Source: a virus | Lineage: Duplodnaviria; Caudoviricetes | Direction: 5' to 3' (one strand) | Length of the DNA stretch: 64,000 bases | Virus record (IMG/VR): IMGVR_UViG_3300013426_000018 | Location: 32,001 to 96,000 of that record | In this document: positions 1 to 64,000 of the stretch, piece after piece | Layout: each line of letters opens with the position of its first letter | How positions within the stretch are numbered: position 1 is the stretch's first letter | Notes under the pieces: model-generated | The model's database searches: none | What the model was told of the DNA's origin: nothing | What the model saw: only the letters and a program-made list of their open reading frames with translations | Position numbers and translations under genes: made by a program

Positions 1-937
1 GTCAATTAAATCTTTATAACTTTTTCTATGAATAACAGCGTTCACTCTATCTTTAGAAATTCCTAATTCTTTAGCAATTTCTATCTATTTTTTATTTTTT
101 TGATTTTCTAAAATATAATTAATCTATTCTTGTGTCAAAGGATTTTTTACATTTCCTCTTTTTCTATCTAAGCGCAGATGATTTAGATCATATTTCTTTT
201 TTACTTTTTCTCTTATATCTTTTTTATTTTCGCTTGCTAACGAATTAAATTCTTTTAGATAATCCTAATAAGTTAATCCTTTTTTTAAACGCCAAAGAGC
301 CTTTGAACTTATTTTGAAAATATCTGATAACAATCTATCATATCCGTCCTCTTCTAAGATAATAGACAAAATTTCAAAACAATTCTATTTAGATAATTTT
401 TTTTTCATTATGAGGAACATAATTTTCTTTTAAATTCTCTTCTTTTAAATTAAGTTTTTTAGTATATTCTTGTATTTCATCTTCATTAATTAACTCTAAT
501 CCATAAAGAGTATTTTTGCTTAAATTATCAATAACAGTATGGTCACAATTAAAATATCTTGATAAATATCTATTAATTCCAGAATATCTCTATAAAATAT
601 GATAAAGTATACAAGCCTGATGATAACTAAAAATAGTTTTAGTTCCTTCTCCTCCCCAAGTTTCATTATATCCATTTAAATAACTATTATATTTCTCGAT
701 CATTTTCTATTCTAAAATTAATAATTCCTATTCATTTTTTACTTCATAAGTATCCCAAATAAAATTAAAATTATCTTCTCCATATTTATTATAAGCTCTT
801 TGCAATTTTATCGAATGATGCTACCCATTTTTTAAATCATTAAAATGGTGATATTTTCTGGCGTCTATGTCAATAGTCTACCCAATATACCTTTTTTGAT
901 TTATTTTATTAATTATCTAATATATATAACCTCGCAT
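1..937 (-). CDS. GIY-YIG homing endonuclease, probably intron-encoded (TAG=Gln; runs off the window edge)
   Basis: ATG at 937 gives MRGYIY(Q)IINKINQKRYIG(Q)TID...LQRAYNKYG...LE(Q)KMIEKYNSYLNGYNETWGG, a GIY-YIG signature, with a C-terminal HTH (EIAKELGIS). The frame is open only if TAG is sense. Confidence 0.9.
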
Positions 938-1035
938 ATATTCACGTCCTTGTCTAATTTATTCTAATAGATATAAAATTTAGCAAAAACGTTTCTCTAA
1001 AAATCGACCAGAATAGCGTCATAAATTTTAATTCT
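1..1035 (-). mobile_element. Probable group I intron 3 of terL (5' part only)
   Basis: TerL similarity stops after ...RG(Q)RRHG (codon GGU ending at 1036), just before the expected Walker B, and is followed by a GIY-YIG ORF. The catalytic core is not visible in the window. Confidence 0.65.
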
Positions 1036-3045
1036 ACCGTGTCGACGCTAACCTCTAGAAGATTCTTTGGCCGCAAGATTATCAAGAACAGAATCATTCT
1101 TAAAGATATATTTTACATAGTCTTTACCTTCCTATGTCTTACCTCTTGACCAATTTATTTCTCTCTCTAATGGAGGTATTAGCCTACAAAGTTCCTATAC
1201 CTTTTGAGAAAGGATTTCCGCACTCTATTGTTTACCACCCGATGTCACAAAGAGATGAGCTCCTGGGTATAAGATACATTTTAATATTAAACCTAAAACT
1301 GTTAGAAATGATTTTGAATATGCCAAAATTTTCTATATATTACTATATAGCTTAGACTATATCATCAATGTTTATTTTTTCAAATCTTTTAAATCTTACT
1401 CCATAAAGGATAGTCGTTGAGCCCAATAGATAAGTAATCTATTTTGGTTGCTGATTGTCCCATCGGGAGTTCCCAGCATTTTAATAAATTTTTTCCATTT
1501 ACATGGCCCGCACATAATCTACGGGGAAAAGTTGCATACACGTATTGATAACGCATTACCGCACGCAAAAAACTTAAATCTTTACATTACTGTCTAAATA
1601 ATGCCAATATTAATTGCTCTATCTTTCAATAGAGAAGAGACTATATCTTTATCTTATGAATAAGATAAAATGCTTTTCAAAACTTCTTACTCCTTTACAG
1701 GATAGTCGTTGAACTTATGAATAATTTCTTTAATTTTTAATTCAATTTCTTCTTTAGACCAGGTGTATGGAATTATATATAACTCTATTCCATTATCAAT
1801 ACAATACTACTATTTAATCTTATCTCTTTTCTAAAAAGTTTCTAAACTCCCTTTAAAAAAGTTAGTTTCTTTATAATGCTATGCTCCATTAAATTCAATA
1901 GCTATTTTATAAATATTATTTTCTAAATAAAAATCAAATCTTTGTTTACTATTATTTAATCTTTTCTCTTGCTAAAAAGGAATACTATATTTTTGTAGAA
2001 TTGTTTTAATAAAAAATTCTCCATTACTTTCTTTTCGAGCACACTTTGGACAACTACTACGGCCATGAATAATATCTCCCGGGCAGACTTCCCAGATAAA
2101 ACCGCAATCATGTTTTAAAAGAACTTTAGTTGTTTGATTTACATAAGGACTTATTAATGTGTAAGTCCCCCTCTAACTATACTGATTCACTTCATCTATA
2201 AATTCTTTTGCTGTACGATTTCTTTTTACAGAAGTCTAACATCCACATCTCAAATGCCTCTTAAAATCTCTTAAAGTAGTGCATCTTACATGACCGCATT
2301 TTTTACATTTAACAGTATAATAAGTATGAGTACCTTTTACCTCAGTGAACAGAATAATATATTCGTTATTTAATTCTTCTAAGATTTTTTGTCTCTATAT
2401 AAGATTATGACTCTAACAATTACTACATCCATATTTTTTAGATTTTACAAAAAAATTTGAAAATTTATTTATTATAATAATTCTCTAACAGTTATTGCAT
2501 TTAACTTTTCCAGGTTTACCTAATCCGTTATATTCTAAAATATCAAAGTCTTCTAAAGGGAATCTCTACTTTATTCGATCTTGAATCTCTATTAAAGTTA
2601 ATTTTTTCATTATTCTCTCCTTCATAAGTGCTGATTATCTATTATTAGAACTTAGGCTTACACCTTATTCCATCCAAAAACTTTTTTCTACTTTCGTTCT
2701 TAATTAATTTCGAGAATTAAAAATTAATTAAGCATTTTGGCTTTAAGACTTCCCAGCGTTTAACATTTTTTTCTTTAACCCTTTTAGGCTAAAGGAGCTA
2801 TTTTTAACCCGCTAATAATAGAAAAACTTAAACTTGCCTTCGTTTTCCTTTTTTTCTTCTGGAGTAAATTCTTCCCCAGTAATGACTTTTGGCCCATAAA
2901 CCAAAAAATCAATAAATAAATCTGGGTATTCACGCCAGAAGGCAATATACTTGCGCAAAATGGGCTTTACTGCTTCAATACGTTCTTCTGATATGCCAAT
3001 TTTTTTCTTTGTATTAGATAACTCAAGCAAATCTTGGAGAGCCAT
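1036..3045 (-). CDS. terL: Terminase large subunit, N-terminal ATPase part, spliced (exons 3045-2807, 1572-1521, 1323-1036; continues beyond the window)
   Basis: Joined exons read in frame: ...KFFYY(Q)RV|FLRAVMRYQYVYATFPR|AYSKSFLTVLGLILKCILYPGAHLFVTSGGKQ(Q)SAEIL...SSRG(Q)RRHG. This contains an adenine-binding YQ motif and a Walker A-like PRAYSKS. Confidence 0.9.
1324..1520 (-). mobile_element. Group I intron 2 of terL, ORF-less, 197 nt
   Basis: P1 CCCGU/GCGGG with a U.G splice pair; P UGCUGGGAAC, Q AAUCAGCA, R CUCAACGACUA, S GAUAUAGUCU; terminal G at 1324. Removal restores FPR|AYSKS. Confidence 0.92.
1573..2806 (-). mobile_element. Group I intron 1 of terL, 1234 nt, carrying an endonuclease ORF
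   Basis: P1 GGGU|UA..UA GCUC; P CGCUGGGAAG, Q AAUCAGCAC, R GUUCAACGACUA, S AAGAUAUAGUCU; terminal G at 1573. Removal restores GU|U (Val)-FLR. Confidence 0.92.
1687..2610 (-). CDS. Intron-encoded endonuclease: Zn-ribbon repeats plus Vsr-like/DUF559-type PD-(D/E)XK domain (TAG=Gln)
   Basis: MKKLTLIEIQDRIK... with several CxxC motifs and C-terminal ESNGEFFI..RFDFYL..IAIEFNGA(Q)HY..RDKIK..YC..NGIEL..IPYT. The 3' end overlaps the intron R element. Confidence 0.85.
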
Positions 3046-4685
3046 TAATCGGGATTCTCCTTAACAAATTGTCGCAATTCATCTTCATCCATTTCTTGAG
3101 ATTGGAATTCCGCAAAATCTTCAAAATCTTTATCAGTAGTTATCTAACTTTCGATATCTTCCATTGCCATATCATCAAAATCAACAATATCATTTTCATT
3201 TTTAGCTTCAGCGTCTTCTTTTGCATTACGCTCAATAGCAGCTTGAAGTAATTCATTTAAATTAGTTTCTTCTTCAACCAACCTACGAGTATAACGTTGC
3301 ATATCTTGAAGAGTTATATCAACTCTATCATTTGGCTTATCTGAGTAAAATCTTTCAATATAACCATCTTTTTCACAAAGAGCAATTAGCTCTCCAACAG
3401 AATCAACACATTCACCATTTTCTGCTTTATTCTGAGCGGCTGTACATAATTATTAAATTACTGACTATTTTTTACTTATAATTAAATATAAGGAAATCAT
3501 TTCAAATTGCGTATCAATAGCAATCTTACTTTCCCGCCCAAAAGGCAAAGGAAATAGTCGATACAGGTTTATGCGCTAAGGCACATATTTCCCACGAGAT
3601 TACTTTATAGTTCCCTCGTTAGCTTAATTAAATATTAAACCCCAGTGATAAACTGGAAAAATTTTTCATAGTCCACAATTTGAACTTACCACTTTTCATA
3701 AGAGCATCATAAACTTTGCTCATCTTCTAAAAGCCATCTACCATAATTTTCTTTTGTTTCCAAAAGGATCAGACTATATCATCTACAAAAGTAGTTCTTC
3801 ACTTCCAAATAATTGTACTTCCTTGCGGAATAGTCGTTGAACTTTTTTGCCCATGGCAATTTTAGTTGCTGATTACCTATACGGCTTCCAGCAGTTCAAA
3901 GAATTTAATGGGGACGTAGTCCCATCCCCAATATCAATAAGCTAATTCATTTTTAGAGATGTCTTACAAATAAATTTTAATGTATCAACATGCCCAGCAG
4001 TCTAAATATCATAGGACTCCATCATATCATTATATAACTATTCAAGCTAAACCCATTCGGCTGGTTTATAGCCTTTGCCCCATTTAAGACGCAATTGGAG
4101 CTTTTCTTCATCAGTTAAATCAATATCTATGTCTGGAGTATCATCAACTTCTGTAAAATAGTCGTCCTAAGGCTGGCTAGAAAATTTATTAGCTTCCACT
4201 GGCTCAGGTTCATTAACATAAGCCGGAATTGCGATTTCTTCATCCATATTAGGAATAAGGAATTTGGGGTCATCAAGAGCTTTGGTAATTTCCTATTGGT
4301 CATAACCTCGGTCTTTCATAGCCTATTTTAATTCATTTTGTTCTTTTTCTTTTAAAAATTCAGTGTCTTTCCAACGATAATCTTTATACTAGATCATTCG
4401 CATTTTGCCAAGATACCTACCTATAATAGTTGCTCCGGTCAATTTTGTTTTATCCCGACCGTATTTCTCCATTAGGCTATACCATTGACTAGGTATATAA
4501 GGAACATCGGCTTCTTGCAGAATCCACATATAAGTATCTGGGTCCCAATTGTTGACGTGCATTGTTAAACATTTTTTACATTGATGGAATTTCCCATCGG
4601 GATATTTTTCTAAGTTATTAGATGAATAGAAATTTTTTTCATCCATTGTTTTGTGGCATTTTTCACAATATAAAGTCATTGCCAT
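3045..4685 (-). CDS. Zn-finger protein directly upstream of terL (candidate terminase small subunit), spliced (exons 4685-3924, 3741-3683, 3444-3045), TAG=Gln
   Basis: Joined frame ...KTSLKMN(Q)LIDIGD|VDGF(Q)KMSKVYDALMKSGKF|TAAQNKAE...KENPD*. The stop overlaps the terL ATG (TAATG). The TerS function is inferred from position only. Confidence 0.8.
3445..3682 (-). mobile_element. Group I intron, ORF-less, 238 nt (core differs from the other introns)
   Basis: P1 AGUU/GACU; GCUAACGAGGGAAC..CUCGUGGGAA; R CUGUAUCGACUA; S AAAAUAGUCAG; terminal G at 3445. Removal restores UU|U (Phe). Confidence 0.85.
3742..3923 (-). mobile_element. Group I intron, ORF-less, 182 nt
   Basis: P1 GGGGAU/GUCCCC; P UGCUGGAAG, Q AAUCAGCAAC, R GUUCAACGACUA, S GAUAUAGUCUGA; terminal G at 3742. 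Removal restores GD|VDGF. Confidence 0.9.
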
Positions 4686-4689
4686 AACA

Positions 4690-5787
4690 TTATTCCTCCT
4701 TTACTGGGAAAGAATCTGTGCTGGATTGCTTTAACCTATTTTGCCCTAACCGCGAATTACGGCAGCATTTACATATACTATAAAAGCCATCAGGAGCTCC
4801 TGGATTTTTACTAAAGTATTTGCCATGAGCTAACTTAACTTGCCCACATCGTCCGCACTTCTTATATCTACCTTTTTCTTCATTAAGATAGTAATAATTG
4901 AGAAACTCATCTTCGGCACAAGAAGCAATTATTTTAGGAATTTTATTACGCCACAAATTAGAAATATACTCAATACTATGCTTTATGCCAAATTCTTTTT
5001 GTATTTTTTCTTGAATTTGAATATTGCGTAACCCATCTACTTTATACTCACAAATGCGGTCATAGAGAGGGTAATTTTTTAAAGCCTTGTCAGCAAGTTT
5101 ATCAAAATCATACATTAAATACCATACATCTTTTTCAAACTCACCCCAGGCAGCTTCTTTAAGCCCACTATAATTGCAGAGAATTGTCGAAACAATTTTA
5201 GGATTCATAAGTGAAATTCCAGAAGGAATAACATAACCATCTTCATCAAAGGTAAAAGCGTCATCCATTTTTAAAAGATAGCGTGAACGAGTTAATTTTG
5301 TTGCGGTGATGGGCTTGCGGTATGCACTTTTTATGACATACTAGTCTTTTCGCAAATCAATAATGGTTTTTTTAATAATATATTTATCTCGACCTTGGGC
5401 TTTTTGTAATCTTTTTTCCCAATCACTAATAGCTTCCCGCACCTAAATTAATTCAGGGATTTCAATTAAATCTTTTTTAGTTATTGATATCTTTGGCTAA
5501 AAAATAGAATTTTTGTTGTCATTTATTAAATTATAAATACCATCTTCGCCATTTTCTAGCTAAGAAACAAGACCTTCATAAGAAGTTTCTCTTTTCCCGA
5601 TTGTAGCCATGCGATTATCAGTAATTAATTTTCGCTATTTTCGTTCTTGTTTCTCCATACAGAGGCATAAGTAATCAGCTAAAACCTCAAGATAAGCCGC
5701 AGGAGGATTTGGATTATCTTCGAGAATTTGTTTAACTAATTCATTACGTTCTTCTGGAGTCTACAATGTATAATCTAATTTTAACAT
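4690..5787 (-). CDS. Phage protein with HTH-like region and C-terminal Zn ribbon, 365 aa with TAG=Gln; first gene of the packaging operon
   Basis: GGAGG RBS plus ATG at 5787 (MLKLDYTL(Q)TPEERNELVK...) is in frame with track ORF 4690..5268. C-terminal CGRC..CKCC. Confidence 0.8.
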
Positions 5788-5811
5788 TTTTGACCTCCAT
5801 TCTACAATTAT

Positions 5812-5902
5812 ATTATACCAAAAATTTTTTTGGCATTCCAGAAAAAATAAGTAAAGTATTAAAAAAATTTTATTTGATATTGAAAAAAATTTTTGGTATA
5901 AT
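5812..5902. promoter_or_regulatory. Divergent sigma-A-type promoters (leftward packaging operon, rightward small genes)
   Basis: Minus strand TGGAAT-N17-TATAAT with TG extension at 5840-5812; plus strand TGGTATAAT at about 5894-5902. Confidence 0.7.
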
Positions 5903-5908
5903 AATTAT

Positions 5909-6163
5909 ATGAAAGATAGGAACTGGATAGCATACATAGAAATAGGTAACTTTCCTGCGGAAAGTTACCTAGTCCTTAAAGGAAAGTTACCAATAGAGAA
6001 AGAAAAAATTGACATTTATTGGTATGAAGAAGATATCACCCCTAAAGAATTTGCGGGTGAAGTAAATGATTTATTAGAATTTTATGATACCGTGGTAATG
6101 GCTACACCATTACCCAATAATTTAAGAAAGGAAGTAGAGAAATATGGAAATGAAGCTGAATGA
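5909..6163 (+). CDS. Hypothetical protein
   Basis: ORF immediately after a promoter, overlapping the next gene. Confidence 0.6.
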   Translation: MKDRNWIAYIEIGNFPAESYLVLKGKLPIEKEKIDIYWYEEDITPKEFAGEVNDLLEFYDTVVMATPLPNNLRKEVEKYGNEAE

Positions 6164-6335
6164 TGTGGCGGTTATGCCCGAAGGGGTTGCCTATAAGGTA
6201 GACGCAGCAGGACGAGCTATTATTCCTTCGCACTTACGCAAGAAGTTTGATATTGTTCCTGGGGATTTCTTGGAATATTATACGGCGTATGTGGACAATG
6301 AATGGGTATTAATCCTTCGCAAAGCTCAGGATTAA
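6144..6335 (+). CDS. AbrB/MraZ-family swapped-hairpin DNA-binding regulator
   Basis: YKVDAAGRAIIPSHLRKKFDIVPGDFLE matches the AbrB signature. Confidence 0.85.
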   Translation: MEMKLNDVAVMPEGVAYKVDAAGRAIIPSHLRKKFDIVPGDFLEYYTAYVDNEWVLILRKAQD

Positions 6336-6516
6336 TCATTCATTGTCTCAAAAATAGAGGAGGTTTTCGTCATGCGAAAGAAAAGTGTGCCTAAGAATAT
6401 TATTAATGCTATTGTAAAGACCCAGACCAGGAAGAATACTATAGCTGCTAACGTAGCTATGTATGAATTCCTTTGGGGCAAGAAGCCTCCTAGAGGGGGA
6501 AAAAAGAAAGATTAAA

Positions 6517-6548
6517 AGGGGAAGTCTTAAATGACTTCCTTTTTTTTT
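6517..6548 (+). terminator. Rho-independent terminator
   Basis: GGGGAAGTC-ttaaat-GACTTCCT followed by a T run. Confidence 0.8.
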
Positions 6549-7281
6549 AGCTTAGGATTTAAAGATTGAAATAATTCGTGATTCAGGATTAAAAGAAGAT
6601 TTGGTGATTTTTTAGGTCAGAGCAAACCATTTTAACAAAAAATCAAATTTTTTTCATGAAATATACCCCCCACCTAGACCAGAAAAAAATAGACACCTAT
6701 TGTCGTGATTTTCAAGCACCCCCTTACAGATGGTCTATTTCACCCCCTATATTTGCTCGGCTCAATGGCGACCGCATTGAGCCGAATTTTTGTTACATTT
6801 TGTAACCAGACAATTTTCCATCTATCATATGTCATGCTTCAACCTCTTGAAACTTCCCAAAACTCTTTGAGACATGTTAAATCTCTTCTTGTCTGATGAG
6901 TTAGTATAGACTAACTCCTACTTTCTCAGTAGGTTTATTCCTCTGTCTCATCGAGCATGTCCCTAATTCTTCAATATCCTTAGTTCACTAACTAACCAAT
7001 GGTTGCTTCGCAGGGATGCCAATCGATACTTTTTTATCGATATAAAACCTTATCGATATAATAATATCTAAAAAAATTTTTAATAAATTATCTATTGACA
7101 AATGGTTCATTGTATGATATAATAGTCTTGATACTCTTCTCTTACCTCTCTAGGCAAGACTCACGCAACACGCCGCACCCAATAGACAAAAAGATAAAAA
7201 ATATTTTCAGCAAAACACTTGACAAAGAACGTTTTATGTGTTATACTATAGTCACAAGATAAGTAAAGGAGATAACAACAT

Positions 7282-7641
7282 ATGAAATACACTACTAATC
7301 GTATTATGAACGTTCGCACCCTGAGAAAGCTTGCCAATAATGAAGGCGTGACCCTTCGGAACGGAAAAATCGTCACTTACAAAAGCGGTTGGCAGGTGGC
7401 CATTGCCGGCGTAAAATGTATGAGTGCAGAAGAAGCAATGCTCTTTGTGCGGAAGCTCAATAAAATTGCTCAGTCTCACGGCATTAAAAACGTTGGCATT
7501 TGGGTTGATAATGGTAACTATTATGTTGATATCTGCCGGAGAATCCCCACGAAAAAAGAAGCCGTAAAGATAGGCAAAGATAATGCACAGCTGTCTATTT
7601 ACTATTGGGGCAAACGTAAAGAGTCCCTTGAATGGTTGTAA
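7282..7641 (+). CDS. Early hypothetical protein
   Basis: Consensus promoter, AAGGAG RBS and downstream terminator. Confidence 0.8.
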   Translation: MKYTTNRIMNVRTLRKLANNEGVTLRNGKIVTYKSGWQVAIAGVKCMSAEEAMLFVRKLNKIAQSHGIKNVGIWVDNGNYYVDICRRIPTKKEAVKIGKDNAQLSIYYWGKRKESLEWL

Positions 7642-7855
7642 GGGAAGGCAAAAGCCTTCCCTTTATTCGTTAAACTACGAAACTTCCCGAAATTGCATAA
7701 ACCAAGGCCTTCCCATATAATTATAACACATAGAAAGCGATTTGTCAAGTATAAAATATCCCAAAAATAAATATTTTTTTTGTATAAAATACTCTTGACA
7801 GAAGCATCTAAATATGCTATAATTAAGGTACAAAAAAGGAAAGGAAATAAAAAAT

Positions 7856-8062
7856 ATGTATTACAACGTTATCGCTACTTACAACATCAATGGAAAGCCT
7901 AGTGAATGCTTGGCAATGCACGACAATAAACAGGCGGTTTTCTTCACTAGAGAAGAAGCTGAAAAGAGATTAGCAGAGGTTAAAGCTCAAGGGTATGAAG
8001 CCCACATTGAAGAACAGAAAAAAGGTTCTGCTTGGTGGGATGATGACAACTGGATTGACTGA
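7856..8062 (+). CDS. Early hypothetical protein
   Basis: Promoter at 7795 and AAGGA RBS. Confidence 0.75.
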   Translation: MYYNVIATYNINGKPSECLAMHDNKQAVFFTREEAEKRLAEVKAQGYEAHIEEQKKGSAWWDDDNWID

Positions 8063-8101
8063 GATATTGAATCTCAGCCCAAAAGAAAAGAAGTAAAAAA
8101 T

Positions 8102-8365
8102 ATGAAAAACTTTGTTAAAATTATTATCATCATTGCGGAAAAAGTTCTAACTGGACACGAAAAGGATGAAAGAACTGCAGTCACTCGTGTCGTAGACCTG
8201 CAAAATGGTGTGGCTACGTTCAAGACTTCCGATGAAAATTTATGGGAGTGGGACATTGAGCCGGGAGAAACTTTTGAAATGCGTTCTTGCTATCGAGTAA
8301 CTTTTGATACTTTGGGAACATCTTTTCTCCTGGATAATGCCATTATCAATATTGAAAGAGATTGA
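8102..8365 (+). CDS. Early hypothetical protein
   Basis: ORF co-oriented in the same unit. Confidence 0.65.
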   Translation: MKNFVKIIIIIAEKVLTGHEKDERTAVTRVVDLQNGVATFKTSDENLWEWDIEPGETFEMRSCYRVTFDTLGTSFLLDNAIINIERD

Positions 8366-10131
8366 AAAATCTCTTTCTTTTTTTTATCTTTTTTCGAAAA
8401 AAGGTCTTGACAAATGGCCAAAAGTGTGATAATATATAGTCACAAAGGGAAAGGAAAATCCCAAACACCAGAAAGGAAAAACTTATGTTTGACAATTCTT
8501 TCATCATCCCCGGCACTATGGACATTGATTTCTTCGTGGTTACTCCTGATGAACAGTTGGTAAAATGGGACATTTGAGGAAGCTTAAACTTCCTCAACAT
8601 GCCAAAAGAAGCAAATAAAGGAGAATAAAATATGCTGTACTATCATAATGAAATTACTGGAAGCTGGACTACTAACCATAAAGAGGCAGTTAGCTGGTAT
8701 AATAATGGCTATGCCGTAGAATTGAATAAGATTGACCCCGAAACAGGGGCACTTGAAAAATGCGCCGAATGGGTATGGTAGGGCACAAACCCTACCCCCA
8801 TTTATATTTTTTCGTCATTTTGCACAATACCTCTGCGGCGGACACTGTATGTCACACATGGGCATCCTTCTACTGCGTACAAATGTTCAATTCGGAACAT
8901 ATTATCTCAATTCCCGAAACCTAGCTGTATTTCTCACACAGACATCTGTTCTCCCCCTATAGATACCATTGCCGCATTTTTTTTTGTGCAAAATGACGAA
9001 TGATATTGTAAAAATTTTTCTTGACTTTTTGAAAAATATTTGCTATAATGAAGATACAAGAAATGAGAAAGGAATTGATAATTATGACAATGTATGAAAT
9101 CACTTACCGCTATATGGAAGATGGTTCCAGAGATAAGGGTATCTTCTTTGAAGAGGAATGGGATGCTTTTCAAGAGGACAGCGCAGAGGCTGAATGCCCT
9201 GTCCAAGAAGTTTTCTGCAAGACCCTTACTCCCGAAGAATTTTGAAAACACGCTCAGGAAGTTGGCTATGAAGAATCCTATGCCATTGAAATTATGGCAA
9301 TCGCCACTTTAGGCTATGAAGAATGCTCCAAGTATGACAAAGTCAAAGACCTGTCAAGGCTTTTAAAAGAAAAAGGTATCATTTAACAAAAGGGGCTAAC
9401 AAGCCCCTTTTATCCAGAAGAGAGGATAAGATAATATGACAGATAGGGAACTTTTGGACATTCTTTTGTCCCACTTAGATTTTCAAAAAGTTATGGTCGA
9501 TCAAAAAAATTATGTTGAAATTCAAAACGGAACTTTTAATGACAATATTGAATTTGAATTTGACGAAGAAGGAAAAATAACTGGAATCTATTGCTAATAG
9601 GAGGTATGACCAAATGGAAACAGAACCCAATGGGCTTTCAATTTATAAATACAAGGAAGCCATGAAAAAAAACTTATGAAATTATCCGAAATGAAGTAAT
9701 GAAACATCCTTTTTCAATTGGGAGTTATCCAAAAGATAAAGAAGAGTATTTTTGGTATAATGTGAATGCCGCACATTTTAACTTTTATGATTCTTGCGGG
9801 ACTCGATAATGGGCTTCATTATTACTCCTAGATGGCAAACCTCAAAAAATTAAAAGATTATTGGGATATTCTTCTAATGGAAGGCCTTAAAATGATAAAA
9901 GATACTTAGGGCGAAAAATTTCGCCCTAATAATTTTTCGTTCCATTTTTCATTTCGGTTTACTTCTGGTTGCTTACCCTTTCATCCTCCCGCTGCGCCCC
10001 ACAGCGGGAGGATTTTCATTTTTATACAAGACTCACAAATTTTTAGATCGATTTTTGTGTATTCTACCAGTTGACTTCTTTCCTGAAATCGTATATAATG
10101 TTGGTACAACAAATGAAGGGAGCAAACAAAA

Positions 10132-10287
10132 ATGACAATGGAAGAATTAGCAATCGCATGGGCAGCATGGTTCGATATGTACGGAGCAACAGAAGAAAGC
10201 ATTAACAACTTCTGTAATATCTACGCAACAAGCTACGAAGAATATATGGCCATCTATGAGCTGTTGGCTGATGAGCTGGAAACCTAA
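10132..10287 (+). CDS. Small acidic early protein (below the ORF-track cutoff)
   Basis: Promoter TTGACT-N17-TATAAT, GGGAG RBS, MTMEELAIAWAAWFDMYG...ELET*. Confidence 0.7.
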   Translation: MTMEELAIAWAAWFDMYGATEESINNFCNIYATSYEEYMAIYELLADELET

Positions 10288-10577
10288 AAGGAGGACTAAA
10301 AAATGAAATCTTTCACTGATTGGTATAAAGATGTGAGCGGGGGACATGAACCCCCGCATGGGAATCGAGGACTAAGTTGCCCCATTGGGGCAACTTTTCT
10401 TTTCAGCTGCCCAAAATCGCACGCTTTTGGGCAGAATTTTAATTTATAGGCAGTTTCAACAATTTTCCCGGTCAAATTTGTATATTTTGCCAGTTGACAA
10501 ATCTCCCGAAACGCTGTATAATATGTTTACAAGGTAAGGGAAAAGCCCCTACCCCAATAGTAAAAGGAGAATGACTT

Positions 10578-10853
10578 ATGAAAACCATCAAGGAAATCAC
10601 CATCGAACAGATTGACTATGCCTACGAAACGCTTGAAAGAATCTCTCATATGGATAATATGGAATCAATCCATGACACCTTATGGCAAAATTTTAGTGGG
10701 CAAGCTGCTGGTGCGGCGATCACTGGGGCATCTATTCTGCGGGAAATGGACGATAATGCTTCCGCAAATGACGTGCTTGACCACTATAATCATGTGGTTG
10801 CCCCCAAATTTGAAAAGCTGTATAAAAAACTAGTAGGACTAGAGGAAGCCTAA
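10578..10853 (+). CDS. Early hypothetical protein
   Basis: Promoter at 10494, 5' hairpin and AAGGAG RBS. Confidence 0.8.
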   Translation: MKTIKEITIEQIDYAYETLERISHMDNMESIHDTLWQNFSGQAAGAAITGASILREMDDNASANDVLDHYNHVVAPKFEKLYKKLVGLEEA

Positions 10854-11055
10854 CGGCTTCCTCACCAGAAGGAGAAAATAAAAAATGAGATTCTATTTCA
10901 ATGAGGATGAAAGCACCTGCAGAGAATATTTCGGTTGGTATGAGTGCGAAGTATCTGACGCAATAAAAGAAAAATTTAATGCTTGACAAAATTCCAAAAG
11001 TGTGATATACTAAAAACAGTTAAGGGGGGTAATCCTCCCCTAATAAAGAAAGGGC

Positions 11056-11400
11056 TTGATTAAAATGACTGTTGAAAAAACCCCCATCTCCTATCATGCA
11101 AGCACAGAACGCATTGAACGTTTAACTGCTTGTTTAACTACTCTTGGCTATAATAATTTTGTTCTCCAAGTGGAAGATAAGAAAAGAGGGAATGGAACTA
11201 CTCAATTTCTCACTGATACTGGAATCATTATTGTGCGGAATAGCAATAATGGAAATCTTGTTACTGGATATATGGCCACAATTGCCCAGGCTATTAAAAT
11301 GTATCGTGTGGCAGGATATCAGAAAATGCCTGATGGCATGTATCGGAAAGTCGTGCGGAACAACGAAAAGCATAAAGAATTATTAGATATTCAAAAATAG
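11056..11400 (+). CDS. Early hypothetical protein, apparently ending at TAG
   Basis: Promoter at 10983; TAG at 11398-11400 is followed directly by the next promoter. Confidence 0.75.
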   Translation: MIKMTVEKTPISYHASTERIERLTACLTTLGYNNFVLQVEDKKRGNGTTQFLTDTGIIIVRNSNNGNLVTGYMATIAQAIKMYRVAGYQKMPDGMYRKVVRNNEKHKELLDIQK

Positions 11401-11462
11401 TTCTTGACTTTTCAAAAATTTTGTGCTATAATAATCATACAAAAGTTAAGGAGTTGTTAGCT

Positions 11463-11759
11463 ATGATTGATAATTTGAGTACTGTTATGGGAAGCTTATC
11501 CGGCCTGAATCTTGAAGAGCTTAACAAGGTTATTGAAGCCGCCCAGAAGCAAAAAGAAAAAGCAAAAATAGACCAAAAATGTGCGGCCGCTGCCAATTTG
11601 ATAGAAGCTTTTAATGCTTATAAGAAAGCTACCGGAGAAAATGAAATCATTCTTCAAGATTTCTATGATTGCGATTTTAATGGTAATGATCTTTGTGTTA
11701 GAATTGATGATCTTTACCTTGATAGTTATGGAAATATTTGTCAAAAAGTTCTCTATTAA
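11463..11759 (+). CDS. Early hypothetical protein
   Basis: AAGGAG RBS before ATG 11463. Confidence 0.75.
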   Translation: MIDNLSTVMGSLSGLNLEELNKVIEAAQKQKEKAKIDQKCAAAANLIEAFNAYKKATGENEIILQDFYDCDFNGNDLCVRIDDLYLDSYGNICQKVLY

Positions 11760-12432
11760 AATCTTTTTTTTGGTAAAATAATTTGTTTGGGGGAGAACTT
11801 ACAAGATAATTTTACCAAAAATTTTTAATAAAGTCAAATTCAGGGACGGTTTTCGCCCCTGATAAACAAAAGGAAGTGTTTCAAATGAAAAAGAAGAAAT
11901 CTCGTGAAATTTGGAAAAAGACGGGGGAAGAGTTACAGGACTATCTTTTGTTCCGCAAACGTGGCTCTCAGCTTACGAATCGCAAAACGTATAACAGACA
12001 GAGGGCTAAAAAAGAAGAAAAAGAATAATTTCATTTCATATTTGGGTAGCTCCACTTGAGCTGCCCAATGACGTACGTATTGGGCAGAGTTTAAAATACC
12101 CCTAGGGTTCACCATTTTTCAATTGGCAAAATACACAAATATAACGCCCATATTTATCCCAAAATTATGATATTCGCTGGCTTGACATAATAAAAAATTT
12201 GTGGTATAATTTAATTACAAAATAAAGGAGGAACACCTCATGAAAAGATACTTCCGCAGAGTTAGACGTAATATTTGTCGGTGGATTGTTGGTTTTGACA
12301 ATTGCCCTTCCTGTTATCGCTCTAACCCTTGGCGTAGAATTATCTCTGGTATTACTTGTATGGGTATTACTTTTGGGGTTTTGGGTTTCTTCTTTGTTCT
12401 TGTTATTGTTTGTTCGTAAGGAGTTGTTCAAC

Positions 12433-12870
12433 ATGAGTAAAGTAAAATTTAAGAAGCCAAAAGACAAAAAGAAGTGTACCCACGGGTTTGGCCATATCCG
12501 CACAAAGAATTACGACTGTTTCTTTTTGTTTTTCCCTTTGATTCCTATTGCGTTGCTTCTGGATTGGCTCAATAATAAATATTGGAAAAGCCTTAAATGG
12601 AGCGACTGCACAGCGGAAAAAGTTCTTAATCATTATTTGCCTAAAATGGTAGAATATGATAAAGAAATGGATGGCTTTTTTATTAGGGCTGGTTGGGAAA
12701 AATATCGTTGTGTTCCTTTAGGATATCGCAAATGGTATCAAAAATTTAACACAGAACTTGTTGATTATTTAATAAAAGACTATTGTCCGGATGGGTATAT
12801 AAAAACCTTTGAAAATCTCGATGGATGGAATCCAACACTTTTTTTCAAAGAAATTAAAAAAAGTTCTTGA
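12433..12870 (+). CDS. Early hypothetical protein with one TM segment
   Basis: AAGGAG RBS before ATG 12433; hydrophobic stretch FFLFFPLIPIALLL. Confidence 0.7.
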   Translation: MSKVKFKKPKDKKKCTHGFGHIRTKNYDCFFLFFPLIPIALLLDWLNNKYWKSLKWSDCTAEKVLNHYLPKMVEYDKEMDGFFIRAGWEKYRCVPLGYRKWYQKFNTELVDYLIKDYCPDGYIKTFENLDGWNPTLFFKEIKKSS

Positions 12871-12951
12871 CAAACCGCCAAAAGTATGATACAATAAAAG
12901 CACAAAAAGGGGAGGGAAAACCTCCCCGGATATCAAAAGGAGTTGATATCA

Positions 12952-13422
12952 ATGATTAAGGAAATCGTATTTGATATGGATGGAAGTTTGAATTTGTTCT
13001 ATGATGTCCCTGGGTGGTTAGAAATGCTTAGAGCATACGACCCCACCCCCTATGAAGTGGCCGAACCTATGTGGGACATGGCTGTCCTTGCGGACGTCCT
13101 CAGAAAACTTCAGAGTCTTGGCATAGTCATTACAGTTGTGACTTGGCTTTCTAAAGGAAGCACTATAGAGTATGACAAAGCCGTACGAGCGGCAAAAAAG
13201 GAATGGCTGGAACGCTATGACTTCCCCTATGATCATTTTCATGGTGTCAAGTATGGAGCAACAAAGGCCGATAGCGTGCGGCGATACCTCAGTCCCGACG
13301 ATGAAGCCATTCTCTTTGATGATAACGCAAAAGTGCGTAAAGGTTGGCATCTTGGCGCAACATATGACCCTGTAAAGGAAAATATCATTGAGATTTTGAA
13401 AGAGCTGGCAAGGGGCATTTAA
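12952..13422 (+). CDS. HAD-superfamily phosphatase (5'-nucleotidase-like)
   Basis: Motif I VFDMDGS, motif II T, conserved K, motif IV ILFDDN. Confidence 0.85.
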   Translation: MIKEIVFDMDGSLNLFYDVPGWLEMLRAYDPTPYEVAEPMWDMAVLADVLRKLQSLGIVITVVTWLSKGSTIEYDKAVRAAKKEWLERYDFPYDHFHGVKYGATKADSVRRYLSPDDEAILFDDNAKVRKGWHLGATYDPVKENIIEILKELARGI

Positions 13423-13707
13423 TGTCTGCCGACAACTTTGAAGCTCCACAGATCATTTCTTACGATAATGAAGGCAACGCCATTGCTGACACTGTTTTTA
13501 GTCGCTGGATGAACTATTTAAAGGAGAGGGCATAAGCCCTCCCCTTTTGAGCTTGCCGATGTGGAACGTATCGGCAAGAATTTCCATTATATCACCTCCC
13601 CACTAAAAAATCAATGGGCAAAGTCAATAAAAATCTTTTTCACAATTTTCCCGAATTTGGTTATTCTACCAATAGACAAATAAGAAGCCTTATGGTATAA
13701 TACATAA

Positions 13708-13811
13708 TGTCAAGAGGGAAAGACAACTGAGGTAAACCACAGCAAGCTAGTGGGAAGGGTTCAAATCCCGATTGAGGGCGCTCAAAAAAAAGTTGAAATT
13801 CCCTCTTGACA
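13708..13811 (+). ncRNA. Putative structured early RNA with a T-loop
   Basis: Starts just after TGGTATAAT. Closing stem TGTCAAGAGGGAA/TTCCCTCTTGACA, inner CAACT/AGTTG and TGAG/CTCA, and a GGG-TTCAAAT-CCC T-loop hairpin; no convincing ORF. Confidence 0.45.
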
Positions 13812-13909
13812 AAATAAAAAACCTGTGATATAATAAAGTCAAGAAATGAGGGAACGAACCCCGCAAGGGATTCGCAAGCCCCATTTAATATGAAAAGGAG
13901 ATTTTGACT

Positions 13910-14407
13910 ATGGAAATGTACACTGCCGCTTACAATGCTCTTAAGGAAAGCAACCCCGACTGCGAACTTCTGAAAGCTATGGAAGAAGAATGGGAACTTC
14001 AGTTGGCACTGGATAAAGCCATGAAGGCAGTTGCGTAGGCTAAGAAAAACACCCAGAAGGCAGAAGCAAACCATTATAAGGCCTGTTTCGATGCCGCGCG
14101 TGCGGAATTCGGCAACAGAACTTTCACTGCCGCAGAGCTGGAAGAGTTGGTAAACCATCGTATCAATAAGAACAGCGTGGCTTCTATGATTGCCTATGCT
14201 AAGACCCCTGAGCAGGTCAAGGTGTGGAGCAATAGAGAGAATCGTCGCACAGAAAAGCTTCTCCCCTCTGACATTAGAGATACTGGCAACTACAAGTATA
14301 CAGAAAGACATTTCCTACCTTGCGATGCTTCTGGTAAGCCCATTGAAGGAGCTGCCCCCATCACTATGCGGTCTAAGGGTGCTAAGCTGTATAAGTTTGG
14401 GGATTGA
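13910..14407 (+). CDS. Early protein, 165 aa, with one in-frame TAG (14036-14038)
   Basis: AAGGAG RBS plus ATG 13910 is in frame with track ORF 14147..14407; codon style is continuous across the TAG. Confidence 0.75.
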
Positions 14408-14612
14408 GCGGGGGTTTTACCCCCGCTTCAAGGAGATAAAAAAACATGACTGAATTGACTATTTACATGGGCAATTCTGGATGAAGATTTTCAGAAGCTT
14501 CTTTCTCTGAAAAATAAATTTGAAAAAGCCCTTGACAAACGTTCCCAGATGTGATATAATAAGATTACAAAAAGAGAAGGAAACTCTTAAAAACCAGAAA
14601 GGAATTGATACT

Positions 14613-15011
14613 ATGACGAATTTCGAAAAGTTTACTTCCCTGGCTGAGTATTTCCGCACTGGCGTTCTGAATGGCGAGGACGAGGTTGTCCCTGGTTTCA
14701 CCTATGAGGAAGCCGCTCAACTGATGCAGAAGAATGCCGAAGCTCTGGCGAAGAAGGCTGGCAAGACCAGTGCTAAGAGTGAAGAGAAGAGAGAAGAGAA
14801 TGCGGCTCTGGCTGATGCCATCTTCTATCGTATGACCGCCGAGCCTAGCCGCAAGTTCACCCTGGACGAGATGGTAAAGGAGTTCCCCGAGTGCGCCAAC
14901 CTGACCACCGCAAAGGTGAGAGTTGCCATGAAGGGTCTGCTGGACAAGGACGCAGTTAAGACCGAGAAGGTCAAGGGGAAGGCCGTATTCTTTGTGAAGG
15001 TGGAGGCATAA
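14613..15011 (+). CDS. Small winged-helix DNA-binding protein (paralog family)
   Basis: Lys-rich helix, then FTLDEMVKEF..LTTAKVRVAMKGLLDKDAVKTEKVKGKAVF; similar to 15609 and 36744. Confidence 0.75.
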   Translation: MTNFEKFTSLAEYFRTGVLNGEDEVVPGFTYEEAAQLMQKNAEALAKKAGKTSAKSEEKREENAALADAIFYRMTAEPSRKFTLDEMVKEFPECANLTTAKVRVAMKGLLDKDAVKTEKVKGKAVFFVKVEA

Positions 15012-15608
15012 AGCCTCCCCTTTCCCTGGAAAGGAACGATTGCCTATGATTGCGTAAATGTGACTATATAATTACTAAATAAATTCTAACATTGATGGAC
15101 TTGCTATGGAGGGTTGAATAGTATGCACTGGCGATAGCTAATATACAATAGATTTGAATAAATATACCCCCGGTTTTTCACCGGGGGATTTTTTTTCAGC
15201 TGCTCAACTCCGAGCGAATTGAGCAGAATTTCAATTATACCACACCCCTACCAATTTGTCAATAGGTAATTTGCACAAAAATTTTTACCCCTATTTTCCC
15301 GAAATGTGCGGCCAAGGCTCCCCCGCCTATTATACCACACTTTTGACCACTTGTCAATATCAAAAATAAACGAATTTAGTTCCTTTCTTTTGTGCAATAT
15401 TCCATCTTGTAAATCAGAAAAAAATATAGTATAATACAGGTGTTCCTTGAGAAAGGACGCTCCAAAAGCCACTTGAAAAAATTCAAAAACTTCTAAAAAA
15501 GTTCTTGACAAACAAAACAAGATGTGCTATAATAAGGGTGTTCCAAAGGAAGGAACAAAAAAAATTATTGACAAGGACAGTCGTTAAAACCAGAAGGGAA
15601 TTGATACT

Positions 15609-15986
15609 ATGGCTACTACTAACACTAAGAAGATTACTTCCGTTTCCGCTCTGACTTCTGCTATTGAGGCTCTGACTGGCACTACTTTCCCTGCTGAGAA
15701 GCTGGAAAAGCTGGAAAGCATCAAAGCTGCTTATGAGAAGAAGACTGAGAATGCCAAGAGTAAGTCTTCCGCTAAGAGTGCGGAGAACACTATTATGGGT
15801 GAGAAGATTGTCGCTGAGATGGAGCAGGGCACTAATTACACTCTGTCCGATATTGCGAAGTTCGATTGCCTGTCCGACATGGAGCTGACTACTGCCAAGG
15901 TGCGTGCTCTGATTGAAGCCCCTGTGAATGCTGGTACCCTGGAAAAGGGGTCTATTAAGGGTCGTATGTACTACTGGCTGGCTTAA
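15609..15986 (+). CDS. Small winged-helix DNA-binding protein (paralog family)
   Basis: SAKSAENT..YTLSDIA..LTTAKVRALI..GTLEKGSIKGRMYY; shares LTTAKVR with 14613. Confidence 0.75.
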   Translation: MATTNTKKITSVSALTSAIEALTGTTFPAEKLEKLESIKAAYEKKTENAKSKSSAKSAENTIMGEKIVAEMEQGTNYTLSDIAKFDCLSDMELTTAKVRALIEAPVNAGTLEKGSIKGRMYYWLA

Positions 15987-16047
15987 GAAAAGGGGCTTTG
16001 CCCCTTTTCCCCATAGGGAAACGTCCCAGAAAGTAGGTGAATGAAAA

Positions 16048-16434
16048 TTGACCAAAAGCCAAGAAGCCCAGATTGAAGCGTGTCGCAAACTAGGCATGAC
16101 TGATGAAGAGATTCAGGGAATGCTTAACGATGATAAAGAAATTGACCGTTCTGGCATGAATACCAAGGTTTTCGATTGGGAACTTGACCCAGAAGCTCAT
16201 AAGAAAGCCGTTAAATATGCCAATAGTGACGAGAAGAAGAATAAGGGCGAAAAGAAAAAGCCCACACGCAAAGCGGATAACGTTAAGCGTGAAATTATTC
16301 AGCTTCTTTTTGATTGTATTGATGTAAACTATCCAGGGGCTATTATTGAGAATCCTGAGAAGTATGTCAAATTCACTATTGGGGAAGATGAATATACCAT
16401 TTCTCTGATTAAGCATCGCAAGCCAAAAGAGTAA
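16048..16434 (+). CDS. Hypothetical phage protein
   Basis: AGGTG RBS with TTG start, co-oriented. Confidence 0.75.
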   Translation: MTKSQEAQIEACRKLGMTDEEIQGMLNDDKEIDRSGMNTKVFDWELDPEAHKKAVKYANSDEKKNKGEKKKPTRKADNVKREIIQLLFDCIDVNYPGAIIENPEKYVKFTIGEDEYTISLIKHRKPKE

Positions 16435-16537
16435 AGGAAAGTGATACTATGAATAAGGTGTAGGGGAACTAAGATTCCCCGCTTCAATAGAGAAAAGATG
16501 TTACCCTCTATTGAGATTTGAAAAGGATTGATATTAT

Positions 16538-17392
16538 ATGAATAAGTTTGACCGCCGTAGAAAGTACTGGCTGATTTTGGATTGCGAAACCGCAACTTTG
16601 CCTGAAGCATCTAAGTATGACGCAGACCCCGCTATGAAGCAGAAAGTAGCTATTGCGAAGCCCCTTATCTATGATTTGGGGTGGACAGTAGTGGACGCTC
16701 AAGGCCGCATTTACGCAAGACAGAATTTTCTCATTGCGGAAATTTTTTCTAATCCGGTAGTATTCAATACTGCCTATTACAAGGATAAGCGCCCCGGTTA
16801 TATTGAGAAAATCGCAATGGGTGAGGTTCGTGTTGTAATGTGGGAAGAAGCTATTGGGGAACTCTTAAATGATATGTCCCAGTGTGAAGGCGTGGGGGCT
16901 TATAATTCTATGTTTGACTTCAAGAAGGCACTTCCCTTTACTGATTTGTACCTTTCTAAGGTCTATGCACCTGATTTTGCGGAATGGATGGAATATCAAA
17001 ATAAAATTATTTCTGAAATTGCCCGGGGTAAGAGAGGACAAAACGAAAAAGAATTTGAAAGTGATGTTTTCCGATTCCGTGGGCAGGTTTTTCCCCTTTT
17101 TGATGTTTGGGGACTTGCTTGTAAGCACATTTTGAACTGTGACGAATACAAGAACATGTGTTCGGACAATGGATGGTTGACTGCATCGGGCAGATACTAT
17201 AAAACGAGTGCAGAAACTGCATTTCGGTTCGTTGCTGGTGATGATTCTTTCATCGAAGCACATACTGCACTTGAGGACGCCCTTATTGAATCCCTTTTGT
17301 TCGCTGAGTGCATGAAGCGAACCAAAAAGAAAATCGAGATGGGAATTATTTATTTCCCGTTCAAGATGTTGGGCGAAATAGGGGCGGAATAA
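16538..17392 (+). CDS. DEDDh 3'-5' exonuclease
   Basis: ExoI LDCET, ExoII AYNSMFD, ExoIII HTALED. Confidence 0.88.
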   Translation: MNKFDRRRKYWLILDCETATLPEASKYDADPAMKQKVAIAKPLIYDLGWTVVDAQGRIYARQNFLIAEIFSNPVVFNTAYYKDKRPGYIEKIAMGEVRVVMWEEAIGELLNDMSQCEGVGAYNSMFDFKKALPFTDLYLSKVYAPDFAEWMEYQNKIISEIARGKRGQNEKEFESDVFRFRGQVFPLFDVWGLACKHILNCDEYKNMCSDNGWLTASGRYYKTSAETAFRFVAGDDSFIEAHTALEDALIESLLFAECMKRTKKKIEMGIIYFPFKMLGEIGAE

Positions 17393-17617
17393 TCCGCCCC
17401 CAAGCCAAAAGGAGAAGATAAAAATTGTTCTACCTCTTGGCAAATAGTTTTGCTTATACTATAATAGACCTACCAATAAAGAAGAGCAAGACCCCACTTG
17501 GACAAGGGGTTGTAAAATATGGGATGATGTTTTGAATTATTTGATGAGCCAAGGTGGAGATATAGACGTAGCATGGATTGAGCCGATTAAGTTTGAGGAT
17601 GAGGAGAAAGAAGAAAA

Positions 17618-17836
17618 ATGCTAATTGAAAGACGGTCGCCTATTAATTTGGTGCCTTTTGAGGATGTTTTCCCCGGCGTAGTATTTAAGGATGAAGATGG
17701 CACTATTTGTATGAAAGTAGAAAGAAAGCAAAACAATTTTTTCTATAATGCAGTTAACCTTGAGACAGGAAATCTTTACTCATATGACGATAGTTGTATA
17801 GTTGAGATTCTTGAGGACGCAATTTTAACATATTAA
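17618..17836 (+). CDS. Small beta-rich protein (paralog of 39277 and 39497)
   Basis: Shared pattern F.D[VI]..G..F......K...N[AS][VI]....G. Confidence 0.7.
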   Translation: MLIERRSPINLVPFEDVFPGVVFKDEDGTICMKVERKQNNFFYNAVNLETGNLYSYDDSCIVEILEDAILTY

Positions 17837-18353
17837 AGGGAAGCGTAAGCTTCCCTTTTTTGTTATACAAGTTTTGAGCGGAGCGATTTTGATCAAATCG
17901 CTCCGAATTTTGAATTTGTCAAGTATTTAGAAAAAATTTTACAATTATCTGTCTTTCGCCTGCGGGCGTCTGTTTTCCCATAATAGACATTTGAGCGGTT
18001 CGACGCCGGAGGTGTTGAGCCGAATTTCCCCAATAAACCTCCATATGGGATTTTTTTGCTCAATCCAGCGACTTTTACCTTTCCCCTATTTCTCCCATAA
18101 ATACCCCATATGGCTTCGCTCGATTCAATCTAGGAACTTTTATCTTTCTATTTTCCCCATTTTTCTTGCCTAGCCTTTGCTCCGCTGTAGCTAACAAAAA
18201 TTTTAGCTACGGTTACTTCCCTTCCAAGTATTCGCAAATCCAATAGAGTAACAAAAAAAACAATACTACAGCTTCTCTAGCTCATTAAATTTTAGTCGGG
18301 GACAGATAAAATCCGACCAAGAGAGAAAGATAATAAAAACGGGCGGCCCCGCC

Positions 18354-18546
18354 TTGATTTTATTAAAAAAATATGATATAATAGGCTTTGCCCCACTTTT
18401 TCTACTTGATTTTTAATTAAATTTATGGTATAATATTAAAAAAAGGAACTTTTTAGTTGATTTTATTAAAAAATTATGGTATAATATTAAAAAAAGATAA
18501 TTTTTATTGTGTTTTTATTGATTTTACGCAAAAATTTTAGTATAAT
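18354..18546 (+). promoter_or_regulatory. Four tandem sigma-A-like promoters upstream of the initiator operon
   Basis: TTGATT-N17-TATAAT repeated at about 18354, 18406, 18457 and 18518. Confidence 0.7.
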
Positions 18547-18575
18547 ATAATAAATAATAGGCAAAGGAGACACTT

Positions 18576-18755
18576 ATGGAACAAAAAATTATATATGCTA
18601 AGTGGCTAGCCATTGCTTTGCGGGAAAAAGGACATCAAATTATTAAAACCGAAGTTAACCCAATGAAGCCTCAGTTTAATATTTGGTACTTTAATTATAC
18701 TCCAAAGCTTGATAAAGACATTGGAGAACTTACCTCTGCTAAAAAACTAAGATAA
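18576..18755 (+). CDS. Small DUF5659-like protein
   Basis: MEQKIIYAKWLAIALREKGHQII..NPMKPQFNIWYF..T; AAGGAG RBS. Family assignment is from memory. Confidence 0.6.
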   Translation: MEQKIIYAKWLAIALREKGHQIIKTEVNPMKPQFNIWYFNYTPKLDKDIGELTSAKKLR

Positions 18756-18771
18756 AGAGGTACAAGCAAAT

Positions 18772-19464
18772 ATGGCTAATTTATTTTTAAAAGTAGATAA
18801 ACGATTTTATTTTTTAGGCGTTGACCCATTGGGAATTCTTATTTTAAGTTAGATAAACGAATATACAAGTAAAGGTATGACCTGTTTTATTAGTAATGAA
18901 TAGTTAGCTAAACAATTTGGCTCAAGTTTAAGTACAGTAAAAAGAACTATTACTAATTTAGAAAAAATGGGATATCTTAATAGAGATACTAAAAATACTA
19001 ATCAAGGTAAAGAACGTTTTTTAACTATTAATGAAGAAATAATAGAAAGTACTTATGCCAAGGCTCAATCTGAGCTTTGCCAATCCGCAAGGCTCACCGA
19101 GAACCTTGCGCAAGGTTCAATTTGCCCCTTGGGCAAGGGTCAGAATGGACCTATAAAAGATAAGAATGAGGAGCAAGCTCCTCTGGAAGAAGATAAAAAT
19201 AAAAAAGATAAATTAGGGGCTACGACTTCAAAAATTTCCTATGAGGTTACTCAAGCTCCTAAGTAGTCTTAAATTCTTTCTGAAATTCAGAAGAACTCTA
19301 AAAACCAAAAGGAAAAAGAAAGGAACAAGATAGATATCAATAGACTTCCATTAATAGACAAAGAAGAAGTAGATAAAAACCCAAATAGATATGTCCAACA
19401 AGATAATTCAATTGTAGTTGACTTTTATACTTCAAAGAGTTATAGAATAAAAGAAAAAGAATAA
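18772..19464 (+). CDS. Phage replication initiator-like protein (N-terminal winged HTH, lambda O / replisome-organiser architecture), TAG=Gln
   Basis: CFISNE(Q)LAKQFGSSLSTVKRTITNLEKMGYL HTH, an internal quasi-palindromic repeat cluster and a following A-rich tract. Confidence 0.75.
19059..19152. repeat. Four quasi-palindromic iteron-like units inside the initiator gene
   Basis: CAAGG(C/T/G)TCA at 19059, 19088, 19111 and 19134 (spacing 29, 23, 23), each followed by a complementary half-site, e.g. CAAGGCTCA-atc-TGAGCTTTG. Confidence 0.7.
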
Positions 19465-19760
19465 AAAAATTAAGGGATAAGCTATGCTTATCCCTTTCCT
19501 TTTGGAAAATTTCAGTTGAAAATTTCAGATGTTCCTTGCCCTTCGGGCAAATTTGGTTTCATTTTTTAAAATGTCCCCTTACTTGTTTTTATTTAAAATT
19601 TTTAGTATAATATAATGGGATATATTATTATATAATAAAAAATGTTAAAAAATTTTGTTAAAAAAGGTTATACCGGAACGAAAAAGTAAGCGTGAATTTG
19701 GACAAAATGTGAAAATAATATCCAAGGTATTTTTATATTACTATGGAAGGAGGCATATTA

Positions 19761-20399
19761 ATGTCTAAAAAATACGAAAAAAGTTTTCCCGCAGACACTT
19801 CTTTAAATAAAGATGCTGAAGGGAATTTAATAAAAACATTCTTAAACGATCCTAAAGCCGATGCAGAACTCTATGCTTATTTATTATCAATGTCAAAAGG
19901 TGATAAAGAAAAAAAAGAAACAATAGTTTATAAAAATACTTTACCCTCTTAGTCATTCATAGCAACAGAAATTCTTCATTATAAAAGTCGTCGAACAGTT
20001 ATTAACCATTTAAATTATCTTAAAGAGCAGAAATATGTTATAGACGAAGGTGAATATTATATTTTACCCAATAAAGAAAAAATGTATTTTAAAATTCCTC
20101 AAGATTTATTAACTTTTTTCTTAACTACAGTAAAAGAGCCTGTTATTAAAACTTATATCTATTTGGGGTAGAGAAATAACTATAAACCTAATCAGTATGT
20201 TTTTACATTAAAAGAAATATGCGAACATTTAGGTTTATGTTACTCAAAAAACAGTGAAACTATTAAAGATTATCTTTTTATTTTAGAACAGTTAAAACTT
20301 ATTAAAGTTGTTAAATTTTATGAAGGAAATATTCCTAAAATGCGATTAATTCATTTTACTACTGAAATATCAAAAAGAGAAAAATATTTGATTGATTAA
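19761..20399 (+). CDS. Tandem winged-helix protein A (Rep-initiator-like), 212 aa, TAG=Gln
   Basis: Two HTH-like motifs (PS(Q)SFIATEIL..SRRTVINHLNYLKE; FTLKEICEHLG..TIKDYLFILEQLKLI); close paralog of 21002. Confidence 0.8.
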
Positions 20400-20402
20400 C
20401 CA

Positions 20403-20489
20403 TGTGAAAAAATAGTTAATTAGTGTGTGAAAAAATAGTTAATTAGTGTGTGAAAAAATAGTTAATTAGTGTGTGAAAAAATAGTTAAT
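20403..20489 (+). repeat. 23-bp tandem repeat, about 3.8 copies (iteron-like)
   Basis: TGTGAAAAAATAGTTAATTAGTG perfect copies at 20403, 20426, 20449 and partial at 20472, followed by AT-rich AATAATACTAAATAA repeats and a hairpin. Confidence 0.95.
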
Positions 20490-21001
20490 AATTCTAAATA
20501 ATACTAAATAAACTTAATAATACTAAATAAGCGGTTATTTAATCAAATCGCTTCGCTCATTGATTAAATAACCTTAAGGGACTCGCACATCAAATTTCAG
20601 TTGAAAATTTCAAACATTCCTTGCCCTTCGGGCAATTTTTATTACTTTAATAGAAATCTCCCTTTTTTACTAATACCAAGAAAGAGCCTTGATTTCAGTA
20701 ATTTTGGGAGGTTTCTATTACTTTAAAAGATTCCATTAAAGAACCTTCCAATAGATAATAAAAAATAAGAAGACATAATAAAACAAGTACTGTCCAAGAG
20801 AGAAAAAATGTATTATATGTGGAGCAAAGCTCCATCAAGGGAGGCCCTCCCTTATTATATCATAATTTTTTATTAAAAGCAAATTTGTTAAAAATATTTG
20901 TTAAAAAAGTAAGTATGAGTATGTTAAAAAATCATAACAGCTTTGGGCAAACTTTTTCCAATTACCTTTTTCATTTTTCATAATCTTTGAAAGGAGGCTA
21001 T

Positions 21002-21619
21002 ATGTGCCTAAAAAATACGAAAAAAAATTTTCCCGCAGATACTTCAATGAAAAAAGATGAAGAAGGAAGACTTATTAAAACATTTTTAAATGATCCCAAA
21101 GCTGATGCTGAACTTTACACCTATCTTTTATCAATGTCGATAGGAGAGGAAGGAGAAACTCGAGTTTATAAAAATGCCCTTCCCAATTAGGAAACTATTG
21201 CTACTAAAATTTTACGGTATAAAACTCGTAGAACTGTTTATAATCATTTAAAGTATTTAGAAGATTAGGAATATGTTCAAGACAAAGGTAAATATTATTT
21301 ATTACCCAACAAAGAAAAAATGTACTTTAGAGTACCACAAGATTTACTCTCTTTCTTTATTGATACTGTTAAAGAACCAGTTATTAAGACTTATATTTAT
21401 TTAGGACAAAGAAATAACTATAAACCCAACTAGTATGTTTTTACTATTAAAGAAATATGTGAACATTTGGGAATTAGTTACACTAATAATTCTTCTTCTG
21501 TTAGAAATTACTTAACTGCTTTGGAAAAATTTGAATTAATAAAAACAGTAGAGTTTTATGAAAATGAAACGCCAAAAATTCGTTTAATAGGATTCTCTAC
21601 TAATAGCCCTAAGAAATGA
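21002..21619 (+). CDS. Tandem winged-helix protein B (paralog of 19761), TAG=Gln
   Basis: Colinear with protein A (FPADTS..LIKTFLNDPKADAELY..VKEPVIKTYIYLGQRNNYKPNQYVFT). The recognition-helix segments differ. Confidence 0.8.
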
Positions 21620-21634
21620 GAATTTGATTCACGC

Positions 21635-21721
21635 TGGGAAAAAAATACTGAAAGGTTTGGGAAAAAAATACTGAAAGGTTTGGGAAAAAAATACTGAAAG
21701 GTTTGGGAAAAAAATACTGAA
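21635..21721 (+). repeat. 23-bp tandem repeat, about 3.8 copies (iteron-like)
   Basis: TGGGAAAAAAATACTGAAAGGTT at 21635, 21658, 21681 and partial at 21704. Confidence 0.95.
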
Positions 21722-21843
21722 CATTCTAACTAAACTAAGAAGTAAACAAAACGGGGAAGCTTTTAACTTCCCCTTAATTCTAAACGTCTCTCTTTTAACA
21801 AAGAGAGACTTAACTAATACTCTCGCGTATCAAATCTTCTCCT

Positions 21844-22533
21844 TTACCAAGCTGACCGCACATAAACCGGCACTTTCATTGGCCAAATACCTGTATCATT
21901 CTAATAAGCTTTTAATCCTTCTAAAAAGCTATGATATCTTATTTGCCCTACTTTTTCATACGCTTCCTATTGGGTATATTCTCCTTCTTTCTACTTAGCC
22001 CAAATATCAGCTTCCTAATCAATAGAATTCTATGTTTCAAAATATGATTTTAATTCATCAATTTCTTTTTTAGTCATTAAAACATATTTATTACGCAGTT
22101 TATCTAAATAACACCATCTATAATCATCCTTAACGTAATAACCTATATTAACTAAATCTTTTAGCTATTCCCGCACATATACTTTTAAAGTTGATAATTG
22201 TAAGTCTAATGCCTATATTTCACCATCAACCATAATAATACGAGCAATATTAGATCCAGTTTGTCTGGGATCAAAATGAATAGTTGATTTAATATGTGAA
22301 GCAATAGTATTATTCTTTTGGAGTTTTGTATATTCCTTAAGAGAAAGATAAGTGCCTTTTTCTTCTGTAAATATATAATAAACACCATTATTTCCTTTAT
22401 GAATTATTTTAAATTCATAAAAACGTTTTAAATGTTCTTCATATCTATCTCGAACCTTTCTAAGCTAATTATAACTAATATTAAGTTCTTGCGCAAGAGC
22501 TTTAGTAGAATACTTTTTATTTAGTTCTATCAT
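21844..22533 (-). CDS. HTH-containing protein, 229 aa, multiple TAG (missed by the ORF track)
   Basis: MIELNKKYSTKALAQELNISYN(Q)LRK...IWPMKVPVYVRSAW*; GGAAGGA RBS. Confidence 0.75.
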
Positions 22534-22594
22534 TCTTTCATTTCCTTCCTATAAGATAATAAATTAATAAAGACAACGTTGTCAGTTTAATTAT

Positions 22595-22788
22595 TCCAAT
22601 AGTCAGTGAAAAAAGAAATAATATTATGATAGAACTTTGTCCTAGGAGAAAAGAAATATACGTTGTTACCTTTTTTTTCGCATTGTATTTATCTTCTATC
22701 GCAAAAAAAAGGTAACAACGTAAATGAATTAGTCAACAGCTGTTACTTTATTCATCCAATAGCCAGTGAAAAAAGAAATAATATTATG
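22595..22788. repeat. 34-bp direct repeat pair flanking a perfect 20-bp inverted repeat
   Basis: TCCAATAG(T/C)CAGTGAAAAAAGAAATAATATTATG at 22595 and 22755; IR TACGTTGTTACCTTTTTTTT at 22659-22678 / 22703-22722. Confidence 0.9.
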
Positions 22789-23000
22789 TGTAGGGCCTAC
22801 CCCCATATATTATAGCATAAATTTTAATTAAAAGCAAATAGGTAAAATATTTGACTATAAAATAGGCAAAATTATACCAGTCCAAAAGGGTAAAAAAGTA
22901 GTAGTTCAAAAATTATTAAATTGCTTGACATAGTTAAACGGTTAATATTTAAGGGAGTCAAGGTTGAATTAATTAAAAATTTTTGACACACCAACTCAGG

Positions 23001-23097
23001 TATTTTAAACTATTTTAAACTATTTTAAACTATTTTAAACTATTTTAAACTATTTTAAACTATTTTTAACTATTTTTAACTATTTTTAACTATTTTT
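23001..23097. repeat. 10-bp AT-rich tandem array
   Basis: TATTTTAAAC x6, then TATTTTTAAC x3 plus a partial copy. Confidence 0.95.
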
Positions 23098-23670
23098 ATT
23101 TTTAGGGGTAGCATAGCTACCCTCTTATTTTACCAATTTACCTCATCAACTAATTTAGTCCTCTTCTTTGGATAGAACCCCAATTTCTCAATAACCATAC
23201 TGTTTGCGTTTTACTCTACTAGCATAGTTTTTAGTAGTATTAAGATTCACCTAAGCTTTCACTTCTGGTACATTATAATAAATCTCACTGCCAACTCTCG
23301 AGCAAGTATCAATTCTTAATTTAGTAAATTTTTCATTTACTAATTTATTGTCTTTAGTTTTTATAATACCCCATCTTTTGGGAACTTCTTCCTTCAAAAT
23401 GATAATCGGCATAACTTTTTAATATTTCAAATTTCTTTTCTCGAGCAGACTTTTGGCCTTTAGAGATAGTTTGGGCCGATTTAGTAGTACTTCGTGCGAC
23501 TAAACGTCCCCGTAGGAAAAAGATTCGTTCTACGAACGGACTTTTAACATAAAACGCAGACTAAGCCAAAAATTAGTTGGAGCTTCGCTCTTACTATCCC
23601 CAGCCTTGATTTTACCAAAAAAATATATTATAATATAAATAAACTAAAAAGAAAGAAGGTTCCCATTCCT

Positions 23671-24096
23671 ATGAATAAATTTTAGCCCTCCCGCATTCTA
23701 TTCTACATCTTATCCTTCTCCTGGGGCATAATCCTCTCCTCTCTAGGAGCCATTGCCTTTCTGGCACTCCGCATCCTAGGCGTCCCTTGGGCGCCTAATC
23801 AATACGGCTATGTAACTTATCTAGGTAAACCCAATTGGGGCGGTTTTACTTTAGGCCCTTTTTCCTTCGTTTGCCCAAACGCTACCCAAGACCTCCTCAC
23901 TCACGAAGCCGGTCATTCCTACCAGAACATGGCCTACGGCCCCATAATGGTGATACTGACACTAGTCAGCATCTTTCACTATTGGATCAGTTGTTTTGTG
24001 CCGAAAGTACAAAACAACTATTATGACTTTTGGCTAGAAGCTGATGCCTCTAAATGGGGAAAGAACATGGGAAGCTTCGCTTCCCCAAAAAAGTAA
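23671..24096 (+). CDS. Membrane HExxH zinc-metallopeptidase-like protein (TAG at codon 5; missed by the ORF track)
   Basis: MNKF(Q)PSRILFYILSFSWG..WGGFTLG..LLTHEAGHSYQ..YYDFWLEADA. Confidence 0.75.
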
Positions 24097-24223
24097 AATA
24101 TGGGAAGCTTCGCTTCCCCAAAAAAATTTTTACTTTATAAAAATTTTATGATATAATATATATAGAAAAAGTTAAGGGAGCTTTGCTCCCTTAAAAAAAG
24201 TTGAAGTAAAAGACCTCCCCAGT

Positions 24224-24747
24224 AGATGCGGTCAATTTACTAACTCCACTATTGGTAATAATCCCTTTGCGGAAGCTATTAAAGACAATTGCCCAAACAC
24301 GCAAGTCTTAGGTATTAGTGAAATAGATGCCCGTCCTCTTAAAGCCTATGAAGTTTTACATGGTCCCCCTAATAATAAACGAATCATATTTAGTAGATTC
24401 TTCTCCGCTTGCCGATATATCTTCTCCTTGTTATACAGCTTCTAAAAAGTTAGCTGATTATAAATCAGGAGGGCAAGGCAACCGCATTTGCCCAAGGTGT
24501 TACTTTAACTGCTTCTGGAGGAGGACATGCGGGATCAAGTGGCGGTCTTTATTTGCGGGAAGGAAATATTTATAAACTTTTTCCAATAGAAATGTGTAAA
24601 GTTATGGGCTGGACTAAAGAAGAAGCTGGAAAAATCTGTTCAGTCCTTTCTCCTCGTGAAGTAGGATTTTGTTTAGGCAATGCTATTGATAGGACAGTTC
24701 TATCAATTTTAGCTAAATCAATAATTGAACAATATAATTTAAATTAA
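24224..24747 (+). pseudogene. Degenerate C5-cytosine DNA methyltransferase remnant
   Basis: N-terminal-like VLGISEIDARPLKAYEVLHG and C-terminal-like YKLFPIEMCKVMGW..LGNAI lie in different frames; no PCQ catalytic motif. Confidence 0.55.
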
Positions 24748-24765
24748 AAAAGGAGTAATTATTAT

Positions 24766-25257
24766 ATGATTTACGATTTTAATGACTTGGAAGCTATGCT
24801 GCGTAATGGTGCTTCTGATGCTGAAATTGCTGAAGCTTTTGCGGAGAACCTTAATCTAGCAAGAGCCGCAGAAGATAAGAGAAAGGCAGAAGAAGAAAAG
24901 AAAGCAAAGGAAGAAGCTGCTAAGGCTGAGGAAGAGAAGCTCAACAAGGAAGCATCTATGCAACTTGCTACTAATGCCGCTGTTGCCCTTAACGCTCTCC
25001 TTATCCATGAAGGCATTTTGCGTGAAGGGGAAGCTTGTTTCCTTCCTGAAGATCTACTCGCCACTATTAGCGATGCCCGCAAGGAAACTGCAAATATTCG
25101 CTCTCTCATCGACTCTGTCGCTGATCTATGGGACACTTTGGGCCTGGGAAGTAAAGCTCCCAAGTGCGAAAAGCCTACTAAGGTAAAGACAAAGATCAAT
25201 GAGGATCTCTCTGACGAAGATATCTTTAATGAACTTTTTAATAAGCTGTTCAAGTGA
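24766..25257 (+). CDS. Hypothetical coiled-coil protein
   Basis: AAGGAG RBS; K/E/A-rich helix. Confidence 0.8.
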   Translation: MIYDFNDLEAMLRNGASDAEIAEAFAENLNLARAAEDKRKAEEEKKAKEEAAKAEEEKLNKEASMQLATNAAVALNALLIHEGILREGEACFLPEDLLATISDARKETANIRSLIDSVADLWDTLGLGSKAPKCEKPTKVKTKINEDLSDEDIFNELFNKLFK

Positions 25258-25332
25258 TAGGGAGTAAAGCTACAGAAGAACAATCCACTTACATCACAGA
25301 ACACTCTGCTATGTCTCCTGGAGGTAATTAAA

Positions 25333-26874
25333 TTGGAACCATTTGAAGTACTATCAGAAACTGATAAAAAAATTTTTCTCCAATATATCAAAGATTTTGG
25401 AGATGCAAAACCCGAAGCTCCTCTCTCTACAATTCTTCGCTTCTGGAATACAAATAAGCAATTTCTCTTCGATGCTTTTGGTCAGAAGCTTATTCTAGAA
25501 AAAGAGATCCAAGTGCGGAAAACCAATGATGAAATTATCGGAAGTTGGAATGATGCTCCAATTTCTCAGCAAAAAGCTTATGAGGACATTGTTTCTGGCT
25601 TACGGACCAAAGCTGAGGAACTTTTTCCAATTCGCCCTGATGAGGCCCGCACAGCTCAATCTTTTGGGTATATTCCTTCACATCCTAATGAATATTATCT
25701 CTTAAGCGATAGATTTCTTACTCGTTCCAATTTTGTTACAAATACTTACTCTGAGGAAACCTTTTATATTCCTACTCGAAACGGCAAACGTATTAAAGTC
25801 CAAAAGGGATGTCATCTTATGCCTACTCTTCGTAAAATTTGTCATGAATTTGGCATCCCCGAAGAGACATATGAAAGCGTGCGTCTCTTCCAGTCTCAGC
25901 TTACTAATAATGCCTATGCTTATGGAACTCTTTGCCTTTCTATTGCCCCCATTGACTTTCTCACTATGAGTGATAATGATTGCAACTGGAATAGTTGTAT
26001 GAGTTGGGTCGATCATACGGGTGAGTATCGGCAGGGCACTATCGAGATGATGAATAGTTCCTGCGTGCTTGTTGCGTATCTTAAATCAGACACTCCTTAT
26101 ATACTTTGGAGCAATAGTCAACCAACCCTTTCTAATAAGAAATGGCGTCAGCTAGTTATTGCCAATAGAGATATCATCTTAGGCAACCGCCATTATCCCT
26201 ATCAATATCCTGACCTAGAAGCTCAAATTCTCTCTTGGGTGCGGGAGTTGTTAGGAGGAGATGAACAATTCTCTTCAATCATTTTACCTATTTGCAATCT
26301 TCTTCATAAGGACAACAACCCAGGAGGCTATGATTACATTTGGGATTTTGAAACCGTTCATATGTATAATGATATTTATGAATGGCGAAATGCTTATCTC
26401 TCTAATAACTTTTTCACTAATTATCCTAAAGAATATTCCCTTAACTTCAGTGGAGAAGCTGAATGTATGTCTTGTGGAGAAGTTATTTACGGTAGTGAAT
26501 TTGATACTAGCTGGGTTAAGTGTATTGATTGTAATAGAGCTTTAATATGTAATAATTGCGGAAGTTTTATTCTTCCCGAGTGTGATGATTACTATACTAA
26601 TGATAATGAGGAAGTCTTTTGTTGTTATTGCGTCCAAAATAGCAATGAAATTTGTATTTGTCCTTGTTGCCAACAGCCCTATTATGATTCCGATCTAGAA
26701 ACTATTGAATATCTAGCGAATGATTCTCTCTATAATCATTTCATCTCTGCTTGTTCTAATTGTTTTCCTGCTTTTGGAGAATTTGGCCCCAAGGATGAAG
26801 ATGGGACTTATAACGCTAAAAACTTTACAACTATCGCAATTGATTTCTGCAATGATTGCGGGGAATATGCTTAA
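25333..26874 (+). CDS. Large phage protein with C-terminal multi-Zn ribbon
   Basis: Motif LCLSIAPIDFLTMSDNDCNWNSCM..KKWRQL..GNRHYPY and repeated CxxC; GGAGG RBS with TTG start. Confidence 0.8.
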   Translation: MEPFEVLSETDKKIFLQYIKDFGDAKPEAPLSTILRFWNTNKQFLFDAFGQKLILEKEIQVRKTNDEIIGSWNDAPISQQKAYEDIVSGLRTKAEELFPIRPDEARTAQSFGYIPSHPNEYYLLSDRFLTRSNFVTNTYSEETFYIPTRNGKRIKVQKGCHLMPTLRKICHEFGIPEETYESVRLFQSQLTNNAYAYGTLCLSIAPIDFLTMSDNDCNWNSCMSWVDHTGEYRQGTIEMMNSSCVLVAYLKSDTPYILWSNSQPTLSNKKWRQLVIANRDIILGNRHYPYQYPDLEAQILSWVRELLGGDEQFSSIILPICNLLHKDNNPGGYDYIWDFETVHMYNDIYEWRNAYLSNNFFTNYPKEYSLNFSGEAECMSCGEVIYGSEFDTSWVKCIDCNRALICNNCGSFILPECDDYYTNDNEEVFCCYCVQNSNEICICPCCQQPYYDSDLETIEYLANDSLYNHFISACSNCFPAFGEFGPKDEDGTYNAKNFTTIAIDFCNDCGEYA

Positions 26875-26889
26875 AAAAAGGAGAATAAT

Positions 26890-27711
26890 ATGGAAGATAG
26901 CCTTCAACAATACCTAAGAGAGATATCTCAATATCCCCTATTGACTCCAATAGAAGAATAGGAATTGACTCAAAAAACCTTCTTGGGCGATGATAAGGCA
27001 CGCCAATGTCTTATCAATTCTAATCTGCGTTTAGTAGTATCTATCGCACGAGCTTATCGTAATTGCGGACTTCCTTTCATCGACTTAATTCAAGAAGGCA
27101 ATCTTGGTCTTATTAAAGCCGTTGATTCTTTTGATCCTTCTCTAGGGACGCATTTTTCAACATATGCTACTAGTTGGATTCGTCAAAAGATTGGACGAGC
27201 ATTAAGTAATGATTCCCGCAATATTCGGATTCCCGCCCATTTAGCCGAGCTACAATCTACTCTTAAAAATGTGTCTTCTAAAGTATTAGCTTCTACCGGC
27301 AAAGAACCCACTAATAAAGAATTAGCGGTTTTGCTCAATTTAGATACTAAAAAAGTCACAGAAGTGTTAAATTGTGATCACGCAATTACATCTCTTGATA
27401 CTCCTGTGGGTATCGATGAAGAAACAACGGTCGGTGATTTAATTCCCGATTCTTTCATCGATGTAGCTAAAACGGTAGAGGAAAAGATTGACGGAGAAAT
27501 CATTAACTCAGTAGTCGATACTCTTTCTCCAAGAGAAAAAGAAGTAATCAATCGTCGTTTCGGATTGCGGGGACAGATGCCCGCAACTCTTGAAGCTATT
27601 GGGCGAGATTTAGGTCTATCTAAAGAACGAGTGCGTCAATGCCAATCTACGGCTTTACGCAAATTGCGTCATCCTTGCCGTAGTAATATTTTAAAGGATT
27701 GTATGTTATGA
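26890..27711 (+). CDS. RpoD/SigA-like RNA polymerase sigma factor with a single in-frame TAG at codon 24
   Basis: Region 1.2 MEDSLQQYLREISQYPLLTPIEE(Q)EL; region 2 NLRLVVSIA..DLIQEGNLGLIKAV..FSTYATSWIRQ; region 4 TLEAIGRDLGLSKERVRQ..ALRKLRHP. Confidence 0.95.
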
Positions 27712-27883
27712 AATATGAAAAATGTGAAGGTGCGTGCGATTATTGCTTCTACGCCAAAAGGAATAAAAAGAAAGAGATAATCGGGTGTGCCTTTGAACCA
27801 CCTAATGACTTGCGAAATGATTTAGCGATTAACCATCATTATTGTCGGCATTTTATGTGCGAGTACGCTAAAGGAGAAAACCA

Positions 27884-28255
27884 ATGCCAAAAAAGACAGT
27901 AAAAACTTGGGATGAAACTGAGCTTTACCTCATTCTTTTTCTTTTGGAATTGGTATTTGGTTACATCCTAAAAAATCTTAATGTTTTTCTAATGCTAATT
28001 CTTTGTATTATCACATCTCCTGGCTGGCTTCTCCTATCTTCTTATATTTGTATGGTAACTCCTGCCTTCCATTTGCGGTCATTTGATCTATTTCTAGTCC
28101 AACATATCCCCGATGATGAGTTTTTTGGGATTCTTCTTCACGATGATAATGGATATCTTATTTACCATTTGAATGATAAGAGTGCGGTTAGCACCTGGCT
28201 TATTGATCACCCCATTAAAGATAAAGGAGTCATTGATATATGGAACAGCATTTAA
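27884..28255 (+). CDS. Hypothetical membrane protein
   Basis: AAGGAG RBS; N-terminal hydrophobic segments. Confidence 0.65.
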   Translation: MPKKTVKTWDETELYLILFLLELVFGYILKNLNVFLMLILCIITSPGWLLLSSYICMVTPAFHLRSFDLFLVQHIPDDEFFGILLHDDNGYLIYHLNDKSAVSTWLIDHPIKDKGVIDIWNSI

Positions 28256-28659
28256 CAAAATTGACCATTGCGGAACCTATTGCTGGCTGGTCCTCTCTTA
28301 AATTGGATAATGATGTTTATGAAGTATCTTACTCTACTAATGCGGGAGTAGATTTTTTAAAAACAGTTTATAAAAATTATATAGACAAGAAAAATGGCAA
28401 TATCTTTGCTATGATATTCGATGCCGAAGAAGTAGGTTGCTTCTATCTTATTCTATGCAATAGATACTTAACCGTATGTTCTGCTGATGATAACTTTGTT
28501 AGACATTATCTTTTTGACAGTGCTAAAGAAATTATGCGTCAGGTATATGCCTCAATTGCCCCATACGCAGATGCTTGGGCACATTTTTTCTATGATGAGA
28601 ATAAAAATTCTATAGAAGAGATTAATACTTTACTCAATCTAATCAAGGAGGAGCTTTAA
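28240..28659 (+). CDS. Hypothetical protein
   Basis: AAGGAG RBS; operon context. Confidence 0.7.
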   Translation: MEQHLTKLTIAEPIAGWSSLKLDNDVYEVSYSTNAGVDFLKTVYKNYIDKKNGNIFAMIFDAEEVGCFYLILCNRYLTVCSADDNFVRHYLFDSAKEIMRQVYASIAPYADAWAHFFYDENKNSIEEINTLLNLIKEEL

Positions 28660-28660
28660 T

Positions 28661-28996
28661 ATGAGCGACTTGTATAAGTTTGAAACTTATAGGGAAGAAA
28701 TATGTGGAGAATGCTTATTTGCCACTTGTGACACTTGTCCAGTTGAACAAACTTATCGAAAACTTCTCGATGAAGAATACGGAGAAGATTTTCATACTCC
28801 TATGACAGTTCATTCTGTTGATTCTAAGCAGTTCCAAGAGAATCTTGAAAAATGGTTAGCTCGAAGGCATAGAAAGGGAGATTTCAAAGCTAAAGCTCGT
28901 AAGCAGAGAGTAATTCCTCGTAAAAAAGACACTGGTTATCTTAAAGATAATATGAGCACAACTAGAAGAAAAATAAAAATGGGTTTTGGCTCGTAA
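28661..28996 (+). CDS. Hypothetical protein with CxxC
   Basis: GGAGGAG RBS; operon context. Confidence 0.7.
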   Translation: MSDLYKFETYREEICGECLFATCDTCPVEQTYRKLLDEEYGEDFHTPMTVHSVDSKQFQENLEKWLARRHRKGDFKAKARKQRVIPRKKDTGYLKDNMSTTRRKIKMGFGS

Positions 28997-29121
28997 GCCA
29001 AAGCCAAGAAAAGGATTACGAGTTTTATTCACCCTATGGACTAAATAAGACAATTTTATAATATCTTCTTTCTAAAAAATAGAAAGAAGATATTTTTTTT
29101 TATAGGAAGTGAAATATAAAA

Positions 29122-30705
29122 ATGAAATTTAATAGTGTAAACTATATAGACAATAAAACAACTATTACTGCAAGTAATCTTAATGATATCCAAAAGGCAA
29201 TACAAAAATTAGGATACTTAAAAGATTCTTATTCAAGAGTTTATTGTTGGGGAGATTCTCTGACTCAGGGTATTGGAGGAAATGCAGCTGGATGGCATTT
29301 AATTAGTTATCCCGCAGTCCTAAGTGAACGCATCGACACTGTTAATTTAGGTATCTTATCAGATGATATTCCTACCATAATGGCAAGAATGGGTTCTGAC
29401 CCAGCTCTTTTACCCGCAGTTACTATCCCGGCTTCTTCTTCTGAAAGTGTTGTCGTTGGAAGTGCTTCCTCAGGTTTTACAACGAAAAGTGGGCGAACCG
29501 CTAAATTGTTAAAATACGGCGACTCAGGCATTAATCCTTGTTATATCAATGATACTCCTTGTATACTTTTTAGAGATTATGACGCAACTGATATAGATAA
29601 TTAGAGCTTGCGTTTACGTCGACTTGAAGATGGAGAAGCTATTACTATTTCCGCAAAAACTCCTTTAGTAACCTATGCGGCCAAGCACTATCGGGATAAT
29701 GGCCTTCATATTTTCTGGATGGGTGCCAATGGTGGTTATGGAGATGATGCGGCACATAATAATTTAGCTTTTAGCGATTATGTAACTCAATTACAAAAGT
29801 GCGTTAATTATGTATTTCCGCAGGATTATTTAATTGTTTATAGTAGAGAAAGAAAAGGTTATGCCACTGATGAGAATGCGGAAATTGCTACTTTAAAAGC
29901 CCAATTCGGAGATCACTTTATTCATTTGGTTCCACAATTAAAAGACAGAGGATTACTATATGGCGAAACCGCTCAATGGGATGGCACTTTAACGAATGGG
30001 ATTCCAAATGTCTTGGACAGCGGTGATGGTTGTCACTTTAGTTTTTATGGTTATATGGCTATTGGCAAAATTATTTGGGAATACGTGCTAAAACGTATTC
30101 AAAAGGCAGAAGCAAGTGATGGAGCGATTGGTGATAGTGTGGGCGATTGGCTATATAAATTACCTGCTCCTGTTACTTTTGGAGATAATAGTTCCGCAAT
30201 TAATACTGGTTTTTAGCCATTCGCTTATGGAAAAGACACTTGGACTGTTGCGGTAAAGTACAAGGATGGCTTACAAGCCAAAGATTCTACTTAGTGGGGA
30301 ACCCTATTATTTAATGAAGTCGTTTCAGGAACTACTCAATTAAAAGTAGCAATTACATCTGCTTCACAATCTTATCCTAATAGCTCAATAATGATTAACG
30401 CAGGAGGAACTGCTTTTAATCCTTCTGATGCTTCATAGAATATTACCAAACTTTATGAAAATGGCTATCACACTTTAATTATTAGTAAAAATATAAATAA
30501 TTATACTATATATTTAGATAATAATAAAGTTTATAATAATTCTTTGAGTTACGCTCAATCCACTAACGGCAATTAGCCTCTTTATTTAGGTGGATGGAAT
30601 AGTGGCTGGGGCATGATAAAAGGAACTGTCTACGATTTAAGAATTTATAATGATTGCTTGACTGATTCTCAAGTGACCGCACTTAATGAGTTATTTAAAG
30701 AATAA
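29122..30705 (+). CDS. Virion-associated SGNH/GDSL esterase with C-terminal LamG-like domain, 527 aa, TAG=Gln
   Basis: Block I WGDSLT, block III WMGANG, block V DGCHF; C-terminal LYLGG..KGTVYDLRIYNDCL. Joins two track ORFs and continues across further TAGs. Confidence 0.85.
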
Positions 30706-31312
30706 AAAAAAATAAGGGGAAGATAATTAAGTCTTCCCCTTTTAATTTATTTAACTATATCAAAATCTGCTTGAGCAGAATCTACTGAGCCATATTTTTT
30801 ATCTAATCTAAGCATTGGCCTAACCCGCACAAATTTACCATTTTTATAAATATAAGCAACCATTTTTTTACCTTCATAAATGCCGCTACTTGTGGTAGTT
30901 ACTCCCGCAACAGCTTGTCCAATGGTTACTTCTTGAGTAGCGGTTTTATTTTTGTGAAGAATGTTAGGCTTACAAGCCACCCATTTAAACATTAAAATAA
31001 TTCCCTTCAATACTATCGGCAAGAGAATCAATTAATTCTTGATAGTAATTTTCAGAAGTTATTAATTCTTGTTGAATAGCTTGAATCTCTTGCCGCACTT
31101 CGGAGATTTCCAAAGTTAACTCCTTTATCATCTCTTCATGTTTGTTTACCAAGTCCATTATATTATAGTTATTACCTTGTTTCATAACCGTGGAAACTCC
31201 TTTCAATAAAGTAAAAATAGATTAGGAAGTTTTTTATTTTTCTTCCTAATCTATTTTAAAAATTATTTCTTTCAATTGTAAGGAGTTACCCAAATTTTTT
31301 ATAAAAATTTAA

Positions 31313-31480
31313 TTACTTAGTATCATCAGTGCCATAAACTTCGCTGACAAGACTAGAAAGCTCAATATACTCATCGTCTGTTAAACGATCAACAGAGTAA
31401 AAAACATCAAGTTTCTTTTGAGCAGCTTCCTTTGTCTTATAAAATTTTCTATTAATAAGAATTTTCATTGCATTATACAT
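31313..31480 (-). CDS. XkdX-like small tail-associated protein
   Basis: MYNAMKILINRKFY..KKLDVFYSVDRLTDDEYIEL; last gene of the tail-fibre cluster. Confidence 0.65.
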   Translation of the reverse strand: MYNAMKILINRKFYKTKEAAQKKLDVFYSVDRLTDDEYIELSSLVSEVYGTDDTK

Positions 31481-31499
31481 TTTATTTTCCTCCTATTAT

Positions 31500-32822
31500 T
31501 TACGTTCTTGCATTTCTTATAATGACTACACCAGAGCCACCATTTCCACCTGTGGTGATTGTATGGTCTCCTCCACCGCCGCCGCCACCAGTATTGGCTT
31601 CAGCATCAGCACTATAAGTAGTGACTGAGTAACTTTCGTCGCAATGACTTCTTCCCCAGCCAAAATGAGTTTCGTCACTAAGTCCCCAACAAGATTTAGA
31701 AGTCCCTTCAATCCATCGTTCTTCTCCTCCTGGGCAACATAACCAGCCCCATTTAATTCCAGCTGGATCACCGCCATTATAACCATCTCCACCACCGCCC
31801 CCTTGGGCGACATATTTTCCTGAATTAAATAATTGTATGCCAGGATCCCGAGTATCATTATCAATCCAATTGTGAAGATTACTCTCATGAAATTCGCCAT
31901 TAACATCAGTATAGCCATCTATATCATAAACATACTCATAGTTTAATAAAGAACATCCTGAACCAGAGCCACCTTGATAGTCGTGATAATCGCCCCTATT
32001 TTGTCCAAGAATCCCGTCTCCTCCTCCGGTGAAACTATCTACATCGGCGGTAACACCATTGTTACCTTTTTGGCCTCCTACAGCTGCCCAGCCAAAAGCA
32101 CCAGTATCACCACCATCTGCCTTTACTCCACCAGCTCCTATTATTATTGGGTATTCTATTGAAGCAGAAAACTCACCATCTACATACGTTATCCCTCCAG
32201 CTTGGCCTCCGCCACCACCATTACAATAAGTAGTATCTCCATAAGTTTTATTTACACCATTACCTCCAGCTCCTCCACCCCCAACTAGTATAGCTTCAAA
32301 ATATTTATTATCATCATAAAATCTATTAAAGGTAAGAGTCTAGCTATCTTTAATAACAATATTCCAGTCAGGTTCTTCATCAATATTAGTTATTAAAGTT
32401 TCTAAATCGTCTTTATAAGGGCCATAAATAATTCCAGTACTACTAATGTCTGGATAAGTTCTTCCATAAAAATTTATTGAAATTGTCATATCATCTTCTA
32501 AAAAAATTTCTTTTTCTATTGTCTTAATTAAATTAGAAGAAGATATTGCTCCTTTATACTTACTGATTTTAATATAATATTTCCTTCCAGTTTCCAAAGA
32601 AAACACTTTATCATCAAAAATAGTTACTTTTCCTGAATCATCTAAACGTTTAGTGGTATTAAAAGATTCAATACTTTTTTGATATATTGGTCCTCCTTCT
32701 GAGTCAGGAGTATATATAAGACCCCAATAAGAATAAGTAATAGCACTTTCTGAATAGTAATCTTCTGAATTGATGATTAGTTTTTTAAAATTTAAATTAG
32801 CATTTGTTCTTCCTATTGCCAT
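31500..32822 (-). CDS. Glycine-rich-domain tail fibre / receptor-binding protein, 440 aa, TAG=Gln
   Basis: Continuation past the TAG gives ILVGGGGAGG..GGGGG..IGAGG..ANTGGGGGG..GGNGGSGVVIIR. Confidence 0.8.
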
Positions 32823-32828
32823 AATTAA

Positions 32829-33812
32829 TCACTCCACCCACATTTTATCAAATTCAACATAAAAAACATAACCATTAGTAGATGTTGCCTAAGTGGAAAC
32901 TTGGATTGGATATGAGTCTGTGATATTAGAAAGGTCTAGGGCATATGATTTATCAGTTTTCTCTGTTGTAGTTGTATCTTTACATAATTCAGTAGAAACC
33001 GCAGTATCTGCTAAGACAGTTAATTTAGAAGTAGTTTTAGTGACATTATTATTTCTCTACTTTACTACATGTAGATATAGGCTGTTATAATTAGTTAAAT
33101 TTATAGAGCTATTTGTTTTTATGATATAAACATTTGAACTTCTATTAGTTGAAGTAGTACCTAAAGTAATACTTGTTGTTCCTTTAGTAACATTAGAAAC
33201 TGGTGTTTTAACTGCCCCACTTGCATTTGTCATGATAGGTTCCCAACCACCGGTAATAAAATTTTCTTCATTACCTTCATTATATAAATAACCAATATGC
33301 TAACTATAGCTGGCCCCACTCATATCAATATTAATACTAGCCCAATAACTTCCTTGATAATAGATATTCCAGATTCCCTTCTCACTTATAGTAAAATTAT
33401 TCGACCCAGTAGAATTATCATCTGGAGAATATGTTTTAAATCCATTTGTAATATAATAAGAAGTTCCAGGGGGATAAATAACTGTTAGGGTTGCTTCTGA
33501 GAAATCTAATGGGGAGACTATTTCCATATTATTTTTTAACTCAATAGTACGGGTTTTAGAAGTCCCATTATAAGAGTCAGAAATCTCATATGTTCCTTCT
33601 GGCAAGTTCTCGAAAACCCAAGCATAAGTTTGTAAAGCAGAATTTGCAGGGACATTCATATCTTTTGTCTAAGCATCTATATAATTATTAGCATCTTTAC
33701 TAAACAAAGTGCTTGATAAAGTCAAATCAGATGAGGTAGTATTACTAACTTTCAAAGATACAGTAAGATTATAGAAACCATTTAAATTTACGGCATTAGT
33801 CATTCCAATCAT
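32829..33812 (-). CDS. Tail-fibre-associated protein (paralog of 34520..35497), TAG=Gln
   Basis: MIGMTNA..Ig-like segments..YLYNEGNE...TGGW...MWVE*. Confidence 0.75.
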
Positions 33813-34150
33813 GTTATTAAATTACCTCCTTTAGAAGAGTAACAAATGATTGTAGGAATGGTAATACTGGTTGCAGAAGGTCTACTTTTACTATATATAA
33901 TAACCCCTCCAGCAACTGTCTAAGCAATTGGAGCAATGGGGCAAGACTTTAAGGTAGATATATTAAAAATAACTTCAGGGATCATATCTTTAGTAATTTT
34001 AGAATTGGAAATTATTGCCTACCAAGGATAAATACGTGCAATATCAGAAAAAGAATCGTTTCCTGTCCATGTATTAGTCGGAACATTAATGTCCGTAAGA
34101 GTCAAATAAGCTAAATTTTTAATATCTTGATAAGTTTCATTCTGTGCCAT
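33809..34150 (-). CDS. Small tail-fibre-associated protein, TAG=Gln
   Basis: MAQNETY..NVPTNTW..YPW(Q)AII..ITKDMIPEVIF..GGVIIYS..ITIPTI; the stop overlaps the next ATG. Confidence 0.7.
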
Positions 34151-34502
34151 TAGTAGCATCCTCCTCACCGATAGTAGCTAAATCTTCCTGATAAGTATCT
34201 TCTACCATTTGGGCAATTGTGGTGATTAATTCTTCGTTCTAAGAAGAAACAGCAGCTAACTGCTCTCTTTCATAAGCACTCTAAATTTCTCGTAAAGTAG
34301 AAGTATTTCTCCAAGGAACTACCATTTCTCCCTCAAACATACGTCCATCTCCACGGCTCCATGCTTTTCCTCTTGGAACAATACGATATCCTTCAATATA
34401 ATCATTACATTTACCGTCAAAAATATCTGTTTCATATTCTATATAATTTTCAGAGTCTTTTGAAATATGACATTTAAAATCTTTATCTAAATAAATTATC
34501 AT
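34137..34502 (-). CDS. Tail-fibre assembly-like protein, TAG=Gln
   Basis: MIIYLDKDFKCH..FDGKC..YIEGYR.VP.G..W.R.DG..F.GEM..PW, extended through two TAGs. Confidence 0.7.
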
Positions 34503-34519
34503 TCTTTATTACCTCCTTT

Positions 34520-35497
34520 TTAAATTTCTACCCACATAGAATTAAATGTGCCTTGAGCAGAATATATAATAAAATATGGATATGCTTTATTTAATTCCAA
34601 TTTACTAATATCTGTTGCCATCTAATATACTCCAAGAGTTGTATTTGTTATTGGGGATACTGAAAAACCTGTTGAAGTAGAAGTAGTCGGGATGTTTGCG
34701 TTTGCTGGTTCTGTTTTACCTTCATTAAACCCTATATAAAAAGCCGCTGTTGACCTCATCGCTTTTGTAGCTACCCCTGTAGCACATAAAGTTTTAAATC
34801 CTATTAAATTAATAGCGTTTGTAGGAAATGCGTTACCCGCCAAATCACTAGAAGTAGAAGTTGAATTAATAGTAATACAATCATCTCCAACTGTTATCGT
34901 TGGGGATCCTTTTTTTTGAATTTTCCATCCACCAGTAAGATCAGAATACTGTTCACCATTTTTATATAGATACCATTTATCAATAAGATAAGTTTCTCCA
35001 TTACTAATAGTAAGTTTTTCATACAAGCCAGTGCTTAACTAAAAGGTCCATTCTCCACCCTCTTCTACTTTAATAGTCCATTTATCATAGTTAGAATCAC
35101 TTCGATTAATTGTTCCATTTGAATAAGAATATAAAATAGTGGTTCCAATAGAAGCAGTACAAACAGAATTCTTTGGGATATGAATCACTATAGAAGCATA
35201 AAAATAAGAAAGAGATGTTTCGTAATTTGATTTTATCTAAACTATTTTACGGTATCCTTTTGAAGAATAATTATGGATATTACTTTTAATATCTATATAC
35301 CAGTATCCCTAAGGAAGGTCTGGAAAAGTAATACTATTTCCAGAAACAGCTCGTTCATAATATTGTTGCCCGTTAGGGGGTCTATTACAACTCATCCTAA
35401 CGTATGTTCCTTCTTCTTCTGGCACAGTAATAGTTAATTTACAACTATTAGAATTTCCTATAGTAGTAACTCCACTAGTAGCATTTAAAATAGCCAT
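34520..35497 (-). CDS. Tail-fibre-associated protein, 325 aa, TAG=Gln
   Basis: Joins track ORFs 35309..35497 and 34622..35026 in one frame; YLYKNGE..LTGGW..MWVEI*. Confidence 0.75.
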
Positions 35498-35498
35498 A

Positions 35499-35921
35499 TT
35501 AGTTACCTCCTAAAATTAAAACATCTACTTTAAGAGCGACTGTCGGCTAGGTCTTTGCCCAAAAGGTTAAATAGCCTAAAGACTAACCACAACAAATAAC
35601 ATTATTATTATTATACGCCTAAACATTTGTGATTGGAGAAGCCGTTGGGGCAACAATAATATTATTATTGCTAGTAACCCCATCACAAGATACGAACTAA
35701 GCGATATATCCAGAAGTTTCATCAGCCACCCATTTGGAAATAGGTATTGTAATAGTCTATAAAGTATTCTGTATATTATCCATTTTCGTATTTAAAGAAT
35801 TTATATTTGTATTTATAGTAGAAATATTGTTTTCATTAACAATTATAGCGTCTTGCATTTCATTCAAATTAGTTGAAGTAATGACATCTCCAGAGGAATA
35901 TGTCTTTTTATTAAGAGACAT
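35499..35921 (-). CDS. Tail-fibre protein with N-terminal attachment motif, TAG=Gln (missed by the track)
   Basis: MSLNKKTYSSGDVITSTNLNEMQDAI resembles the N-terminus of 29122 (ITASNLNDIQKAI). Confidence 0.7.
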
Positions 35922-36294
35922 TTTAACTCTCCTTTCTTTGTTGTCTATCTATTCTAATTTATTTAAAAATAATCCTTAGTCTTTTTCTTCTTTTCCCCAA
36001 CTTGTCTTTTAAAAATTTTTATGATATAATATATATAGAAATAAGAGAAGGGGGACTAAATATGAAAGATGTATCTTGGAGAGCTACACATGTAAAGTTT
36101 AAAGATCTTGAAGAAGCAGCTGGACATCGACTTTCTCGTTTTGACGATATCCGCAATGGTATTTCTGGTATTACTTTGTCTATTGGAATTCCTTTTTATG
36201 AATGGGAAAAATATAGAATTACTAAAGCAGTAAAACGTCTGGGACTTTCTAATAAAAGTTGTATTTATATTAATTTTTAAGGAGTTGATACACA

Positions 36295-36744
36295 ATGCCT
36301 TATGTTGCGAAAAGTTATAAAGGACTTCCAGTAGTAGAAGAAGAATATACTAAGAATGGGCGAACCTATTGTAAAGTGCTCACTGCTAAGGGTATAGCTA
36401 AAGAAGTAAGAACTTATACTGAATCCGAATATAAAAAGATGTATGAAGTAGCTAAAACTAATTCCGTTGAAACAAAATTTGACCAGAAGAAAGCTCTTGG
36501 CTTTGACAAAGGATATATTACTATTTTTAAAGGCGCGATTGTCAAGAATGAGCACTTTTTTGAGCAGAGTTGTGCCAGATTCCATACCGCAATGGGATGG
36601 TATATTGTCTCCACAGAAGAAGTCCCTGAGTTGCCCGATGGAGTAATTGCGGTTAGGCTTAATTGGGAAGATGTCGGGGCAAATGACAAAACGCTTAAAC
36701 CTATTGAGGAAGTAAAAAAGATTGTGAAGGAGAAGACTAAATAA
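36295..36744 (+). CDS. Hypothetical phage protein
   Basis: AAGGAG RBS, TAG-free ORF. Confidence 0.8.
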   Translation: MPYVAKSYKGLPVVEEEYTKNGRTYCKVLTAKGIAKEVRTYTESEYKKMYEVAKTNSVETKFDQKKALGFDKGYITIFKGAIVKNEHFFEQSCARFHTAMGWYIVSTEEVPELPDGVIAVRLNWEDVGANDKTLKPIEEVKKIVKEKTK

Positions 36745-37151
36745 TGAGATTTACTAATAGACAAATGTATAAAGCTATTATTTTTCGTTTAAGCGAGGGG
36801 CCAATCACCTTTGATCTTCAGCCAACTAATGAAGAACTGTGTCAATTCTGTGCAGAACGTATTGCTTTACTTGATAAAAATAATGAAAAGGCTAAGGAAA
36901 AGCGTGCAGAAACCGCAGAAAATGATGAAATGCTTAACGCAATTTATGAATCAGTAAAGTCTGATGATTATAAGACTATTGATGATATCATATCGGATGT
37001 CTGTATGACCTATCCAGATGTCTCAGCCGCAAAGGCAATTAATCGCCTTACTAAGTTGATTTCTTCTGGGAAAGTAGAAAAAATGAATGGGTTTATTATT
37101 GATTCAGATGGAAAGAAAAGAAAAGCTATGATGTATAAAGCTATTGTTTGA
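36744..37151 (+). CDS. Small winged-helix protein (family of 14613 and 15609)
   Basis: KAKEKRAETAENDEMLNAI..KTIDDI..VSAAKAINRLTKLISSGKVEK. Confidence 0.7.
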   Translation: MRFTNRQMYKAIIFRLSEGPITFDLQPTNEELCQFCAERIALLDKNNEKAKEKRAETAENDEMLNAIYESVKSDDYKTIDDIISDVCMTYPDVSAAKAINRLTKLISSGKVEKMNGFIIDSDGKKRKAMMYKAIV

Positions 37152-37505
37152 TTACATTTATATTATACCAAAAAAATTTTGTTTTGTCAATTTTTGGACT
37201 TTATAAAAAATTTTTAGTATAATATATTTGTAAAGTTTGAAAGGAGAAAACAAATATGAAATTTTATAAGGTAAAATTTAATGTAGTAAATGCTAATGAT
37301 ATTCTTAAACATACTGTCGCTTATCTGTTTTCACCTTTGAATAGTAAAAAAGAAATCTCTAAATATATGTTTAACGTATGGGCTAAGCGATATCCAAAAG
37401 GATTTATTCTTTTTGACATTGAGGAAATTTCTTTAGAGACTTTCATTAAAGAAAATAAAGAAAATCTTCATACGATGGTTCTTTCTATCATTGAGGAGGA
37501 TTAAT

Positions 37506-37799
37506 ATGCCTGCGTTTAGAAAAGCTAAATATACTATTGAACAAACTCAGGAATTAACTATGAGAGCGCTTGCGGTTCTTCAAGATTCTTCAACTCCTTT
37601 GACTATTCAAGAGATTTGCGGGAATGACATAAATCTGACAAATCAGACACCGCAGAAGATGGCAAGAGTACTTTCTAGTCTTTGTGAAATGGGCATGGTT
37701 AAGAAAACCAAAAGTAAGGGCAAAGGAAATAAAATGGTTTATGCGTCGGTAAGTTCCCTTGAAGATGCTGGATATGACATTAATAACTTTGTTTGTTAG
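37506..37799 (+). CDS. Small winged-helix protein
   Basis: PLTIQEIC..TPQKMARVLSSLCEMGMVKK..MVY. Ends at TAG; a TAA follows three codons later. Confidence 0.75.
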   Translation: MPAFRKAKYTIEQTQELTMRALAVLQDSSTPLTIQEICGNDINLTNQTPQKMARVLSSLCEMGMVKKTKSKGKGNKMVYASVSSLEDAGYDINNFVC

Positions 37800-37810
37800 G
37801 GGGCATAATT

Positions 37811-38572
37811 ATGAATTGGCAAGATAGAGTAATTGAGCACTTGCGCGACCCTTTACTTGATGAGTATAGGGATAGGCTACTCTTTATCGGCGCACAGGGT
37901 AGTCAGAATCACGCCGAGTTAGCCACTACTAACTCGGACATGGATACTGTAGCGCTTGTTTTGCCTACTATGGAAGATGTTATTACTCTTGATACTTCTA
38001 ATTATGCTAAATGCCTTATTAGAGAAAATGGCGAACATATCAAAGTATATGATTTTCGTTATTGGATCAATCTTCTCTATAAGCAGAATATGAATGACGT
38101 AGAGCTTCTTTTTACGGATTACTATATGCCCTTGATGCATTCTACTGGTGCTTGTTGGAATGACCTTCTTCCTATGAGAGAACGAATCGCACGTTATAAC
38201 CCTGGCCGTACAGTTAGAACATCTCTTGGTATTATGGATTCCCGCATTAAAATTGCTAAAAACCATAGAGATGATTATGAAAATGTCTTTAAACAGTTTA
38301 AGAATTGTTATTTTCTTAATTGCTTTATTGGGGCATATACCAGCGGCCACAAATATAAAGATTGCCTTACTTTCTGTAATGGGGCAGATTTTGATGGCTA
38401 TAGAAATATGTCCGTAGAAGACTTCATTGAATGTATGGAACTTTATAAAGAAGCAAGTGAAGATAGATATCAACAGAATTATATTGGTAAGCTTGGAAAC
38501 GCTAATGATGAAAGTGTGCGGCAAGATCTTACTGAATGGGCGACTCGATTGATGAGGGAGAATATCGAATGA
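37811..38572 (+). CDS. Pol-beta-superfamily nucleotidyltransferase
   Basis: GAQGSQNH..SDMDT (GS..DxD) and KQNMNDVELLFT. Confidence 0.8.
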   Translation: MNWQDRVIEHLRDPLLDEYRDRLLFIGAQGSQNHAELATTNSDMDTVALVLPTMEDVITLDTSNYAKCLIRENGEHIKVYDFRYWINLLYKQNMNDVELLFTDYYMPLMHSTGACWNDLLPMRERIARYNPGRTVRTSLGIMDSRIKIAKNHRDDYENVFKQFKNCYFLNCFIGAYTSGHKYKDCLTFCNGADFDGYRNMSVEDFIECMELYKEASEDRYQQNYIGKLGNANDESVRQDLTEWATRLMRENIE

Positions 38573-38955
38573 ATGGTATAACTGTTTTGTCTGTTGGAGA
38601 ATATACACAGACTATTGGTGGAGTTTGGACTATTGGAGCTGTTTTGCCACTAGTATTTGGCATTCTTGCTCTTATTCTTGGAGCTATGGCCTTTTTTGCT
38701 TCTGATACTGCTGGTTGTTTTGTTGGGCTATTTGCTTGTTTCATTGGTGGATGTATGATCGCTTTTTCTATACAAGAATATAAAAATAGTGGTCCGCAAA
38801 TTAGTATTCCACAATATAAAGTAATAGTATCAGATTCAGTGCCTTATAATGAATTTGTTGAAAAATATAATGTGTTAGATATAGAAGGCAAGATTTATAC
38901 CATTATCGATAAAGAAGAGTACGAAGCCGCAATAGCAGAGATTGAGGGGAGCTAA
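38569..38955 (+). CDS. Membrane protein (2 TM)
   Basis: Hydrophobic hairpin; a degenerate paralog begins at about 43030. Confidence 0.7.
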   Translation: MNGITVLSVGEYTQTIGGVWTIGAVLPLVFGILALILGAMAFFASDTAGCFVGLFACFIGGCMIAFSIQEYKNSGPQISIPQYKVIVSDSVPYNEFVEKYNVLDIEGKIYTIIDKEEYEAAIAEIEGS

Positions 38956-39276
38956 ATGCTCTCCTTTTTTTGTTTTTATATAAAAATTTTGGTATAATAT
39001 ATTTAGGAAAAGAAAAGGAAAGATTGATTATGAATATTTCTAACTATGATGTATATACTCAGCGCATGAAGATTGGCAAAGAGAGAAAAGTGAATGCTAT
39101 CTTTGGGCTTGGCCGCATCATGTGCTTGCCGCAATGGAAGGTAGTATGAGAGTAGAAATTAATGAAGATTTCAGAATTGTGCCGCAAATTAGGCAAATTG
39201 AAAGAGATTTTTGTATTAAGTTGCTTGATGATTTATTTACTCATCACAAAATGCTACTTACGAGGGAGAAAAAATA

Positions 39277-39492
39277 ATGAAAATTGAAGATAAGCGTCCT
39301 TATAATTATAAAAGATTTAGAGATATTGATATGGGAACTTGCTTTGAATGGGATCATAGTCCCTTCTTAAAGGTTAAAGATTATGCTAAAACACCTTATG
39401 GAGTTGCTCTCCATACGGGAGACTTGCTTTCTTTTGAAGGCGATGAAAAGGTAACTCCTCTGAAGAATGTTAAAGTAGTTATTGGGGAGTGA
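39277..39492 (+). CDS. Small beta-rich protein (paralog family)
   Basis: RFRDIDMGTCFEW..FLKV..VALHTG. Confidence 0.7.
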   Translation: MKIEDKRPYNYKRFRDIDMGTCFEWDHSPFLKVKDYAKTPYGVALHTGDLLSFEGDEKVTPLKNVKVVIGE

Positions 39493-39496
39493 TATA

Positions 39497-39733
39497 ATGG
39501 ATATTAAAGTAAAAGATAATAGAATACTATCAGCAAGATTTCTTGATATTTGTTATGGAGATTTTTTTATTTATGATGGTAATGTCCATATAAAAACAGA
39601 GGGTTTTCATGTGGACAATGGTCCGATGGAAAAATTTTATAATAGCATTGATACTAATGGTAATTTTCGTTATTTTGTTCCTGCTGTTTTGATTAATCTT
39701 ATTAAGAAGATGACTCTTGCTATTGAGGGGTAA
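39497..39733 (+). CDS. Small beta-rich protein (paralog family)
   Basis: RFLDICYGDFFIY..HIKT..YNSIDTNG. Confidence 0.7.
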   Translation: MDIKVKDNRILSARFLDICYGDFFIYDGNVHIKTEGFHVDNGPMEKFYNSIDTNGNFRYFVPAVLINLIKKMTLAIEG

Positions 39734-39735
39734 TT

Positions 39736-40062
39736 ATGGGAAAGAAAAAGAAATATTATAAGAAGCCAGAAGTAAAGGAAGAGCTTCCTGATACTCCTGA
39801 AAGACGTGCTCAGCTTATTAAATCTTATGAGGGGCAAATTGCGTATTGTTATAAACGCATCGCAAAAGCTCAAAAGAAAGTCAACTCGAATAAAAAGCAT
39901 CGTTGGTGGACCACAGAAAGCATGCTCAGTGAGCAGCGACATTTTTATAAGAACATAGTAGAATGGCAGAGACGCATTGACGCATGTAAGAATGGTTCCC
40001 CACTTGATTTTCTTGGTAGCAAGTTGAGTAAAGGGCAGAAAGAGGGGAAAAATAATGGGTAA
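39736..40062 (+). CDS. Basic hypothetical protein
   Basis: GAGGGG RBS; operon context. Confidence 0.7.
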   Translation: MGKKKKYYKKPEVKEELPDTPERRAQLIKSYEGQIAYCYKRIAKAQKKVNSNKKHRWWTTESMLSEQRHFYKNIVEWQRRIDACKNGSPLDFLGSKLSKGQKEGKNNG

Positions 40063-40584
40063 AATTTCTAGTTCTCTTTTTTATCAGTTGGCTAAAGCCT
40101 TAGCAGAAGATAAAACAACGACTTACGATGATGTTGAGACTCTTATTGAGCAGACATTAGTATCTTGTAATGAAGAGTATCTTGATGGTTTGAAACTTTT
40201 ATGGATGCGTCGATTTGAAGTAAGACAAGATAAATTGAAAGAAAAGGATAATGATTATGGACGAGGAATCTATTCGTAATTTTTGGATAAGCCAGGAAAA
40301 GCCTAAAAACTTGCCTAAAAATTGGACTTGGGTAAATGATATGATAAATGTTTCAGAGCTTTTTAGTGCTTATAAAATTTTACATCCTGACAAAGAGCCT
40401 GCCATTCAACTTTTGCATTATATTTGTGCTCCATGGAAGATGAAAGAAGAAGTAGAATTTTGGTTTTCAAATTATATAACAGAAAATTTTATTTATATTT
40501 GGCGACCTATGTTTTGTGACCCTGATTATGAACCAGATATTGAAACAGATTTTTATCTTGATATTTTGGAGGACGATGAAGATT

Positions 40585-40998
40585 ATGAAGAAGAAGAGGA
40601 CGAATAATATCACTTTTGGATTATTCAGTAGTAAGAATATTATTTAGAATATTAAAGATGTTCCTATTTATTTTAAACGTTTATGGTTTCTTTTAAATCA
40701 TGGCTATTCTTCTGTGGCTCAATGGGAGACTTATCAATGGTTTATACATGTTATGTAGGAAATTTTTATTAATTACAAGTATCATCGTGAAGGAGACATT
40801 CCTTTTGAGAATTGTCCAGAAGAAAAGTGGAGTGAAAAGAATAACGAACTTTATGAAGTTTTATTGAGTTATTTAGATAAAATGGATGAGGAAAAATATT
40901 CTTATTCTATGTGGACTAAAGAGAAGCAAGACAGAATTAAGGTAAAAAATAAATTCTTTCAAGTATTTGCGGAATACTTTTATGATTTTTGGGATTAA
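40585..40998 (+). CDS. Hypothetical protein with two TAG (missed by the track)
   Basis: MKKKRTNNITFGLF..II(Q)NIKDVPIYFKRLWFLLNHGY...FYDFWD*. Confidence 0.65.
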
Positions 40999-41349
40999 GT
41001 AGGTAAATTATTTTTTGCTTTTTCTTAAAATTTTTATTATAGTATTTATAGAAAAAGAAAGAGGTTAATGAGTATGGATAGAGCTCCTGGTATTATGACC
41101 GTTAAGGAAATGAAGGAAATTCTTAATGACTACTCCGACAATGATAAAGTTTATATTCTCTCTCTACATTACGATGACCACTCTGTGGCTATCCTGAACG
41201 TGCGGAATATTGATACGAATAATGGAGAAGAGATTCTCTACGATAATAGTGAGAATTGGTAATGACGCCAAAAAAATTCTCGGCGTCAGGACAATTTTAG
41301 AAAATAATGTCAATACATTTTTTATATCTTTATGAAAGGAGCTTAGAAG

Positions 41350-41490
41350 ATGAAAAAAGAAAGTAAAATTGAGTTGCGTATTGATAAAGAAACTAAACAA
41401 AAGTTTATTGAATATGCAAAAAAAATTAATAAAAATATTAGCTCTATTCTTAGAGATTTTATAGAGGAGTGCATTGATAAAAATGGGTAA
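41350..41490 (+). CDS. Ribbon-helix-helix DNA-binding protein
   Basis: MKKESKIELRIDKETKQKFIEYAKKINKNISSILRDFIEE; overlaps the start of the endonuclease. Confidence 0.75.
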   Translation: MKKESKIELRIDKETKQKFIEYAKKINKNISSILRDFIEECIDKNG

Positions 41491-42231
41491 ATTGTATAGA
41501 TTTAACTGGTTAGCGTTTTGGTAAATTGACTGTAATTGAAAGAGATTTAAATTATGCGAAAGAGCATAATTTAAAATGTTAGACTGGGGTTTATTGGAAA
41601 TGTCAATGTGATTGTAGGAATTTTAAAACTGTTAGCACAACTAATTTAAATGCTGGTAAAAAAGTTAATAGAAATTTTAGTTGTGGAAAATGTCGAGCTT
41701 AGGTTAGAGATCTTACTGGAATGACTTTTGGAAAACTTACAGTATTAGGGTTAGATGAAACTTATTTATCTAAAAGAAAATATTGGGAATATAAATGGCT
41801 TTGTAAATGTGAATGTGGTAATATAGTTTCTGTTTATGGAAATAATTTAACAAGATTTACATACTACTTCTTGTGGTTGTATTAATTATTCAGTAGGAGA
41901 AAAAAATATTGAATAGCTTTTAAATAAGTATAATATTAAATTTATTCCTCAATATAGTTTTGAAGATTTAAAATCAGTAACAAAATTACGTTTTGATTTT
42001 GCTATATTTGATAAAAATAATCAATTATATGAATTAATTGAATTTGATGGTAGATAGCATATGAATAATTATATTCCGTGGAATTCTAAAGAAACTTTAG
42101 AAGAACGTTAGCGTCGAGATCAAATAAAAAATGATTATTGTAACAAGAATGGGATTAAATTAATTAGAATTCCTTATACTAAAAGAGATTCTATAACTTT
42201 ATCTTTATTAGAATTAGAGGAGGTAATATAA
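41483..42231 (+). pseudogene. Free-standing Vsr-like/DUF559-type homing endonuclease with two frameshifts
   Basis: DLTG(Q)RFGKLTV..WKCQCDC repeats; LRFDFAI..IEFDGR(Q)H..RDQIKNDYC..LIRIPY. Frame breaks near 41495 and 41855. Confidence 0.8.
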
Positions 42232-43029
42232 TTGAATTACTATCTTACGGGCGATTGTCACGGAGATTTTTCGCGTTTTTATGATTTTACTAAAGATATA
42301 GACCCGAAAAATTGTTGCTTTATTTGCTTGGGAGACTTCTGCGCAAATTATTATTTAAATAAGACTGACTATAAAAATAAAAAAAGATTAAATTCATTAG
42401 GAAGTCAATTTTATATAATCCGAGGCAATCATGAACAACGCCCGTCTCTTATCCCTACTATTCAATGGGCCTATGATGAACAAGTCAGTGGCATTGTAGG
42501 CACTGAACCAGAGTTTCCCAATATTCATTATTTTAAAGATGATGTAAATGAGTATATTATTAATGAGTATAAATGTTTAATTGTTCCTGGAGCATTTAGT
42601 GTCGATGGAGAATATAGACGTCAAAGAACACTTAGTAATGGTTGGTGCGGCTGGTGGGAAAATGAACAGCTTACGCAAGAAGAAATGGATGCAGGATTCG
42701 CACTTGCCGCAAATAAATCTTATGATTTTATTCTTAGCCATACTTGTCCAATTTCCATTGGGCCTACAGATTTATTTCTTTCTGTGGTGAATCAGAAAGA
42801 AGTTGACAAGACTATGGAAAATTATTTGGAAAAGATTAAGGAAAATACTTCTTTTAAGTGCCTTTGCTTTGGGCATTATCATTCTGATCGTCTTGAACGT
42901 CCAAACGCACAGATGTTCTTCCAAGAGGTAGAATCAATGGATGACATTTTTGCACGAGTGACACAGCCTGTGACCGCACCTGATTATAAGCATATTAAAT
43001 CACCTAATTATTATATGGAGGATAATTAA
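42232..43029 (+). CDS. Calcineurin-like metallophosphoesterase
   Basis: GDCHG, LGD, RGNHE, SHTCP, FGHYH. Confidence 0.92.
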   Translation: MNYYLTGDCHGDFSRFYDFTKDIDPKNCCFICLGDFCANYYLNKTDYKNKKRLNSLGSQFYIIRGNHEQRPSLIPTIQWAYDEQVSGIVGTEPEFPNIHYFKDDVNEYIINEYKCLIVPGAFSVDGEYRRQRTLSNGWCGWWENEQLTQEEMDAGFALAANKSYDFILSHTCPISIGPTDLFLSVVNQKEVDKTMENYLEKIKENTSFKCLCFGHYHSDRLERPNAQMFFQEVESMDDIFARVTQPVTAPDYKHIKSPNYYMEDN

Positions 43030-43532
43030 ATGGACGGAATCACTGTTGTAAATACTATTCAGGGCATTGTTGGTTATGGTAATGGTTGGAGCTTTTAGGT
43101 AATACCAAGCCAAGCCAATTTATGGCCCTCAACAAGTTGTTCTCATAGATGATGATGTTTCATTTAATGATTTTATGGATAGATATGTGATTGTTGCTCA
43201 TGAGGGTGAACTCTATACTATTTATGAAAAGTAAATTTTTGTAATAATTAAAAATTTTTAGTATAATATTTATAGAAAGATTAAGAAAGGGAGTTGTGAA
43301 ATATGTATTCTGTTTATTTTACTGCTACAGTTTATGAAGATAATGGCACTCATCGGGTTGAATGTGGGGCTATTACCAATATTAATAGCTATGTTGATGC
43401 TATGAAAAAGCTTGAAAATTTTTATGGAGATACTCTTGATAAAATCGAAATTAAGTTATTTGATACTGAGATGATGGTTTTTACTCCTGAAGATGGCATT
43501 CGCATTCAGGAAATTCTGGCAGGTAATGCCTT

Positions 43533-43997
43533 TTGAATTGTGATAGTTGCGTAATTGCCCATCTTGGAATTAATGGAAATTGCCCAATTTTTAATAGAGA
43601 TATGTAGGGAAATGATGGTTGTCCAATGTATGCTTCTAAATTAAACCCTTGTGGGATTTGTGGCGGCCATATTATGGGTGAATCTATTATTGATCGAGAT
43701 GAATAGGGTAATTTTCATCAAATTTGTGTCGGATGCTCAGCAAGGGAAGAATGTAATATTTGCGTAAATGCTGGGGCATGTCAATTTGATAATATGAATA
43801 TCCATCCTGAAATTCAGCCCTATATTATGAAAGTGGAGCGACAGGGGCCAATGACAATTCAAAGACAAGCTCCAAATGAAAAACGAATTGAAGTAATTTG
43901 TAAAGAATGCTTGTGCTATAATTCAGAAGATAAAGAAAAATATTGTTGTAAACAAATTGGCGGATGTAAGAATTACAAAGTGAATTGGAGAGATTAA
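43533..43997 (+). CDS. Cys-rich protein, TAG=Gln
   Basis: TTG start overlapping the previous stop; many CxxC; in frame with track ORF 43794. Confidence 0.65.
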
Positions 43998-43998
43998 T

Positions 43999-44367
43999 AT
44001 GTATCATTGGCTTACTAGCAAGAACGTTAAAGTTCATCAACGTAGAATGAATAAGCGTATACGTGATTTTAACAATAATATCAAAAATGATAGCCTTTGG
44101 CGAGGACGCTTTTATGTTCATCAGGTTGGGAGACAGAGGCTCACTTATGAAGATGGTAGCGGTATGGAGTTGTGGGTAATTCTTGAACTTGTTGACCGCA
44201 AAACTGGACGCACTAAGCGGATTTCTGGCACTGTTAACCATTTGACGTTTACCGGAGACCTTTGGATGGCAATGAATTCTTTTATAGTGGATACAATTTC
44301 TGTTTGGTCAGAAGACCCTCGTCCGGGCACAAAAGAGTGGTTTGAGAATATTGATTGGGAGGAATAA
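43999..44367 (+). CDS. Hypothetical phage protein
   Basis: GGAG RBS; operon context. Confidence 0.75.
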   Translation: MYHWLTSKNVKVHQRRMNKRIRDFNNNIKNDSLWRGRFYVHQVGRQRLTYEDGSGMELWVILELVDRKTGRTKRISGTVNHLTFTGDLWMAMNSFIVDTISVWSEDPRPGTKEWFENIDWEE

Positions 44368-44945
44368 ATATGTTTTATATTAATTTAATTTTTCTATTTA
44401 TTTGGGTTTTTTCTTTGATAGTTGAAATTTCTAATAAGGGAAGTGAGGAGGATATTTTCCATAATGCAGTATGGATTTTTAATTTTGCTTATCTTGTTTT
44501 ATGGTCTTCTTCTTTGGCCCTCCCTATTGCCGTTTCTTATGGTATTGAGATTTTCCTTGCAACTATTTGGGGCATTGATACTTATAAGCTCTATAAAGTA
44601 GGCAACAGTGTCAAATCTATCTCTTTGATAATGATGGTCTTATGGATTGTAGCAATTATTATGAGAATTAAAGGAGCTATTTAATTAGTTCCTTTTTTGT
44701 TTTTTATTAAAAATTTTGTTATAATATTTATGTAAAAAAGATAAGGAATGAGGTATGAATTATGGATGACGTATTCGGTTGCATGTTTGTGCGGAAACAG
44801 ATGATTGACGATTTTATCGAAGTTCTTGGGGCTACAGATGATCCAAATGATTATAGTAATCAAGTGGATGCCGCACGATGTGTAGGTATTAATATGAATG
44901 ATTTGACCACTGACGAAATTGAGTACATTGAAAGGAAGCTTAGTA

Positions 44946-45221
44946 ATGGAGATTACTAATAAAGAAGCTGTCTTTAATGCTTTAAAAACCTATGGATGTT
45001 CTACCTCTAAGCAAATTGCAAATCTTATTCATAAAGATTATAACATTAATATTACTCCCGCCCAAGTAGCTGGCTCGATTCGAACATTTATTAAAAGTGG
45101 TATGGCCGCAAGTTCTAAGGATGGGTATAACAATACTTACTATTGGCTTAATGATAACTGTTTTTGGGGCAATATCGCAGTTCTTGACGATATCTCTGGT
45201 ATTTGGAGGCTTAAAAAATGA
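44946..45221 (+). CDS. Small winged-helix protein
   Basis: TSKQIANLI..TPAQVAGSIRTFIKSG..TYYWL. Confidence 0.65.
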   Translation: MEITNKEAVFNALKTYGCSTSKQIANLIHKDYNINITPAQVAGSIRTFIKSGMAASSKDGYNNTYYWLNDNCFWGNIAVLDDISGIWRLKK

Positions 45222-45796
45222 ATTTGCCCGGAGTATATAAAATTTTTCTTGACAGATGGGATGAATATCAGTCTTGCTTCCTTGTCTCAGATACCCATTT
45301 TGGAGAAATGGATTTAGAAAAAGCATATCCTTTTCGCCCAAAAGCAGAAGAATTCGTTAAGTTAATTAATTCTAAAGTTGGGCGTAAAGATATTATTATT
45401 TGTTTGGGTGATTGCGGCAACCTTGAATACTGGAAGAAGATTCGTGGCTATAAGATACTTATAATGGGAAATCATGATACTAGTATTAAAAAGTGCCATA
45501 AGGTATTTAATGAAGTCTATCAGGGACCTGTTATTCTCGGTGAAAAGTTAATCTTATCCCATGAGCCCATTGCTGGCATCGATTGGGCATTAAATTTTCA
45601 CGGGCATACACATGATGGGCCCATTAAATCTGATCCTTATCATCTTAATATCAACTGCGATGCTAACAAGAGATATGAACCTTTTAACTTAAATAGTATG
45701 TTAAAGCATGGCCCAACTGCACATATTAAATCTCTTCATAGAGATATTATTGATAAAGCAACAACTCGAAAAAGTAAAAGAGGTGCCCGCAAATGA
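45218..45796 (+). CDS. Calcineurin-like metallophosphoesterase
   Basis: SDTHF, LGD, GNHD, SHEP, HGHTH. Confidence 0.92.
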   Translation: MNLPGVYKIFLDRWDEYQSCFLVSDTHFGEMDLEKAYPFRPKAEEFVKLINSKVGRKDIIICLGDCGNLEYWKKIRGYKILIMGNHDTSIKKCHKVFNEVYQGPVILGEKLILSHEPIAGIDWALNFHGHTHDGPIKSDPYHLNINCDANKRYEPFNLNSMLKHGPTAHIKSLHRDIIDKATTRKSKRGARK

Positions 45797-46143
45797 AAGT
45801 TTATATTATTACAGATGATGAAGACGCTTATTTTGTTGAGGAATCTCCATTTGTTTGTTCTAATAGAGGTGACGCTGAAGAGATTCTACTTTCTCTTTTG
45901 GAAGAAGATATGCTAGATTCTTTTAATTATCTTTGTCAGGATGATGAAGAAGAGTTTTGCTGTGTTCCTTCTAGAGTTCTTCCTTGGGAAGATGAATTCT
46001 ATGTAAATTGTAAGCAATGTGATAGATTTATGTGTAAAAAATTAAAAGAAATTCTTAATTGTTATGATTTGATTAGCTTTAATCATTATAAAATTATTGA
46101 AACTGAATTGTTTTAAAGGAAAATATGTGGAGAAAAAATAAAT

Positions 46144-46428
46144 ATGAAAAGAATTGGTTACTTTTTGCTCGGTATTGTCTTTGCGTTCGTCCTATCTTTT
46201 GGCATTAATTCGGTTTCTGCTGCTGGTTTTACTGAGCCTTTGGAAATTTATTATCAAAATACTAATCAAGATATGAATACTTTTTGTATTATTGATCGTG
46301 ATACTGGCGTTAACTATGTTGTAGTCCAGTATAAAGCAGATATTTATAAAAGTAATTCTAATGGCTCAGTAGCTATTTGCCCCAGATATGATTCTGATGG
46401 GAGTTTATATATTGATTATGGGAACTAA
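46144..46428 (+). CDS. Exported small protein (DUF6440-like)
   Basis: Signal peptide; IIDRDTGVNYV..ICPRYDSDG. Confidence 0.65.
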   Translation: MKRIGYFLLGIVFAFVLSFGINSVSAAGFTEPLEIYYQNTNQDMNTFCIIDRDTGVNYVVVQYKADIYKSNSNGSVAICPRYDSDGSLYIDYGN

Positions 46429-47071
46429 AGAAATTTAGTTCCTTTTTTTGTTTTTTATTAAAATTTTTGGTATAATATATATAGAAAGAATTAAGGAATA
46501 AAGCTCCTTAAAGAATGAAGAAAGGGATTGATAAAATATGGAAACTAATAGAGTTTATTGTGAAATTTATAACTCTGAAGAAGAAGATTGGGACCTTTAT
46601 CTTATGCCCGCAGATTTGGCATTTAGTATCCAGTTGGTGCTCGGCGGAGAATTTTTTCATTATGTTGATGAATCTGCTATTGAATTTGTGGAAGAATAAA
46701 TTATGGAAAATTATAATACTATTTGGCATATTAAATTAAATGATAATGGTAGACACTTCGATGATGTATATTTCGTTAGAGAAGAAGCTGCTAGACGATA
46801 TATTGAAATTAATAAAGATATATGGCGACGGGAAGGTTTATTTTGGACTCTTGGCGGCGAAACTTTGTGGTTGTAAAGGAATGTGATACTATGGAAAAAA
46901 TGATTTATGTAAAAAACATTGACGTAAATGAAGTTAACAGTTACCTTAAAAAGGCTGGAAAGTTAAGCTTATCTCTTCTGTAGCACAAAGCATTGCTCTT
47001 GGTGGCAAAGATTATGGCCCAGGGAAAGGTTCATATGGTGCTTATGTTGTTCTTGAGAAGGAGGATGAATA

Positions 47072-47938
47072 ATGAAATTTTTTATTGATTTTGAAGCAAC
47101 TCAGTATAGCGAATATATTATTAGTATTGGCTGTGTTAGTGAGATGGGCGAAAAATTTTATACTCTAGTACATCCTGTTAAAAAGAAACTCACTCCTTTT
47201 ATTACTGAAATGACTGGTATTACTAATGAAATGCTTGAATCTGCTCCTGACCCTGATTCTGCTTTTACTCTTTTTGCTGATTTTGTAAAAGAAACCAGTA
47301 GAGGTGAAGTTCCTGAATACTATTGCTATGGAAGCGGAGATAAAAAGTTTATTAAACGGACTTTGAACAGAATGCATAATTTTTATGCTATTATTTTTGC
47401 TCAGAGTATTATGAGTAACCTTTCTGATTATTCAGTTGATGTACTAAATTATTTTAATAGCTTTAAGGAAAATGCTCCTTCTCTTTTTAAGGCCTATTTG
47501 TTTTTGGCTAATAGAGATGGCGAGAAACAGAACCATGATTCTTTGGAAGATGCTCAGATGCTGAAGTATATTTATGAGCATCTTGAGGAAGCCATTCCCG
47601 CAGATGCCGAAAGGGTTTATAATATTGAAGTTGTTCCTAAGCCCTATCCCAAGAAGAGTGAACTTCCTGAATACGTAGTAGATTGGACGCATCGTAAAAA
47701 GAAAAAGATTATTTGGAAAGTTTGCGGAAGCCAGAAGCCTACTACAAAGATTATTGCTTATAATAATGAACGTAATCTGTATTTTGATAGTATCGAAGAG
47801 GCTGTGTATTGGATTAATCATTTCTTTAGACAAGTTTCTTTGAGAAATAAGGGAATTTTTGAAAATACTAAGAGTAGAATTGAGAAAGTCCTTGATAACG
47901 GAAAAGCTTTTTATGGGTTCCAGTGGAGGGTTGTTTAA
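47072..47938 (+). CDS. DEDDh 3'-5' exonuclease (ERI-1/KapD-like)
   Basis: FIDFEAT..ITEMTGIT..YGSGD..HDSLEDA. Confidence 0.88.
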   Translation: MKFFIDFEATQYSEYIISIGCVSEMGEKFYTLVHPVKKKLTPFITEMTGITNEMLESAPDPDSAFTLFADFVKETSRGEVPEYYCYGSGDKKFIKRTLNRMHNFYAIIFAQSIMSNLSDYSVDVLNYFNSFKENAPSLFKAYLFLANRDGEKQNHDSLEDAQMLKYIYEHLEEAIPADAERVYNIEVVPKPYPKKSELPEYVVDWTHRKKKKIIWKVCGSQKPTTKIIAYNNERNLYFDSIEEAVYWINHFFRQVSLRNKGIFENTKSRIEKVLDNGKAFYGFQWRVV

Positions 47939-48259
47939 TGAAAAATGATTGTAAATATTCGGCTGTTAGAGATATTGTAGATGATTGCGAAATTTGTGTA
48001 GTAAATTCTGATTATCTTTATGTACTAGGACGTAAATGCTGTAATGGAAAATGCCCTTGCGATTACTTTTCCCCGGATAATGAAGTTACTTCTTACATTA
48101 AAAAGAGAAGTCCTTTTATTACTGTTAAGCAATATCAAGCAATTATTGCTTTGTTTGGTAGTTTTTTAAAAGATAGTCTTTCTAAGGAAGAGATTAAAAT
48201 TTTTAAAGCATTTTTTGAATTATGGTTTGGCGAAGATATGGCATAAGGAGGAATAGGAT

Positions 48260-49528
48260 ATGTTGAATAAAGACGGAATACGTGAGCTTGCCTACCTGGT
48301 TCGCATTGATGCTATTAAGCCCATCGTTGGCTCTGATAACTGCGAGTGTGCTGTTGTTAATGGATGGGAAGTAATGGTGCGAAAGAATACCTTCACTGCA
48401 AATGATATTGGTATTTATTTTGAAATTGATTCTAAGGTAAATACTACTAAACCCGAATTTGCTTTTCTTGCCTCTAAGGGCGGTAAGATTAAAACTCAAC
48501 GTTATACCTTTGGTGGCAAGGGCTTGATGATTTCTCAGGGTTTGCTGATGCACCCAAGCGATTTTGGATGGACCATTGTAGAAAGAGAAGATGATACTTG
48601 CTCTACTATGGTGGTAGAAAAGAATGGTACTGCCCATAGAGTTGATGATGAATCTCGTTTTCTTACTTTTACTCTTGGAGTAACTTATTCTACTGCGGAA
48701 GATAATGCGCGTAAGACTAATCCAGATGATAAGTATAAGAAGATGGCTCAGCGTCATGCAAAGCTATTTAAGAAGCCTTTTGTACATTGGATTATGAAGC
48801 ATAATTGGGGCCGCAAGGTAATGTTCTTTTTCTTTGGTAAGAAGAAGGATAAGAAAAATGAGTGGCCTGTAGGAAAGTTCCCCGGTGTATCAAAAACAGA
48901 TCAGGAACGTGCTGAAAATATGTCATGGATTTTGAATGATAAGACGCCTTTTATTATGACTCAAAAATGTGATGGCTCTTCTGGAACTTATATTCTTGAG
49001 AGATTAAAGCATAATAAGTTTGAGTTCTATGTATGTAGTAGAAATATTAGAATGATGAATCCTAATCAGGAATGTTTCTATAAGGATAAGAACTATTACT
49101 GGGAAGTAGCTATTAAATATGATATTGAAAATAAGATGCGGGACTACCTCAATAAACATCCCGATGTGTCGTTCGTATGTTGGCAGGGAGAAATTTGTGC
49201 TCCGCAAATTCAGTCGAATCCCCATCATTTGAAAGAGACTCATTTCTATTGCTTCCATATGACTGATAGCAAAACTGGACGTTTTGACATTCGGGATGCG
49301 GCAAAAATTTGGCATGAGTACGATATGGAAGTAGTCCCTATTGTGGATGAAAATTATATTATGCCTGATGAATTTGAAGAGTTCAAGTTGAGTGCAGATG
49401 GCCTGTATGATGCTTCTGTATGTGAGGGAAATCCTAATTGTGCACGAGAGGGATTCGTTTATTATAAGACTACTGACCCAACTTTCTCTTTTAAGAATGT
49501 CTCAAGATTGTATCTTTTAAAGCATTAA
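48260..49528 (+). CDS. RNA ligase, Rnl2-like/DRB0094 family with N-terminal OB domain
   Basis: Motif I TQKCDGSS, CSRN, WQGEI, FYCF, REGFVY, SFKNVS. Confidence 0.9.
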   Translation: MLNKDGIRELAYLVRIDAIKPIVGSDNCECAVVNGWEVMVRKNTFTANDIGIYFEIDSKVNTTKPEFAFLASKGGKIKTQRYTFGGKGLMISQGLLMHPSDFGWTIVEREDDTCSTMVVEKNGTAHRVDDESRFLTFTLGVTYSTAEDNARKTNPDDKYKKMAQRHAKLFKKPFVHWIMKHNWGRKVMFFFFGKKKDKKNEWPVGKFPGVSKTDQERAENMSWILNDKTPFIMTQKCDGSSGTYILERLKHNKFEFYVCSRNIRMMNPNQECFYKDKNYYWEVAIKYDIENKMRDYLNKHPDVSFVCWQGEICAPQIQSNPHHLKETHFYCFHMTDSKTGRFDIRDAAKIWHEYDMEVVPIVDENYIMPDEFEEFKLSADGLYDASVCEGNPNCAREGFVYYKTTDPTFSFKNVSRLYLLKH

Positions 49529-49629
49529 TTTTTTGGTCAAAGTTTAAATATTTATAACTTTTATATTACAGAAAATATTGATGGAAAAATTATATTCATC
49601 AATATTTTCTGTAAAAGGTAGGATGAAAA

Positions 49630-50394
49630 ATGGGTAAAGTTATAGATATGATAGGGCAAAGATTTGGAAGATTAATAGTCTTATCGAGAGCTTAGAATGA
49701 TCGTTTTGGAAAAGCTTAGTGGTTATGCCAATGTGATTGTGGAAACCAGAAGATAATTAATGGAGCTTCTCTTAGAAGAGGGCTAACCGTATCTTGTGGG
49801 TGTAATGCTTTAGAAAAAATGGCAGAACATAGATTAGAGTAGGTTAAAGATGAAAGCGGTAAAGTATATGGTTATTTAACTGTAATAGATAGAAATACAG
49901 ATCCTAAAAATGTAAAAGATGGCAGAGCGATGTGGAATTGTCTTTGCAAGTGTGGAAATACTTGTATTGTGTCAGGGAGACTTTTGCGAGAAGGGCATAC
50001 TACTTCTTGTGGATGCCGAAAATAGTCCAAAGGAGAAGAAAAAATTGAAAATATTTTATTAACTAATAGTATTGAATATGCCAAGGAATATATTGTAAAT
50101 GCGAGAAAAGATAATATTAAAGCCAGGGCAAGATTTGATTTTGCGATATTTAAAAATAGCTCTTTATAGTATTTTATTGAATATGATGGAAGTTAGCCTT
50201 TTGAAGAAAATGTCAAAGAATATGGCCATGGCTGGAATCGCAGAGAAAATTATGAAAAAACAAAAGAAAGAGATATGATAAAAAATCAATGGTGTAAAAA
50301 TAACAATATTCCTTTAATTCGTATTCCTTATACACATTTAGAAGATTTGAGATTAGAAGACTTATTATTAGAAACTTCTCAATTTATTATTTAA
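49630..50394 (+). CDS. Free-standing Vsr-like/DUF559-type homing endonuclease, TAG=Gln (missed by the track)
   Basis: MGKVIDMIGQRFGRLIV..WLCQCDCG..SCGC x2; SKGE..RFDFAI..IEYDGS(Q)PF..RDMIKNQWC..LIRIPY. Confidence 0.85.
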
Positions 50395-52087
50395 AAGAGG
50401 TTTAAAACATGGAAGAACTAAGACCTTTTCTGTATGAGTATGCTCATGAAAGAATTGGGCGAATGCTCAATTCTAATCCAGAGTATAGAGATATGTCTGA
50501 CGAAAAGCTTTATCAGATCGCTTCTCTTCTGGAAGAAGAATTTAAATCTTATCCTTATGAAGGGGATTTGAAATATTCTCCTAAAATGCCCAAGCACGAA
50601 GCGGCAGTGTGGATTTTTGAATATGTCTATGCACGCAATATGGCTAAACGTGCTAAGGAGGGGTAATTCCCTCCTTTTTTGTTTTTTATAAAATTTTTTG
50701 ATATAATATTTATAGAAAAATTGGGAAGCTATGTTTTCCTAAAAGGAGTTGTGTAATTTATGAATAATCGGATTCCTATTTATATGATTACTAGCTATGA
50801 AGTTCATAATGGAGAAATTCACAGCCAAGTTAATTGGGGTTTTTATTATTGTTTTAAGAATGCTGAAAAAGCAATCAAAGATTGTCCTGAAGATTTTTTT
50901 GAGCATTGTCACAATTACATTGTTATTGAGGAGCTCTTTCCTGGGCTTGCTAATTGTGGTAGAGCAAAATTCTATAAATATAATAGTGAAATTAAAAATT
51001 ATAATAAAATTGTTCGGCCTGAATTTTTTAATAATAAATGTGGTTTCTTTTGCTAAGGAGATATAAATTATGCTAATTAATATCCGACAAGGAATATTCG
51101 AGTCTAATTCATTTCTATATATACATAGTTTAACTATTGGGATGGAAGAGATGACTTCAAGAGGTAGAAAAAATAGAAAGGTCTTTTACCAAAAACTCAA
51201 TAGCTCCTGCGAATGAAAGATATTTTATTATGGATAATGTAGATAATATGTTTAATTATTTAAAGGAAAGGGAAAAAATGTAATGAACGAATGGACTTTG
51301 AGCGAAGTATGCTATAAGAATGGCTTCCGGGATGGGCAGGAGTCAGATGTCTATATTGTAACAAATCCTTACGGAGTTATTTATAGCGCCAGTCATGATT
51401 TAGATTCAGTTATAACTGAGATTGAAGCACTGGATGATTTTAAGACAATTACTCTTTCTATTTACTCCGTAAAGCCTGATGCTTGGGATATGGCCAATTT
51501 TATAACTTCTTATGATTGGAATTTTAAAAACAAGAGATATGAAAAGGTTCCTTAAATTGAAAAATTAAAAAATTTATGCTATAATATTATTATAAAAATG
51601 AAGGGAGCAAATAATTATGGAATATCAGTTTAGAGAAGAGTTTGATGAAGCCAGAAAGTATTGTACAAATGTTTATGGAGTAAATTCTAACTTTGTTAAT
51701 AATGATGATGAAGATGATTGGTTTGCTTGCCCTGAATGTGATGAACCTCTTTTGGCCGAGGATTGGGACAAGATTGAGGATTGGGAGCCTACAACTCCTT
51801 GGTCAGTATGTCCTATTTGTAATTATTCTTGGTATTCTGAAACTTATGGTGATTATGAAGAGGAAGATGATGAGCCTTATGCTGACTAAGTATGATAAAA
51901 TGTGTGTGGATATGAATGAAGCCTTGAAGGGTGGCGATAAGCTTGCACATAAAACTATTTCAGGCATCATTACAAAAAATATTAATGGTTTAGTCACAAA
52001 TTCTAATGAGGTAAGTTGGTAAGCGAGGGATAATTCCTTCGCTTTTGCCTTTTATAAAAAATTATGTTATAATATATATAGAAAGAA

Positions 52088-52453
52088 ATGATAAATATAG
52101 GGAAAAGAAATTGTCCTAATTGTGCCGCACCTTATGATATTCAGTTAAATAAATGTCCATATTGCGGCACTAGTTATTTTGATTTATCTAGCCTTGATTT
52201 AACTAATAAAGAACCTTTTTATTTAAAAATTAAAGCTTCCATTGAAGGCAAAGATTGTTATATAACTCAATTAGTTCGTCCTAATTGTGAAATGGAAATT
52301 CTAGTAGAACGTAATGATATATATGCCACTGGTGGATTAGGGAATGCTAAGTTGGTTGCCTTCCAAGCGGCCTCCTCTCTTAAAACAAAGTTGAGCTTTG
52401 AAGCAACAAAAATGGTAAAAGAAGATTTTATGATTGTGGAGATAGAAGAATGA
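52088..52453 (+). CDS. Zn-ribbon protein
   Basis: CPNCAAP..CPYCGT. Confidence 0.7.
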   Translation: MINIGKRNCPNCAAPYDIQLNKCPYCGTSYFDLSSLDLTNKEPFYLKIKASIEGKDCYITQLVRPNCEMEILVERNDIYATGGLGNAKLVAFQAASSLKTKLSFEATKMVKEDFMIVEIEE

Positions 52454-53412
52454 AATTAAAGACTGAAATAGAATGGTTGCTTTATAAGTGGTTTGGGATT
52501 AAAAGAAAATATCCTTGCGGACGAAAAAAAGGCGAGAGCTATCTTTGTTGTTGCCAGCCATGGATTGCGGAAAGACATTATTTAACAGAAGATAGGAAAG
52601 AATGGCACTGTAAAGTGTGTAATAGATGTGTAATTATGTCAAATCATAAAATGTCTGAAAATTTTGATGAAGTTTTATTTTGAAAAAGTTGGGGGATTTT
52701 TAAAAAAGAAATGAAGGATGTTAAAATTGTGATAGGGGCGTATTATATATGGGTGTTGTAAAAGACTTGACTGGTTAGCAATTTGGAAGATTGGGCAAAA
52801 GTAGAAGGAGATAATCGGTTCTTCAAAGCTCTTGTGGTAACTCATTGTAATGAATTTCCTAAGGGAGTTATTGAAAGTAAGTATTATAGTGACAACCCTT
52901 ATCAACTTAAAGAAAAAAAGTAAATTTGTATTTTTATAAAAATTTTGGTATAATATAAAAAAGGTAGAAAAATTGGTTATGCCATTGGGCTATTGATTGG
53001 TCTGGCTATTAATCTAGCTATTGGAGCATGGGTTGTTATGCTAATGTGGAACTTTGTAATTCCAAGCGTTTTCGGTCTTACTGTCATTAATTTTAAGCAG
53101 GCTTTTGCTTTGGAGCTATTATGTAATTGTCTTTTTGGCGGATTTAGTTATAGTGGATGAAATAATTTTCATCCCCTAATAGAAAGGATTTGGTATACAT
53201 GAGCAAAAGAGGAAAAGTGGAATATAATGATTTTTATTGTTTGAATTGCGGTCAACCCATTATGTTACCTCGTCGAACTGGGCATCAGTATCTCTCTGGG
53301 CACCGCAAAGTAATTTATTGTCCTTTTTGTAAAGAAACTGTAAATCATGTTCAGTGTAAGACCTATTGGGATGTTGTTGAGTTTAAAGAGGCCTTTCAGA
53401 GAGGTGAGTTCA

Positions 53413-53904
53413 TTGAAGAAGCAAAAGAAAGTATTAATTATGTCCGGAGTAATGGGTAGTGGCAAAACTACTTATTGTCAAAAGTGGATTGCCAAGCATA
53501 AAAATTCAATTTGGATTTCTAGAGATGAAATTAGATATTCACTTCTTGCTCCTGATGAAGAATATTTTTCAAGAGAAAAAGAAGTTTTAAAGGAGTTCCA
53601 CAAGCAAGCTCAAGAAGCAATTGATAATGATCAAGTTGATACTGTTCTTTTGGATGCTTCTCATTTAAGTGATAAAGCAATTTGGAAAACTCTGAAATAT
53701 TTGAATATATCAAGAGAAGTAAAGATTGTAAATGTGCGGTTAAACACTCCTTTAAATGTTTGTTTAGAGAGAAATGCGAGCAGAAAAGGTCGTGCCCGAA
53801 TATCTGATAATGTAATTAAGAATGCTTATAGTATTTTTTTAAATAGCGAGAAGTTTGATTGTGTGCGGAAACGCATCAATGAAGTCTGGGAGGTGACTGT
53901 ATGA
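53413..53904 (+). CDS. Polynucleotide kinase-like P-loop kinase (AAA_33)
   Basis: GVMGSGKTT, ISRDEIR, LDAS, CLERNASR; TTG start after GAGGTG. Confidence 0.88.
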   Translation: MKKQKKVLIMSGVMGSGKTTYCQKWIAKHKNSIWISRDEIRYSLLAPDEEYFSREKEVLKEFHKQAQEAIDNDQVDTVLLDASHLSDKAIWKTLKYLNISREVKIVNVRLNTPLNVCLERNASRKGRARISDNVIKNAYSIFLNSEKFDCVRKRINEVWEVTV

Positions 53905-54462
53905 GCCAGAATATCTTTTTTACTTCTGACTCTCATTGACTTTGGTCATGATAGAGACTTTATCTATAAACCTCGTGGGTTTGACAATATTTATGAGCAT
54001 GATGAAGTCATTATCCAGAATTGGAATAGTATAATTCAGCCTGATGATATTGTTTATCATTTGGGTGACGTGATGTTGGGTGATGATGATCATGGTATTA
54101 AATGTCTTCAAAGACTCAATGGCCATATCCATTTAGTTCGAGGCAATCATTGTACTGATAATAGACTAATTTTGTATGCTAGCTGTTGGAATGTAGAATC
54201 TGTTGGAGATTGGGCTATTATGATTAAAGATGGTAAACAAAGCATTTATCTTAGCCATTTCCCTACTATTACTTCTAATTATGATATTGAAAAACCTTTA
54301 AAGGCAAGGATTCTCAATTTGTGCGGGCATACCCATGGTAAAGATCCTTTCATGGATTGGAATAAAGGCCTTATCTATCATGTTGAATTAGATGCTCATA
54401 ATAATAAGCCTGTAGCATTAGAAGACGTTATGAAAGATATTAGAAAGAGGTTGGAAGAATGA
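53901..54462 (+). pseudogene. Metallophosphoesterase with a 4-nt insertion (TGAC, 53937-53940) after the first motif
   Basis: MSQNIFFTSDSH-[tgac]-FGHDR..HLGD..RGNH..SHFP..GHTH. Confidence 0.75.
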
Positions 54463-54732
54463 TTAGTATTTGGCATTTATTTTGGATTGTTCCACTAAGT
54501 TGTAGCATTGGGATGTTTGTTACAGCTCTTGTAAGTGTTAATAATCGTCATGGGGAGAATGATTAAGTTCATTCTCCTTTTTATTTTGGGATTGTAGATG
54601 CTCTGGGCGTTAAGGATAGTCATTCCCGCAAATTAAAACAAAAAAGCGATTTAGAAATTTTCAATTGGGTAATTAAAGATAATTAATTTTCTTTAATTTT
54701 AGTAAATAAAAAAGAGAAAAAGGAGAGTTTAT

Positions 54733-55389
54733 ATGGCAGATGTAGAGTATTGTAAATTAAATTTCACCGCAAGTGATATCAATAAAAGACTCGAAGATGT
54801 TGAAAATTTAAATCAAAATGTTAAGGCTATTGGAGAATATAACAAAGATAGAAATCAAAGCACTGGATATATACAGGAGCTTTAGGGAGAAATAAAGACA
54901 GTTGATGATAAAATTAGTGGTTTAAATATTACTTATGTTACGAGAGCAGACTTTTAGAGAATCGAAAGTACTGTTAATAGTCAGGGAGAAGATATTAGGG
55001 ATAATCTGTAGGATATTAAAACTTTACAAGCAAAAACCCTTGGTGTTAATTAGCCTATTGGATAGTCATCTTTACAGGATTAGATTTATAACTTATAGTC
55101 CAATAAAGTAAATATCTCAGATTTTGAAAATTTAAAGGCTAATACTGATAACCAAATAGCAAGTATAAAAAATAAAAATTCTGAATAGGATAGCACATTA
55201 ACCGCAATAGGAAGAATTGAGGATAAAGAAAATGGACAAAAAGGTAGCGGAGAATTAAGAAAATTGTAGCAGATTATAGAAAGTTATGGAGCGATTACAA
55301 CGCTTTAGAACGACATTAACACTTTAAAATCTAGTTTAGAAGCTTTACAGCTTGAAGTAAAAAATCTTAGAGATACAATTGGAGTTTAA
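54733..55389 (+). CDS. Coiled-coil (fibre-like) protein with about ten TAG codons (missed by the track)
   Basis: AAGGAG RBS; MADVEYCKLNFTASDINKRL... heptad pattern; open only in code 15. Confidence 0.75.
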
Positions 55390-55461
55390 AGCTTGAAAAT
55401 ATAAAAAAAATAAACCGGATTAACTTAATTGCTAATCCGGTTTATTATTATTATTATTATA

Positions 55462-56814
55462 TTACTATTGAATAAGTTTTCTTAATTCTGAAAGTTTGGT
55501 ATCTACTTCTGCTTTTGTATAAAAATTAGAAGTATCATAAGAAATTGCTAAAGCTTTAGTGTTATTTAGTAAAGCTAAGAAAGTAAAAGTGTCTCCACTT
55601 TTAGCCGTCCAATTAGTTAATGAAATACTAGTAGAACTTACAGTATAATTAGTATCTTTTATTAGTAATAATCCATTATAATATACTAGTATATCATAAT
55701 TACCAGTATTACAAGGAGTTTGTATTTTTGTAGGAATTGTAACAGAAGTAGCATTTGCCGTTAATGTAGTTGAATCTGAATAAAATACTGGATAAGTAGT
55801 TTCAGTCTCTTCCGCAAAGAATAATTGTCCATCAAAACCTTCTGTGGGGACAGTAGTTCCATAATTTCCAGAGTTTTCATCAAATCCTAATGGGCCAGTT
55901 AGTTTATGCTCTTCTCCTGCCGTTAGAGGGAGATATTCATCTAAGAATCCTTCACACGCAACAGGTTTGCCATCTTTAAAGTATACAGGATTCTTTGAAC
56001 TACCTGCATTTACAGACCCTAAAGTATCTACTTCAATGCCGGGTAAATGTCCATCAGTTCTAAAATGGTAATTAGCTCCATCATAATAAACTATATACAT
56101 GCCCTCAGGAAGAGTGCAGTTACTGCTTGAGCTAATGATTCCATTAATATAGATCGGCTTGGCTCCTTTAGAATTTATATTTAAAGTTAAAGCTCCTTTA
56201 TAACTATTCGCTAAAGTAATCATTGCTAAAAAATAGCGGTTAGAATCTAAATTATAATAAGAACAATAGCCAGTTTTCGCAGCAGTAGCTCCTGAAGTTC
56301 CAATTTGAACATTCATTGTATAATAGAAATTATTATACCAAAAATCTCTCACCCAATTTGCCCCATCATAAGTGAATGGGACAATCGCTCCAGCCTACCA
56401 ACCATTAGACGTTTGTGAGTTGTTCATACTTTCAGCAGTTGTTGAATCAGTAGCTCCTCTCATCGTTAGGGGAATCGCGTCCCCTCCATTTATTTTTAAA
56501 CTAAGAGGCTTAGTAGTTGTGCTATAGTAAGTATTCGCATAAGTAAATTTGATTAGAACACGAGCTCCTGTAATAAGTTTAAAATTATCGATAGTAACTT
56601 CTTTTATCTATAAGTTGCCTGCTGTAGAGCACTCCCCATAATTAGTGGCATTAGAGATATCTGCTCGAGCTGCATTTAAACATATGCGTTTTGTATCTGT
56701 ATCGATATAAAATTTTCCATCATCTGTGGTAAAGTAGCAATATCCTTCGGTTATATTAGGTCTATTTTTTGTCAAATTATCTTTTAGACCTTTTTCAATC
56801 TTAAAAAGTGCCAA
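55462..56814 (-). CDS. Tail fibre protein, TAG=Gln
   Basis: MALFKIEKG..EGYCYFTTDDGKFYID; two TL/LKIN..GA.P..YDGAN repeats. Joins two track ORFs and ends TAG-TAA. Confidence 0.8.
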
Positions 56815-56940
56815 TCTTCAGCACCTTCCTTTCTTCTATTTTTTCATCTATTTTGAACTTCTAAGTAAGAAGTTGTCTAAAATTTGCCCTAATAAAAAAT
56901 TTATGATATAATAATTATGAAAAAGATAGGAGGAATAGAT

Positions 56941-57732
56941 ATGAAAGTATGTTTAAACTCTCATTGCTCTCCTAAGTATCTCGAAAAAGCTGATGAAATT
57001 AAAATTAGTTACAAAGATAGAAATAAAATTATCGATTATGTTGAAAAATATCCAAAAGCAGTAATTGTTTTATCTCTAAGAAGCACATCAGAAGATATCG
57101 AAATTACTTGGGAAGAAATTAAACGATATCAAACTCTTTGTAAAGGAAATTTTTTATTTGCAGTAGTTAATGCGAATCAAGTAAAAGAATGTTCCTTTCA
57201 ATTAATTAATTTTTATCTTGATAGGCCAATTAAAACTTTTGAAGAAGTTTATTGGCTAAAAGCTTTTAATAGTAAATATATCTTAGCAGATTCTCCTTTG
57301 TTTTATAGACTAGCAGACTTGAAAGATTTAGGAGGTATTTCATTACGTATTGCCCCAAATGTAGCATATTACGCAAATGACATTCCTCGTTCTAATGGTA
57401 TTTATGGTTCATGGGTCCGTCCAGAAGACATTGAATTATATAGCGATTATATTGATATCATTGAATTTGAAGATTGTGATGTGAGAAAAGAAGAGGCTCT
57501 ATATAGAGTATATACAGAAACAAAGAAATGGCCAATGGATTTGAATAAATTAATTACTAATTTGGATACACCAATTAATAATTTCTATATTCCTGATACT
57601 TTTGGCTTAATGAGACTTACTTGCGGGCAAACTTGTATGTCTGGCGGAGCATGCCATTGGTGCGATAGAGTTATTGCTTTAGCTAATCATAAAGATTTTC
57701 AAGAAAGGCTGAAAATGACTAATGATAATTAA
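56941..57732 (+). CDS. Hypothetical protein with C-terminal Cys cluster (possibly U32-peptidase-related)
   Basis: WVRPEDIELY..RLTCGQTC..CHWC; family assignment tentative. Confidence 0.55.
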   Translation: MKVCLNSHCSPKYLEKADEIKISYKDRNKIIDYVEKYPKAVIVLSLRSTSEDIEITWEEIKRYQTLCKGNFLFAVVNANQVKECSFQLINFYLDRPIKTFEEVYWLKAFNSKYILADSPLFYRLADLKDLGGISLRIAPNVAYYANDIPRSNGIYGSWVRPEDIELYSDYIDIIEFEDCDVRKEEALYRVYTETKKWPMDLNKLITNLDTPINNFYIPDTFGLMRLTCGQTCMSGGACHWCDRVIALANHKDFQERLKMTNDN

Positions 57733-58624
57733 TAACTTTAAGGTTCTTGAATATATTTGCGGTATAACAGAAAAAGAATTGTTTAAGTTCATAAAAAAAT
57801 ATCTTCAGAATTTTGATTTTAACGCATTCTCGGGAGGTCCAAATCACTACGTTGCTTGGGGAAGCAGTATTATGTTAGTGGCTCATCTTGATACAGTTTT
57901 CCCATCTGTTCCTGATCAGCTCTTCTATGATAAGGAAAAGGATACCATTCTTGCTTTAGGCAATGGGGCAGGTTTTGATGATCGAGCAGGGGTTTACGCA
58001 ATTATTAAAATTCTAGAAAGAGTAACAGCATTAAATTTGCCCCTGCCCACAGTTATGTTTACTCTTGGTGAAGAAGATTTCGGTGTTGGGGCACGAGAAG
58101 CTGCAGAAGAGTATTATAATTTAGATAAGAATATTAAATATATGATTGAGCTTGATAGACAAGGAAAAGATGATTGCGTTTTTTATCAGTGTAGTAATAA
58201 ACAGTTTGAAAAATATATTAATTCTTTTGGATTTAAAACTCAAGCTGGCTCTTACTCAGATATCTCTTTTCTAATGGATAGTTTAAATGTCTGTGGCGTT
58301 AATCTATCTATTGGGTATTATAATGAACATAGTGACTATGAATACTTGCGGCCTAGTTATCTTGAAGATACAATTAATAAAGTTATTGAAATGCTGATTG
58401 ATGAAAAAAATGTTGTAGCTTTTAATTATTTGTCTAAAGGAAATAAAGCAGGAGCTTGTGCCAAATGTAAAAAGAATAGTAGAGAATTAATTAACGTTCA
58501 AGATAAGAAGTATTGCATTAATTGTGTATTAAAATTTTGTGAATACTGTCCTAATTGCGGAAATTTAATTGATATAGATAGAGTCCGTATTTGCCCAATT
58601 TGTCGAGAGGAGATTGTTTTTTAA
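57722..58624 (+). CDS. M28/M20-family zinc peptidase with C-terminal double Zn ribbon
   Basis: AHLDTV, GFDDRAG, GEE, ELDR, SDI, GYYNEH. Confidence 0.88.
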   Translation: MIINNFKVLEYICGITEKELFKFIKKYLQNFDFNAFSGGPNHYVAWGSSIMLVAHLDTVFPSVPDQLFYDKEKDTILALGNGAGFDDRAGVYAIIKILERVTALNLPLPTVMFTLGEEDFGVGAREAAEEYYNLDKNIKYMIELDRQGKDDCVFYQCSNKQFEKYINSFGFKTQAGSYSDISFLMDSLNVCGVNLSIGYYNEHSDYEYLRPSYLEDTINKVIEMLIDEKNVVAFNYLSKGNKAGACAKCKKNSRELINVQDKKYCINCVLKFCEYCPNCGNLIDIDRVRICPICREEIVF

Positions 58625-58923
58625 TGGCTATTAGAGGAACAGAAGCTAAAAATTATGTCACAAAAAAGATTCAAGAAGCTTTTGGGCCATCTTTTTTAGG
58701 AATTGTAGATAAAAAGTTATACGTTAGTGTAAAAGAAAATGGCGAGAATCTACAAGTGGCTATTTCTTTAACTTGTCCAAAAGAGAACTTGGAGTTTGCG
58801 GTTAATGATGCTACACAAAATGGCGGAGCAGTTTCCTCGCAAAATGGCGGAGCTGGATCCGCGCACTTTACCGCAAAAGAAATTGAAACTATTGAAGAAC
58901 TTATGAAACGAGTGGGCCTTTGA
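58624..58923 (+). CDS. Hypothetical phage protein
   Basis: TAATG overlap with the upstream stop. Confidence 0.75.
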   Translation: MAIRGTEAKNYVTKKIQEAFGPSFLGIVDKKLYVSVKENGENLQVAISLTCPKENLEFAVNDATQNGGAVSSQNGGAGSAHFTAKEIETIEELMKRVGL

Positions 58924-59186
58924 GTTAAAACTTAAAAAATGAAAATTCTTATATTATACAGAAATTGATAATATAAAAAATTTTTGGTATAATATCTTTG
59001 TAAGATAATATGAAATTACGGATTTAATATCCTCTTTTATATAAAAAAGTGTAATGGAGGAGCTTGTTATAGGCAAGTTTTACACTTTTTCTTTTCTTAC
59101 TTTTGAAATAAATAGACTATTTCCTATGACGAGTCTTTTGTTCTCGTTAGATTTTTTTCTACGTCATAGTTTACATATTTTTATAT

Positions 59187-59278
59187 GACAGTTTGAGTGA
59201 GTCAGGTTTAAACTAGTTGATTGCTAATCAACCGTGCCAGAAATAGCACCGCTGGTTCAAATCCAGCAACTGTCGCCA
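59187..59278 (+). tRNA. tRNA-Ser(GCT)
   Basis: Acceptor GACAGTT/AACTGTC, anticodon arm GTTGA-TTGCTAA-TCAAC, long variable arm, GGTTCAAATCC, encoded CCA. Confidence 0.92.
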
Positions 59279-59458
59279 TATAGAAATTCTTACATGATTT
59301 AATTCTGTTTTAGCGGGCTATATGCCTGCTATTTTTGTAATGTAAAAATAACACTATATAAAAAAAATAAAAAATATAAGGGGAGCGTTGCTCTTTTTTG
59401 TTTTTATAAAAATTTTATGGTATAATATTTATATAAAAAAGTAAGGAGAATTACTTAA

Positions 59459-60268
59459 ATGGCTTCAAATATTAAGAAAAATAATCAATATTATGGAAAA
59501 TATAGAGAGTGCTGTGTTGTAGCTTGTTTAAATGATTCTCCTGTTGAATATTTTGAAAAATATATTTTCTCACAAGAAGAAAAAGATGATCTTTATCAAG
59601 ATGGTAAAATTATTGCTGACTATTTAGGGGATCATAAGGCTACTTATAGTGGCAATCACACTGCTACTGCGGCAGGAGATATCATTCTAGATAATGGTGA
59701 AACTATTGAATTAAAGTGCATTAGTGCGGGAACAGGGACATATTTTAATACAAGCATTTATTATTTTCAAAAATTTGGATTTAATTTTAAAGATTATATG
59801 GAAAAGTATGGTTTTTACCAGCTTTTGGAAAATAACTTTGGAAAGATCTTTAAAATTAATAGAAAAAATAATTCTCCTATATCACAGCCCAATTCTTCTG
59901 CTATTCGACATAATTACATTGATATTTATAATGAAATTATTGTTCCCGCAGATAAACGAATAAGAGAGTATTTCGTTAAAGACTTAGTAAAATACTTTAT
60001 GGCTCATACTGATAAAATGTATGAATTTATTAATGATATGTTAAATAAAAAAACTGATACTTGTGATAAAGGATCACCAGATAGATTAATTATTTATAAT
60101 TATTCTAAAAAGAAAATTAAAGAAATTAATCTAAGAGATTTTTTTAAAGATGGAGAGATTATTATAACAGATAAAGGATTCAAAATTGGTAATGTCCGTT
60201 TTGCTATTGGTTGGCAAAATGGTAATGGACTTAATAATCCTACTATTCGAGTATTTTTGGAGGACTAA
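59459..60268 (+). CDS. Putative restriction-type PD-(D/E)XK endonuclease (TAG-free)
   Basis: AGDIILDNGETIELK motif; immediately adjacent to an adenine MTase gene. Confidence 0.6.
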   Translation: MASNIKKNNQYYGKYRECCVVACLNDSPVEYFEKYIFSQEEKDDLYQDGKIIADYLGDHKATYSGNHTATAAGDIILDNGETIELKCISAGTGTYFNTSIYYFQKFGFNFKDYMEKYGFYQLLENNFGKIFKINRKNNSPISQPNSSAIRHNYIDIYNEIIVPADKRIREYFVKDLVKYFMAHTDKMYEFINDMLNKKTDTCDKGSPDRLIIYNYSKKKIKEINLRDFFKDGEIIITDKGFKIGNVRFAIGWQNGNGLNNPTIRVFLED

Positions 60269-61132
60269 ATGGGACTAGATAAATTTTATACTTAGAAAGA
60301 AGTAGCTAAACAGTGTATTAATTTCTTAAAAGAAAAAGTTAATCTTACAAAAAAAGCTTCCTTTTTAGAGCCAAGTGCTGGAAATGGTGCTTTTTTAGAT
60401 TATCTTGATAATTATTTGGCTATCGATATTAAACCAGAAGATGACAGAATAAAAGAACAAGATTTTTTTGATTTTTCTTCTGACAAAAAAGATTATATAA
60501 CAATAGGTAATCCTCCTTTTGGAAAACGTTCTAAGATGGCTATTGATTTCTTTAATAAAGCCAGTCAATTTTCTGAAATAATTGCTTTTATCGTCCCTGT
60601 TTCTTTTATGAAATGGAGTGTTCAAAAAGTCCTTGATAAAAATTTTGCTTTAATTGATTATTTTTATTTAAATCCATGTTCTTTTTTAGAGAATGGAAAA
60701 CCGTTTGAAGTAAGAACTGTTTTTCAAATTTGGGTAAAAAAAAGTGGTCAATTCTATAAAGGAAAAGATCTACAGTTAAAGAAATCTCCTCCAATTTCTC
60801 ACAAAGATTTTCTCATTTGGCAATATAATGCCACCCCAGAAGCCATAAAATATATAGATGAAGATTGGGAAATTGCCACTTATCGACAAGGATATCATGA
60901 TTATAACAATCTTTTTTATAGAAAAGATTATGATTATATAAAAGAGAAAATGACCGGGCAAAAAAAGCAACAATTCTTTTTTATAAAACCATTAACTGAT
61001 GCCGCAAGAGAGATCATTCTCAATATGGATTTTAATCTTCTTGCCGAAAGGAATACTTCTACTCCTGGCTTTGGTAAAGGCGATTTTGTTAGTTATTATG
61101 AAGAAATGTTTGAAAAAGCAAAAATTTTATGA
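60269..61132 (+). CDS. N6-adenine DNA methyltransferase with a single TAG at codon 9
   Basis: MGLDKFYT(Q)KEVA..FLEPSAGNGAF (motif I)..IGNPPFG (motif IV); GGAGG RBS. The track ORF lacks motif I. Confidence 0.88.
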
Positions 61133-61422
61133 TATAATATTTATGTAAAAAGATAAGGAGATATGAAAATGCCTAACGGATTTACTAAATATTATAATAC
61201 GGCTCCAAAGCTCAATAGTAAAGCACAGCAGTCTAAAAAGGCCAATGAGAGAACTTATGAAAAAGTTGTTTGTGCTGGATGTGGTAAGTCTAATGTAACG
61301 CTTTATAAGACTGTTTTTGGCACTTATGAGTGTAAGGATTGTAAAAATTCTTGCGAACTTAGACGGGCTGATACAGAAGTTTGAAAAATTAAAAAATTTA
61401 TGTTATAATATATACATAAGTT

Positions 61423-61497
61423 AAGTGGGTAGTTTAAGGCAAAACATCTTCCTAGGTAAAGATATGCTTGGTTAGCGACCGGCGCAAGCCCCACTTG
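61423..61497 (+). ncRNA. Degenerate tRNA-like element
   Basis: AAGTGGG/CCCACTT acceptor, D arm, ATCTT-CCTAGGTA-AAGAT with an 8-nt loop, expanded T arm, no CCA. Confidence 0.55.
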
Positions 61498-61503
61498 AGA
61501 TAT

Positions 61504-61579
61504 CCGGGTGTAACTCAGTTGCTAGAGTGCGCGGTTTGGGTCCGCGATGCCGTGAGTTGAAGTCTCACCACTCGGACCA
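61504..61579 (+). tRNA. tRNA-Pro(TGG)
   Basis: CGCGG-TTTGGGT-CCGCG; full cloverleaf; CCA. Confidence 0.92.
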
Positions 61580-61682
61580 GGTATTAAGGAGTTCTTTAGT
61601 GACTTTGTTATTAATTTGAAAAAATAAAAAATTTATGTTATAATATATTTACAAAAGCTAAGGGGCTGTGCTCCTTAAATAT

Positions 61683-61756
61683 AGCCGATTGGTGTAATAG
61701 TAGCACGAGAGCCTTTGAAGCTTAAGGAGAGGGAGCATAACCTTCATCGGCTGCCA
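61683..61756 (+). tRNA. tRNA-Gln(TTG)
   Basis: AGCCGAT/ATCGGCT; loop CTTTGAA; atypical T loop; CCA. Confidence 0.85.
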
Positions 61757-61773
61757 TAAACATTTAAAAGCAC

Positions 61774-61860
61774 GCGGATATGACGTAATAGGTAGCCGTA
61801 GCAGCCTTAGAAGCTGCCGAGAGATATCTCGTGGGAGTCCGAGTCTCCCTATCCGCACCA
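61774..61860 (+). tRNA. tRNA-Leu(TAG)
   Basis: GCAGC-CTTAGAA-GCTGC, long variable arm, CCA. Confidence 0.92.
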
Positions 61861-62064
61861 TAAAGATATCCAAAAGGAGAACTATTATGAATAATTTGGA
61901 AATTGAACTTTTGAAAAATCGTATTCATCTTCTTACTCAGCGTGATCCAGTAGGAAACGCAAAGATTATTAAGAAGTTGGAACGTAAGCTTCGGGCGTTT
62001 TGTGGTTGAAAATAAAAAAATTATGATATAATATATATAAATTGAAGGGCGAAGCCCTTCAAAA

Positions 62065-62140
62065 AAGGCACATACAGCAATAACTTTTTAAAGAAAAACA
62101 TTAATTTTGGGTATTAATAAGTTTAATTTAAGGTGCCTTG
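62065..62140 (+). ncRNA. Scaffold ncRNA copy 1 (ACAGCAA motif) carrying a Pro(UGG) anticodon-like hairpin
   Basis: AAGGCAC..ACAGCAA..ATTAAT-TTTGGGT-ATTAAT..GTGCCTT. Confidence 0.7.
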
Positions 62141-62145
62141 TATAT

Positions 62146-62220
62146 GCTGGTGTAGCTCAGAGACAGAGCAACACTCTTGTAAAGTGTAGGTCGAGATTTT
62201 GAAATTCTCCACCAGCTCCA
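62146..62220 (+). tRNA. tRNA-Thr(TGT)
   Basis: ACACT-CTTGTAA-AGTGT; CCA. Confidence 0.92.
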
Positions 62221-62322
62221 TGAACCGACATGTTTTAAAACTGCTGCCTACATGGTCTATGCGAGGCTTAATTGAGAAGAGGACCGAGAGAACCTGGGCA
62301 TTGTTTGAAAAAGGCCCTATAT

Positions 62323-62397
62323 GCAGGTGTGATGTAATTGGCAACATTTCACTCTTCCAAAGTGACTTTGAGGAATCGTACTCCTTCACCTGCTCCA
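62323..62397 (+). tRNA. tRNA-Gly(TCC)
   Basis: TCACT-CTTCCAA-AGTGA; CCA. Confidence 0.9.
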
Positions 62398-62400
62398 TAT

Positions 62401-62478
62401 GGCGCTATAGTTTACGTTTGGTTAGAACTTCGGGCCTTCAACCCGAGGAACCCAGTCCGACTCTGGGTAGCGTCACCA
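62401..62478 (+). tRNA. tRNA-Glu(TTC) with C33
   Basis: TCGGG-CCTTCAA-CCCGA; CCA. Confidence 0.85.
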
Positions 62479-62557
62479 AGGAAAAAATTTGAAAAAATAA
62501 AAAATTTATGTTATAATATATTTACAAAAGATAAGAAAAGGAAAAGGTGTTAAAAAT

Positions 62558-62914
62558 ATGGCTCGTTATAAGTTTTATGATTATAATGATAAAGATTCTG
62601 ACTCTCATGTAGTTGTATGCGTGAGTTCTTATGCAGGCAAACCTGTTAAGGGTCGTGCAAAGTGTTCTCCTATGGACGAATTTGATTTTAATAAAGGCAA
62701 GGAGTTGGCACAAGCTCGTTGTGACGCAGTAATTGCGGAAAAGCGTAAGAAGAGAGCTATGTCTAAGGTAATTGATGCTTATAATGCTTATACTGAAGCT
62801 TCTTTTTATCTAGAAGATATGGATCGGTATGCTAAGGATTCTGTAGTTGCTTGCCGAGAAGCGAAGGAGTATTTGGAGGAATTGGAAAAGAATATGTTAT
62901 CCGGGGAAATTTAA
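62558..62914 (+). CDS. Hypothetical phage protein
   Basis: Own promoter; motif GRAKCSPMDEFDFNKGKELAQAR. Confidence 0.8.
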   Translation: MARYKFYDYNDKDSDSHVVVCVSSYAGKPVKGRAKCSPMDEFDFNKGKELAQARCDAVIAEKRKKRAMSKVIDAYNAYTEASFYLEDMDRYAKDSVVACREAKEYLEELEKNMLSGEI

Positions 62915-62929
62915 TTTTTCCCTCTGAAT

Positions 62930-63020
62930 CGATGGGTGGCCGAGCGGCTTAAGGCGATAGTCCTGAAAACTATTGACCGTGATGAGCGGTCCGTCAGTTC
63001 AAATCTGACCCCATCGGCCA
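62930..63020 (+). tRNA. tRNA-Ser(TGA) with C33
   Basis: ATAGT-CCTGAAA-ACTAT, long variable arm, G73, CCA. Confidence 0.9.
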
Positions 63021-63025
63021 TCTAA

Positions 63026-63094
63026 AAGGCTCACACAGCAATCTTTAATGCTTGCAAAGCGATAGACTGGTAATCTATTTTTATTATGAGCCTT
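63026..63094 (+). ncRNA. Scaffold ncRNA copy 2 carrying a Thr(GGU) anticodon-like hairpin
   Basis: AAGGCTCA..ACAGCAA..ATAGA-CTGGTAA-TCTAT..TGAGCCTT. Confidence 0.7.
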
Positions 63095-63124
63095 AAGGGT
63101 GATATTCTCAGTATCACCCAGTAT

Positions 63125-63214
63125 GCTCCTGTAGCTCAATAGGTAGAGCCCTCCCCTTATAAGAGAGACGCCCTCACAAGGTATATGATGGATCATACCC
63201 ATCCAGGAGCACCA
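63125..63214 (+). tRNA. tRNA-Ile(TAT) with enlarged variable region
   Basis: GCTCCTG/CAGGAGC; loop CTTATAA; about 19-nt variable region; CCA. Confidence 0.75.
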
Positions 63215-63217
63215 TAA

Positions 63218-63278
63218 AAGACGCCTGCAGCAATACTTTGATGAAAAATTTGCAGAATAAGTTTTTTGAAGTGTCTTG
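63218..63278 (+). ncRNA. Scaffold ncRNA copy 3 (weak Cys(GCA)-like loop)
   Basis: AAGACGC..GCAGCAA..TTGCAGA..GTGTCTT. Confidence 0.6.
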
Positions 63279-63283
63279 CTTAT

Positions 63284-63361
63284 GAGTTTGTCGTATAACT
63301 AATATGTTCAGCTATATAGAGGTGCTGAAAGATATAAGTTTAAATCTTATTAAACTCACCA
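63284..63361 (+). ncRNA. Degenerate tRNA-like element with 11-nt anticodon loop
   Basis: GAGTTTG/TAAACTC plus ACCA; TTCAGC-N11-GCTGAA; ATAAG-TTTAAAT-CTTAT. Confidence 0.6.
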
Positions 63362-63396
63362 AAAGTAATACTACAAAGAAAGTGAGGTAAAAGACA

Positions 63397-63675
63397 ATGG
63401 TAATTAAGCAGTTTTAGAATGGCAAATATTCTTATAATTATAAGAAATATATTGCCGATACAAATGAAGATGTTGCAAAGATTCCTGTTGATATTAATGG
63501 CTCAATGATTGGCTGTGAAGCTTATGTAGTTACTACTGGAAAGACTTACGTTCTTGGTAGTGGAAAGATTTGGTATGCTTCAACGGGTGAGAAAATCGAA
63601 TGTGGGTGTAAGGATGTGGTTTCTGAATCGACTATTTGGGAGCCTGTTAGTTCACCTGATGAAAAGAATCCTTGA
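63397..63675 (+). CDS. Small protein with one TAG at codon 7 (missed by the track)
   Basis: GAGGT RBS; MVIKQF(Q)NGKYSYNYKKYIADTNEDVAKIP..GCEAYVVTTGKTYVL. Confidence 0.7.
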
Positions 63676-63736
63676 AAAAATAAAAAATTTTTGGTATAAT
63701 ATTTATACAAGTTAAGTGAACGAAGTTTACTTTAAA

Positions 63737-63859
63737 AAGGCACTTACAGCAATCTTTTAATATAAAAAAGTTATATGTTATGGGTTTGATTTCCATTAAT
63801 TCCAATTGGGATTATAGCTCAACTGGTAGAGCGATAATTATTTTAATTTATGTGCCTTG
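63737..63859 (+). ncRNA. Scaffold ncRNA copy 4 enclosing a circularly permuted tRNA body (T arm, closed acceptor, D arm)
   Basis: AAGGCAC..ACAGCAA..GTTAT ATGTT ATGGG-TTTGATT-TCCAT TAATTCC aatt GGGATTA TA GCTC-AACTGGTA-GAGC G ATAAT..GTGCCTT. Confidence 0.75.
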
Positions 63860-63887
63860 CGGGCATCGAAAGGTGCTCATTAGATAT

Positions 63888-64000
63888 TGGGGAGTAGCGC
63901 AATTGGCAGAGCGAAGGTCTCTTGGATACTTCTGGACATCAAGTCGGGAAACTACTTGATGAATGTCGGCTAACTCGGTGAAACTCTTTTTTAAGACAAC
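63888..64000 (+). tRNA. 5' half of a tRNA interrupted in the anticodon loop by a group I intron (truncated by the window); candidate Gln/amber-suppressor tRNA
   Basis: TGGGGAG TA GCGC-AATTGGCA-GAGC G AAGGT CT CT.. has no 3' anticodon strand. It is followed by a P2-like stem CATCAAGT/ACTTGATG and a P-like AACTCGGTGAAAC. Confidence 0.7.

Follow-up and report, generated by a model that had tools for sequence, protein, structure and literature searches.

At this locus, two adjacent genes of a phage packaging module, the large terminase gene (terL) and the gene upstream of it, are broken by inserts that leave some of their coding segments only tens of nucleotides long. The question raised is what these inserts are and how such genes could still be read. 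We analysed a 64,000-nt stretch of the virus record IMGVR_UViG_3300013426_000018 (the window), which opens inside the packaging module of a 174-kb phage, together with the parts of terL that lie to its left. With high probability, the two genes consist of short exons interspersed with mobile group I introns, six in terL and two in the upstream gene.

Source phage and genetic code

The source is a complete tailed phage genome of 174 kb from the gut. Its contig ends overlap, as they should if the phage genome is complete and replicating. The sequence is a single contig of metagenome type, and the repeated intron cores described here are known from assembled sequence. A crAss-like affiliation was at first assumed from the size and the TAG recoding, and was abandoned when TerL was instead found to match and group with Geobacillus virus E3, the Enterococcus phage H1-type phages and Phass-1 ('Caudoviricetes code 15 clade'); the phage is not crAss-like. 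No near-identical DNA was found when the region was compared with GenBank phages by megablast.

Coverage by long ORFs rose from 0.12-0.53 to 0.64-0.93 once TAG was read as glutamine. There are 9 in-frame TAG codons in terL and 10 in the upstream gene, and because these 19 positions mostly align with glutamine or TAG in the relatives, decoding of TAG as glutamine in the late genes (code 15) is supported. A contiguous tRNA(CUA) was not found in the genome. The sole amber-suppressor tRNA candidate appears to be itself split by an intron: removal of a 220-nt insert, preceded by U and ending in G, gives a 7-nt anticodon loop with the anticodon CUA, and the insert scored 18.6 bits (E 0.036) against the Rfam model RF00028. 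Maturation of this split tRNA(CUA) would likely be a ninth splicing event.

Identification of the interrupted genes

The exons and introns located in the window are given in Table 1.

Table 1. Exons and introns of terL and of the upstream gene in the window (U1 and U2, introns of the upstream gene; I1 to I3, introns of terL).
Feature	Position	Strand	Description
Upstream gene exon 1	3924..4685	-	762 nt; N-terminal zinc ribbon; E3 gp12-like, phrog_3314
U1	3742..3923	-	182 nt; ORF-less group I, IA-like core
Upstream gene exon 2	3683..3741	-	59 nt (VDGFQKMSKVYDALMKSGKF)
U2	3445..3682	-	238 nt; ORF-less, divergent group I subtype
Upstream gene exon 3	3045..3444	-	ends with TAA; one-base overlap with the terL ATG
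terL exon 1	2807..3045	-	239 nt
I1	1573..2806	-	1234 nt; group I with endonuclease ORF
terL exon 2	1521..1572	-	52 nt (FLRAVMRYQYVYATFPR)
I2	1324..1520	-	197 nt; ORF-less group I; splits the Walker A motif between FPR and AYSKS
terL exon 3	1036..1323	-	288 nt (AYSKS...RGQRRHG)
I3	1..1035 (window part)	-	whole intron 1293 nt; reaches genome position 31743, which is 257 nt beyond the left window edge

The predicted TerL starts with MALQDLLELS, which is the consensus start among the relatives. Exon 1 aligns to residues 38-79 of E3 TerL, exon 2 to residues 80-96 (residues 78-94 of H1 TerL) and exon 3 from residue 97 to about residue 188, the last exon also matching phrog_15503 (E 2.1e-26). Beyond the left edge of the window terL continues to a total of seven exons and six introns (1234, 197, 1293, 257, 281 and 208 nt, in order), and one of the exons, of 14 nt, encodes the TTAG ATPase motif. 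Two abutting introns I4 and I5, or a direct join giving YINNDK, were ruled out, as the 14-nt exon restores TTAG and matches the intron-less allele of the relative L013. The eight predicted junctions of the two genes lie between genome positions 29797 and 36685, with for example ...ATTTATAT joined to AACTACTGCTGGGT and this to ATAAAGG.... The terL coding sequence of 1.78 kb would give a protein of 592 aa. Aligned end to end, this product was 47% identical to E3 TerL and 46% to H1 TerL, had gaps at none of the six junctions and contained the motifs PRAYSKS, GSMEE and TTAG. The exons are intact, with all frames and the conserved catalytic residues kept.

Neither TerL nor the upstream protein was usefully matched in sequence and profile searches of Pfam, NCBIfam and PDB. 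The predicted model of an uninterrupted relative (71% identical), which was of middling confidence (mean pLDDT 60), had the large terminases T4 gp17, D6E, Sf6, HK97 and P74-26 TerL as its top PDB matches in Foldseek, with E down to 4.7e-13. Among these searches it was the fold search that identified the gene as a large terminase. A portal gene (phrog_2739, E 1.9e-75) lies directly downstream.

In the upstream gene, exon 1 corresponds to positions 6-189 of the phrog_3314 profile (E 3.4e-39), exon 2 to positions 190-210, between the matches of its neighbours, and exon 3 to positions 211-285. The same order was seen with tblastn, in which the three exons aligned to residues 11-188, 189-208 and 209-299 of E3 gp12, and the first two to residues 13-239 and 240-260 of H1_77. 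The predicted spliced product has 406 aa. Its model was of low confidence (pTM 0.36) and matched only uncharacterised zinc-ribbon phage proteins. A preliminary description of this DNA had named it a TerS-position packaging gene. A TerS family or fold was not recognised: the protein had no Pfam or NCBIfam match, and phrog_3314 is annotated as 'unknown function'. It is a conserved zinc-ribbon gene for which nothing but its position points to a role in packaging.

Comparison with intron-less relatives

Comparison with intron-less relatives had been proposed together with the original reading, and was made with 80 IMG/VR loci and with Geobacillus virus E3, Enterococcus phage H1, Phass-1 and MT836163. 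Both genes are uninterrupted in MT836163, Phass-1 and about 70 of the 80 relatives, so the inserted segments are absent from these homologues. Each junction was spanned by a single HSP in 68-76 of the 80 loci and a gap at the junction was seen in none; the junctions of U1, U2 and I2 were spanned in 68, 69 and 71 relatives, and that of I3, between RRHG and GSMEE, in 74. When TerL and the gp12-like protein from the intron-less E3 and H1 served as tblastn queries, every exon was found to be collinear, including those of 52 and 59 nt. The intron-less allele of L013 (95% aa and 85% nt identity) aligned without gaps to 1116 nt of the predicted mRNA, from terL exon E4 through E5 and E6 to E7 with the 14-nt exon among them, and matches the last three junctions base for base.

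Related introns occupy the exact same sites in other relatives (L081 for I1, L024 for I4, L090 for U1), and two of the eight introns, I1 and I3, contain endonuclease ORFs, the other six being ORF-less. Intron-less alleles, occupied sites elsewhere and endonuclease ORFs together mark these as putative mobile (homing) introns.

The preliminary description had placed five inserts on the minus strand, and tblastn put their boundaries at exactly the same nucleotides (Table 1). The micro-exons it had reported align to the E3 and H1 homologues, its 'probable' third terL intron is real, and the split of a Walker A-like motif by I2 was borne out. A U precedes each of the five inserts and a G ends it, in line with the U.G pair and terminal G that it had given for the four complete ones, and their removal gives open frames, provided that TAG is read as glutamine, which agrees with the amber decoding it had called for. 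Its five introns stood, but as a total the number was too low because three more terL introns lie left of the window, and the two genes would need eight splicing events where it had counted five.

Structure of the introns

All eight introns are preceded by U and end with G. The gathering score of the curated group I model RF00028 (50 bits) was reached by five of them, U1 (61.5 bits), I2 (61 bits, E 4.9e-13) and, left of the window, I4, I5 and I6 (84.9, 52.7 and 69 bits). U2 and I3 fell below it, with no match. Exon pairing in P1 amounts to 7 bp in U1 (GGGGAU/GUCCCC, with U.G at the splice site) and I5, 6 in I6, 5 in I2 (CCCGU/GCGGG) and 4 in I1, I3 and I4, of which I1 and I4 have intron-side extensions. 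Since pairings of 4-5 bp arise by chance at 29-54% of U positions, P1 alone is weak proof for I1, I3 and I4. Six introns share, without variation, the core elements UGCUGG...AAUCAGCA (P4) and UCAACGACUA and GAUAUAGUCU (P7).

Two custom core models were also used, R1 for the 3' core and R2 for the 5' core. In I1, scoring of the whole intron with RF00028 was precluded by a 0.9-kb ORF in P6 (1687-2625, 312 aa), which matched the HNH endonuclease family phrog_559 (E 1.9e-51). Its 3' core (1614-1715) scored 78.8 bits (E 3.5e-14) with R1 trained without I1, P4 is GCUG/CAGC, and the two strands of P6 (ACUUAUGA/UCAUAAGU) flank the endonuclease ORF. R2 missed I1 because its P5 is expanded. I3 has a GIY-YIG ORF at 389-937 (PF01541, E 3.1e-9) and a second ORF at 1-420 in another frame, and the two overlap at an A9 run. 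Its 3' core scored 18.5 bits (E 0.025) with R1, P7 (GCAUA/UAUGC) is compensated, and at least four paralogues in the genome share the conserved J8/7 and covarying P9 and P9.1.

U2 gave weak matches to GIR1 (16.8 bits, E 0.15) and R1 (14.3 bits, E 0.17), and none with blastn against phage records. Paralogues of U2 are present elsewhere in the genome, and a three-sequence alignment showed conserved P2, P4, P7, P7.1 and P7.2 with 11 compensatory pairs. U2 keeps GACUA/UAGUC as P7, and no P3 could be placed in it. We read U2 and I3 as two divergent group I subtypes and consider group I introns the right reading of all five inserts in the window.

An Rfam scan of window positions 1-6000 in 'evalue' mode gave zero group I matches, with even I2 unlisted, and the same mode detected U1 in 561 nt; with the default filters, U1 was missed in a scan of 64 kb. 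The core models matched 16 sites in the 174 kb of this genome, compared with 8 in 1.0 Mb of relatives.

Discussion

According to the reading that we favour, the primary transcript would fold into eight ribozymes, and the guide of each would pair with the 3' end of the exon before it and form a U.G pair at the cleavage site. An external guanosine and the terminal G of the intron would then lead to exon ligation, giving mRNAs for the 592-aa TerL and the 406-aa upstream protein. The introns may have arrived by homing at highly conserved sites, which are Walker A, a site shortly ahead of Walker B and one on either side of motif III. I1 and I3 still carry putative homing endonuclease genes, and the other six, of 182-281 nt, are ORF-less predicted ribozymes. 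Splicing itself, its order and any regulatory use are what we infer from the sequence.

That the inserts are not introns, and instead represent inteins, plain insertions in a defunct gene or artefacts of assembly, is highly improbable. Repeated cores could in principle mislead an assembler, but the boundaries reproduce the uninterrupted L013 allele base for base, five inserts reach the curated Rfam threshold and the exons show no decay. Inteins are excluded, since the short inserts (182, 238, 197, 257, 281 and 208 nt) carry stops and shift the frame, their lengths not all being divisible by 3. It is less far-fetched, though still unlikely, that some introns, above all U2, I3 or the I4/I5 pair, are decayed or dependent on a helper, so that they splice poorly, need help in trans from a protein or a further intron, or cause skipping of the 14-, 52- or 59-nt exons, with a crippled or partly functional terL as the result. 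Skipping of any of these small exons shifts the frame, exon skipping and splicing that occurs only in vivo are documented in phage genes (PMC11878797), the model scores of U2 and I3 are weak and the I3 endonuclease is split at the A9 run. Against such decay, reading frames and conserved catalytic residues survive in all exons, each of the two divergent subtypes occurs in several copies whose compensatory changes point to selection on structure, and the overlapping contig ends are those expected of a complete replicating phage.

It has also to be considered whether the introns act as a control device, in which late expression, including that of the suppressor tRNA, waits on GTP-dependent splicing, so that packaging is gated or timed or the late genes are shielded from host interference. 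The lack of a contiguous tRNA(CUA), the CUA anticodon and RF00028 score of the split candidate and the far higher density of core matches than in relatives would fit this, and introns of Bastillevirinae have been suggested to act as switches (PMC11878797). However, the introns are dispensable, because most relatives express the same genes without them; the pattern fits selfish homing into conserved sites, and conditional splicing has left no sign in the present sequence analysis. We regard a control function as rather improbable. Equally doubtful is the boldest form of the claim, in which terL (six group I introns in 1.78 kb, a 14-nt exon for the ATPase-coupling motif) is a candidate for the most intron-dense protein-coding viral gene, the suppressor tRNA is itself split by an intron, and packaging waits at a splicing checkpoint until ribozyme folding and GTP supply mature the code switch and the motor gene.

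The preliminary description called the intron density and the ORF-less mini-introns unusual. The density is extreme, but neither is new in kind, as both have been published in gut phages (PMC7886860, PMC12880540). Zeta/Delta crAss-like phages live in the gut, have genomes of 145-192 kb and recode stop codons in their late genes (Yutin et al. 2021, PMC7886860). Group I introns and inteins reach an 'unprecedented' density in their core genes, as many as 14 introns being counted in one genome and an MCP gene being broken into five fragments (PMC7886860). The present phage resembles them in habitat, size, late-gene recoding and dense group I introns, and differs in its affiliation and in having one gene with six introns. 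The crAss-like introns were found via endonuclease domains (PMC7886860), so that ORF-less mini-introns went largely uncounted. Jug jumbo gut phages have small (about 206 nt) ORF-less group I introns, on average 18.5 per genome, and an intron-split terL with splicing backed by metatranscriptome reads (PMC12880540). Their genomes are of 360-402 kb, with the standard code and terL in two to three fragments, whereas here about 16 or more cores are found in 174 kb, TAG encodes glutamine and terL is in seven exons.

Among the introns described for Twort orf142 and for Pol and TerL of Bastillevirinae are IA-type introns in terL, of which a gene can have as many as three (PMC11878797; Landthaler & Shub 1999 as cited there). 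Endonucleases of the phrog_559 HNH/VSR type lie inside terL introns of this group, a small exon is placed between two introns, and skipping of exons has been reported (PMC11878797). The hosts of these cultured phages are Bacillus and Staphylococcus, their code is the standard one, they have at most three introns per gene compared with six here, and their splicing has been shown experimentally, whereas the present introns are known from sequence. A further likeness is with mitochondrial cox1 of fungi and placozoans, where two reports (PMC5436844, PMC12308204) describe many group I introns at conserved sites with very short exons between them. There too group I introns and micro-exons are packed into a single essential gene, but in organelle and not viral genomes and reportedly with help from maturases and host proteins. 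We conclude that the locus is an extreme case of a known gut-phage habit and that the mechanism is not new.

Gene callers would miss terL here entirely. The PHROG families 15503, 24618 and 26582, annotated as 'unknown function', are terL fragments, and their status probably has the same intron-split cause. Because the default Rfam filters missed U1, phage surveys probably undercount mini-introns. The system opens the questions of how a 14-nt exon escapes skipping and whether the spread of introns is linked to the recoding of stop codons. With eight ribozymes tolerated in two essential genes here and none in about 70 of the 80 relatives, these phages offer a natural pair for the cost of intron load.

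Intron-exon structure of terL and the gene upstream

Five segments in terL and the adjacent upstream gene had been proposed as introns in a preliminary description. All five behaved as inserts, with a U before and a G at the end of each, and their removal gave clean frames. In the intron-less references Geobacillus virus E3 and Enterococcus phage H1 both genes are uninterrupted; their proteins aligned with ours collinearly, exon by exon, and broke exactly at the proposed junctions (2806/1572, 1521/1323 and 1036 in terL; 3924/3741 and 3683/3444 upstream). The 52-nt terL exon encodes FLRAVMRYQYVYATFPR (E3 counterpart FLRVCMRYRYVYATFTR) and the 59-nt exon of the upstream gene VDGFQKMSKVYDALMKSGKF (counterpart IDHFKKLSDAYDKLMHSAKF).

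Genome positions 20001-36800 were examined as stretch L001, whose coordinates exceed those of the window by 12000. Left of the window, terL has three further full-length group I introns, I4, I5 and I6, which score 84.9, 52.7 and 69 bits, respectively, with Rfam. Between I4 and I5 lies a 14-nt exon, AACTACTGCTGGGT, which was located using the ...QIY(I/V)T(T/S)AG(F/Y)K... sequence of homologues and encodes part of I-TTAG-Y. Its last 7 nt also form P1 of I5 (GCUGGGU/GCUCAGC). The gene spans 5249 nt, 66% of it intron, and the predicted spliced TerL of 592 aa aligned end to end with TerL of E3 (47% identity) and H1 (46%), with zero gaps at all junctions. The introns occupy the most conserved sites of the terminase motor: I2 splits Walker A (FPR|AYSKS), as previously noted, I3 lies four codons ahead of the Walker B glutamates (RRHG|GSMEE), and I4 and I5 flank TTAG.

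Sequence libraries gave no name to TerL. For a 71%-identical relative with an uninterrupted gene, the structure model (moderate confidence, pLDDT 60) was matched best in the PDB by the large terminases of T4 (gp17), D6E, Sf6, HK97 and P74-26, the lowest E being 4.7e-13. PHROG 15503, 24618 and 26582 ('unknown function') match E3 TerL residues 2-244, 361-583 and 260-573, respectively, and appear to be terL fragments; the end of PHROG 15503 near the I4/I5 site suggests that terL is split in genomes on which PHROGs drew. In the upstream protein an N-terminal zinc-ribbon domain was modelled confidently, the whole model was weak and its matches were uncharacterised phage proteins. The gene is in the TerS position as described; its TerS identity is therefore a guess from position.

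Features of the packaging region, the split tRNA and further group I cores
Feature	Location or length	Strand	Remark
Sigma-factor-like gene	window 4690-5787	minus	first in gene order
Zinc-ribbon gene, PHROG 3314		minus	between sigma-factor-like gene and terL
terL		minus	after PHROG 3314 gene; runs past window left edge
Small DUF2726-like ORF		minus	after terL, left of window
Portal gene		minus	last in order, left of window
terL exons 1-7	239, 52, 288, 137, 14, 188, 861 nt
terL introns 1-6	1234, 197, 1293, 257, 281, 208 nt
14-nt exon	genome 31348-31335 (window -652 to -665)	minus
Split tRNA	window 63923-64000 into genome 96001-96143 (L012:324-543)	plus	window right edge
Group I cores outside both genes	L005:11119-11374, L005:16965-17696, L005:15662-15781, L009:17253-17432	minus
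Group I cores outside both genes	L007:8328-8510, L006:10198-10407, L008:4254-4378	plus

Evidence for group I RNAs

The covariance-model check suggested earlier placed I2 and U1, the first intron of the upstream gene, above the Rfam curated threshold. U1 (61.5 bits) was found in a 561-nt search only and was absent from the 64-kb gathering scan; fast filters therefore lose such introns, and filter behaviour matters to mini-intron counts. In 'evalue' mode Rfam listed no group I match in window 1-6000, not even I2 (61 bits in 'gathering' mode). An IA-type core is invariant in six ORF-less introns (UGCUGG...AAUCAGCA, UCAACGACUAUCC...GGAGUAA, GAUAUAGUCU). The core of I1, which was outside the training set, matched the 3'-core model built from these six (R1) with 78.8 bits (E 3.5e-14). 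Its P6 helix (ACUUAUGA/UCAUAAGU) encloses a 312-aa ORF of PHROG 559, an endonuclease family also found within terL introns of Bastillevirinae (PMC11878797).

The Rfam group I model RF00028 recognised neither I3 nor U2, and matches to R1 were weak (I3, 18.5 bits, E 0.025; U2, 14.3 bits, E 0.17). Both have paralogues elsewhere in the genome. The U2 type conserves P2, P4, P7 (GACUA/UAGUC), P7.1 and P7.2, with 11 compensatory pairs in three copies. The I3 type conserves CCACGAG, GAAAAGAUAUGC, P9 and P9.1, with compensatory changes; its P7 is changed to GCAUA/UAUGC, and to CGUA/UACG in one copy. The group I reading of the five inserts held for I1, I2 and U1, and with somewhat lower confidence I3 and U2 are regarded as group I introns of other, divergent subtypes. 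U1, I5, I6 and I2 have convincing P1 helices; short P1 helices are common by chance. From the sequence we infer splicing of all eight introns.

In window 389-430 (minus strand) the GIY-YIG ORF of I3 comes to its end in an A9 run, from which a second ORF goes on in another frame. A one-base slip there would join both into an endonuclease of ~330 aa; slippage during transcription, a real frameshift or an error of assembly could each account for the break.

Relatives with and without introns

Both genes are in one piece in MT836163 (55% identity) and Phass-1 (44%), closer relatives than E3 and H1 that also read TAG as Gln. TerL relatives with 49-95% identity are encoded by 80 IMG/VR loci, in ~70 of which neither gene is interrupted. 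Single HSPs, 68-76 per junction, ran across all eight junctions, none with a junction gap. L013, the closest locus (95% aa, 85% nt identity), holds TerL residues 222-592; it aligned without gaps to 1116 nt of the predicted mRNA, across exons E4|E5|E6|E7. The counterpart of the 14-nt exon in this uninterrupted gene, AACAACTGCCGGAT, matches base for base and in frame. Single introns occur in a few relatives and three in one of them; introns at the exact I1, I4 and U1 sites in L081, L024 and L090, respectively, are as expected from homing.

Genetic code and a split tRNA

The source is a single contig of 173,969 bp whose two ends overlap; the window covers its positions 32001-96000. In its first 5 kb the window has nothing but short ORFs under the standard code; with TAG=Gln long frames open there and throughout the late regions, the sequence fraction in ORFs of at least 150 aa rising from 0.12-0.53 to 0.64-0.93. 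There are 9 in-frame TAG codons in terL and 10 in the upstream gene, and conserved TAG positions of both are Q or TAG in relatives. The intron ORFs also contain TAG and are therefore adapted to the phage's code.

ARAGORN found no tRNA(CUA) anywhere in the genome. Deleting a 220-nt U...G insert from the split tRNA leaves a 76-nt tRNA with loop CUCUAAA and anticodon CUA, the genome's only candidate amber suppressor. The insert matched RF00028 with 18.6 bits (E 0.036). Just upstream, at L012:160-258, is a weak match to YrlA (Y RNA-like).

Introns across the genome and in other phages

R1 alone gave 16 distinct cores (E<0.01) for this genome and 8 for packaging loci of relatives totalling 1.0 Mb; with both divergent subtypes included, about two dozen group I cores are probably present in the genome. 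Many further cores lie outside terL and the upstream gene (examples in the table), some of them plus-strand and located among genes at 106-140 kb; introns are therefore not limited to the virion module. Between two virion-gene fragments, a 343-aa ORF (L001:1954-2985, genome 21954-22985, minus strand) adjoins an I3-type core (L001:1852-1960). We read this ORF, from motifs seen by eye, as a putative LAGLIDADG-type homing endonuclease, and with the core it is probably another ORF-bearing intron. The terL-portal interval has two short ORF fragments on the minus strand (L001:9400-9766, genome 29400-29766) that are similar to the DUF2726/VSR-like C-terminus of the I1 endonuclease (PF10881, E 0.005); they may be the decayed remains of a free-standing homing endonuclease.

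The intron density had been called unusual in the preliminary description. Genomes of Zeta crAss-like phages contain as many as 14 group I introns (PMC7886860), and those of Jug phages 18.5 on average; in Jug phages terL is in 2-3 pieces and splicing is backed by metatranscriptome reads (PMC12880540). In cultured phages the number of introns in one gene goes up to three (PMC11878797). Gut phages with dense small group I introns are thus already known as a kind, and what stands out from the published phages is six introns in one gene with a 14-nt exon, in a different lineage and in contrast with intron-free relatives.

Follow-up and report, generated by a model that had tools for sequence, protein, structure and literature searches.

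The window, that is, the whole 64,000-nucleotide stretch of DNA analysed here, belongs to a complete, 174-kb amber-recoded phage genome and contains two adjacent tandem cassettes, unit A (19507-20591) and unit B (20592-~21810), each with a shared upstream block, a TAG-containing gene and a four-copy array of a 23-mer. The order within each unit is upstream block, gene, array, AT-rich tract and hairpin, with the array starting 4 bp (A) or 16 bp (B) past the stop codon; the original prediction of two units with common upstream blocks, paralogous genes, arrays, an A-rich tract and a hairpin holds for every element. In genome coordinates the locus corresponds to 51.5-53.8 kb. Both cassettes lie in the 1.5-kb stretch with the highest AT content and in a trough of the cumulative GC skew. 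GC skew was considered as an origin marker and rejected, since the trough is broad (38-69 kb) and, although it includes the locus, mostly follows transcription and gene orientation, so that it is not decisive for an origin. A-type and B-type cassettes are each found singly in related phages. Near-identical contigs occur in public sequencing runs, and MAG bins suggest a Bacillota host.

Gene A (P0001; 19761..20399, + strand) encodes 212 aa with TAG at codons 64 and 137, and gene B (P0002; 21002..21619, + strand) encodes 205 aa with TAG at codons 63, 89 and 144. Both reading frames stay open only with readthrough of TAG, in line with the need for amber readthrough that had been predicted for the two proteins. 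The two proteins are 69% identical, a TAG in one paralogue is aligned to CAG or CAA in the other, and in P0064, a homologue without recoding, a Q occupies the KPNQY position. Against PF13730 (HTH_36, cut-off 25 bits) P0002 scores 29 bits, above the cut-off, and P0001 24 bits, just below it, while 31 of the 36 family members match this model at E <= 0.1; the PHROG matches of the family (186, E 4e-10; 270; 428) are of the replication type. The PF13730 and PHROG matches cover one domain only and define no function. Rep_3 (PF01051 Rep3_N with its C-terminal WH2 partner) is absent from the Pfam matches of P0001 and P0002 at E <= 1, and Rep3_N is touched by four of the 36 family members (best E 0.01); judged by sequence, the A/B proteins are not members of Rep_3. 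No NCBIfam model scored above its cut-off, and a sequence-profile search of the PDB returned generic HTH matches only (E > 0.02).

The predicted fold (pLDDT 94) comprises two winged-helix domains in one chain. Its only full-length structural neighbours are iteron-binding initiators, namely RepE54 and a Rep-iteron-DUE complex (TM 0.40-0.42, probability 0.97-0.99), the pi initiator (Z 7.5 across 179 residues) and domains 2-3 of RctB (Z 6.1 across 156 residues), and single-domain matches are mostly to the CRP/FNR, MarR and Fur families. The comparison with RepE, RepA and pi that had been proposed with the original prediction yielded full-length matches only to Rep_3-class and RctB initiators. With these modest scores, the predicted chain has the tandem WH1-WH2 arrangement of Rep_3 proteins (chain ~200-300 aa). 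The winged helix-turn-helix (wHTH) is a common fold, and this, together with the middling scores, speaks against an origin function. Within the predicted WH2 domain the recognition helix, at residues ~158-177, is 35% identical between A and B, as opposed to 89-94% for helices 1-2 before it.

Array A (20403..20489, + strand) contains 3.8 units of the 23-mer TGTGAAAAAATAGTTAATTAGTG and array B (21635..21721, + strand) 3.8 units of the 23-mer TGGGAAAAAAATACTGAAAGGTT, each with four half-site starts; in both, the fourth copy departs from the repeat after base 18, and in the family the last array copy always ends near this base. TRF reports period 23, 3.8 copies and 100% matches for both arrays, exactly the copy number first estimated. 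Direct repeats of the Rep_3 type (~17-23 bp, spaced at about two helical turns beside the gene) are thus present. Iteron positions 1-10 show an identity of 0.91 within arrays and 0.71 between arrays, whereas positions 11-18 show 0.83 within and only 0.32 between; the spacer of the iteron tolerates A-to-T flips. Since the linker at positions 19-23 (0.79 within arrays) is nearly as uniform as the presumed contact positions (0.83), the uniformity of the arrays stems partly from recent amplification rather than from selection. Clusters of the shared half-site occur in the genome only at arrays A and B and at a third, imperfect set of GGTAAAA-type sites (~22766..22915, + strand; ~24-bp spacing) that has no gene of its own, and none was seen in 20 shuffles. 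The divergence between A and B is confined mainly to one recognition helix and one iteron half, and the divergence of the predicted WH2 helix matches arrays that have one half-site in common and differ in the other. Both halves of the earlier proposal, a common and a diverged array half and a diverged recognition-helix region, are borne out, the latter for WH2.

Downstream of array A lies a candidate unwinding element (AT-rich element A, beginning TTCTAAATAATACTAAATAA; 20490..20532, + strand), whose stability falls in the lowest 0.1% of the genome's 40-mers. The A-rich element B (beginning CATTCTAACTAAACTAAGAAGTAAAC; 21722..21752, + strand) bears a CTAA[ACG]TAA motif and is not among the least stable stretches; this lack of special instability counts against an origin at B. 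A conserved AT-rich CTAAATAA-type element is located 3' of the gene or last iteron in 26 of the 32 distinct loci (expected 0.018). Hairpin A (20533..20573, + strand) has a 14-bp AT-rich stem with GCTTCGC at its top, and unit B is followed by two hairpins (21753..21809, + strand; 21753-21773 and 21786-21809), the first of which is terminator-like on both strands, while hairpin A and the second hairpin of unit B were read from the sequence. Similar hairpins follow the AT-rich element in relatives. On the other side of the genes, the shared upstream block A (19507..19550, + strand), with a direct repeat AAATTTCAG..AAATTTCAG and the hairpin TTGCCCTTCGGGCAA, is identical to block B (20592..20635, + strand); the block scored as terminator-like and resembles, inverted, a site within the upstream gene P0003. 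AAATTTCAGTTGAAAATTTCA, TTGCCCTTCGGGCAA and TGTTAAAAA..TTTGTTAAAAAA occur once each per unit; the 174-kb genome has no further copy of AAATTTCAGTTGAAAATTTCA or TGTTAAAAA..TTTGTTAAAAAA, and one extra near-copy of the hairpin TTGCCCTTCGGGCAA, within P0003. Closer to the genes lie the putative operators A (TGTTAAAAAATTTTGTTAAAAAA; 19643..19665, + strand) and B (TGTTAAAAATATTTGTTAAAAAA; 20886..20908, + strand), pairs of half-iteron-like boxes upstream of gene A and gene B, respectively, that are found only in the two units; a like box pair or whole iterons precede the gene in L004, L009, L013, L018 and L021.

Relatives were found in IMG/VR by a profile scan (a single-sequence scan gave nothing), and the family amounts to ~800 representatives at 50% clustering, without annotation and without a cultured or plasmid member. 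A 22-24-bp array lies within 60 bp of the stop codon in 20 of 30 lineages, some of them very distant (expected 0.007, P about 3e-36), and most other lineages have 2-3 spaced copies; L039, whose locus is at a contig end, was left out of the array scoring. A distant non-recoded family member has its own array, as does P0125, a distant inverted paralogue. In L018 and L021 iterons are present on both sides of the gene, as in P1 repA, L007 contains an orphan array, and the distant member L042 has no array at the stop codon and a single one ~800 bp upstream. The original prediction would have failed had homologues generally lacked repeats; instead, the survey of homologues for adjacent arrays revealed that the pairing of gene and array is kept while the array sequence changes. 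Its remark that the system is not recognised as a described one holds as far as searches went: a blastn search with the locus and tblastn searches with P0002, P0113 and P0125 gave no match in GenBank phages, tblastn of P0002 gave none in PLSDB plasmids, and a literature search found no paper on a phage system of such kind.

Just upstream of the cassettes lies P0003 (18772..19272, + strand), a single-wHTH, lambda-O/DnaD-N-like initiator gene with matches to HTH_36 (E 6e-10) and to PHROG replication-initiation families (E 1e-13 to 1e-10). P0003 contains 23-bp-phased GCAAGGNNC sites at 19087-19141, which make up four of the eight such sites in the genome, a fifth being located at 19531 in block A; the P0003 orthologues of L003, L004 and L015 have retained the cluster. 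Repeats inside the gene's own frame, as in the lambda-O type, are thus a property of P0003 and not of genes A and B. Beyond an in-frame TAA at 19270, a conserved frame continues as far as 19464, and this tail is 52% identical to the C-terminus of the L003 orthologue. With its phased repeats, P0003 could itself harbour the real origin, in which case A and B would be accessories. On the other flank, the convergent conserved neighbour P0004 (21844..22533, - strand; 229 aa, 8 TAG) is a multi-wHTH protein of a separate family with 119 homologues and the same position in L003, L007 and L009; its predicted fold, searched for a helicase loader or primase, combines wHTH units with a helical hairpin and gave no diagnostic match (best Z 7.4, Foldseek E > 0.05). 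Neither P0003 nor P0004 was assigned to the A/B family, their HHalign probabilities being 8% and 0.6%. The DnaA boxes (TTATCCACA, <=1 mismatch) nearest to the cassettes are at 10649 and 26473, which leaves 10.7-26.4 kb of the window free of such matches, and the absence of a box within ~5 kb of the cassettes is a point against an origin. So is the absence of an adjoining helicase or loader gene, the only DnaB_C-like match being ~70 kb off. No large terminase gene adjoins the cassettes, and PolA and a tyrosine integrase are absent from the genome.

Taken together, we favour the interpretation that the cassettes are cis-coupled initiator/origin units, built on a new protein family and present here as a duplicated pair of differing specificity, to which we assign a probability of roughly 0.55. 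The anatomy of the units, the fold, the conserved pairing of gene and array and the localised divergence are shown; binding, the assignment of domains to half-sites, unwinding and origin function are inferred, as in the following scheme. The protein, with its two RepE/pi-like winged-helix domains, would bind as a monomer to one face of an asymmetric ~18-bp site, such that one domain reads the family-wide half-site TG(G/T)G(T)AA and WH2, which has the most variable recognition helix, reads the half-site specific to the lineage, on the far side of an A/T spacer of 5-6 bp. Phased at 23 bp, four sites of this kind would be occupied directly past the gene's own stop codon, and the last site abuts a conserved CTAAATAATA-type tract that would melt easily and allow the strands to open and the helicase to enter. 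As the hairpin closes the transcription unit, transcription of the gene would cross its own site, as in lambda or R1, and the half-iteron-like TGTTAAAAA boxes upstream of each gene may serve autoregulation. The phage of the window would then possess two orthogonal initiator/site pairs, with the conserved half-site in common and different specific half-sites, adjoining a lambda-O-like gene with its own internal repeats. Since the A, B and lambda-O-like genes all contain TAG, full-length protein would be made only once amber suppression is active. A point against this interpretation is that initiators dependent on a code switch would come into play late, which would be strange if theirs were the only origin.

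The original prediction had left open whether the arrays are alternative origins or sites for exclusion or partition. Among these, the origin gains from the conserved AT-rich element that adjoins the last iteron in nearly all loci. The same element weighs against the unlikely alternative that the arrays are control or incompatibility sites, which titrate or handcuff an initiator-like protein and thereby set copy number or timing, or exclude co-infecting phages of like specificity, because a pure titration site needs no such element. Such a role would accord with the position of the array downstream of the gene, which is also that of P1 incA and F incC relative to rep, with the iterons flanking the gene in L018 and L021, and with the gene-less third site set nearby and the orphan array of L007; moreover, the occurrence of A-type and B-type cassettes as single units in related phages is expected of swappable specificity determinants. 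However, most relatives have the downstream array only, which leaves no other visible origin for the protein to act on. Quite improbable, too, is that the proteins are transcription factors which bind the array and the upstream boxes as clustered operators and control read-through or promoters as a roadblock or activator. The wHTH is foremost a regulator fold, with CRP/FNR, MarR and Fur dominating the single-domain matches, and both the half-iteron boxes upstream of each gene and the terminator-type hairpins flanking the units would suit a regulator, but four direct asymmetric sites at two-turn spacing for a monomeric two-domain protein would be an unusual operator design, and the conserved AT-rich tract would have no role. 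The sequence-family matches are, furthermore, to replication proteins, and as the gene after unit B is convergent, nothing remains downstream on the + strand for that unit to regulate.

Partition has lost ground, since searches of the complete genome gave no CbiA/ParA, ParB_N or tubulin-like (TubZ) gene. In sopB-sopC and parB-parS, too, a tandem array comes immediately after the gene whose product binds it, and this shared layout, together with an episomal state that is conceivable as there is no tyrosine integrase, is what speaks for centromere-like sites that serve segregation or genome organisation in a phage persisting as an episome and to which a wHTH adaptor would bind (cf. TubR/tubC, SopB/sopC). 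Such a role is nevertheless very unlikely, given that none of the ~40 loci has a partner NTPase gene beside it and that the predicted fold resembles monomeric initiators rather than dimeric centromere binders. Small terminases have an N-terminal wHTH and bind repeated sites, and the arrays might likewise be packaging (pac) sites of a wHTH small-terminase-like protein; yet the A/B proteins have no oligomerisation domain, no large terminase gene is next to them, two different cassettes per genome would make little sense and the PHROG matches are to replication families and not to terminases, leaving this the most far-fetched of the readings. A bolder extension of the initiator/origin interpretation, which we regard as doubtful, is that the cassettes are portable, mutually orthogonal origin modules which determine the replication compatibility groups of large phages infecting the same cell, and that these modules are gated by the amber-suppression switch. 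The gating is suggested by the presence of TAG in every initiator-like gene of the locus, and the switch may depend on splicing of an intron-split tRNA(CUA); if true, the genetic-code switch would be a replication-mode switch as well.

The replication origins of nearly all uncultured large phages are unknown, and a likely binding site at the gene's own stop codon would provide a simple sequence rule for finding candidate origins together with their initiators. The natural series of protein/site pairs, including a pair of paralogues from a single genome, 69% identical, whose differences lie mainly in one recognition helix and one half-site, could serve as a data set for the rules of winged-helix recognition and as a source of orthogonal DNA-binding parts, and the link to amber recoding bears on life-cycle timing in code-switching phages.

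Among the known systems closest to the cassettes are Rep_3-class initiators with iterons, such as RepE of mini-F, pi of R6K and RepA of pPS10 and P1 (review PMC4980987). Common to both are two tandem winged-helix domains in a protein of ~200-250 aa, asymmetric direct repeats at about two helical turns with an adjoining AT-rich tract, and half-iteron sites near the gene promoter, with P1 and F also having iterons downstream of rep; the best full-length structural matches of the A/B proteins are to this class. By contrast, the A/B proteins lack a significant sequence match to Rep_3, their array is at the 3' end of the gene within the transcription unit and not upstream, the upstream boxes are direct and not inverted, the cassettes are without DnaA boxes, which are common though not universal in Rep_3 origins, and the host replicon is a large lytic-looking phage and not a plasmid. 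RctB of Vibrio cholerae chromosome 2 (PMC5397143) likewise has tandem winged helices in domains 2-3 and binds direct-repeat arrays, but is far larger, with four domains and two site classes under methylation control, and bears no sequence relation to A/B.

The phage initiators lambda O and SPP1 G38P have their origins, ori-lambda and oriL, within the genes that encode them. With these the cassettes have in common an N-terminal wHTH, repeats with an AT-rich tract and a candidate origin in the initiator's transcription unit, but it is P0003 that fits this type, whereas the A/B repeats are outside the reading frame and are asymmetric direct repeats instead of dyads, and the A/B protein has two DNA-binding domains without a C-terminal partner-recruiting domain. 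In SaPI Rep/ori and the RepA-CIS-oriR system of plasmid R1 the origin is immediately 3' of the rep gene, and each initiator is matched to its own origin in an element-specific manner. Neither protein has a tandem-wHTH fold; SaPI Rep is a helicase, its sites being hexamer repeats, and R1 RepA does not belong to the iteron proteins. In both, as in the cassettes, the origin or candidate origin is located directly downstream of the initiator or initiator-like gene.

The source record, a genome of 173,969 bp that is complete by CheckV (32.7% G+C) and of which the window covers bases 32001-96000, carries two units, A and B, that align with 78% identity across ~1.1-1.25 kb. Each consists of a block common to both, with a direct repeat (AAATTTCAG..AAATTTCAG) and a hairpin (TTGCCCTTCGGGCAA), paired TGTTAAAAA boxes, and a gene with its array; an AT-rich tract comes next, and one hairpin or two. 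According to TRF, gene A (19761-20399) and gene B (21002-21619) are followed by perfect arrays of period 23 and 3.8 copies at 20403-20489 and 21635-21721, respectively. A search of the whole genome showed that neither the direct-repeat block nor the TGTTAAAAA box pair occurs outside the two units, while the hairpin has one near-copy elsewhere, within P0003, a lambda-O-like gene upstream of A. Clusters of the common iteron half-site in the 174 kb comprise arrays A and B and a third imperfect set at ~22766-22915, with none in shuffles. The arrays, the unit alignment and the unique repeat blocks thus bear out the original observation of two duplicated units with gene and 23-bp array. With a G+C of 0.256 the cassettes are the most AT-rich 1.5 kb genome-wide, and they lie inside a broad cumulative GC-skew trough (38-69 kb), with skew in this genome tracking transcription. 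The AT-rich element of unit A is within the 0.1% least stable 40-mers genome-wide; that of unit B is not.

Both genes are fragmented under table 11 and are whole only when TAG is read as Q, yielding proteins of 212 aa (A, two TAG) and 205 aa (B, three TAG), so that amber readthrough is needed by both, as had been proposed. This reading is supported because the TAG codons of one paralogue align to CAG or CAA of the other, homologues on other contigs likewise translate with TAG as Q, and P0064, a homologue with zero TAG, shows Q in the conserved KPNQY motif. No suppressor tRNA was called by ARAGORN. At 63891-64000 and beyond, in the DNA continuing past the window end (L044 391-700), two tRNA-like halves were read by eye with an insert of ~220 nt between them, the joined anticodon loop of which would be CU-CUA-AA, that of an amber suppressor; an Rfam group I intron match below gathering lies ~300 nt further (L044 917-1114), and a sub-threshold YrlA-like Rfam match lies nearby (L044 260-358). 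A further group I intron (1333-1530, minus strand; 61 bits, over the Rfam gathering score) is located inside a leftward TAG-rich gene block. In-frame TAG is patchy across the window, being heavy in the initiator-like locus, the leftward structural block and one tail-fibre gene, with TAG-free gene runs for example at 42232-49528 and 56917-60268; the replication-like locus forms an island of TAG use between genes without TAG. The 5' end of gene B (21002-21030) has one additional A in an A-run compared with relatives, which is compensated by an ATG lying 2 nt before the ancestral GTG, such that the protein starts with MCLKNTKK instead of MPKKYEK and is intact.

Proteins A and B share 69% identity, and sequence models gave winged-helix signals only, with HTH_36 matching the first domain (29 bits for B and 24 bits for A, cut-off 25) and weak ArsR/MarR-type matches to the second. 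PHROG matches were to 'DnaD-like helicase loader' and 'replication initiation protein' families (E 4e-10 to 2e-5). An AlphaFold2 model built from a 36-sequence alignment (pLDDT 94, pTM 0.89) contains a pair of wHTH units, whose recognition helices span 76-88 and 160-176. The top full-length Foldseek matches were RepE54 and a Rep-iteron-DUE complex (TM 0.40-0.42, E ~1e-2, probability 0.97-0.99), and in an independent all-against-all structure alignment the sole long matches were the iteron-bound pi initiator (Z 7.5, 179 residues, rmsd 4.6) and RctB domains 2-3 (Z 6.1, 156 residues), many others being single-domain wHTH. These matches, with middling scores, show a RepE/pi-like two-domain architecture rather than proven homology. 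The double-wHTH fold that had been suggested stands. By sequence the proteins are not members of Rep_3: neither A nor B matches it, and Rep3_N is touched by 4/36 family members (best E 0.01).

The A/B family is large and without annotation, with 120 relatives in 90% clusters and 792 representatives when clustered at 50% (E <= 1e-3; 345 of them at E <= 1e-10), almost all of ~190-240 aa. It has no member in GenBank phages or PLSDB plasmids; four relatives are placed in Bacillota MAG bins. For the array survey ~40 loci were fetched; of 30 distinct lineages, 20 have a period-22-24 array beginning <=60 bp past the stop codon. Comparable arrays elsewhere in the surveyed DNA number 11 in 189 kb, i.e. 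0.007 expected per target (binomial P ~3e-36), indicating that adjacent arrays are kept among homologues rather than generally absent. Most TRF-negative loci have 2-3 TAGGTAA-W5-CATAG-type sites directly past the stop with 23-34-bp spacing, a very distant non-recoded member (profile E ~4e-28) has a 22-bp x3 array 125 bp past its stop, and P0125, a distant inverted paralogue in locus L004 (HHalign 96%), has its own array; in one distant member (L042) no array adjoins the gene. The P0125 cassette (L004 5069-5929) is of a third type, in which the gene is on the minus strand and its 3' end is touched by 5.8 copies of a 23-bp repeat with a TGGAAAGAAAAT core, oriented like the neighbouring B-type array and opposite to the gene. 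Locus L007 contains an orphan array of three 23-bp copies with an AT-rich element (3575-3680) and without an intact gene before it, beside short family-like fragments on the opposite strand (3347-3540).

Across loci, the aligned repeats consist of a common TG(G/T)G(T)AA, 5-6 A/T bases, ~7 lineage-specific bp and ~5 linker bases, the A/T bases swapping between A-run and T-run inside single arrays (L003, L005, L017, L029). Identity within versus between arrays is 0.91 versus 0.71 for positions 1-10, 0.83 versus 0.32 for positions 11-18 and 0.79 versus 0.30 for positions 19-23; the first half of the repeat is family-wide and the second lineage-specific. Since within arrays the linker is almost as uniform as the positions presumed to make contact, recent amplification adds to array uniformity. 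The final copy invariably ends near base 18, joined to (A/T)TCTAA(A/G/C)TAA..., and this AT-rich element follows the gene in 26/32 distinct loci (0.018 expected), with a hairpin next. Arrays A and B have TG(T/G)GAAAAAA in common and differ in the remainder, and the proteins diverge correspondingly in the recognition helix, as anticipated: identity is 89-94% in helices 1 and 2 of the second winged-helix domain (WH2), but 35% (7/20) in its recognition helix and 62% in its wing, and 65% in the recognition helix of the first domain. In the simplest reading, which is our inference, WH2 would recognise the variable half-site and the first domain the conserved one, on a single DNA face, as RepE and pi monomers do. 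A- and B-types occur singly in related phages (L005, 81% to A; L003, 85% to B), so that the pair arose either by an old duplication or by acquisition of a second cassette. Conservation, site anatomy and the localised divergence strongly suggest that the array at a gene's stop codon is the target of that gene's protein, with specificity diverged between A and B.

Upstream of the cassettes, four tandem strong sigma-70 promoters of near-consensus sequence (TTGATT, 17 nt, TATAAT; 18354-18551) are followed by a 59-aa gene and then P0003, both of which they drive; three have an extended -10 TG, and they have arisen by 51-bp tandem duplication. P0003 has a single wHTH, with lambda-O-like and replication-initiation PHROG matches (E 1e-13 to 1e-10). 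Four of the eight GCAAGGNNC sites in the genome lie inside this gene, phased at 23 bp, and a fifth is at 19531 in block A; P0003 orthologues retain the cluster. The arrangement is of the lambda type, with a putative origin lying within the initiator gene. The hairpin block that precedes A and B resembles one of the GCAAGGNNC sites of P0003. Past the in-frame TAA of P0003 the frame is open for 64 further codons (19270-19464) with 52% identity to the C-terminus of the 209-aa L003 orthologue, thus the lambda-O-like initiator is here either truncated, completed by readthrough or split in two. Downstream of B, the convergent P0004 is conserved and contains multiple wHTH units; it belongs to a family other than A/B, and its fold gave no diagnostic match. 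Its upstream region has two ~33-bp boxes, CCAATAG(T/C)CAGTGAAAAAAGAAATAATATTATG, ~160 bp apart (22597-22630 and 22757-22790), which hold an iteron-like core, GTGAAAAAA. At 23001-23096, directly 3' of a TTGACA-type promoter and 5' of a GC hairpin, are 9.6 copies of the 10-bp TATTTTAAAC (98% matches), in phase with the helical repeat; this array, which may be bent DNA or give rise to a small repetitive transcript, has similarly placed 10-11-bp counterparts in related loci (L004 4998-5064, L007 5963-6116). A phage RNA polymerase sigma factor (26890-27711; PHROG 351, E 2e-77, one in-frame TAG) is encoded ~5 kb downstream of the cassettes.

The cassettes are best explained as initiator plus origin (probability roughly 0.55), because of the iteron geometry, the RepE/pi-like fold, the replication-type sequence signals, the conserved AT-rich tract joined to the last repeat and a locus that already has a lambda-O-like gene. 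No DnaA-box-like match lies near the cassettes, the closest (10649 and 26473) being ~5 kb or more away, and a weak DnaB_C-like match is ~70 kb distant. That the arrays are copy-control or incompatibility sites appears unlikely, and we likewise doubt that the system serves transcription control. A role in segregation is improbable, and no ParA/CbiA, ParB_N or tubulin-like genes were found in the genome, nor tyrosine-integrase or PolA genes; packaging is a very improbable function.

A literature search found no published description of such a phage system, and GenBank phages and PLSDB plasmids gave no match, in line with the original view that it is not a described one. Systems of this kind, in which a tandem-wHTH protein binds the iterons of a cognate array, are familiar from plasmids. 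What appears to be new is the protein family, which is unannotated, lies outside Rep_3 and lacks a cultured representative, the invariant succession of gene, iterons and conserved AT-rich tract, the adjoining of two cassettes predicted to be orthogonal, and the dependence of every initiator-like gene of the locus on amber suppression. In having its site within the gene's own transcription unit, each cassette would resemble lambda, the ori of which is activated by transcription, and R1, the RepA of which is cis-acting.

Follow-up and report, generated by a model that had tools for sequence, protein, structure and literature searches.

At the end of the analysed stretch of phage DNA (the window: 64,000 nt, spanning 32001-96000 of a virus record of 173,969 bp with a completeness rating of 100%), we identified a tRNA gene that continues past the window edge. 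From window position 63888 onward, the sequence most likely encodes an amber suppressor tRNA with anticodon CUA and Gln-type identity marks, interrupted at U35/A36 by a 220-nt ORF-less group I intron; the intron would be spliced out and the tRNA then charged with glutamine. We put the probability of this reading at roughly 0.88.

Results

The phage is a gut-type crAss-like phage of ca. 174 kb that reads TAG as glutamine. Its genome has a G+C content of 33% and encodes a PHROG 2739 portal protein together with giant virion ORFs. 'Zeta' crAss-like phages have been described as intron-rich, with genomes of 145-192 kb (PMC7886860), and the portal, giant virion ORFs and many group I introns found here fit that description. 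With TAG treated as a sense codon, ORFs of 150 aa or more cover 0.74 of the genome as against 0.34 under code 11, and 0.99 as against 0.11 of its first 10 kb. In-frame TAG codons number in the hundreds across the genome and are densest in virion genes. Two giant ORFs of 2473 and 2631 aa contain 73 and 44 of them, respectively, and the portal gene contains 16; several plus-strand ORFs between 97 and 138 kb have none. Portal TAGs fall at conserved columns (297, 306, 314, 417, 460, 471 and 478) where CAA, CAG or TAG is present in almost every one of 80 IMG/VR relatives. TAG therefore stands for Gln, and the phage in turn needs a tRNA with anticodon CUA.

Neither ARAGORN nor the Rfam tRNA model RF00005 detected an intact CUA tRNA, so that its absence, proposed in the earlier note for the window, extends to the whole 174-kb genome. 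The split gene itself went unseen by default ARAGORN, by RF00005 (window and genome) and by the Rfam gathering scan. When introns were allowed, ARAGORN miscalled it as tRNA-Ser(tga) i(34,220). Because the suppressor is split by an intron, default tRNA finders thus miss or miscall the gene, just as had been anticipated for standard tRNA scans.

The 5' exon of the gene lies at window 63888-63922 on the plus strand and reads UGGGGAG-UA-GCGC-AAUUGGCA-GAGC-G-AAGGU-CUCU, i.e., the acceptor strand UGGGGAG, the D arm, the anticodon stem strand AAGGU and the loop residues C32 U33 C34 U35. It equals positions 1-35 of the tRNA(CUA) of a relative, L028, described below. Directly 3' of it follow UGGAUACUUCUGGA, the P2 hairpin and then GUCGGCUAACUCGGUGAAAC (63965-63984). 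The bases from 63888 onward therefore read as the earlier note had described them, a tRNA 5' half running into group-I-like sequence at the window edge. The ORF-less intron comprises the first 78 nt at window 63923-64000 and 142 nt beyond, ending at position 1943 of the extended locus L001 (genome 96142, plus strand; L001 positions are window positions minus 62199). Its terminal G at L001 1943 stands directly before exon residue A36. The 3' exon is 41 nt long, ends in CCA and occupies L001 1944-1984 (genome 96143-96183, plus strand), with the sequence AAA-ACCUU-AGGUU-GUGGG-AUCGUAC-CCCAC-CUCCCCC-G-CCA. The continuation past the window hence contains the intron core, the terminal G and the 3' exon that had been predicted; where the prediction failed is position 72, which is a C and so creates a U1.C72 mismatch.

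Joining the exons yields a 76-nt class I tRNA with encoded CCA and a 7-nt anticodon loop C32 U33 C34 U35 A36 A37 A38 (CUCUAAA), giving the anticodon CUA. The Gln-type identity marks of this tRNA are U1 unpaired with C72, G2-C71, G3-C70, G10, G73 and U35. The odd features, namely the U1.C72 mismatch, a D-stem G12.A23 mismatch and the T loop AUCGUAC, also occur in the intronless ortholog of L028. The anticodon arm resembles that of tRNA-Trp, and a second phage tRNA(CUA), one whose D arm is Gln-like, has the same acceptor stem. When the mature tRNA was compared with E. coli genomes, and the locus with phages in GenBank, blastn found no match in either case. E. coli tRNA-Trp(CUA) accepts Gln, and for this reason a Gln or a Trp origin of the tRNA body would both fit the reading of TAG as Gln.

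Relatives of the locus were gathered via the neighbouring DUF2828/DUF7788 gene. One of them, the phage contig L028 (176,187 bp), is colinear with L001 over 1171-1723 and again over 1944-2159, and what is missing from it is precisely 1724-1943. Its positions 724-799 carry an uninterrupted tRNA(cta) that matches the joined exons at 76/76 nt, with flanks that are 77-78% identical, and positions 724-796 score 49.8 bits against RF00005 (gathering score 29). Such identity with an intact tRNA(CUA) excludes chance. Intact CUA tRNAs were also present in other relatives, all with the loop CUCUAAA and most with G73 and with position 1:72 either unpaired or a wobble pair.

Based on this copy alone, two registers can be drawn on paper, U35/...G/A36 (anticodon CUA) or U33/...G/U (anticodon UGA). 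In the latter, splicing after U33 (P1 GUCU/GGAC) and after GUAGUG would give the loop CUUGAAA and the RNA junction GGUCU/UGAAAACC. Four base pairs of GUCU with GGAC can indeed form, UGAAA is preceded by a G, and the ARAGORN intron call corresponds to this register. However, the intronless ortholog has the loop CUCUAAA, the C of GGAC is the first P2 base in all homologs, and three homologs (L124, L142 and L180) pair in the U35 register only. A UGA tRNA would further be without the long variable arm of a tRNA-Ser, and a normal tRNA-Ser(UGA) is already encoded at window 62930-63020. In homologs, the guide adjoining P2 is GAG where the exon ends in CUU (tRNA-Leu UAA) and GGA where it ends in UCU (CUA hosts). 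Taken together, the empty site in L028, the loop of the intact suppressors and the guide register place the intron at 35/36 and make the anticodon CUA. Splicing after U33, which the earlier note had left open, is thus ruled out at the DNA level by the intronless ortholog and by the guide register of homologous introns, and its probability is close to nil. The alternative it had put first, with a splice site after U35 and a 3' exon starting with A, is supported at the DNA level by the intronless ortholog. The intron accordingly lies between U35 and A36, and the RNA junction would be GGUCUCU/AAAACCUU.

Helices P1 to P9b of the intron were assigned by hand. All of them are canonical in this copy and follow the canonical order with a P3/P7 pseudoknot. 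In P1, the 5' strand U33 C34 U35 (63920-63922, plus strand) pairs with the internal guide GGA (63934-63936, plus strand), leaving a U35.G wobble at the splice site between 63922 and 63923; 92% of cells are paired and the register is kept in 13 homologs. The guide lies directly 5' of P2 and is GGA in all CUA-hosted copies (this one and those of L124, L142, L164, L173 and L180) and GAG in UAA-hosted ones. The P2 hairpin CAUCAAGU-CGGGAAACU-ACUUGAUG (63937-63961, plus strand) has 8 Watson-Crick pairs, 7/8 with changes on both sides across homologs. P3 is formed by GUCGG (63965-63969, plus strand) and its partner CCGAC beyond the window (L001 1855-1859), with 5/5 pairs covarying and 95% of cells paired. 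For P4, UCGGUG (63975-63980, plus strand) pairs with CGCCGA starting at window 64000 (L001 1801-1806), with 87% of cells paired and both-side changes in 4 pairs; the 63975-63980 strand was also aligned to P4 of RF00028. P5 is the hairpin UCUU-UUUU-AAGA (63985-63996, plus strand; 82% of cells paired, both-side changes in 4 pairs). The remaining helices are P6 (UAAGUCU/AGAUUUA), P7 (GAGCAU/GUGCUC, in a pseudoknot with P3 and 100% paired), P8 (CCUAAG...UAUGG receptor and a GUAA loop) and P9 (ACUAC/GUAGU, enclosing two inner hairpins). P10 is nearly absent (ca. 1 bp).

Comparison of the 13 short homologs supports this assignment. Overall, 83.4% of cells can pair, versus 34-45% with the partners slid, and 39 pairs changed on both sides, values that were reached in 0/500 shuffles. 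The Rfam group I model RF00028 aligned end to end with the intron at 18.6 bits (E=0.012, 302-nt search; gathering score 50) and placed P3, P4, P5, P6 and P8 as in the hand assignment. Homologs scored higher, at 46.1 bits (E=1.4e-8) for L019 and 29 and 24.5 bits for others. No RF00028 match to the intron was obtained in window-wide, genome-wide or 3.3-kb searches. On the strength of its assigned structure, and at a score below the RF00028 threshold, we class the insert among the group I introns, as tRNA-type and IC3-like. A resemblance to the Azoarcus IC3 intron may exist in the J6/7-P7 and J8/7-P7' strings.

Two further observations concern Rfam matches. Window 63928-63998 (guide-P2-P3-P4-P5), including CUGGAC...AGUCGGGAAA, weakly matches RAGATH-32 (20 bits, gathering 41.8), and this motif family may be derived from the 5' part of introns like the present one. 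RF00028 itself has at least 13 matches genome-wide, 7 of them above threshold, located in protein-coding regions and mainly at genome 11-36 kb and 120-127 kb. These matches in protein genes, e.g., window 1333-1530 (minus strand), differ in subtype from the tRNA intron.

A strict pattern built from both tRNA introns of the present phage had no match in IMG/VR. Using a looser pattern, from J8/7-P7'-P9, at least 80 IMG/VR loci were matched. The usual site of the family is tRNA-Leu(UAA) at U34/A35, used by most members among the matches listed, and some members carry an HNH-type ORF in P6. This genome contains two family copies only, in tRNA(CUA) and in the next tRNA; they share 63% pairwise identity, which does not single them out as each other's closest relatives. 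At least 5 other IMG/VR phages (L124, L142, L164, L173 and L180) have a family member at U35/A36 of a CUA tRNA. In none of these five did the tRNA cluster show an intact CUA tRNA, and reading TAG as sense sharply increases their local ORF coverage, e.g., from 0.10 to 0.81. Since the pairwise identities reveal no single group of CUA-hosted introns, we make no claim of one versus several retargeting events.

Further variants were seen within the family. In L164 (IMGVR_UViG_3300045988_146601), the CUA-splitting intron contains an HNH-type ORF ca. 700 nt upstream of the pattern match. This ORF has in-frame TAGs, one of them within its L-Q-L-D-H-I motif, and the endonuclease would consequently need the spliced suppressor; it could be translatable only after splicing of the very suppressor that harbours its gene. 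Four other loci (L111, L146, L150 and L153), with apparent exon boundaries CTC/AAACAA... and ...G/AAAA, appear to be putative tRNA(CAA) genes with C instead of U at the 5' splice site.

A decaying intron could instead have inactivated the suppressor, TAG being read by a host suppressor or by another mechanism. Such a loss would be compatible with the RF00028 score of just 18.6 bits and with an intron that has no homing endonuclease ORF, and splicing itself is here deduced from analogy. On the other hand, the exons are 100% conserved compared with 77% for the flanks, all core helices are intact in this copy and show compensatory changes in the family, and the genome has no other CUA tRNA and yet tens of TAGs in single ORFs. 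Split CUA genes moreover occur in the at least 5 other TAG-recoded phages. We therefore consider inactivation very unlikely, although a host-encoded suppressor may serve as TAG reader, and retain a functional split suppressor as the preferred reading.

The gene is part of a tRNA array with several unusual members. A second split tRNA starts 360 nt past the window end (L001 2160-2488, genome 96359-96687) and contains a 252-nt paralog of the intron at U34/A35 of the anticodon UAA. It belongs to class I, its variable loop (ACAGU) is short and it has G1.U72 and A73, unlike normal long-arm tRNA-Leu; such a short-arm tRNA(UAA) recurs with or without an intron in relatives L014, L015, L129, L140, L158 and L160. 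A tRNA-Lys(UUU) at L001 2641-2786 (genome 96840-96985) is interrupted between U35 and U36 by 71 nt (L001 2675-2745). This insert is itself tRNA-shaped, with a 7-bp acceptor stem (ATCTGGT/ACCAGAT), a discriminator and CCA, and scores 41 bits against RF00005; in close relatives L024 and L025 the tRNA-Lys is intact and without insert. This nested tRNA is of the same kind as the tRNA-in-tRNA of Lak megaphages (PMC6784885). RtcB was not found in the phage; an ORF of 659 aa gave just a weak match to the RNA_ligase domain.

Within the window, a tRNA at 63284-63358 (RF00005, 39.3 bits) has an 11-nt anticodon loop, UAUAUAGAGGU, and was missed by ARAGORN, as was the tRNA-Gln(UUG) at 61683-61753 that Rfam finds. 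A tRNA(UAU) at 63125-63214 has a long variable arm. A YrlA (Y RNA-like) match below threshold lies at 63759-63857 (32.7 bits, gathering 69), ca. 1.9 kb upstream of the DUF2828/DUF7788 protein. Similar matches were found upstream of this gene in the tRNA arrays of relatives (L019, 45.1 bits; L023, 29 bits). The DUF2828/DUF7788 protein may be Ro60-like; phmmer against the PDB gave no match for it. Further, the motif ACAGCAA(N)nTTT is located 15-60 nt downstream of several tRNAs (window 63035 and 63746; L001 2035, 2528 and 2815) and recurs in relatives (L124 and L142), and it is preceded by structured trailers. No over-representation of this motif, or of ACAGCAAYYTTT, is seen over the window as a whole.

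Discussion

The proposed pathway of suppressor maturation is based on known tRNA group I introns for splicing and on GlnRS identity elements for charging. The gene would be transcribed with the plus-strand tRNA array, after which the intron would fold and exon residues U33-C34-U35 would pair with the guide GGA adjoining P2, the tRNA's own anticodon stem keeping the exons together. Guanosine would attack after U35 and U35 would then attack after the terminal G, joining the exons into the loop CUCUAAA. By analogy, the intron probably splices, by itself or helped, and splicing would be an obligatory maturation step for tRNA(CUA). Host GlnRS would likely charge the tRNA, with its encoded CCA end, with Gln, and the charged tRNA would read the hundreds of in-frame TAG codons that are densest in virion genes.

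The earlier note went further and suggested self-splicing as the trigger of the code switch. This idea is left without support by L028, where the identical tRNA(CUA) is intronless and the genome is equally TAG-recoded, with 15 in-frame portal TAGs. Together with the occurrence of the family in tRNA-Leu(UAA) and the ca. 13 other group I introns of the genome, it makes the intron look like a tolerated mobile element, and not a regulator, even if its removal could still impose a kinetic delay.

Another form of the idea adds to the preferred reading that regulated splicing acts as a gate or timer of TAG recoding, responding for example to late infection, GTP/Mg2+ levels or a phage factor. Suppressor function would need intron removal in any case, the TAG-richest genes are virion genes on opposite strand arms, several replication-type ORFs are without TAG, and ribozyme-linked control of phage tRNA-Sup has been proposed for theta ribozymes (PMC10879173). 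Nevertheless, the recoded intronless relative argues against a gate, as does the presence of the same family in tRNA-Leu(UAA) and other sense tRNAs; the other group I introns fit a general spread of mobile introns, and the intron has no visible ORF or sensor element. We regard such a gate as unlikely. It is likewise doubtful that excision of the intron is a rate-limiting or conditional step in vivo, such that the ribozyme sets the onset of TAG=Gln reading and virion gene translation. If true, group I introns would act in phage tRNA-Sup genes as a class of RNA-level timers for switching the genetic code, and would also be why many recoded phages seem to be without suppressor. We return to the split suppressor with a tolerated intron.

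Group I introns in tRNA anticodon loops are known from cyanobacterial and chloroplast tRNA-Leu(UAA), Azoarcus tRNA-Ile(CAU), Agrobacterium tRNA-Arg(CCU) and cyanobacterial tRNA-fMet (PMC3984707). Like these bacterial and plastid introns, the present one is small (such introns measure about 200-250 nt), ORF-less and located in the anticodon loop. It shares with them a very short P1 with U.G at the splice site, exons held by the anticodon stem, the P8 CCUAAG...UAUGG tetraloop receptor and GNRA loops. Its phage relatives even occupy U34/A35, the classic cyanobacterial and plastid Leu(UAA) site. It differs in its host gene, a phage stop-codon suppressor, in its site at 35/36 and in the change of guide from GAG to GGA. 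Judging by the guide sequences, the guide of the family appears to have been retargeted from tRNA-Leu(UAA) to tRNA-Sup(CUA).

Suppressor tRNAs have been reported from TAG=Gln (code 15) phages including crAss-like, Lak and other phages (PMC7886860, 10.1101/2021.08.26.457843, PMC9523058, PMC12386605). In agreement with these, the tRNA(CUA) described here is located in a tRNA array and accompanied by TAG-filled virion genes, and both the loop CUCUAAA and G73 recur in the intact suppressors of its relatives. Unlike the published code-15 suppressors, its gene is in two parts and escapes default scanners. A suppressor tRNA interrupted by a group I intron was not encountered in the literature searched, most subscription journals being outside its scope.

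In that literature, the closest precedent for a ribozyme connected with phage tRNA-Sup is that of the theta ribozymes, minimal HDV-like ribozymes that adjoin phage tRNA-Sup genes and for which a possible connection to the code switch has been discussed (PMC10879173). Both systems physically couple a ribozyme to suppressor tRNA maturation, but theta ribozymes self-cleave at the tRNA flank whereas here an intron of the self-splicing type sits inside the anticodon. The 3' trailer of the present gene is structured (GUCUAUU...GCGUUCC-GCA-GGAACGC-AAUAGAC) and could not be fitted by eye to a theta/HDV-like fold. No HDV-like Rfam match was obtained in L001 at E<=1, a search in which Rfam possibly has no theta model. 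Lak megaphages contain 'enigmatic' tRNA introns, including a tRNA inside a tRNA (PMC6784885). As in Lak, we deal with inserts in phage tRNA anticodon loops that are defined against intronless alleles; the Lak inserts are unclassified, whereas the insert here is structured as a group I intron.

CrAss-like genomes with a clearly reassigned stop codon yet no detectable suppressor have been reported, for which host suppressors or very divergent tRNAs have been suggested as causes (PMC7886860, PMC12386605). In the papers on code-15 phage suppressors, we came across no mention of introns as a cause. The split suppressor offers a checkable answer for at least one recoded genome seemingly without suppressor, and intron-split suppressors may explain some of the recoded phages in which a CUA tRNA seems to be missing. 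Pipelines that annotate recoded phages should thus include a search for split tRNAs. A 2014 review placed every phage group I intron of its time in protein-coding genes (PMC3984707), compared with the sizeable family found here to occupy phage tRNA genes, whose pattern matched at least 80 loci. For the phage itself, a single ribozyme reaction would be a prerequisite for translating the TAG-rich virion genes and hence most of the proteome.
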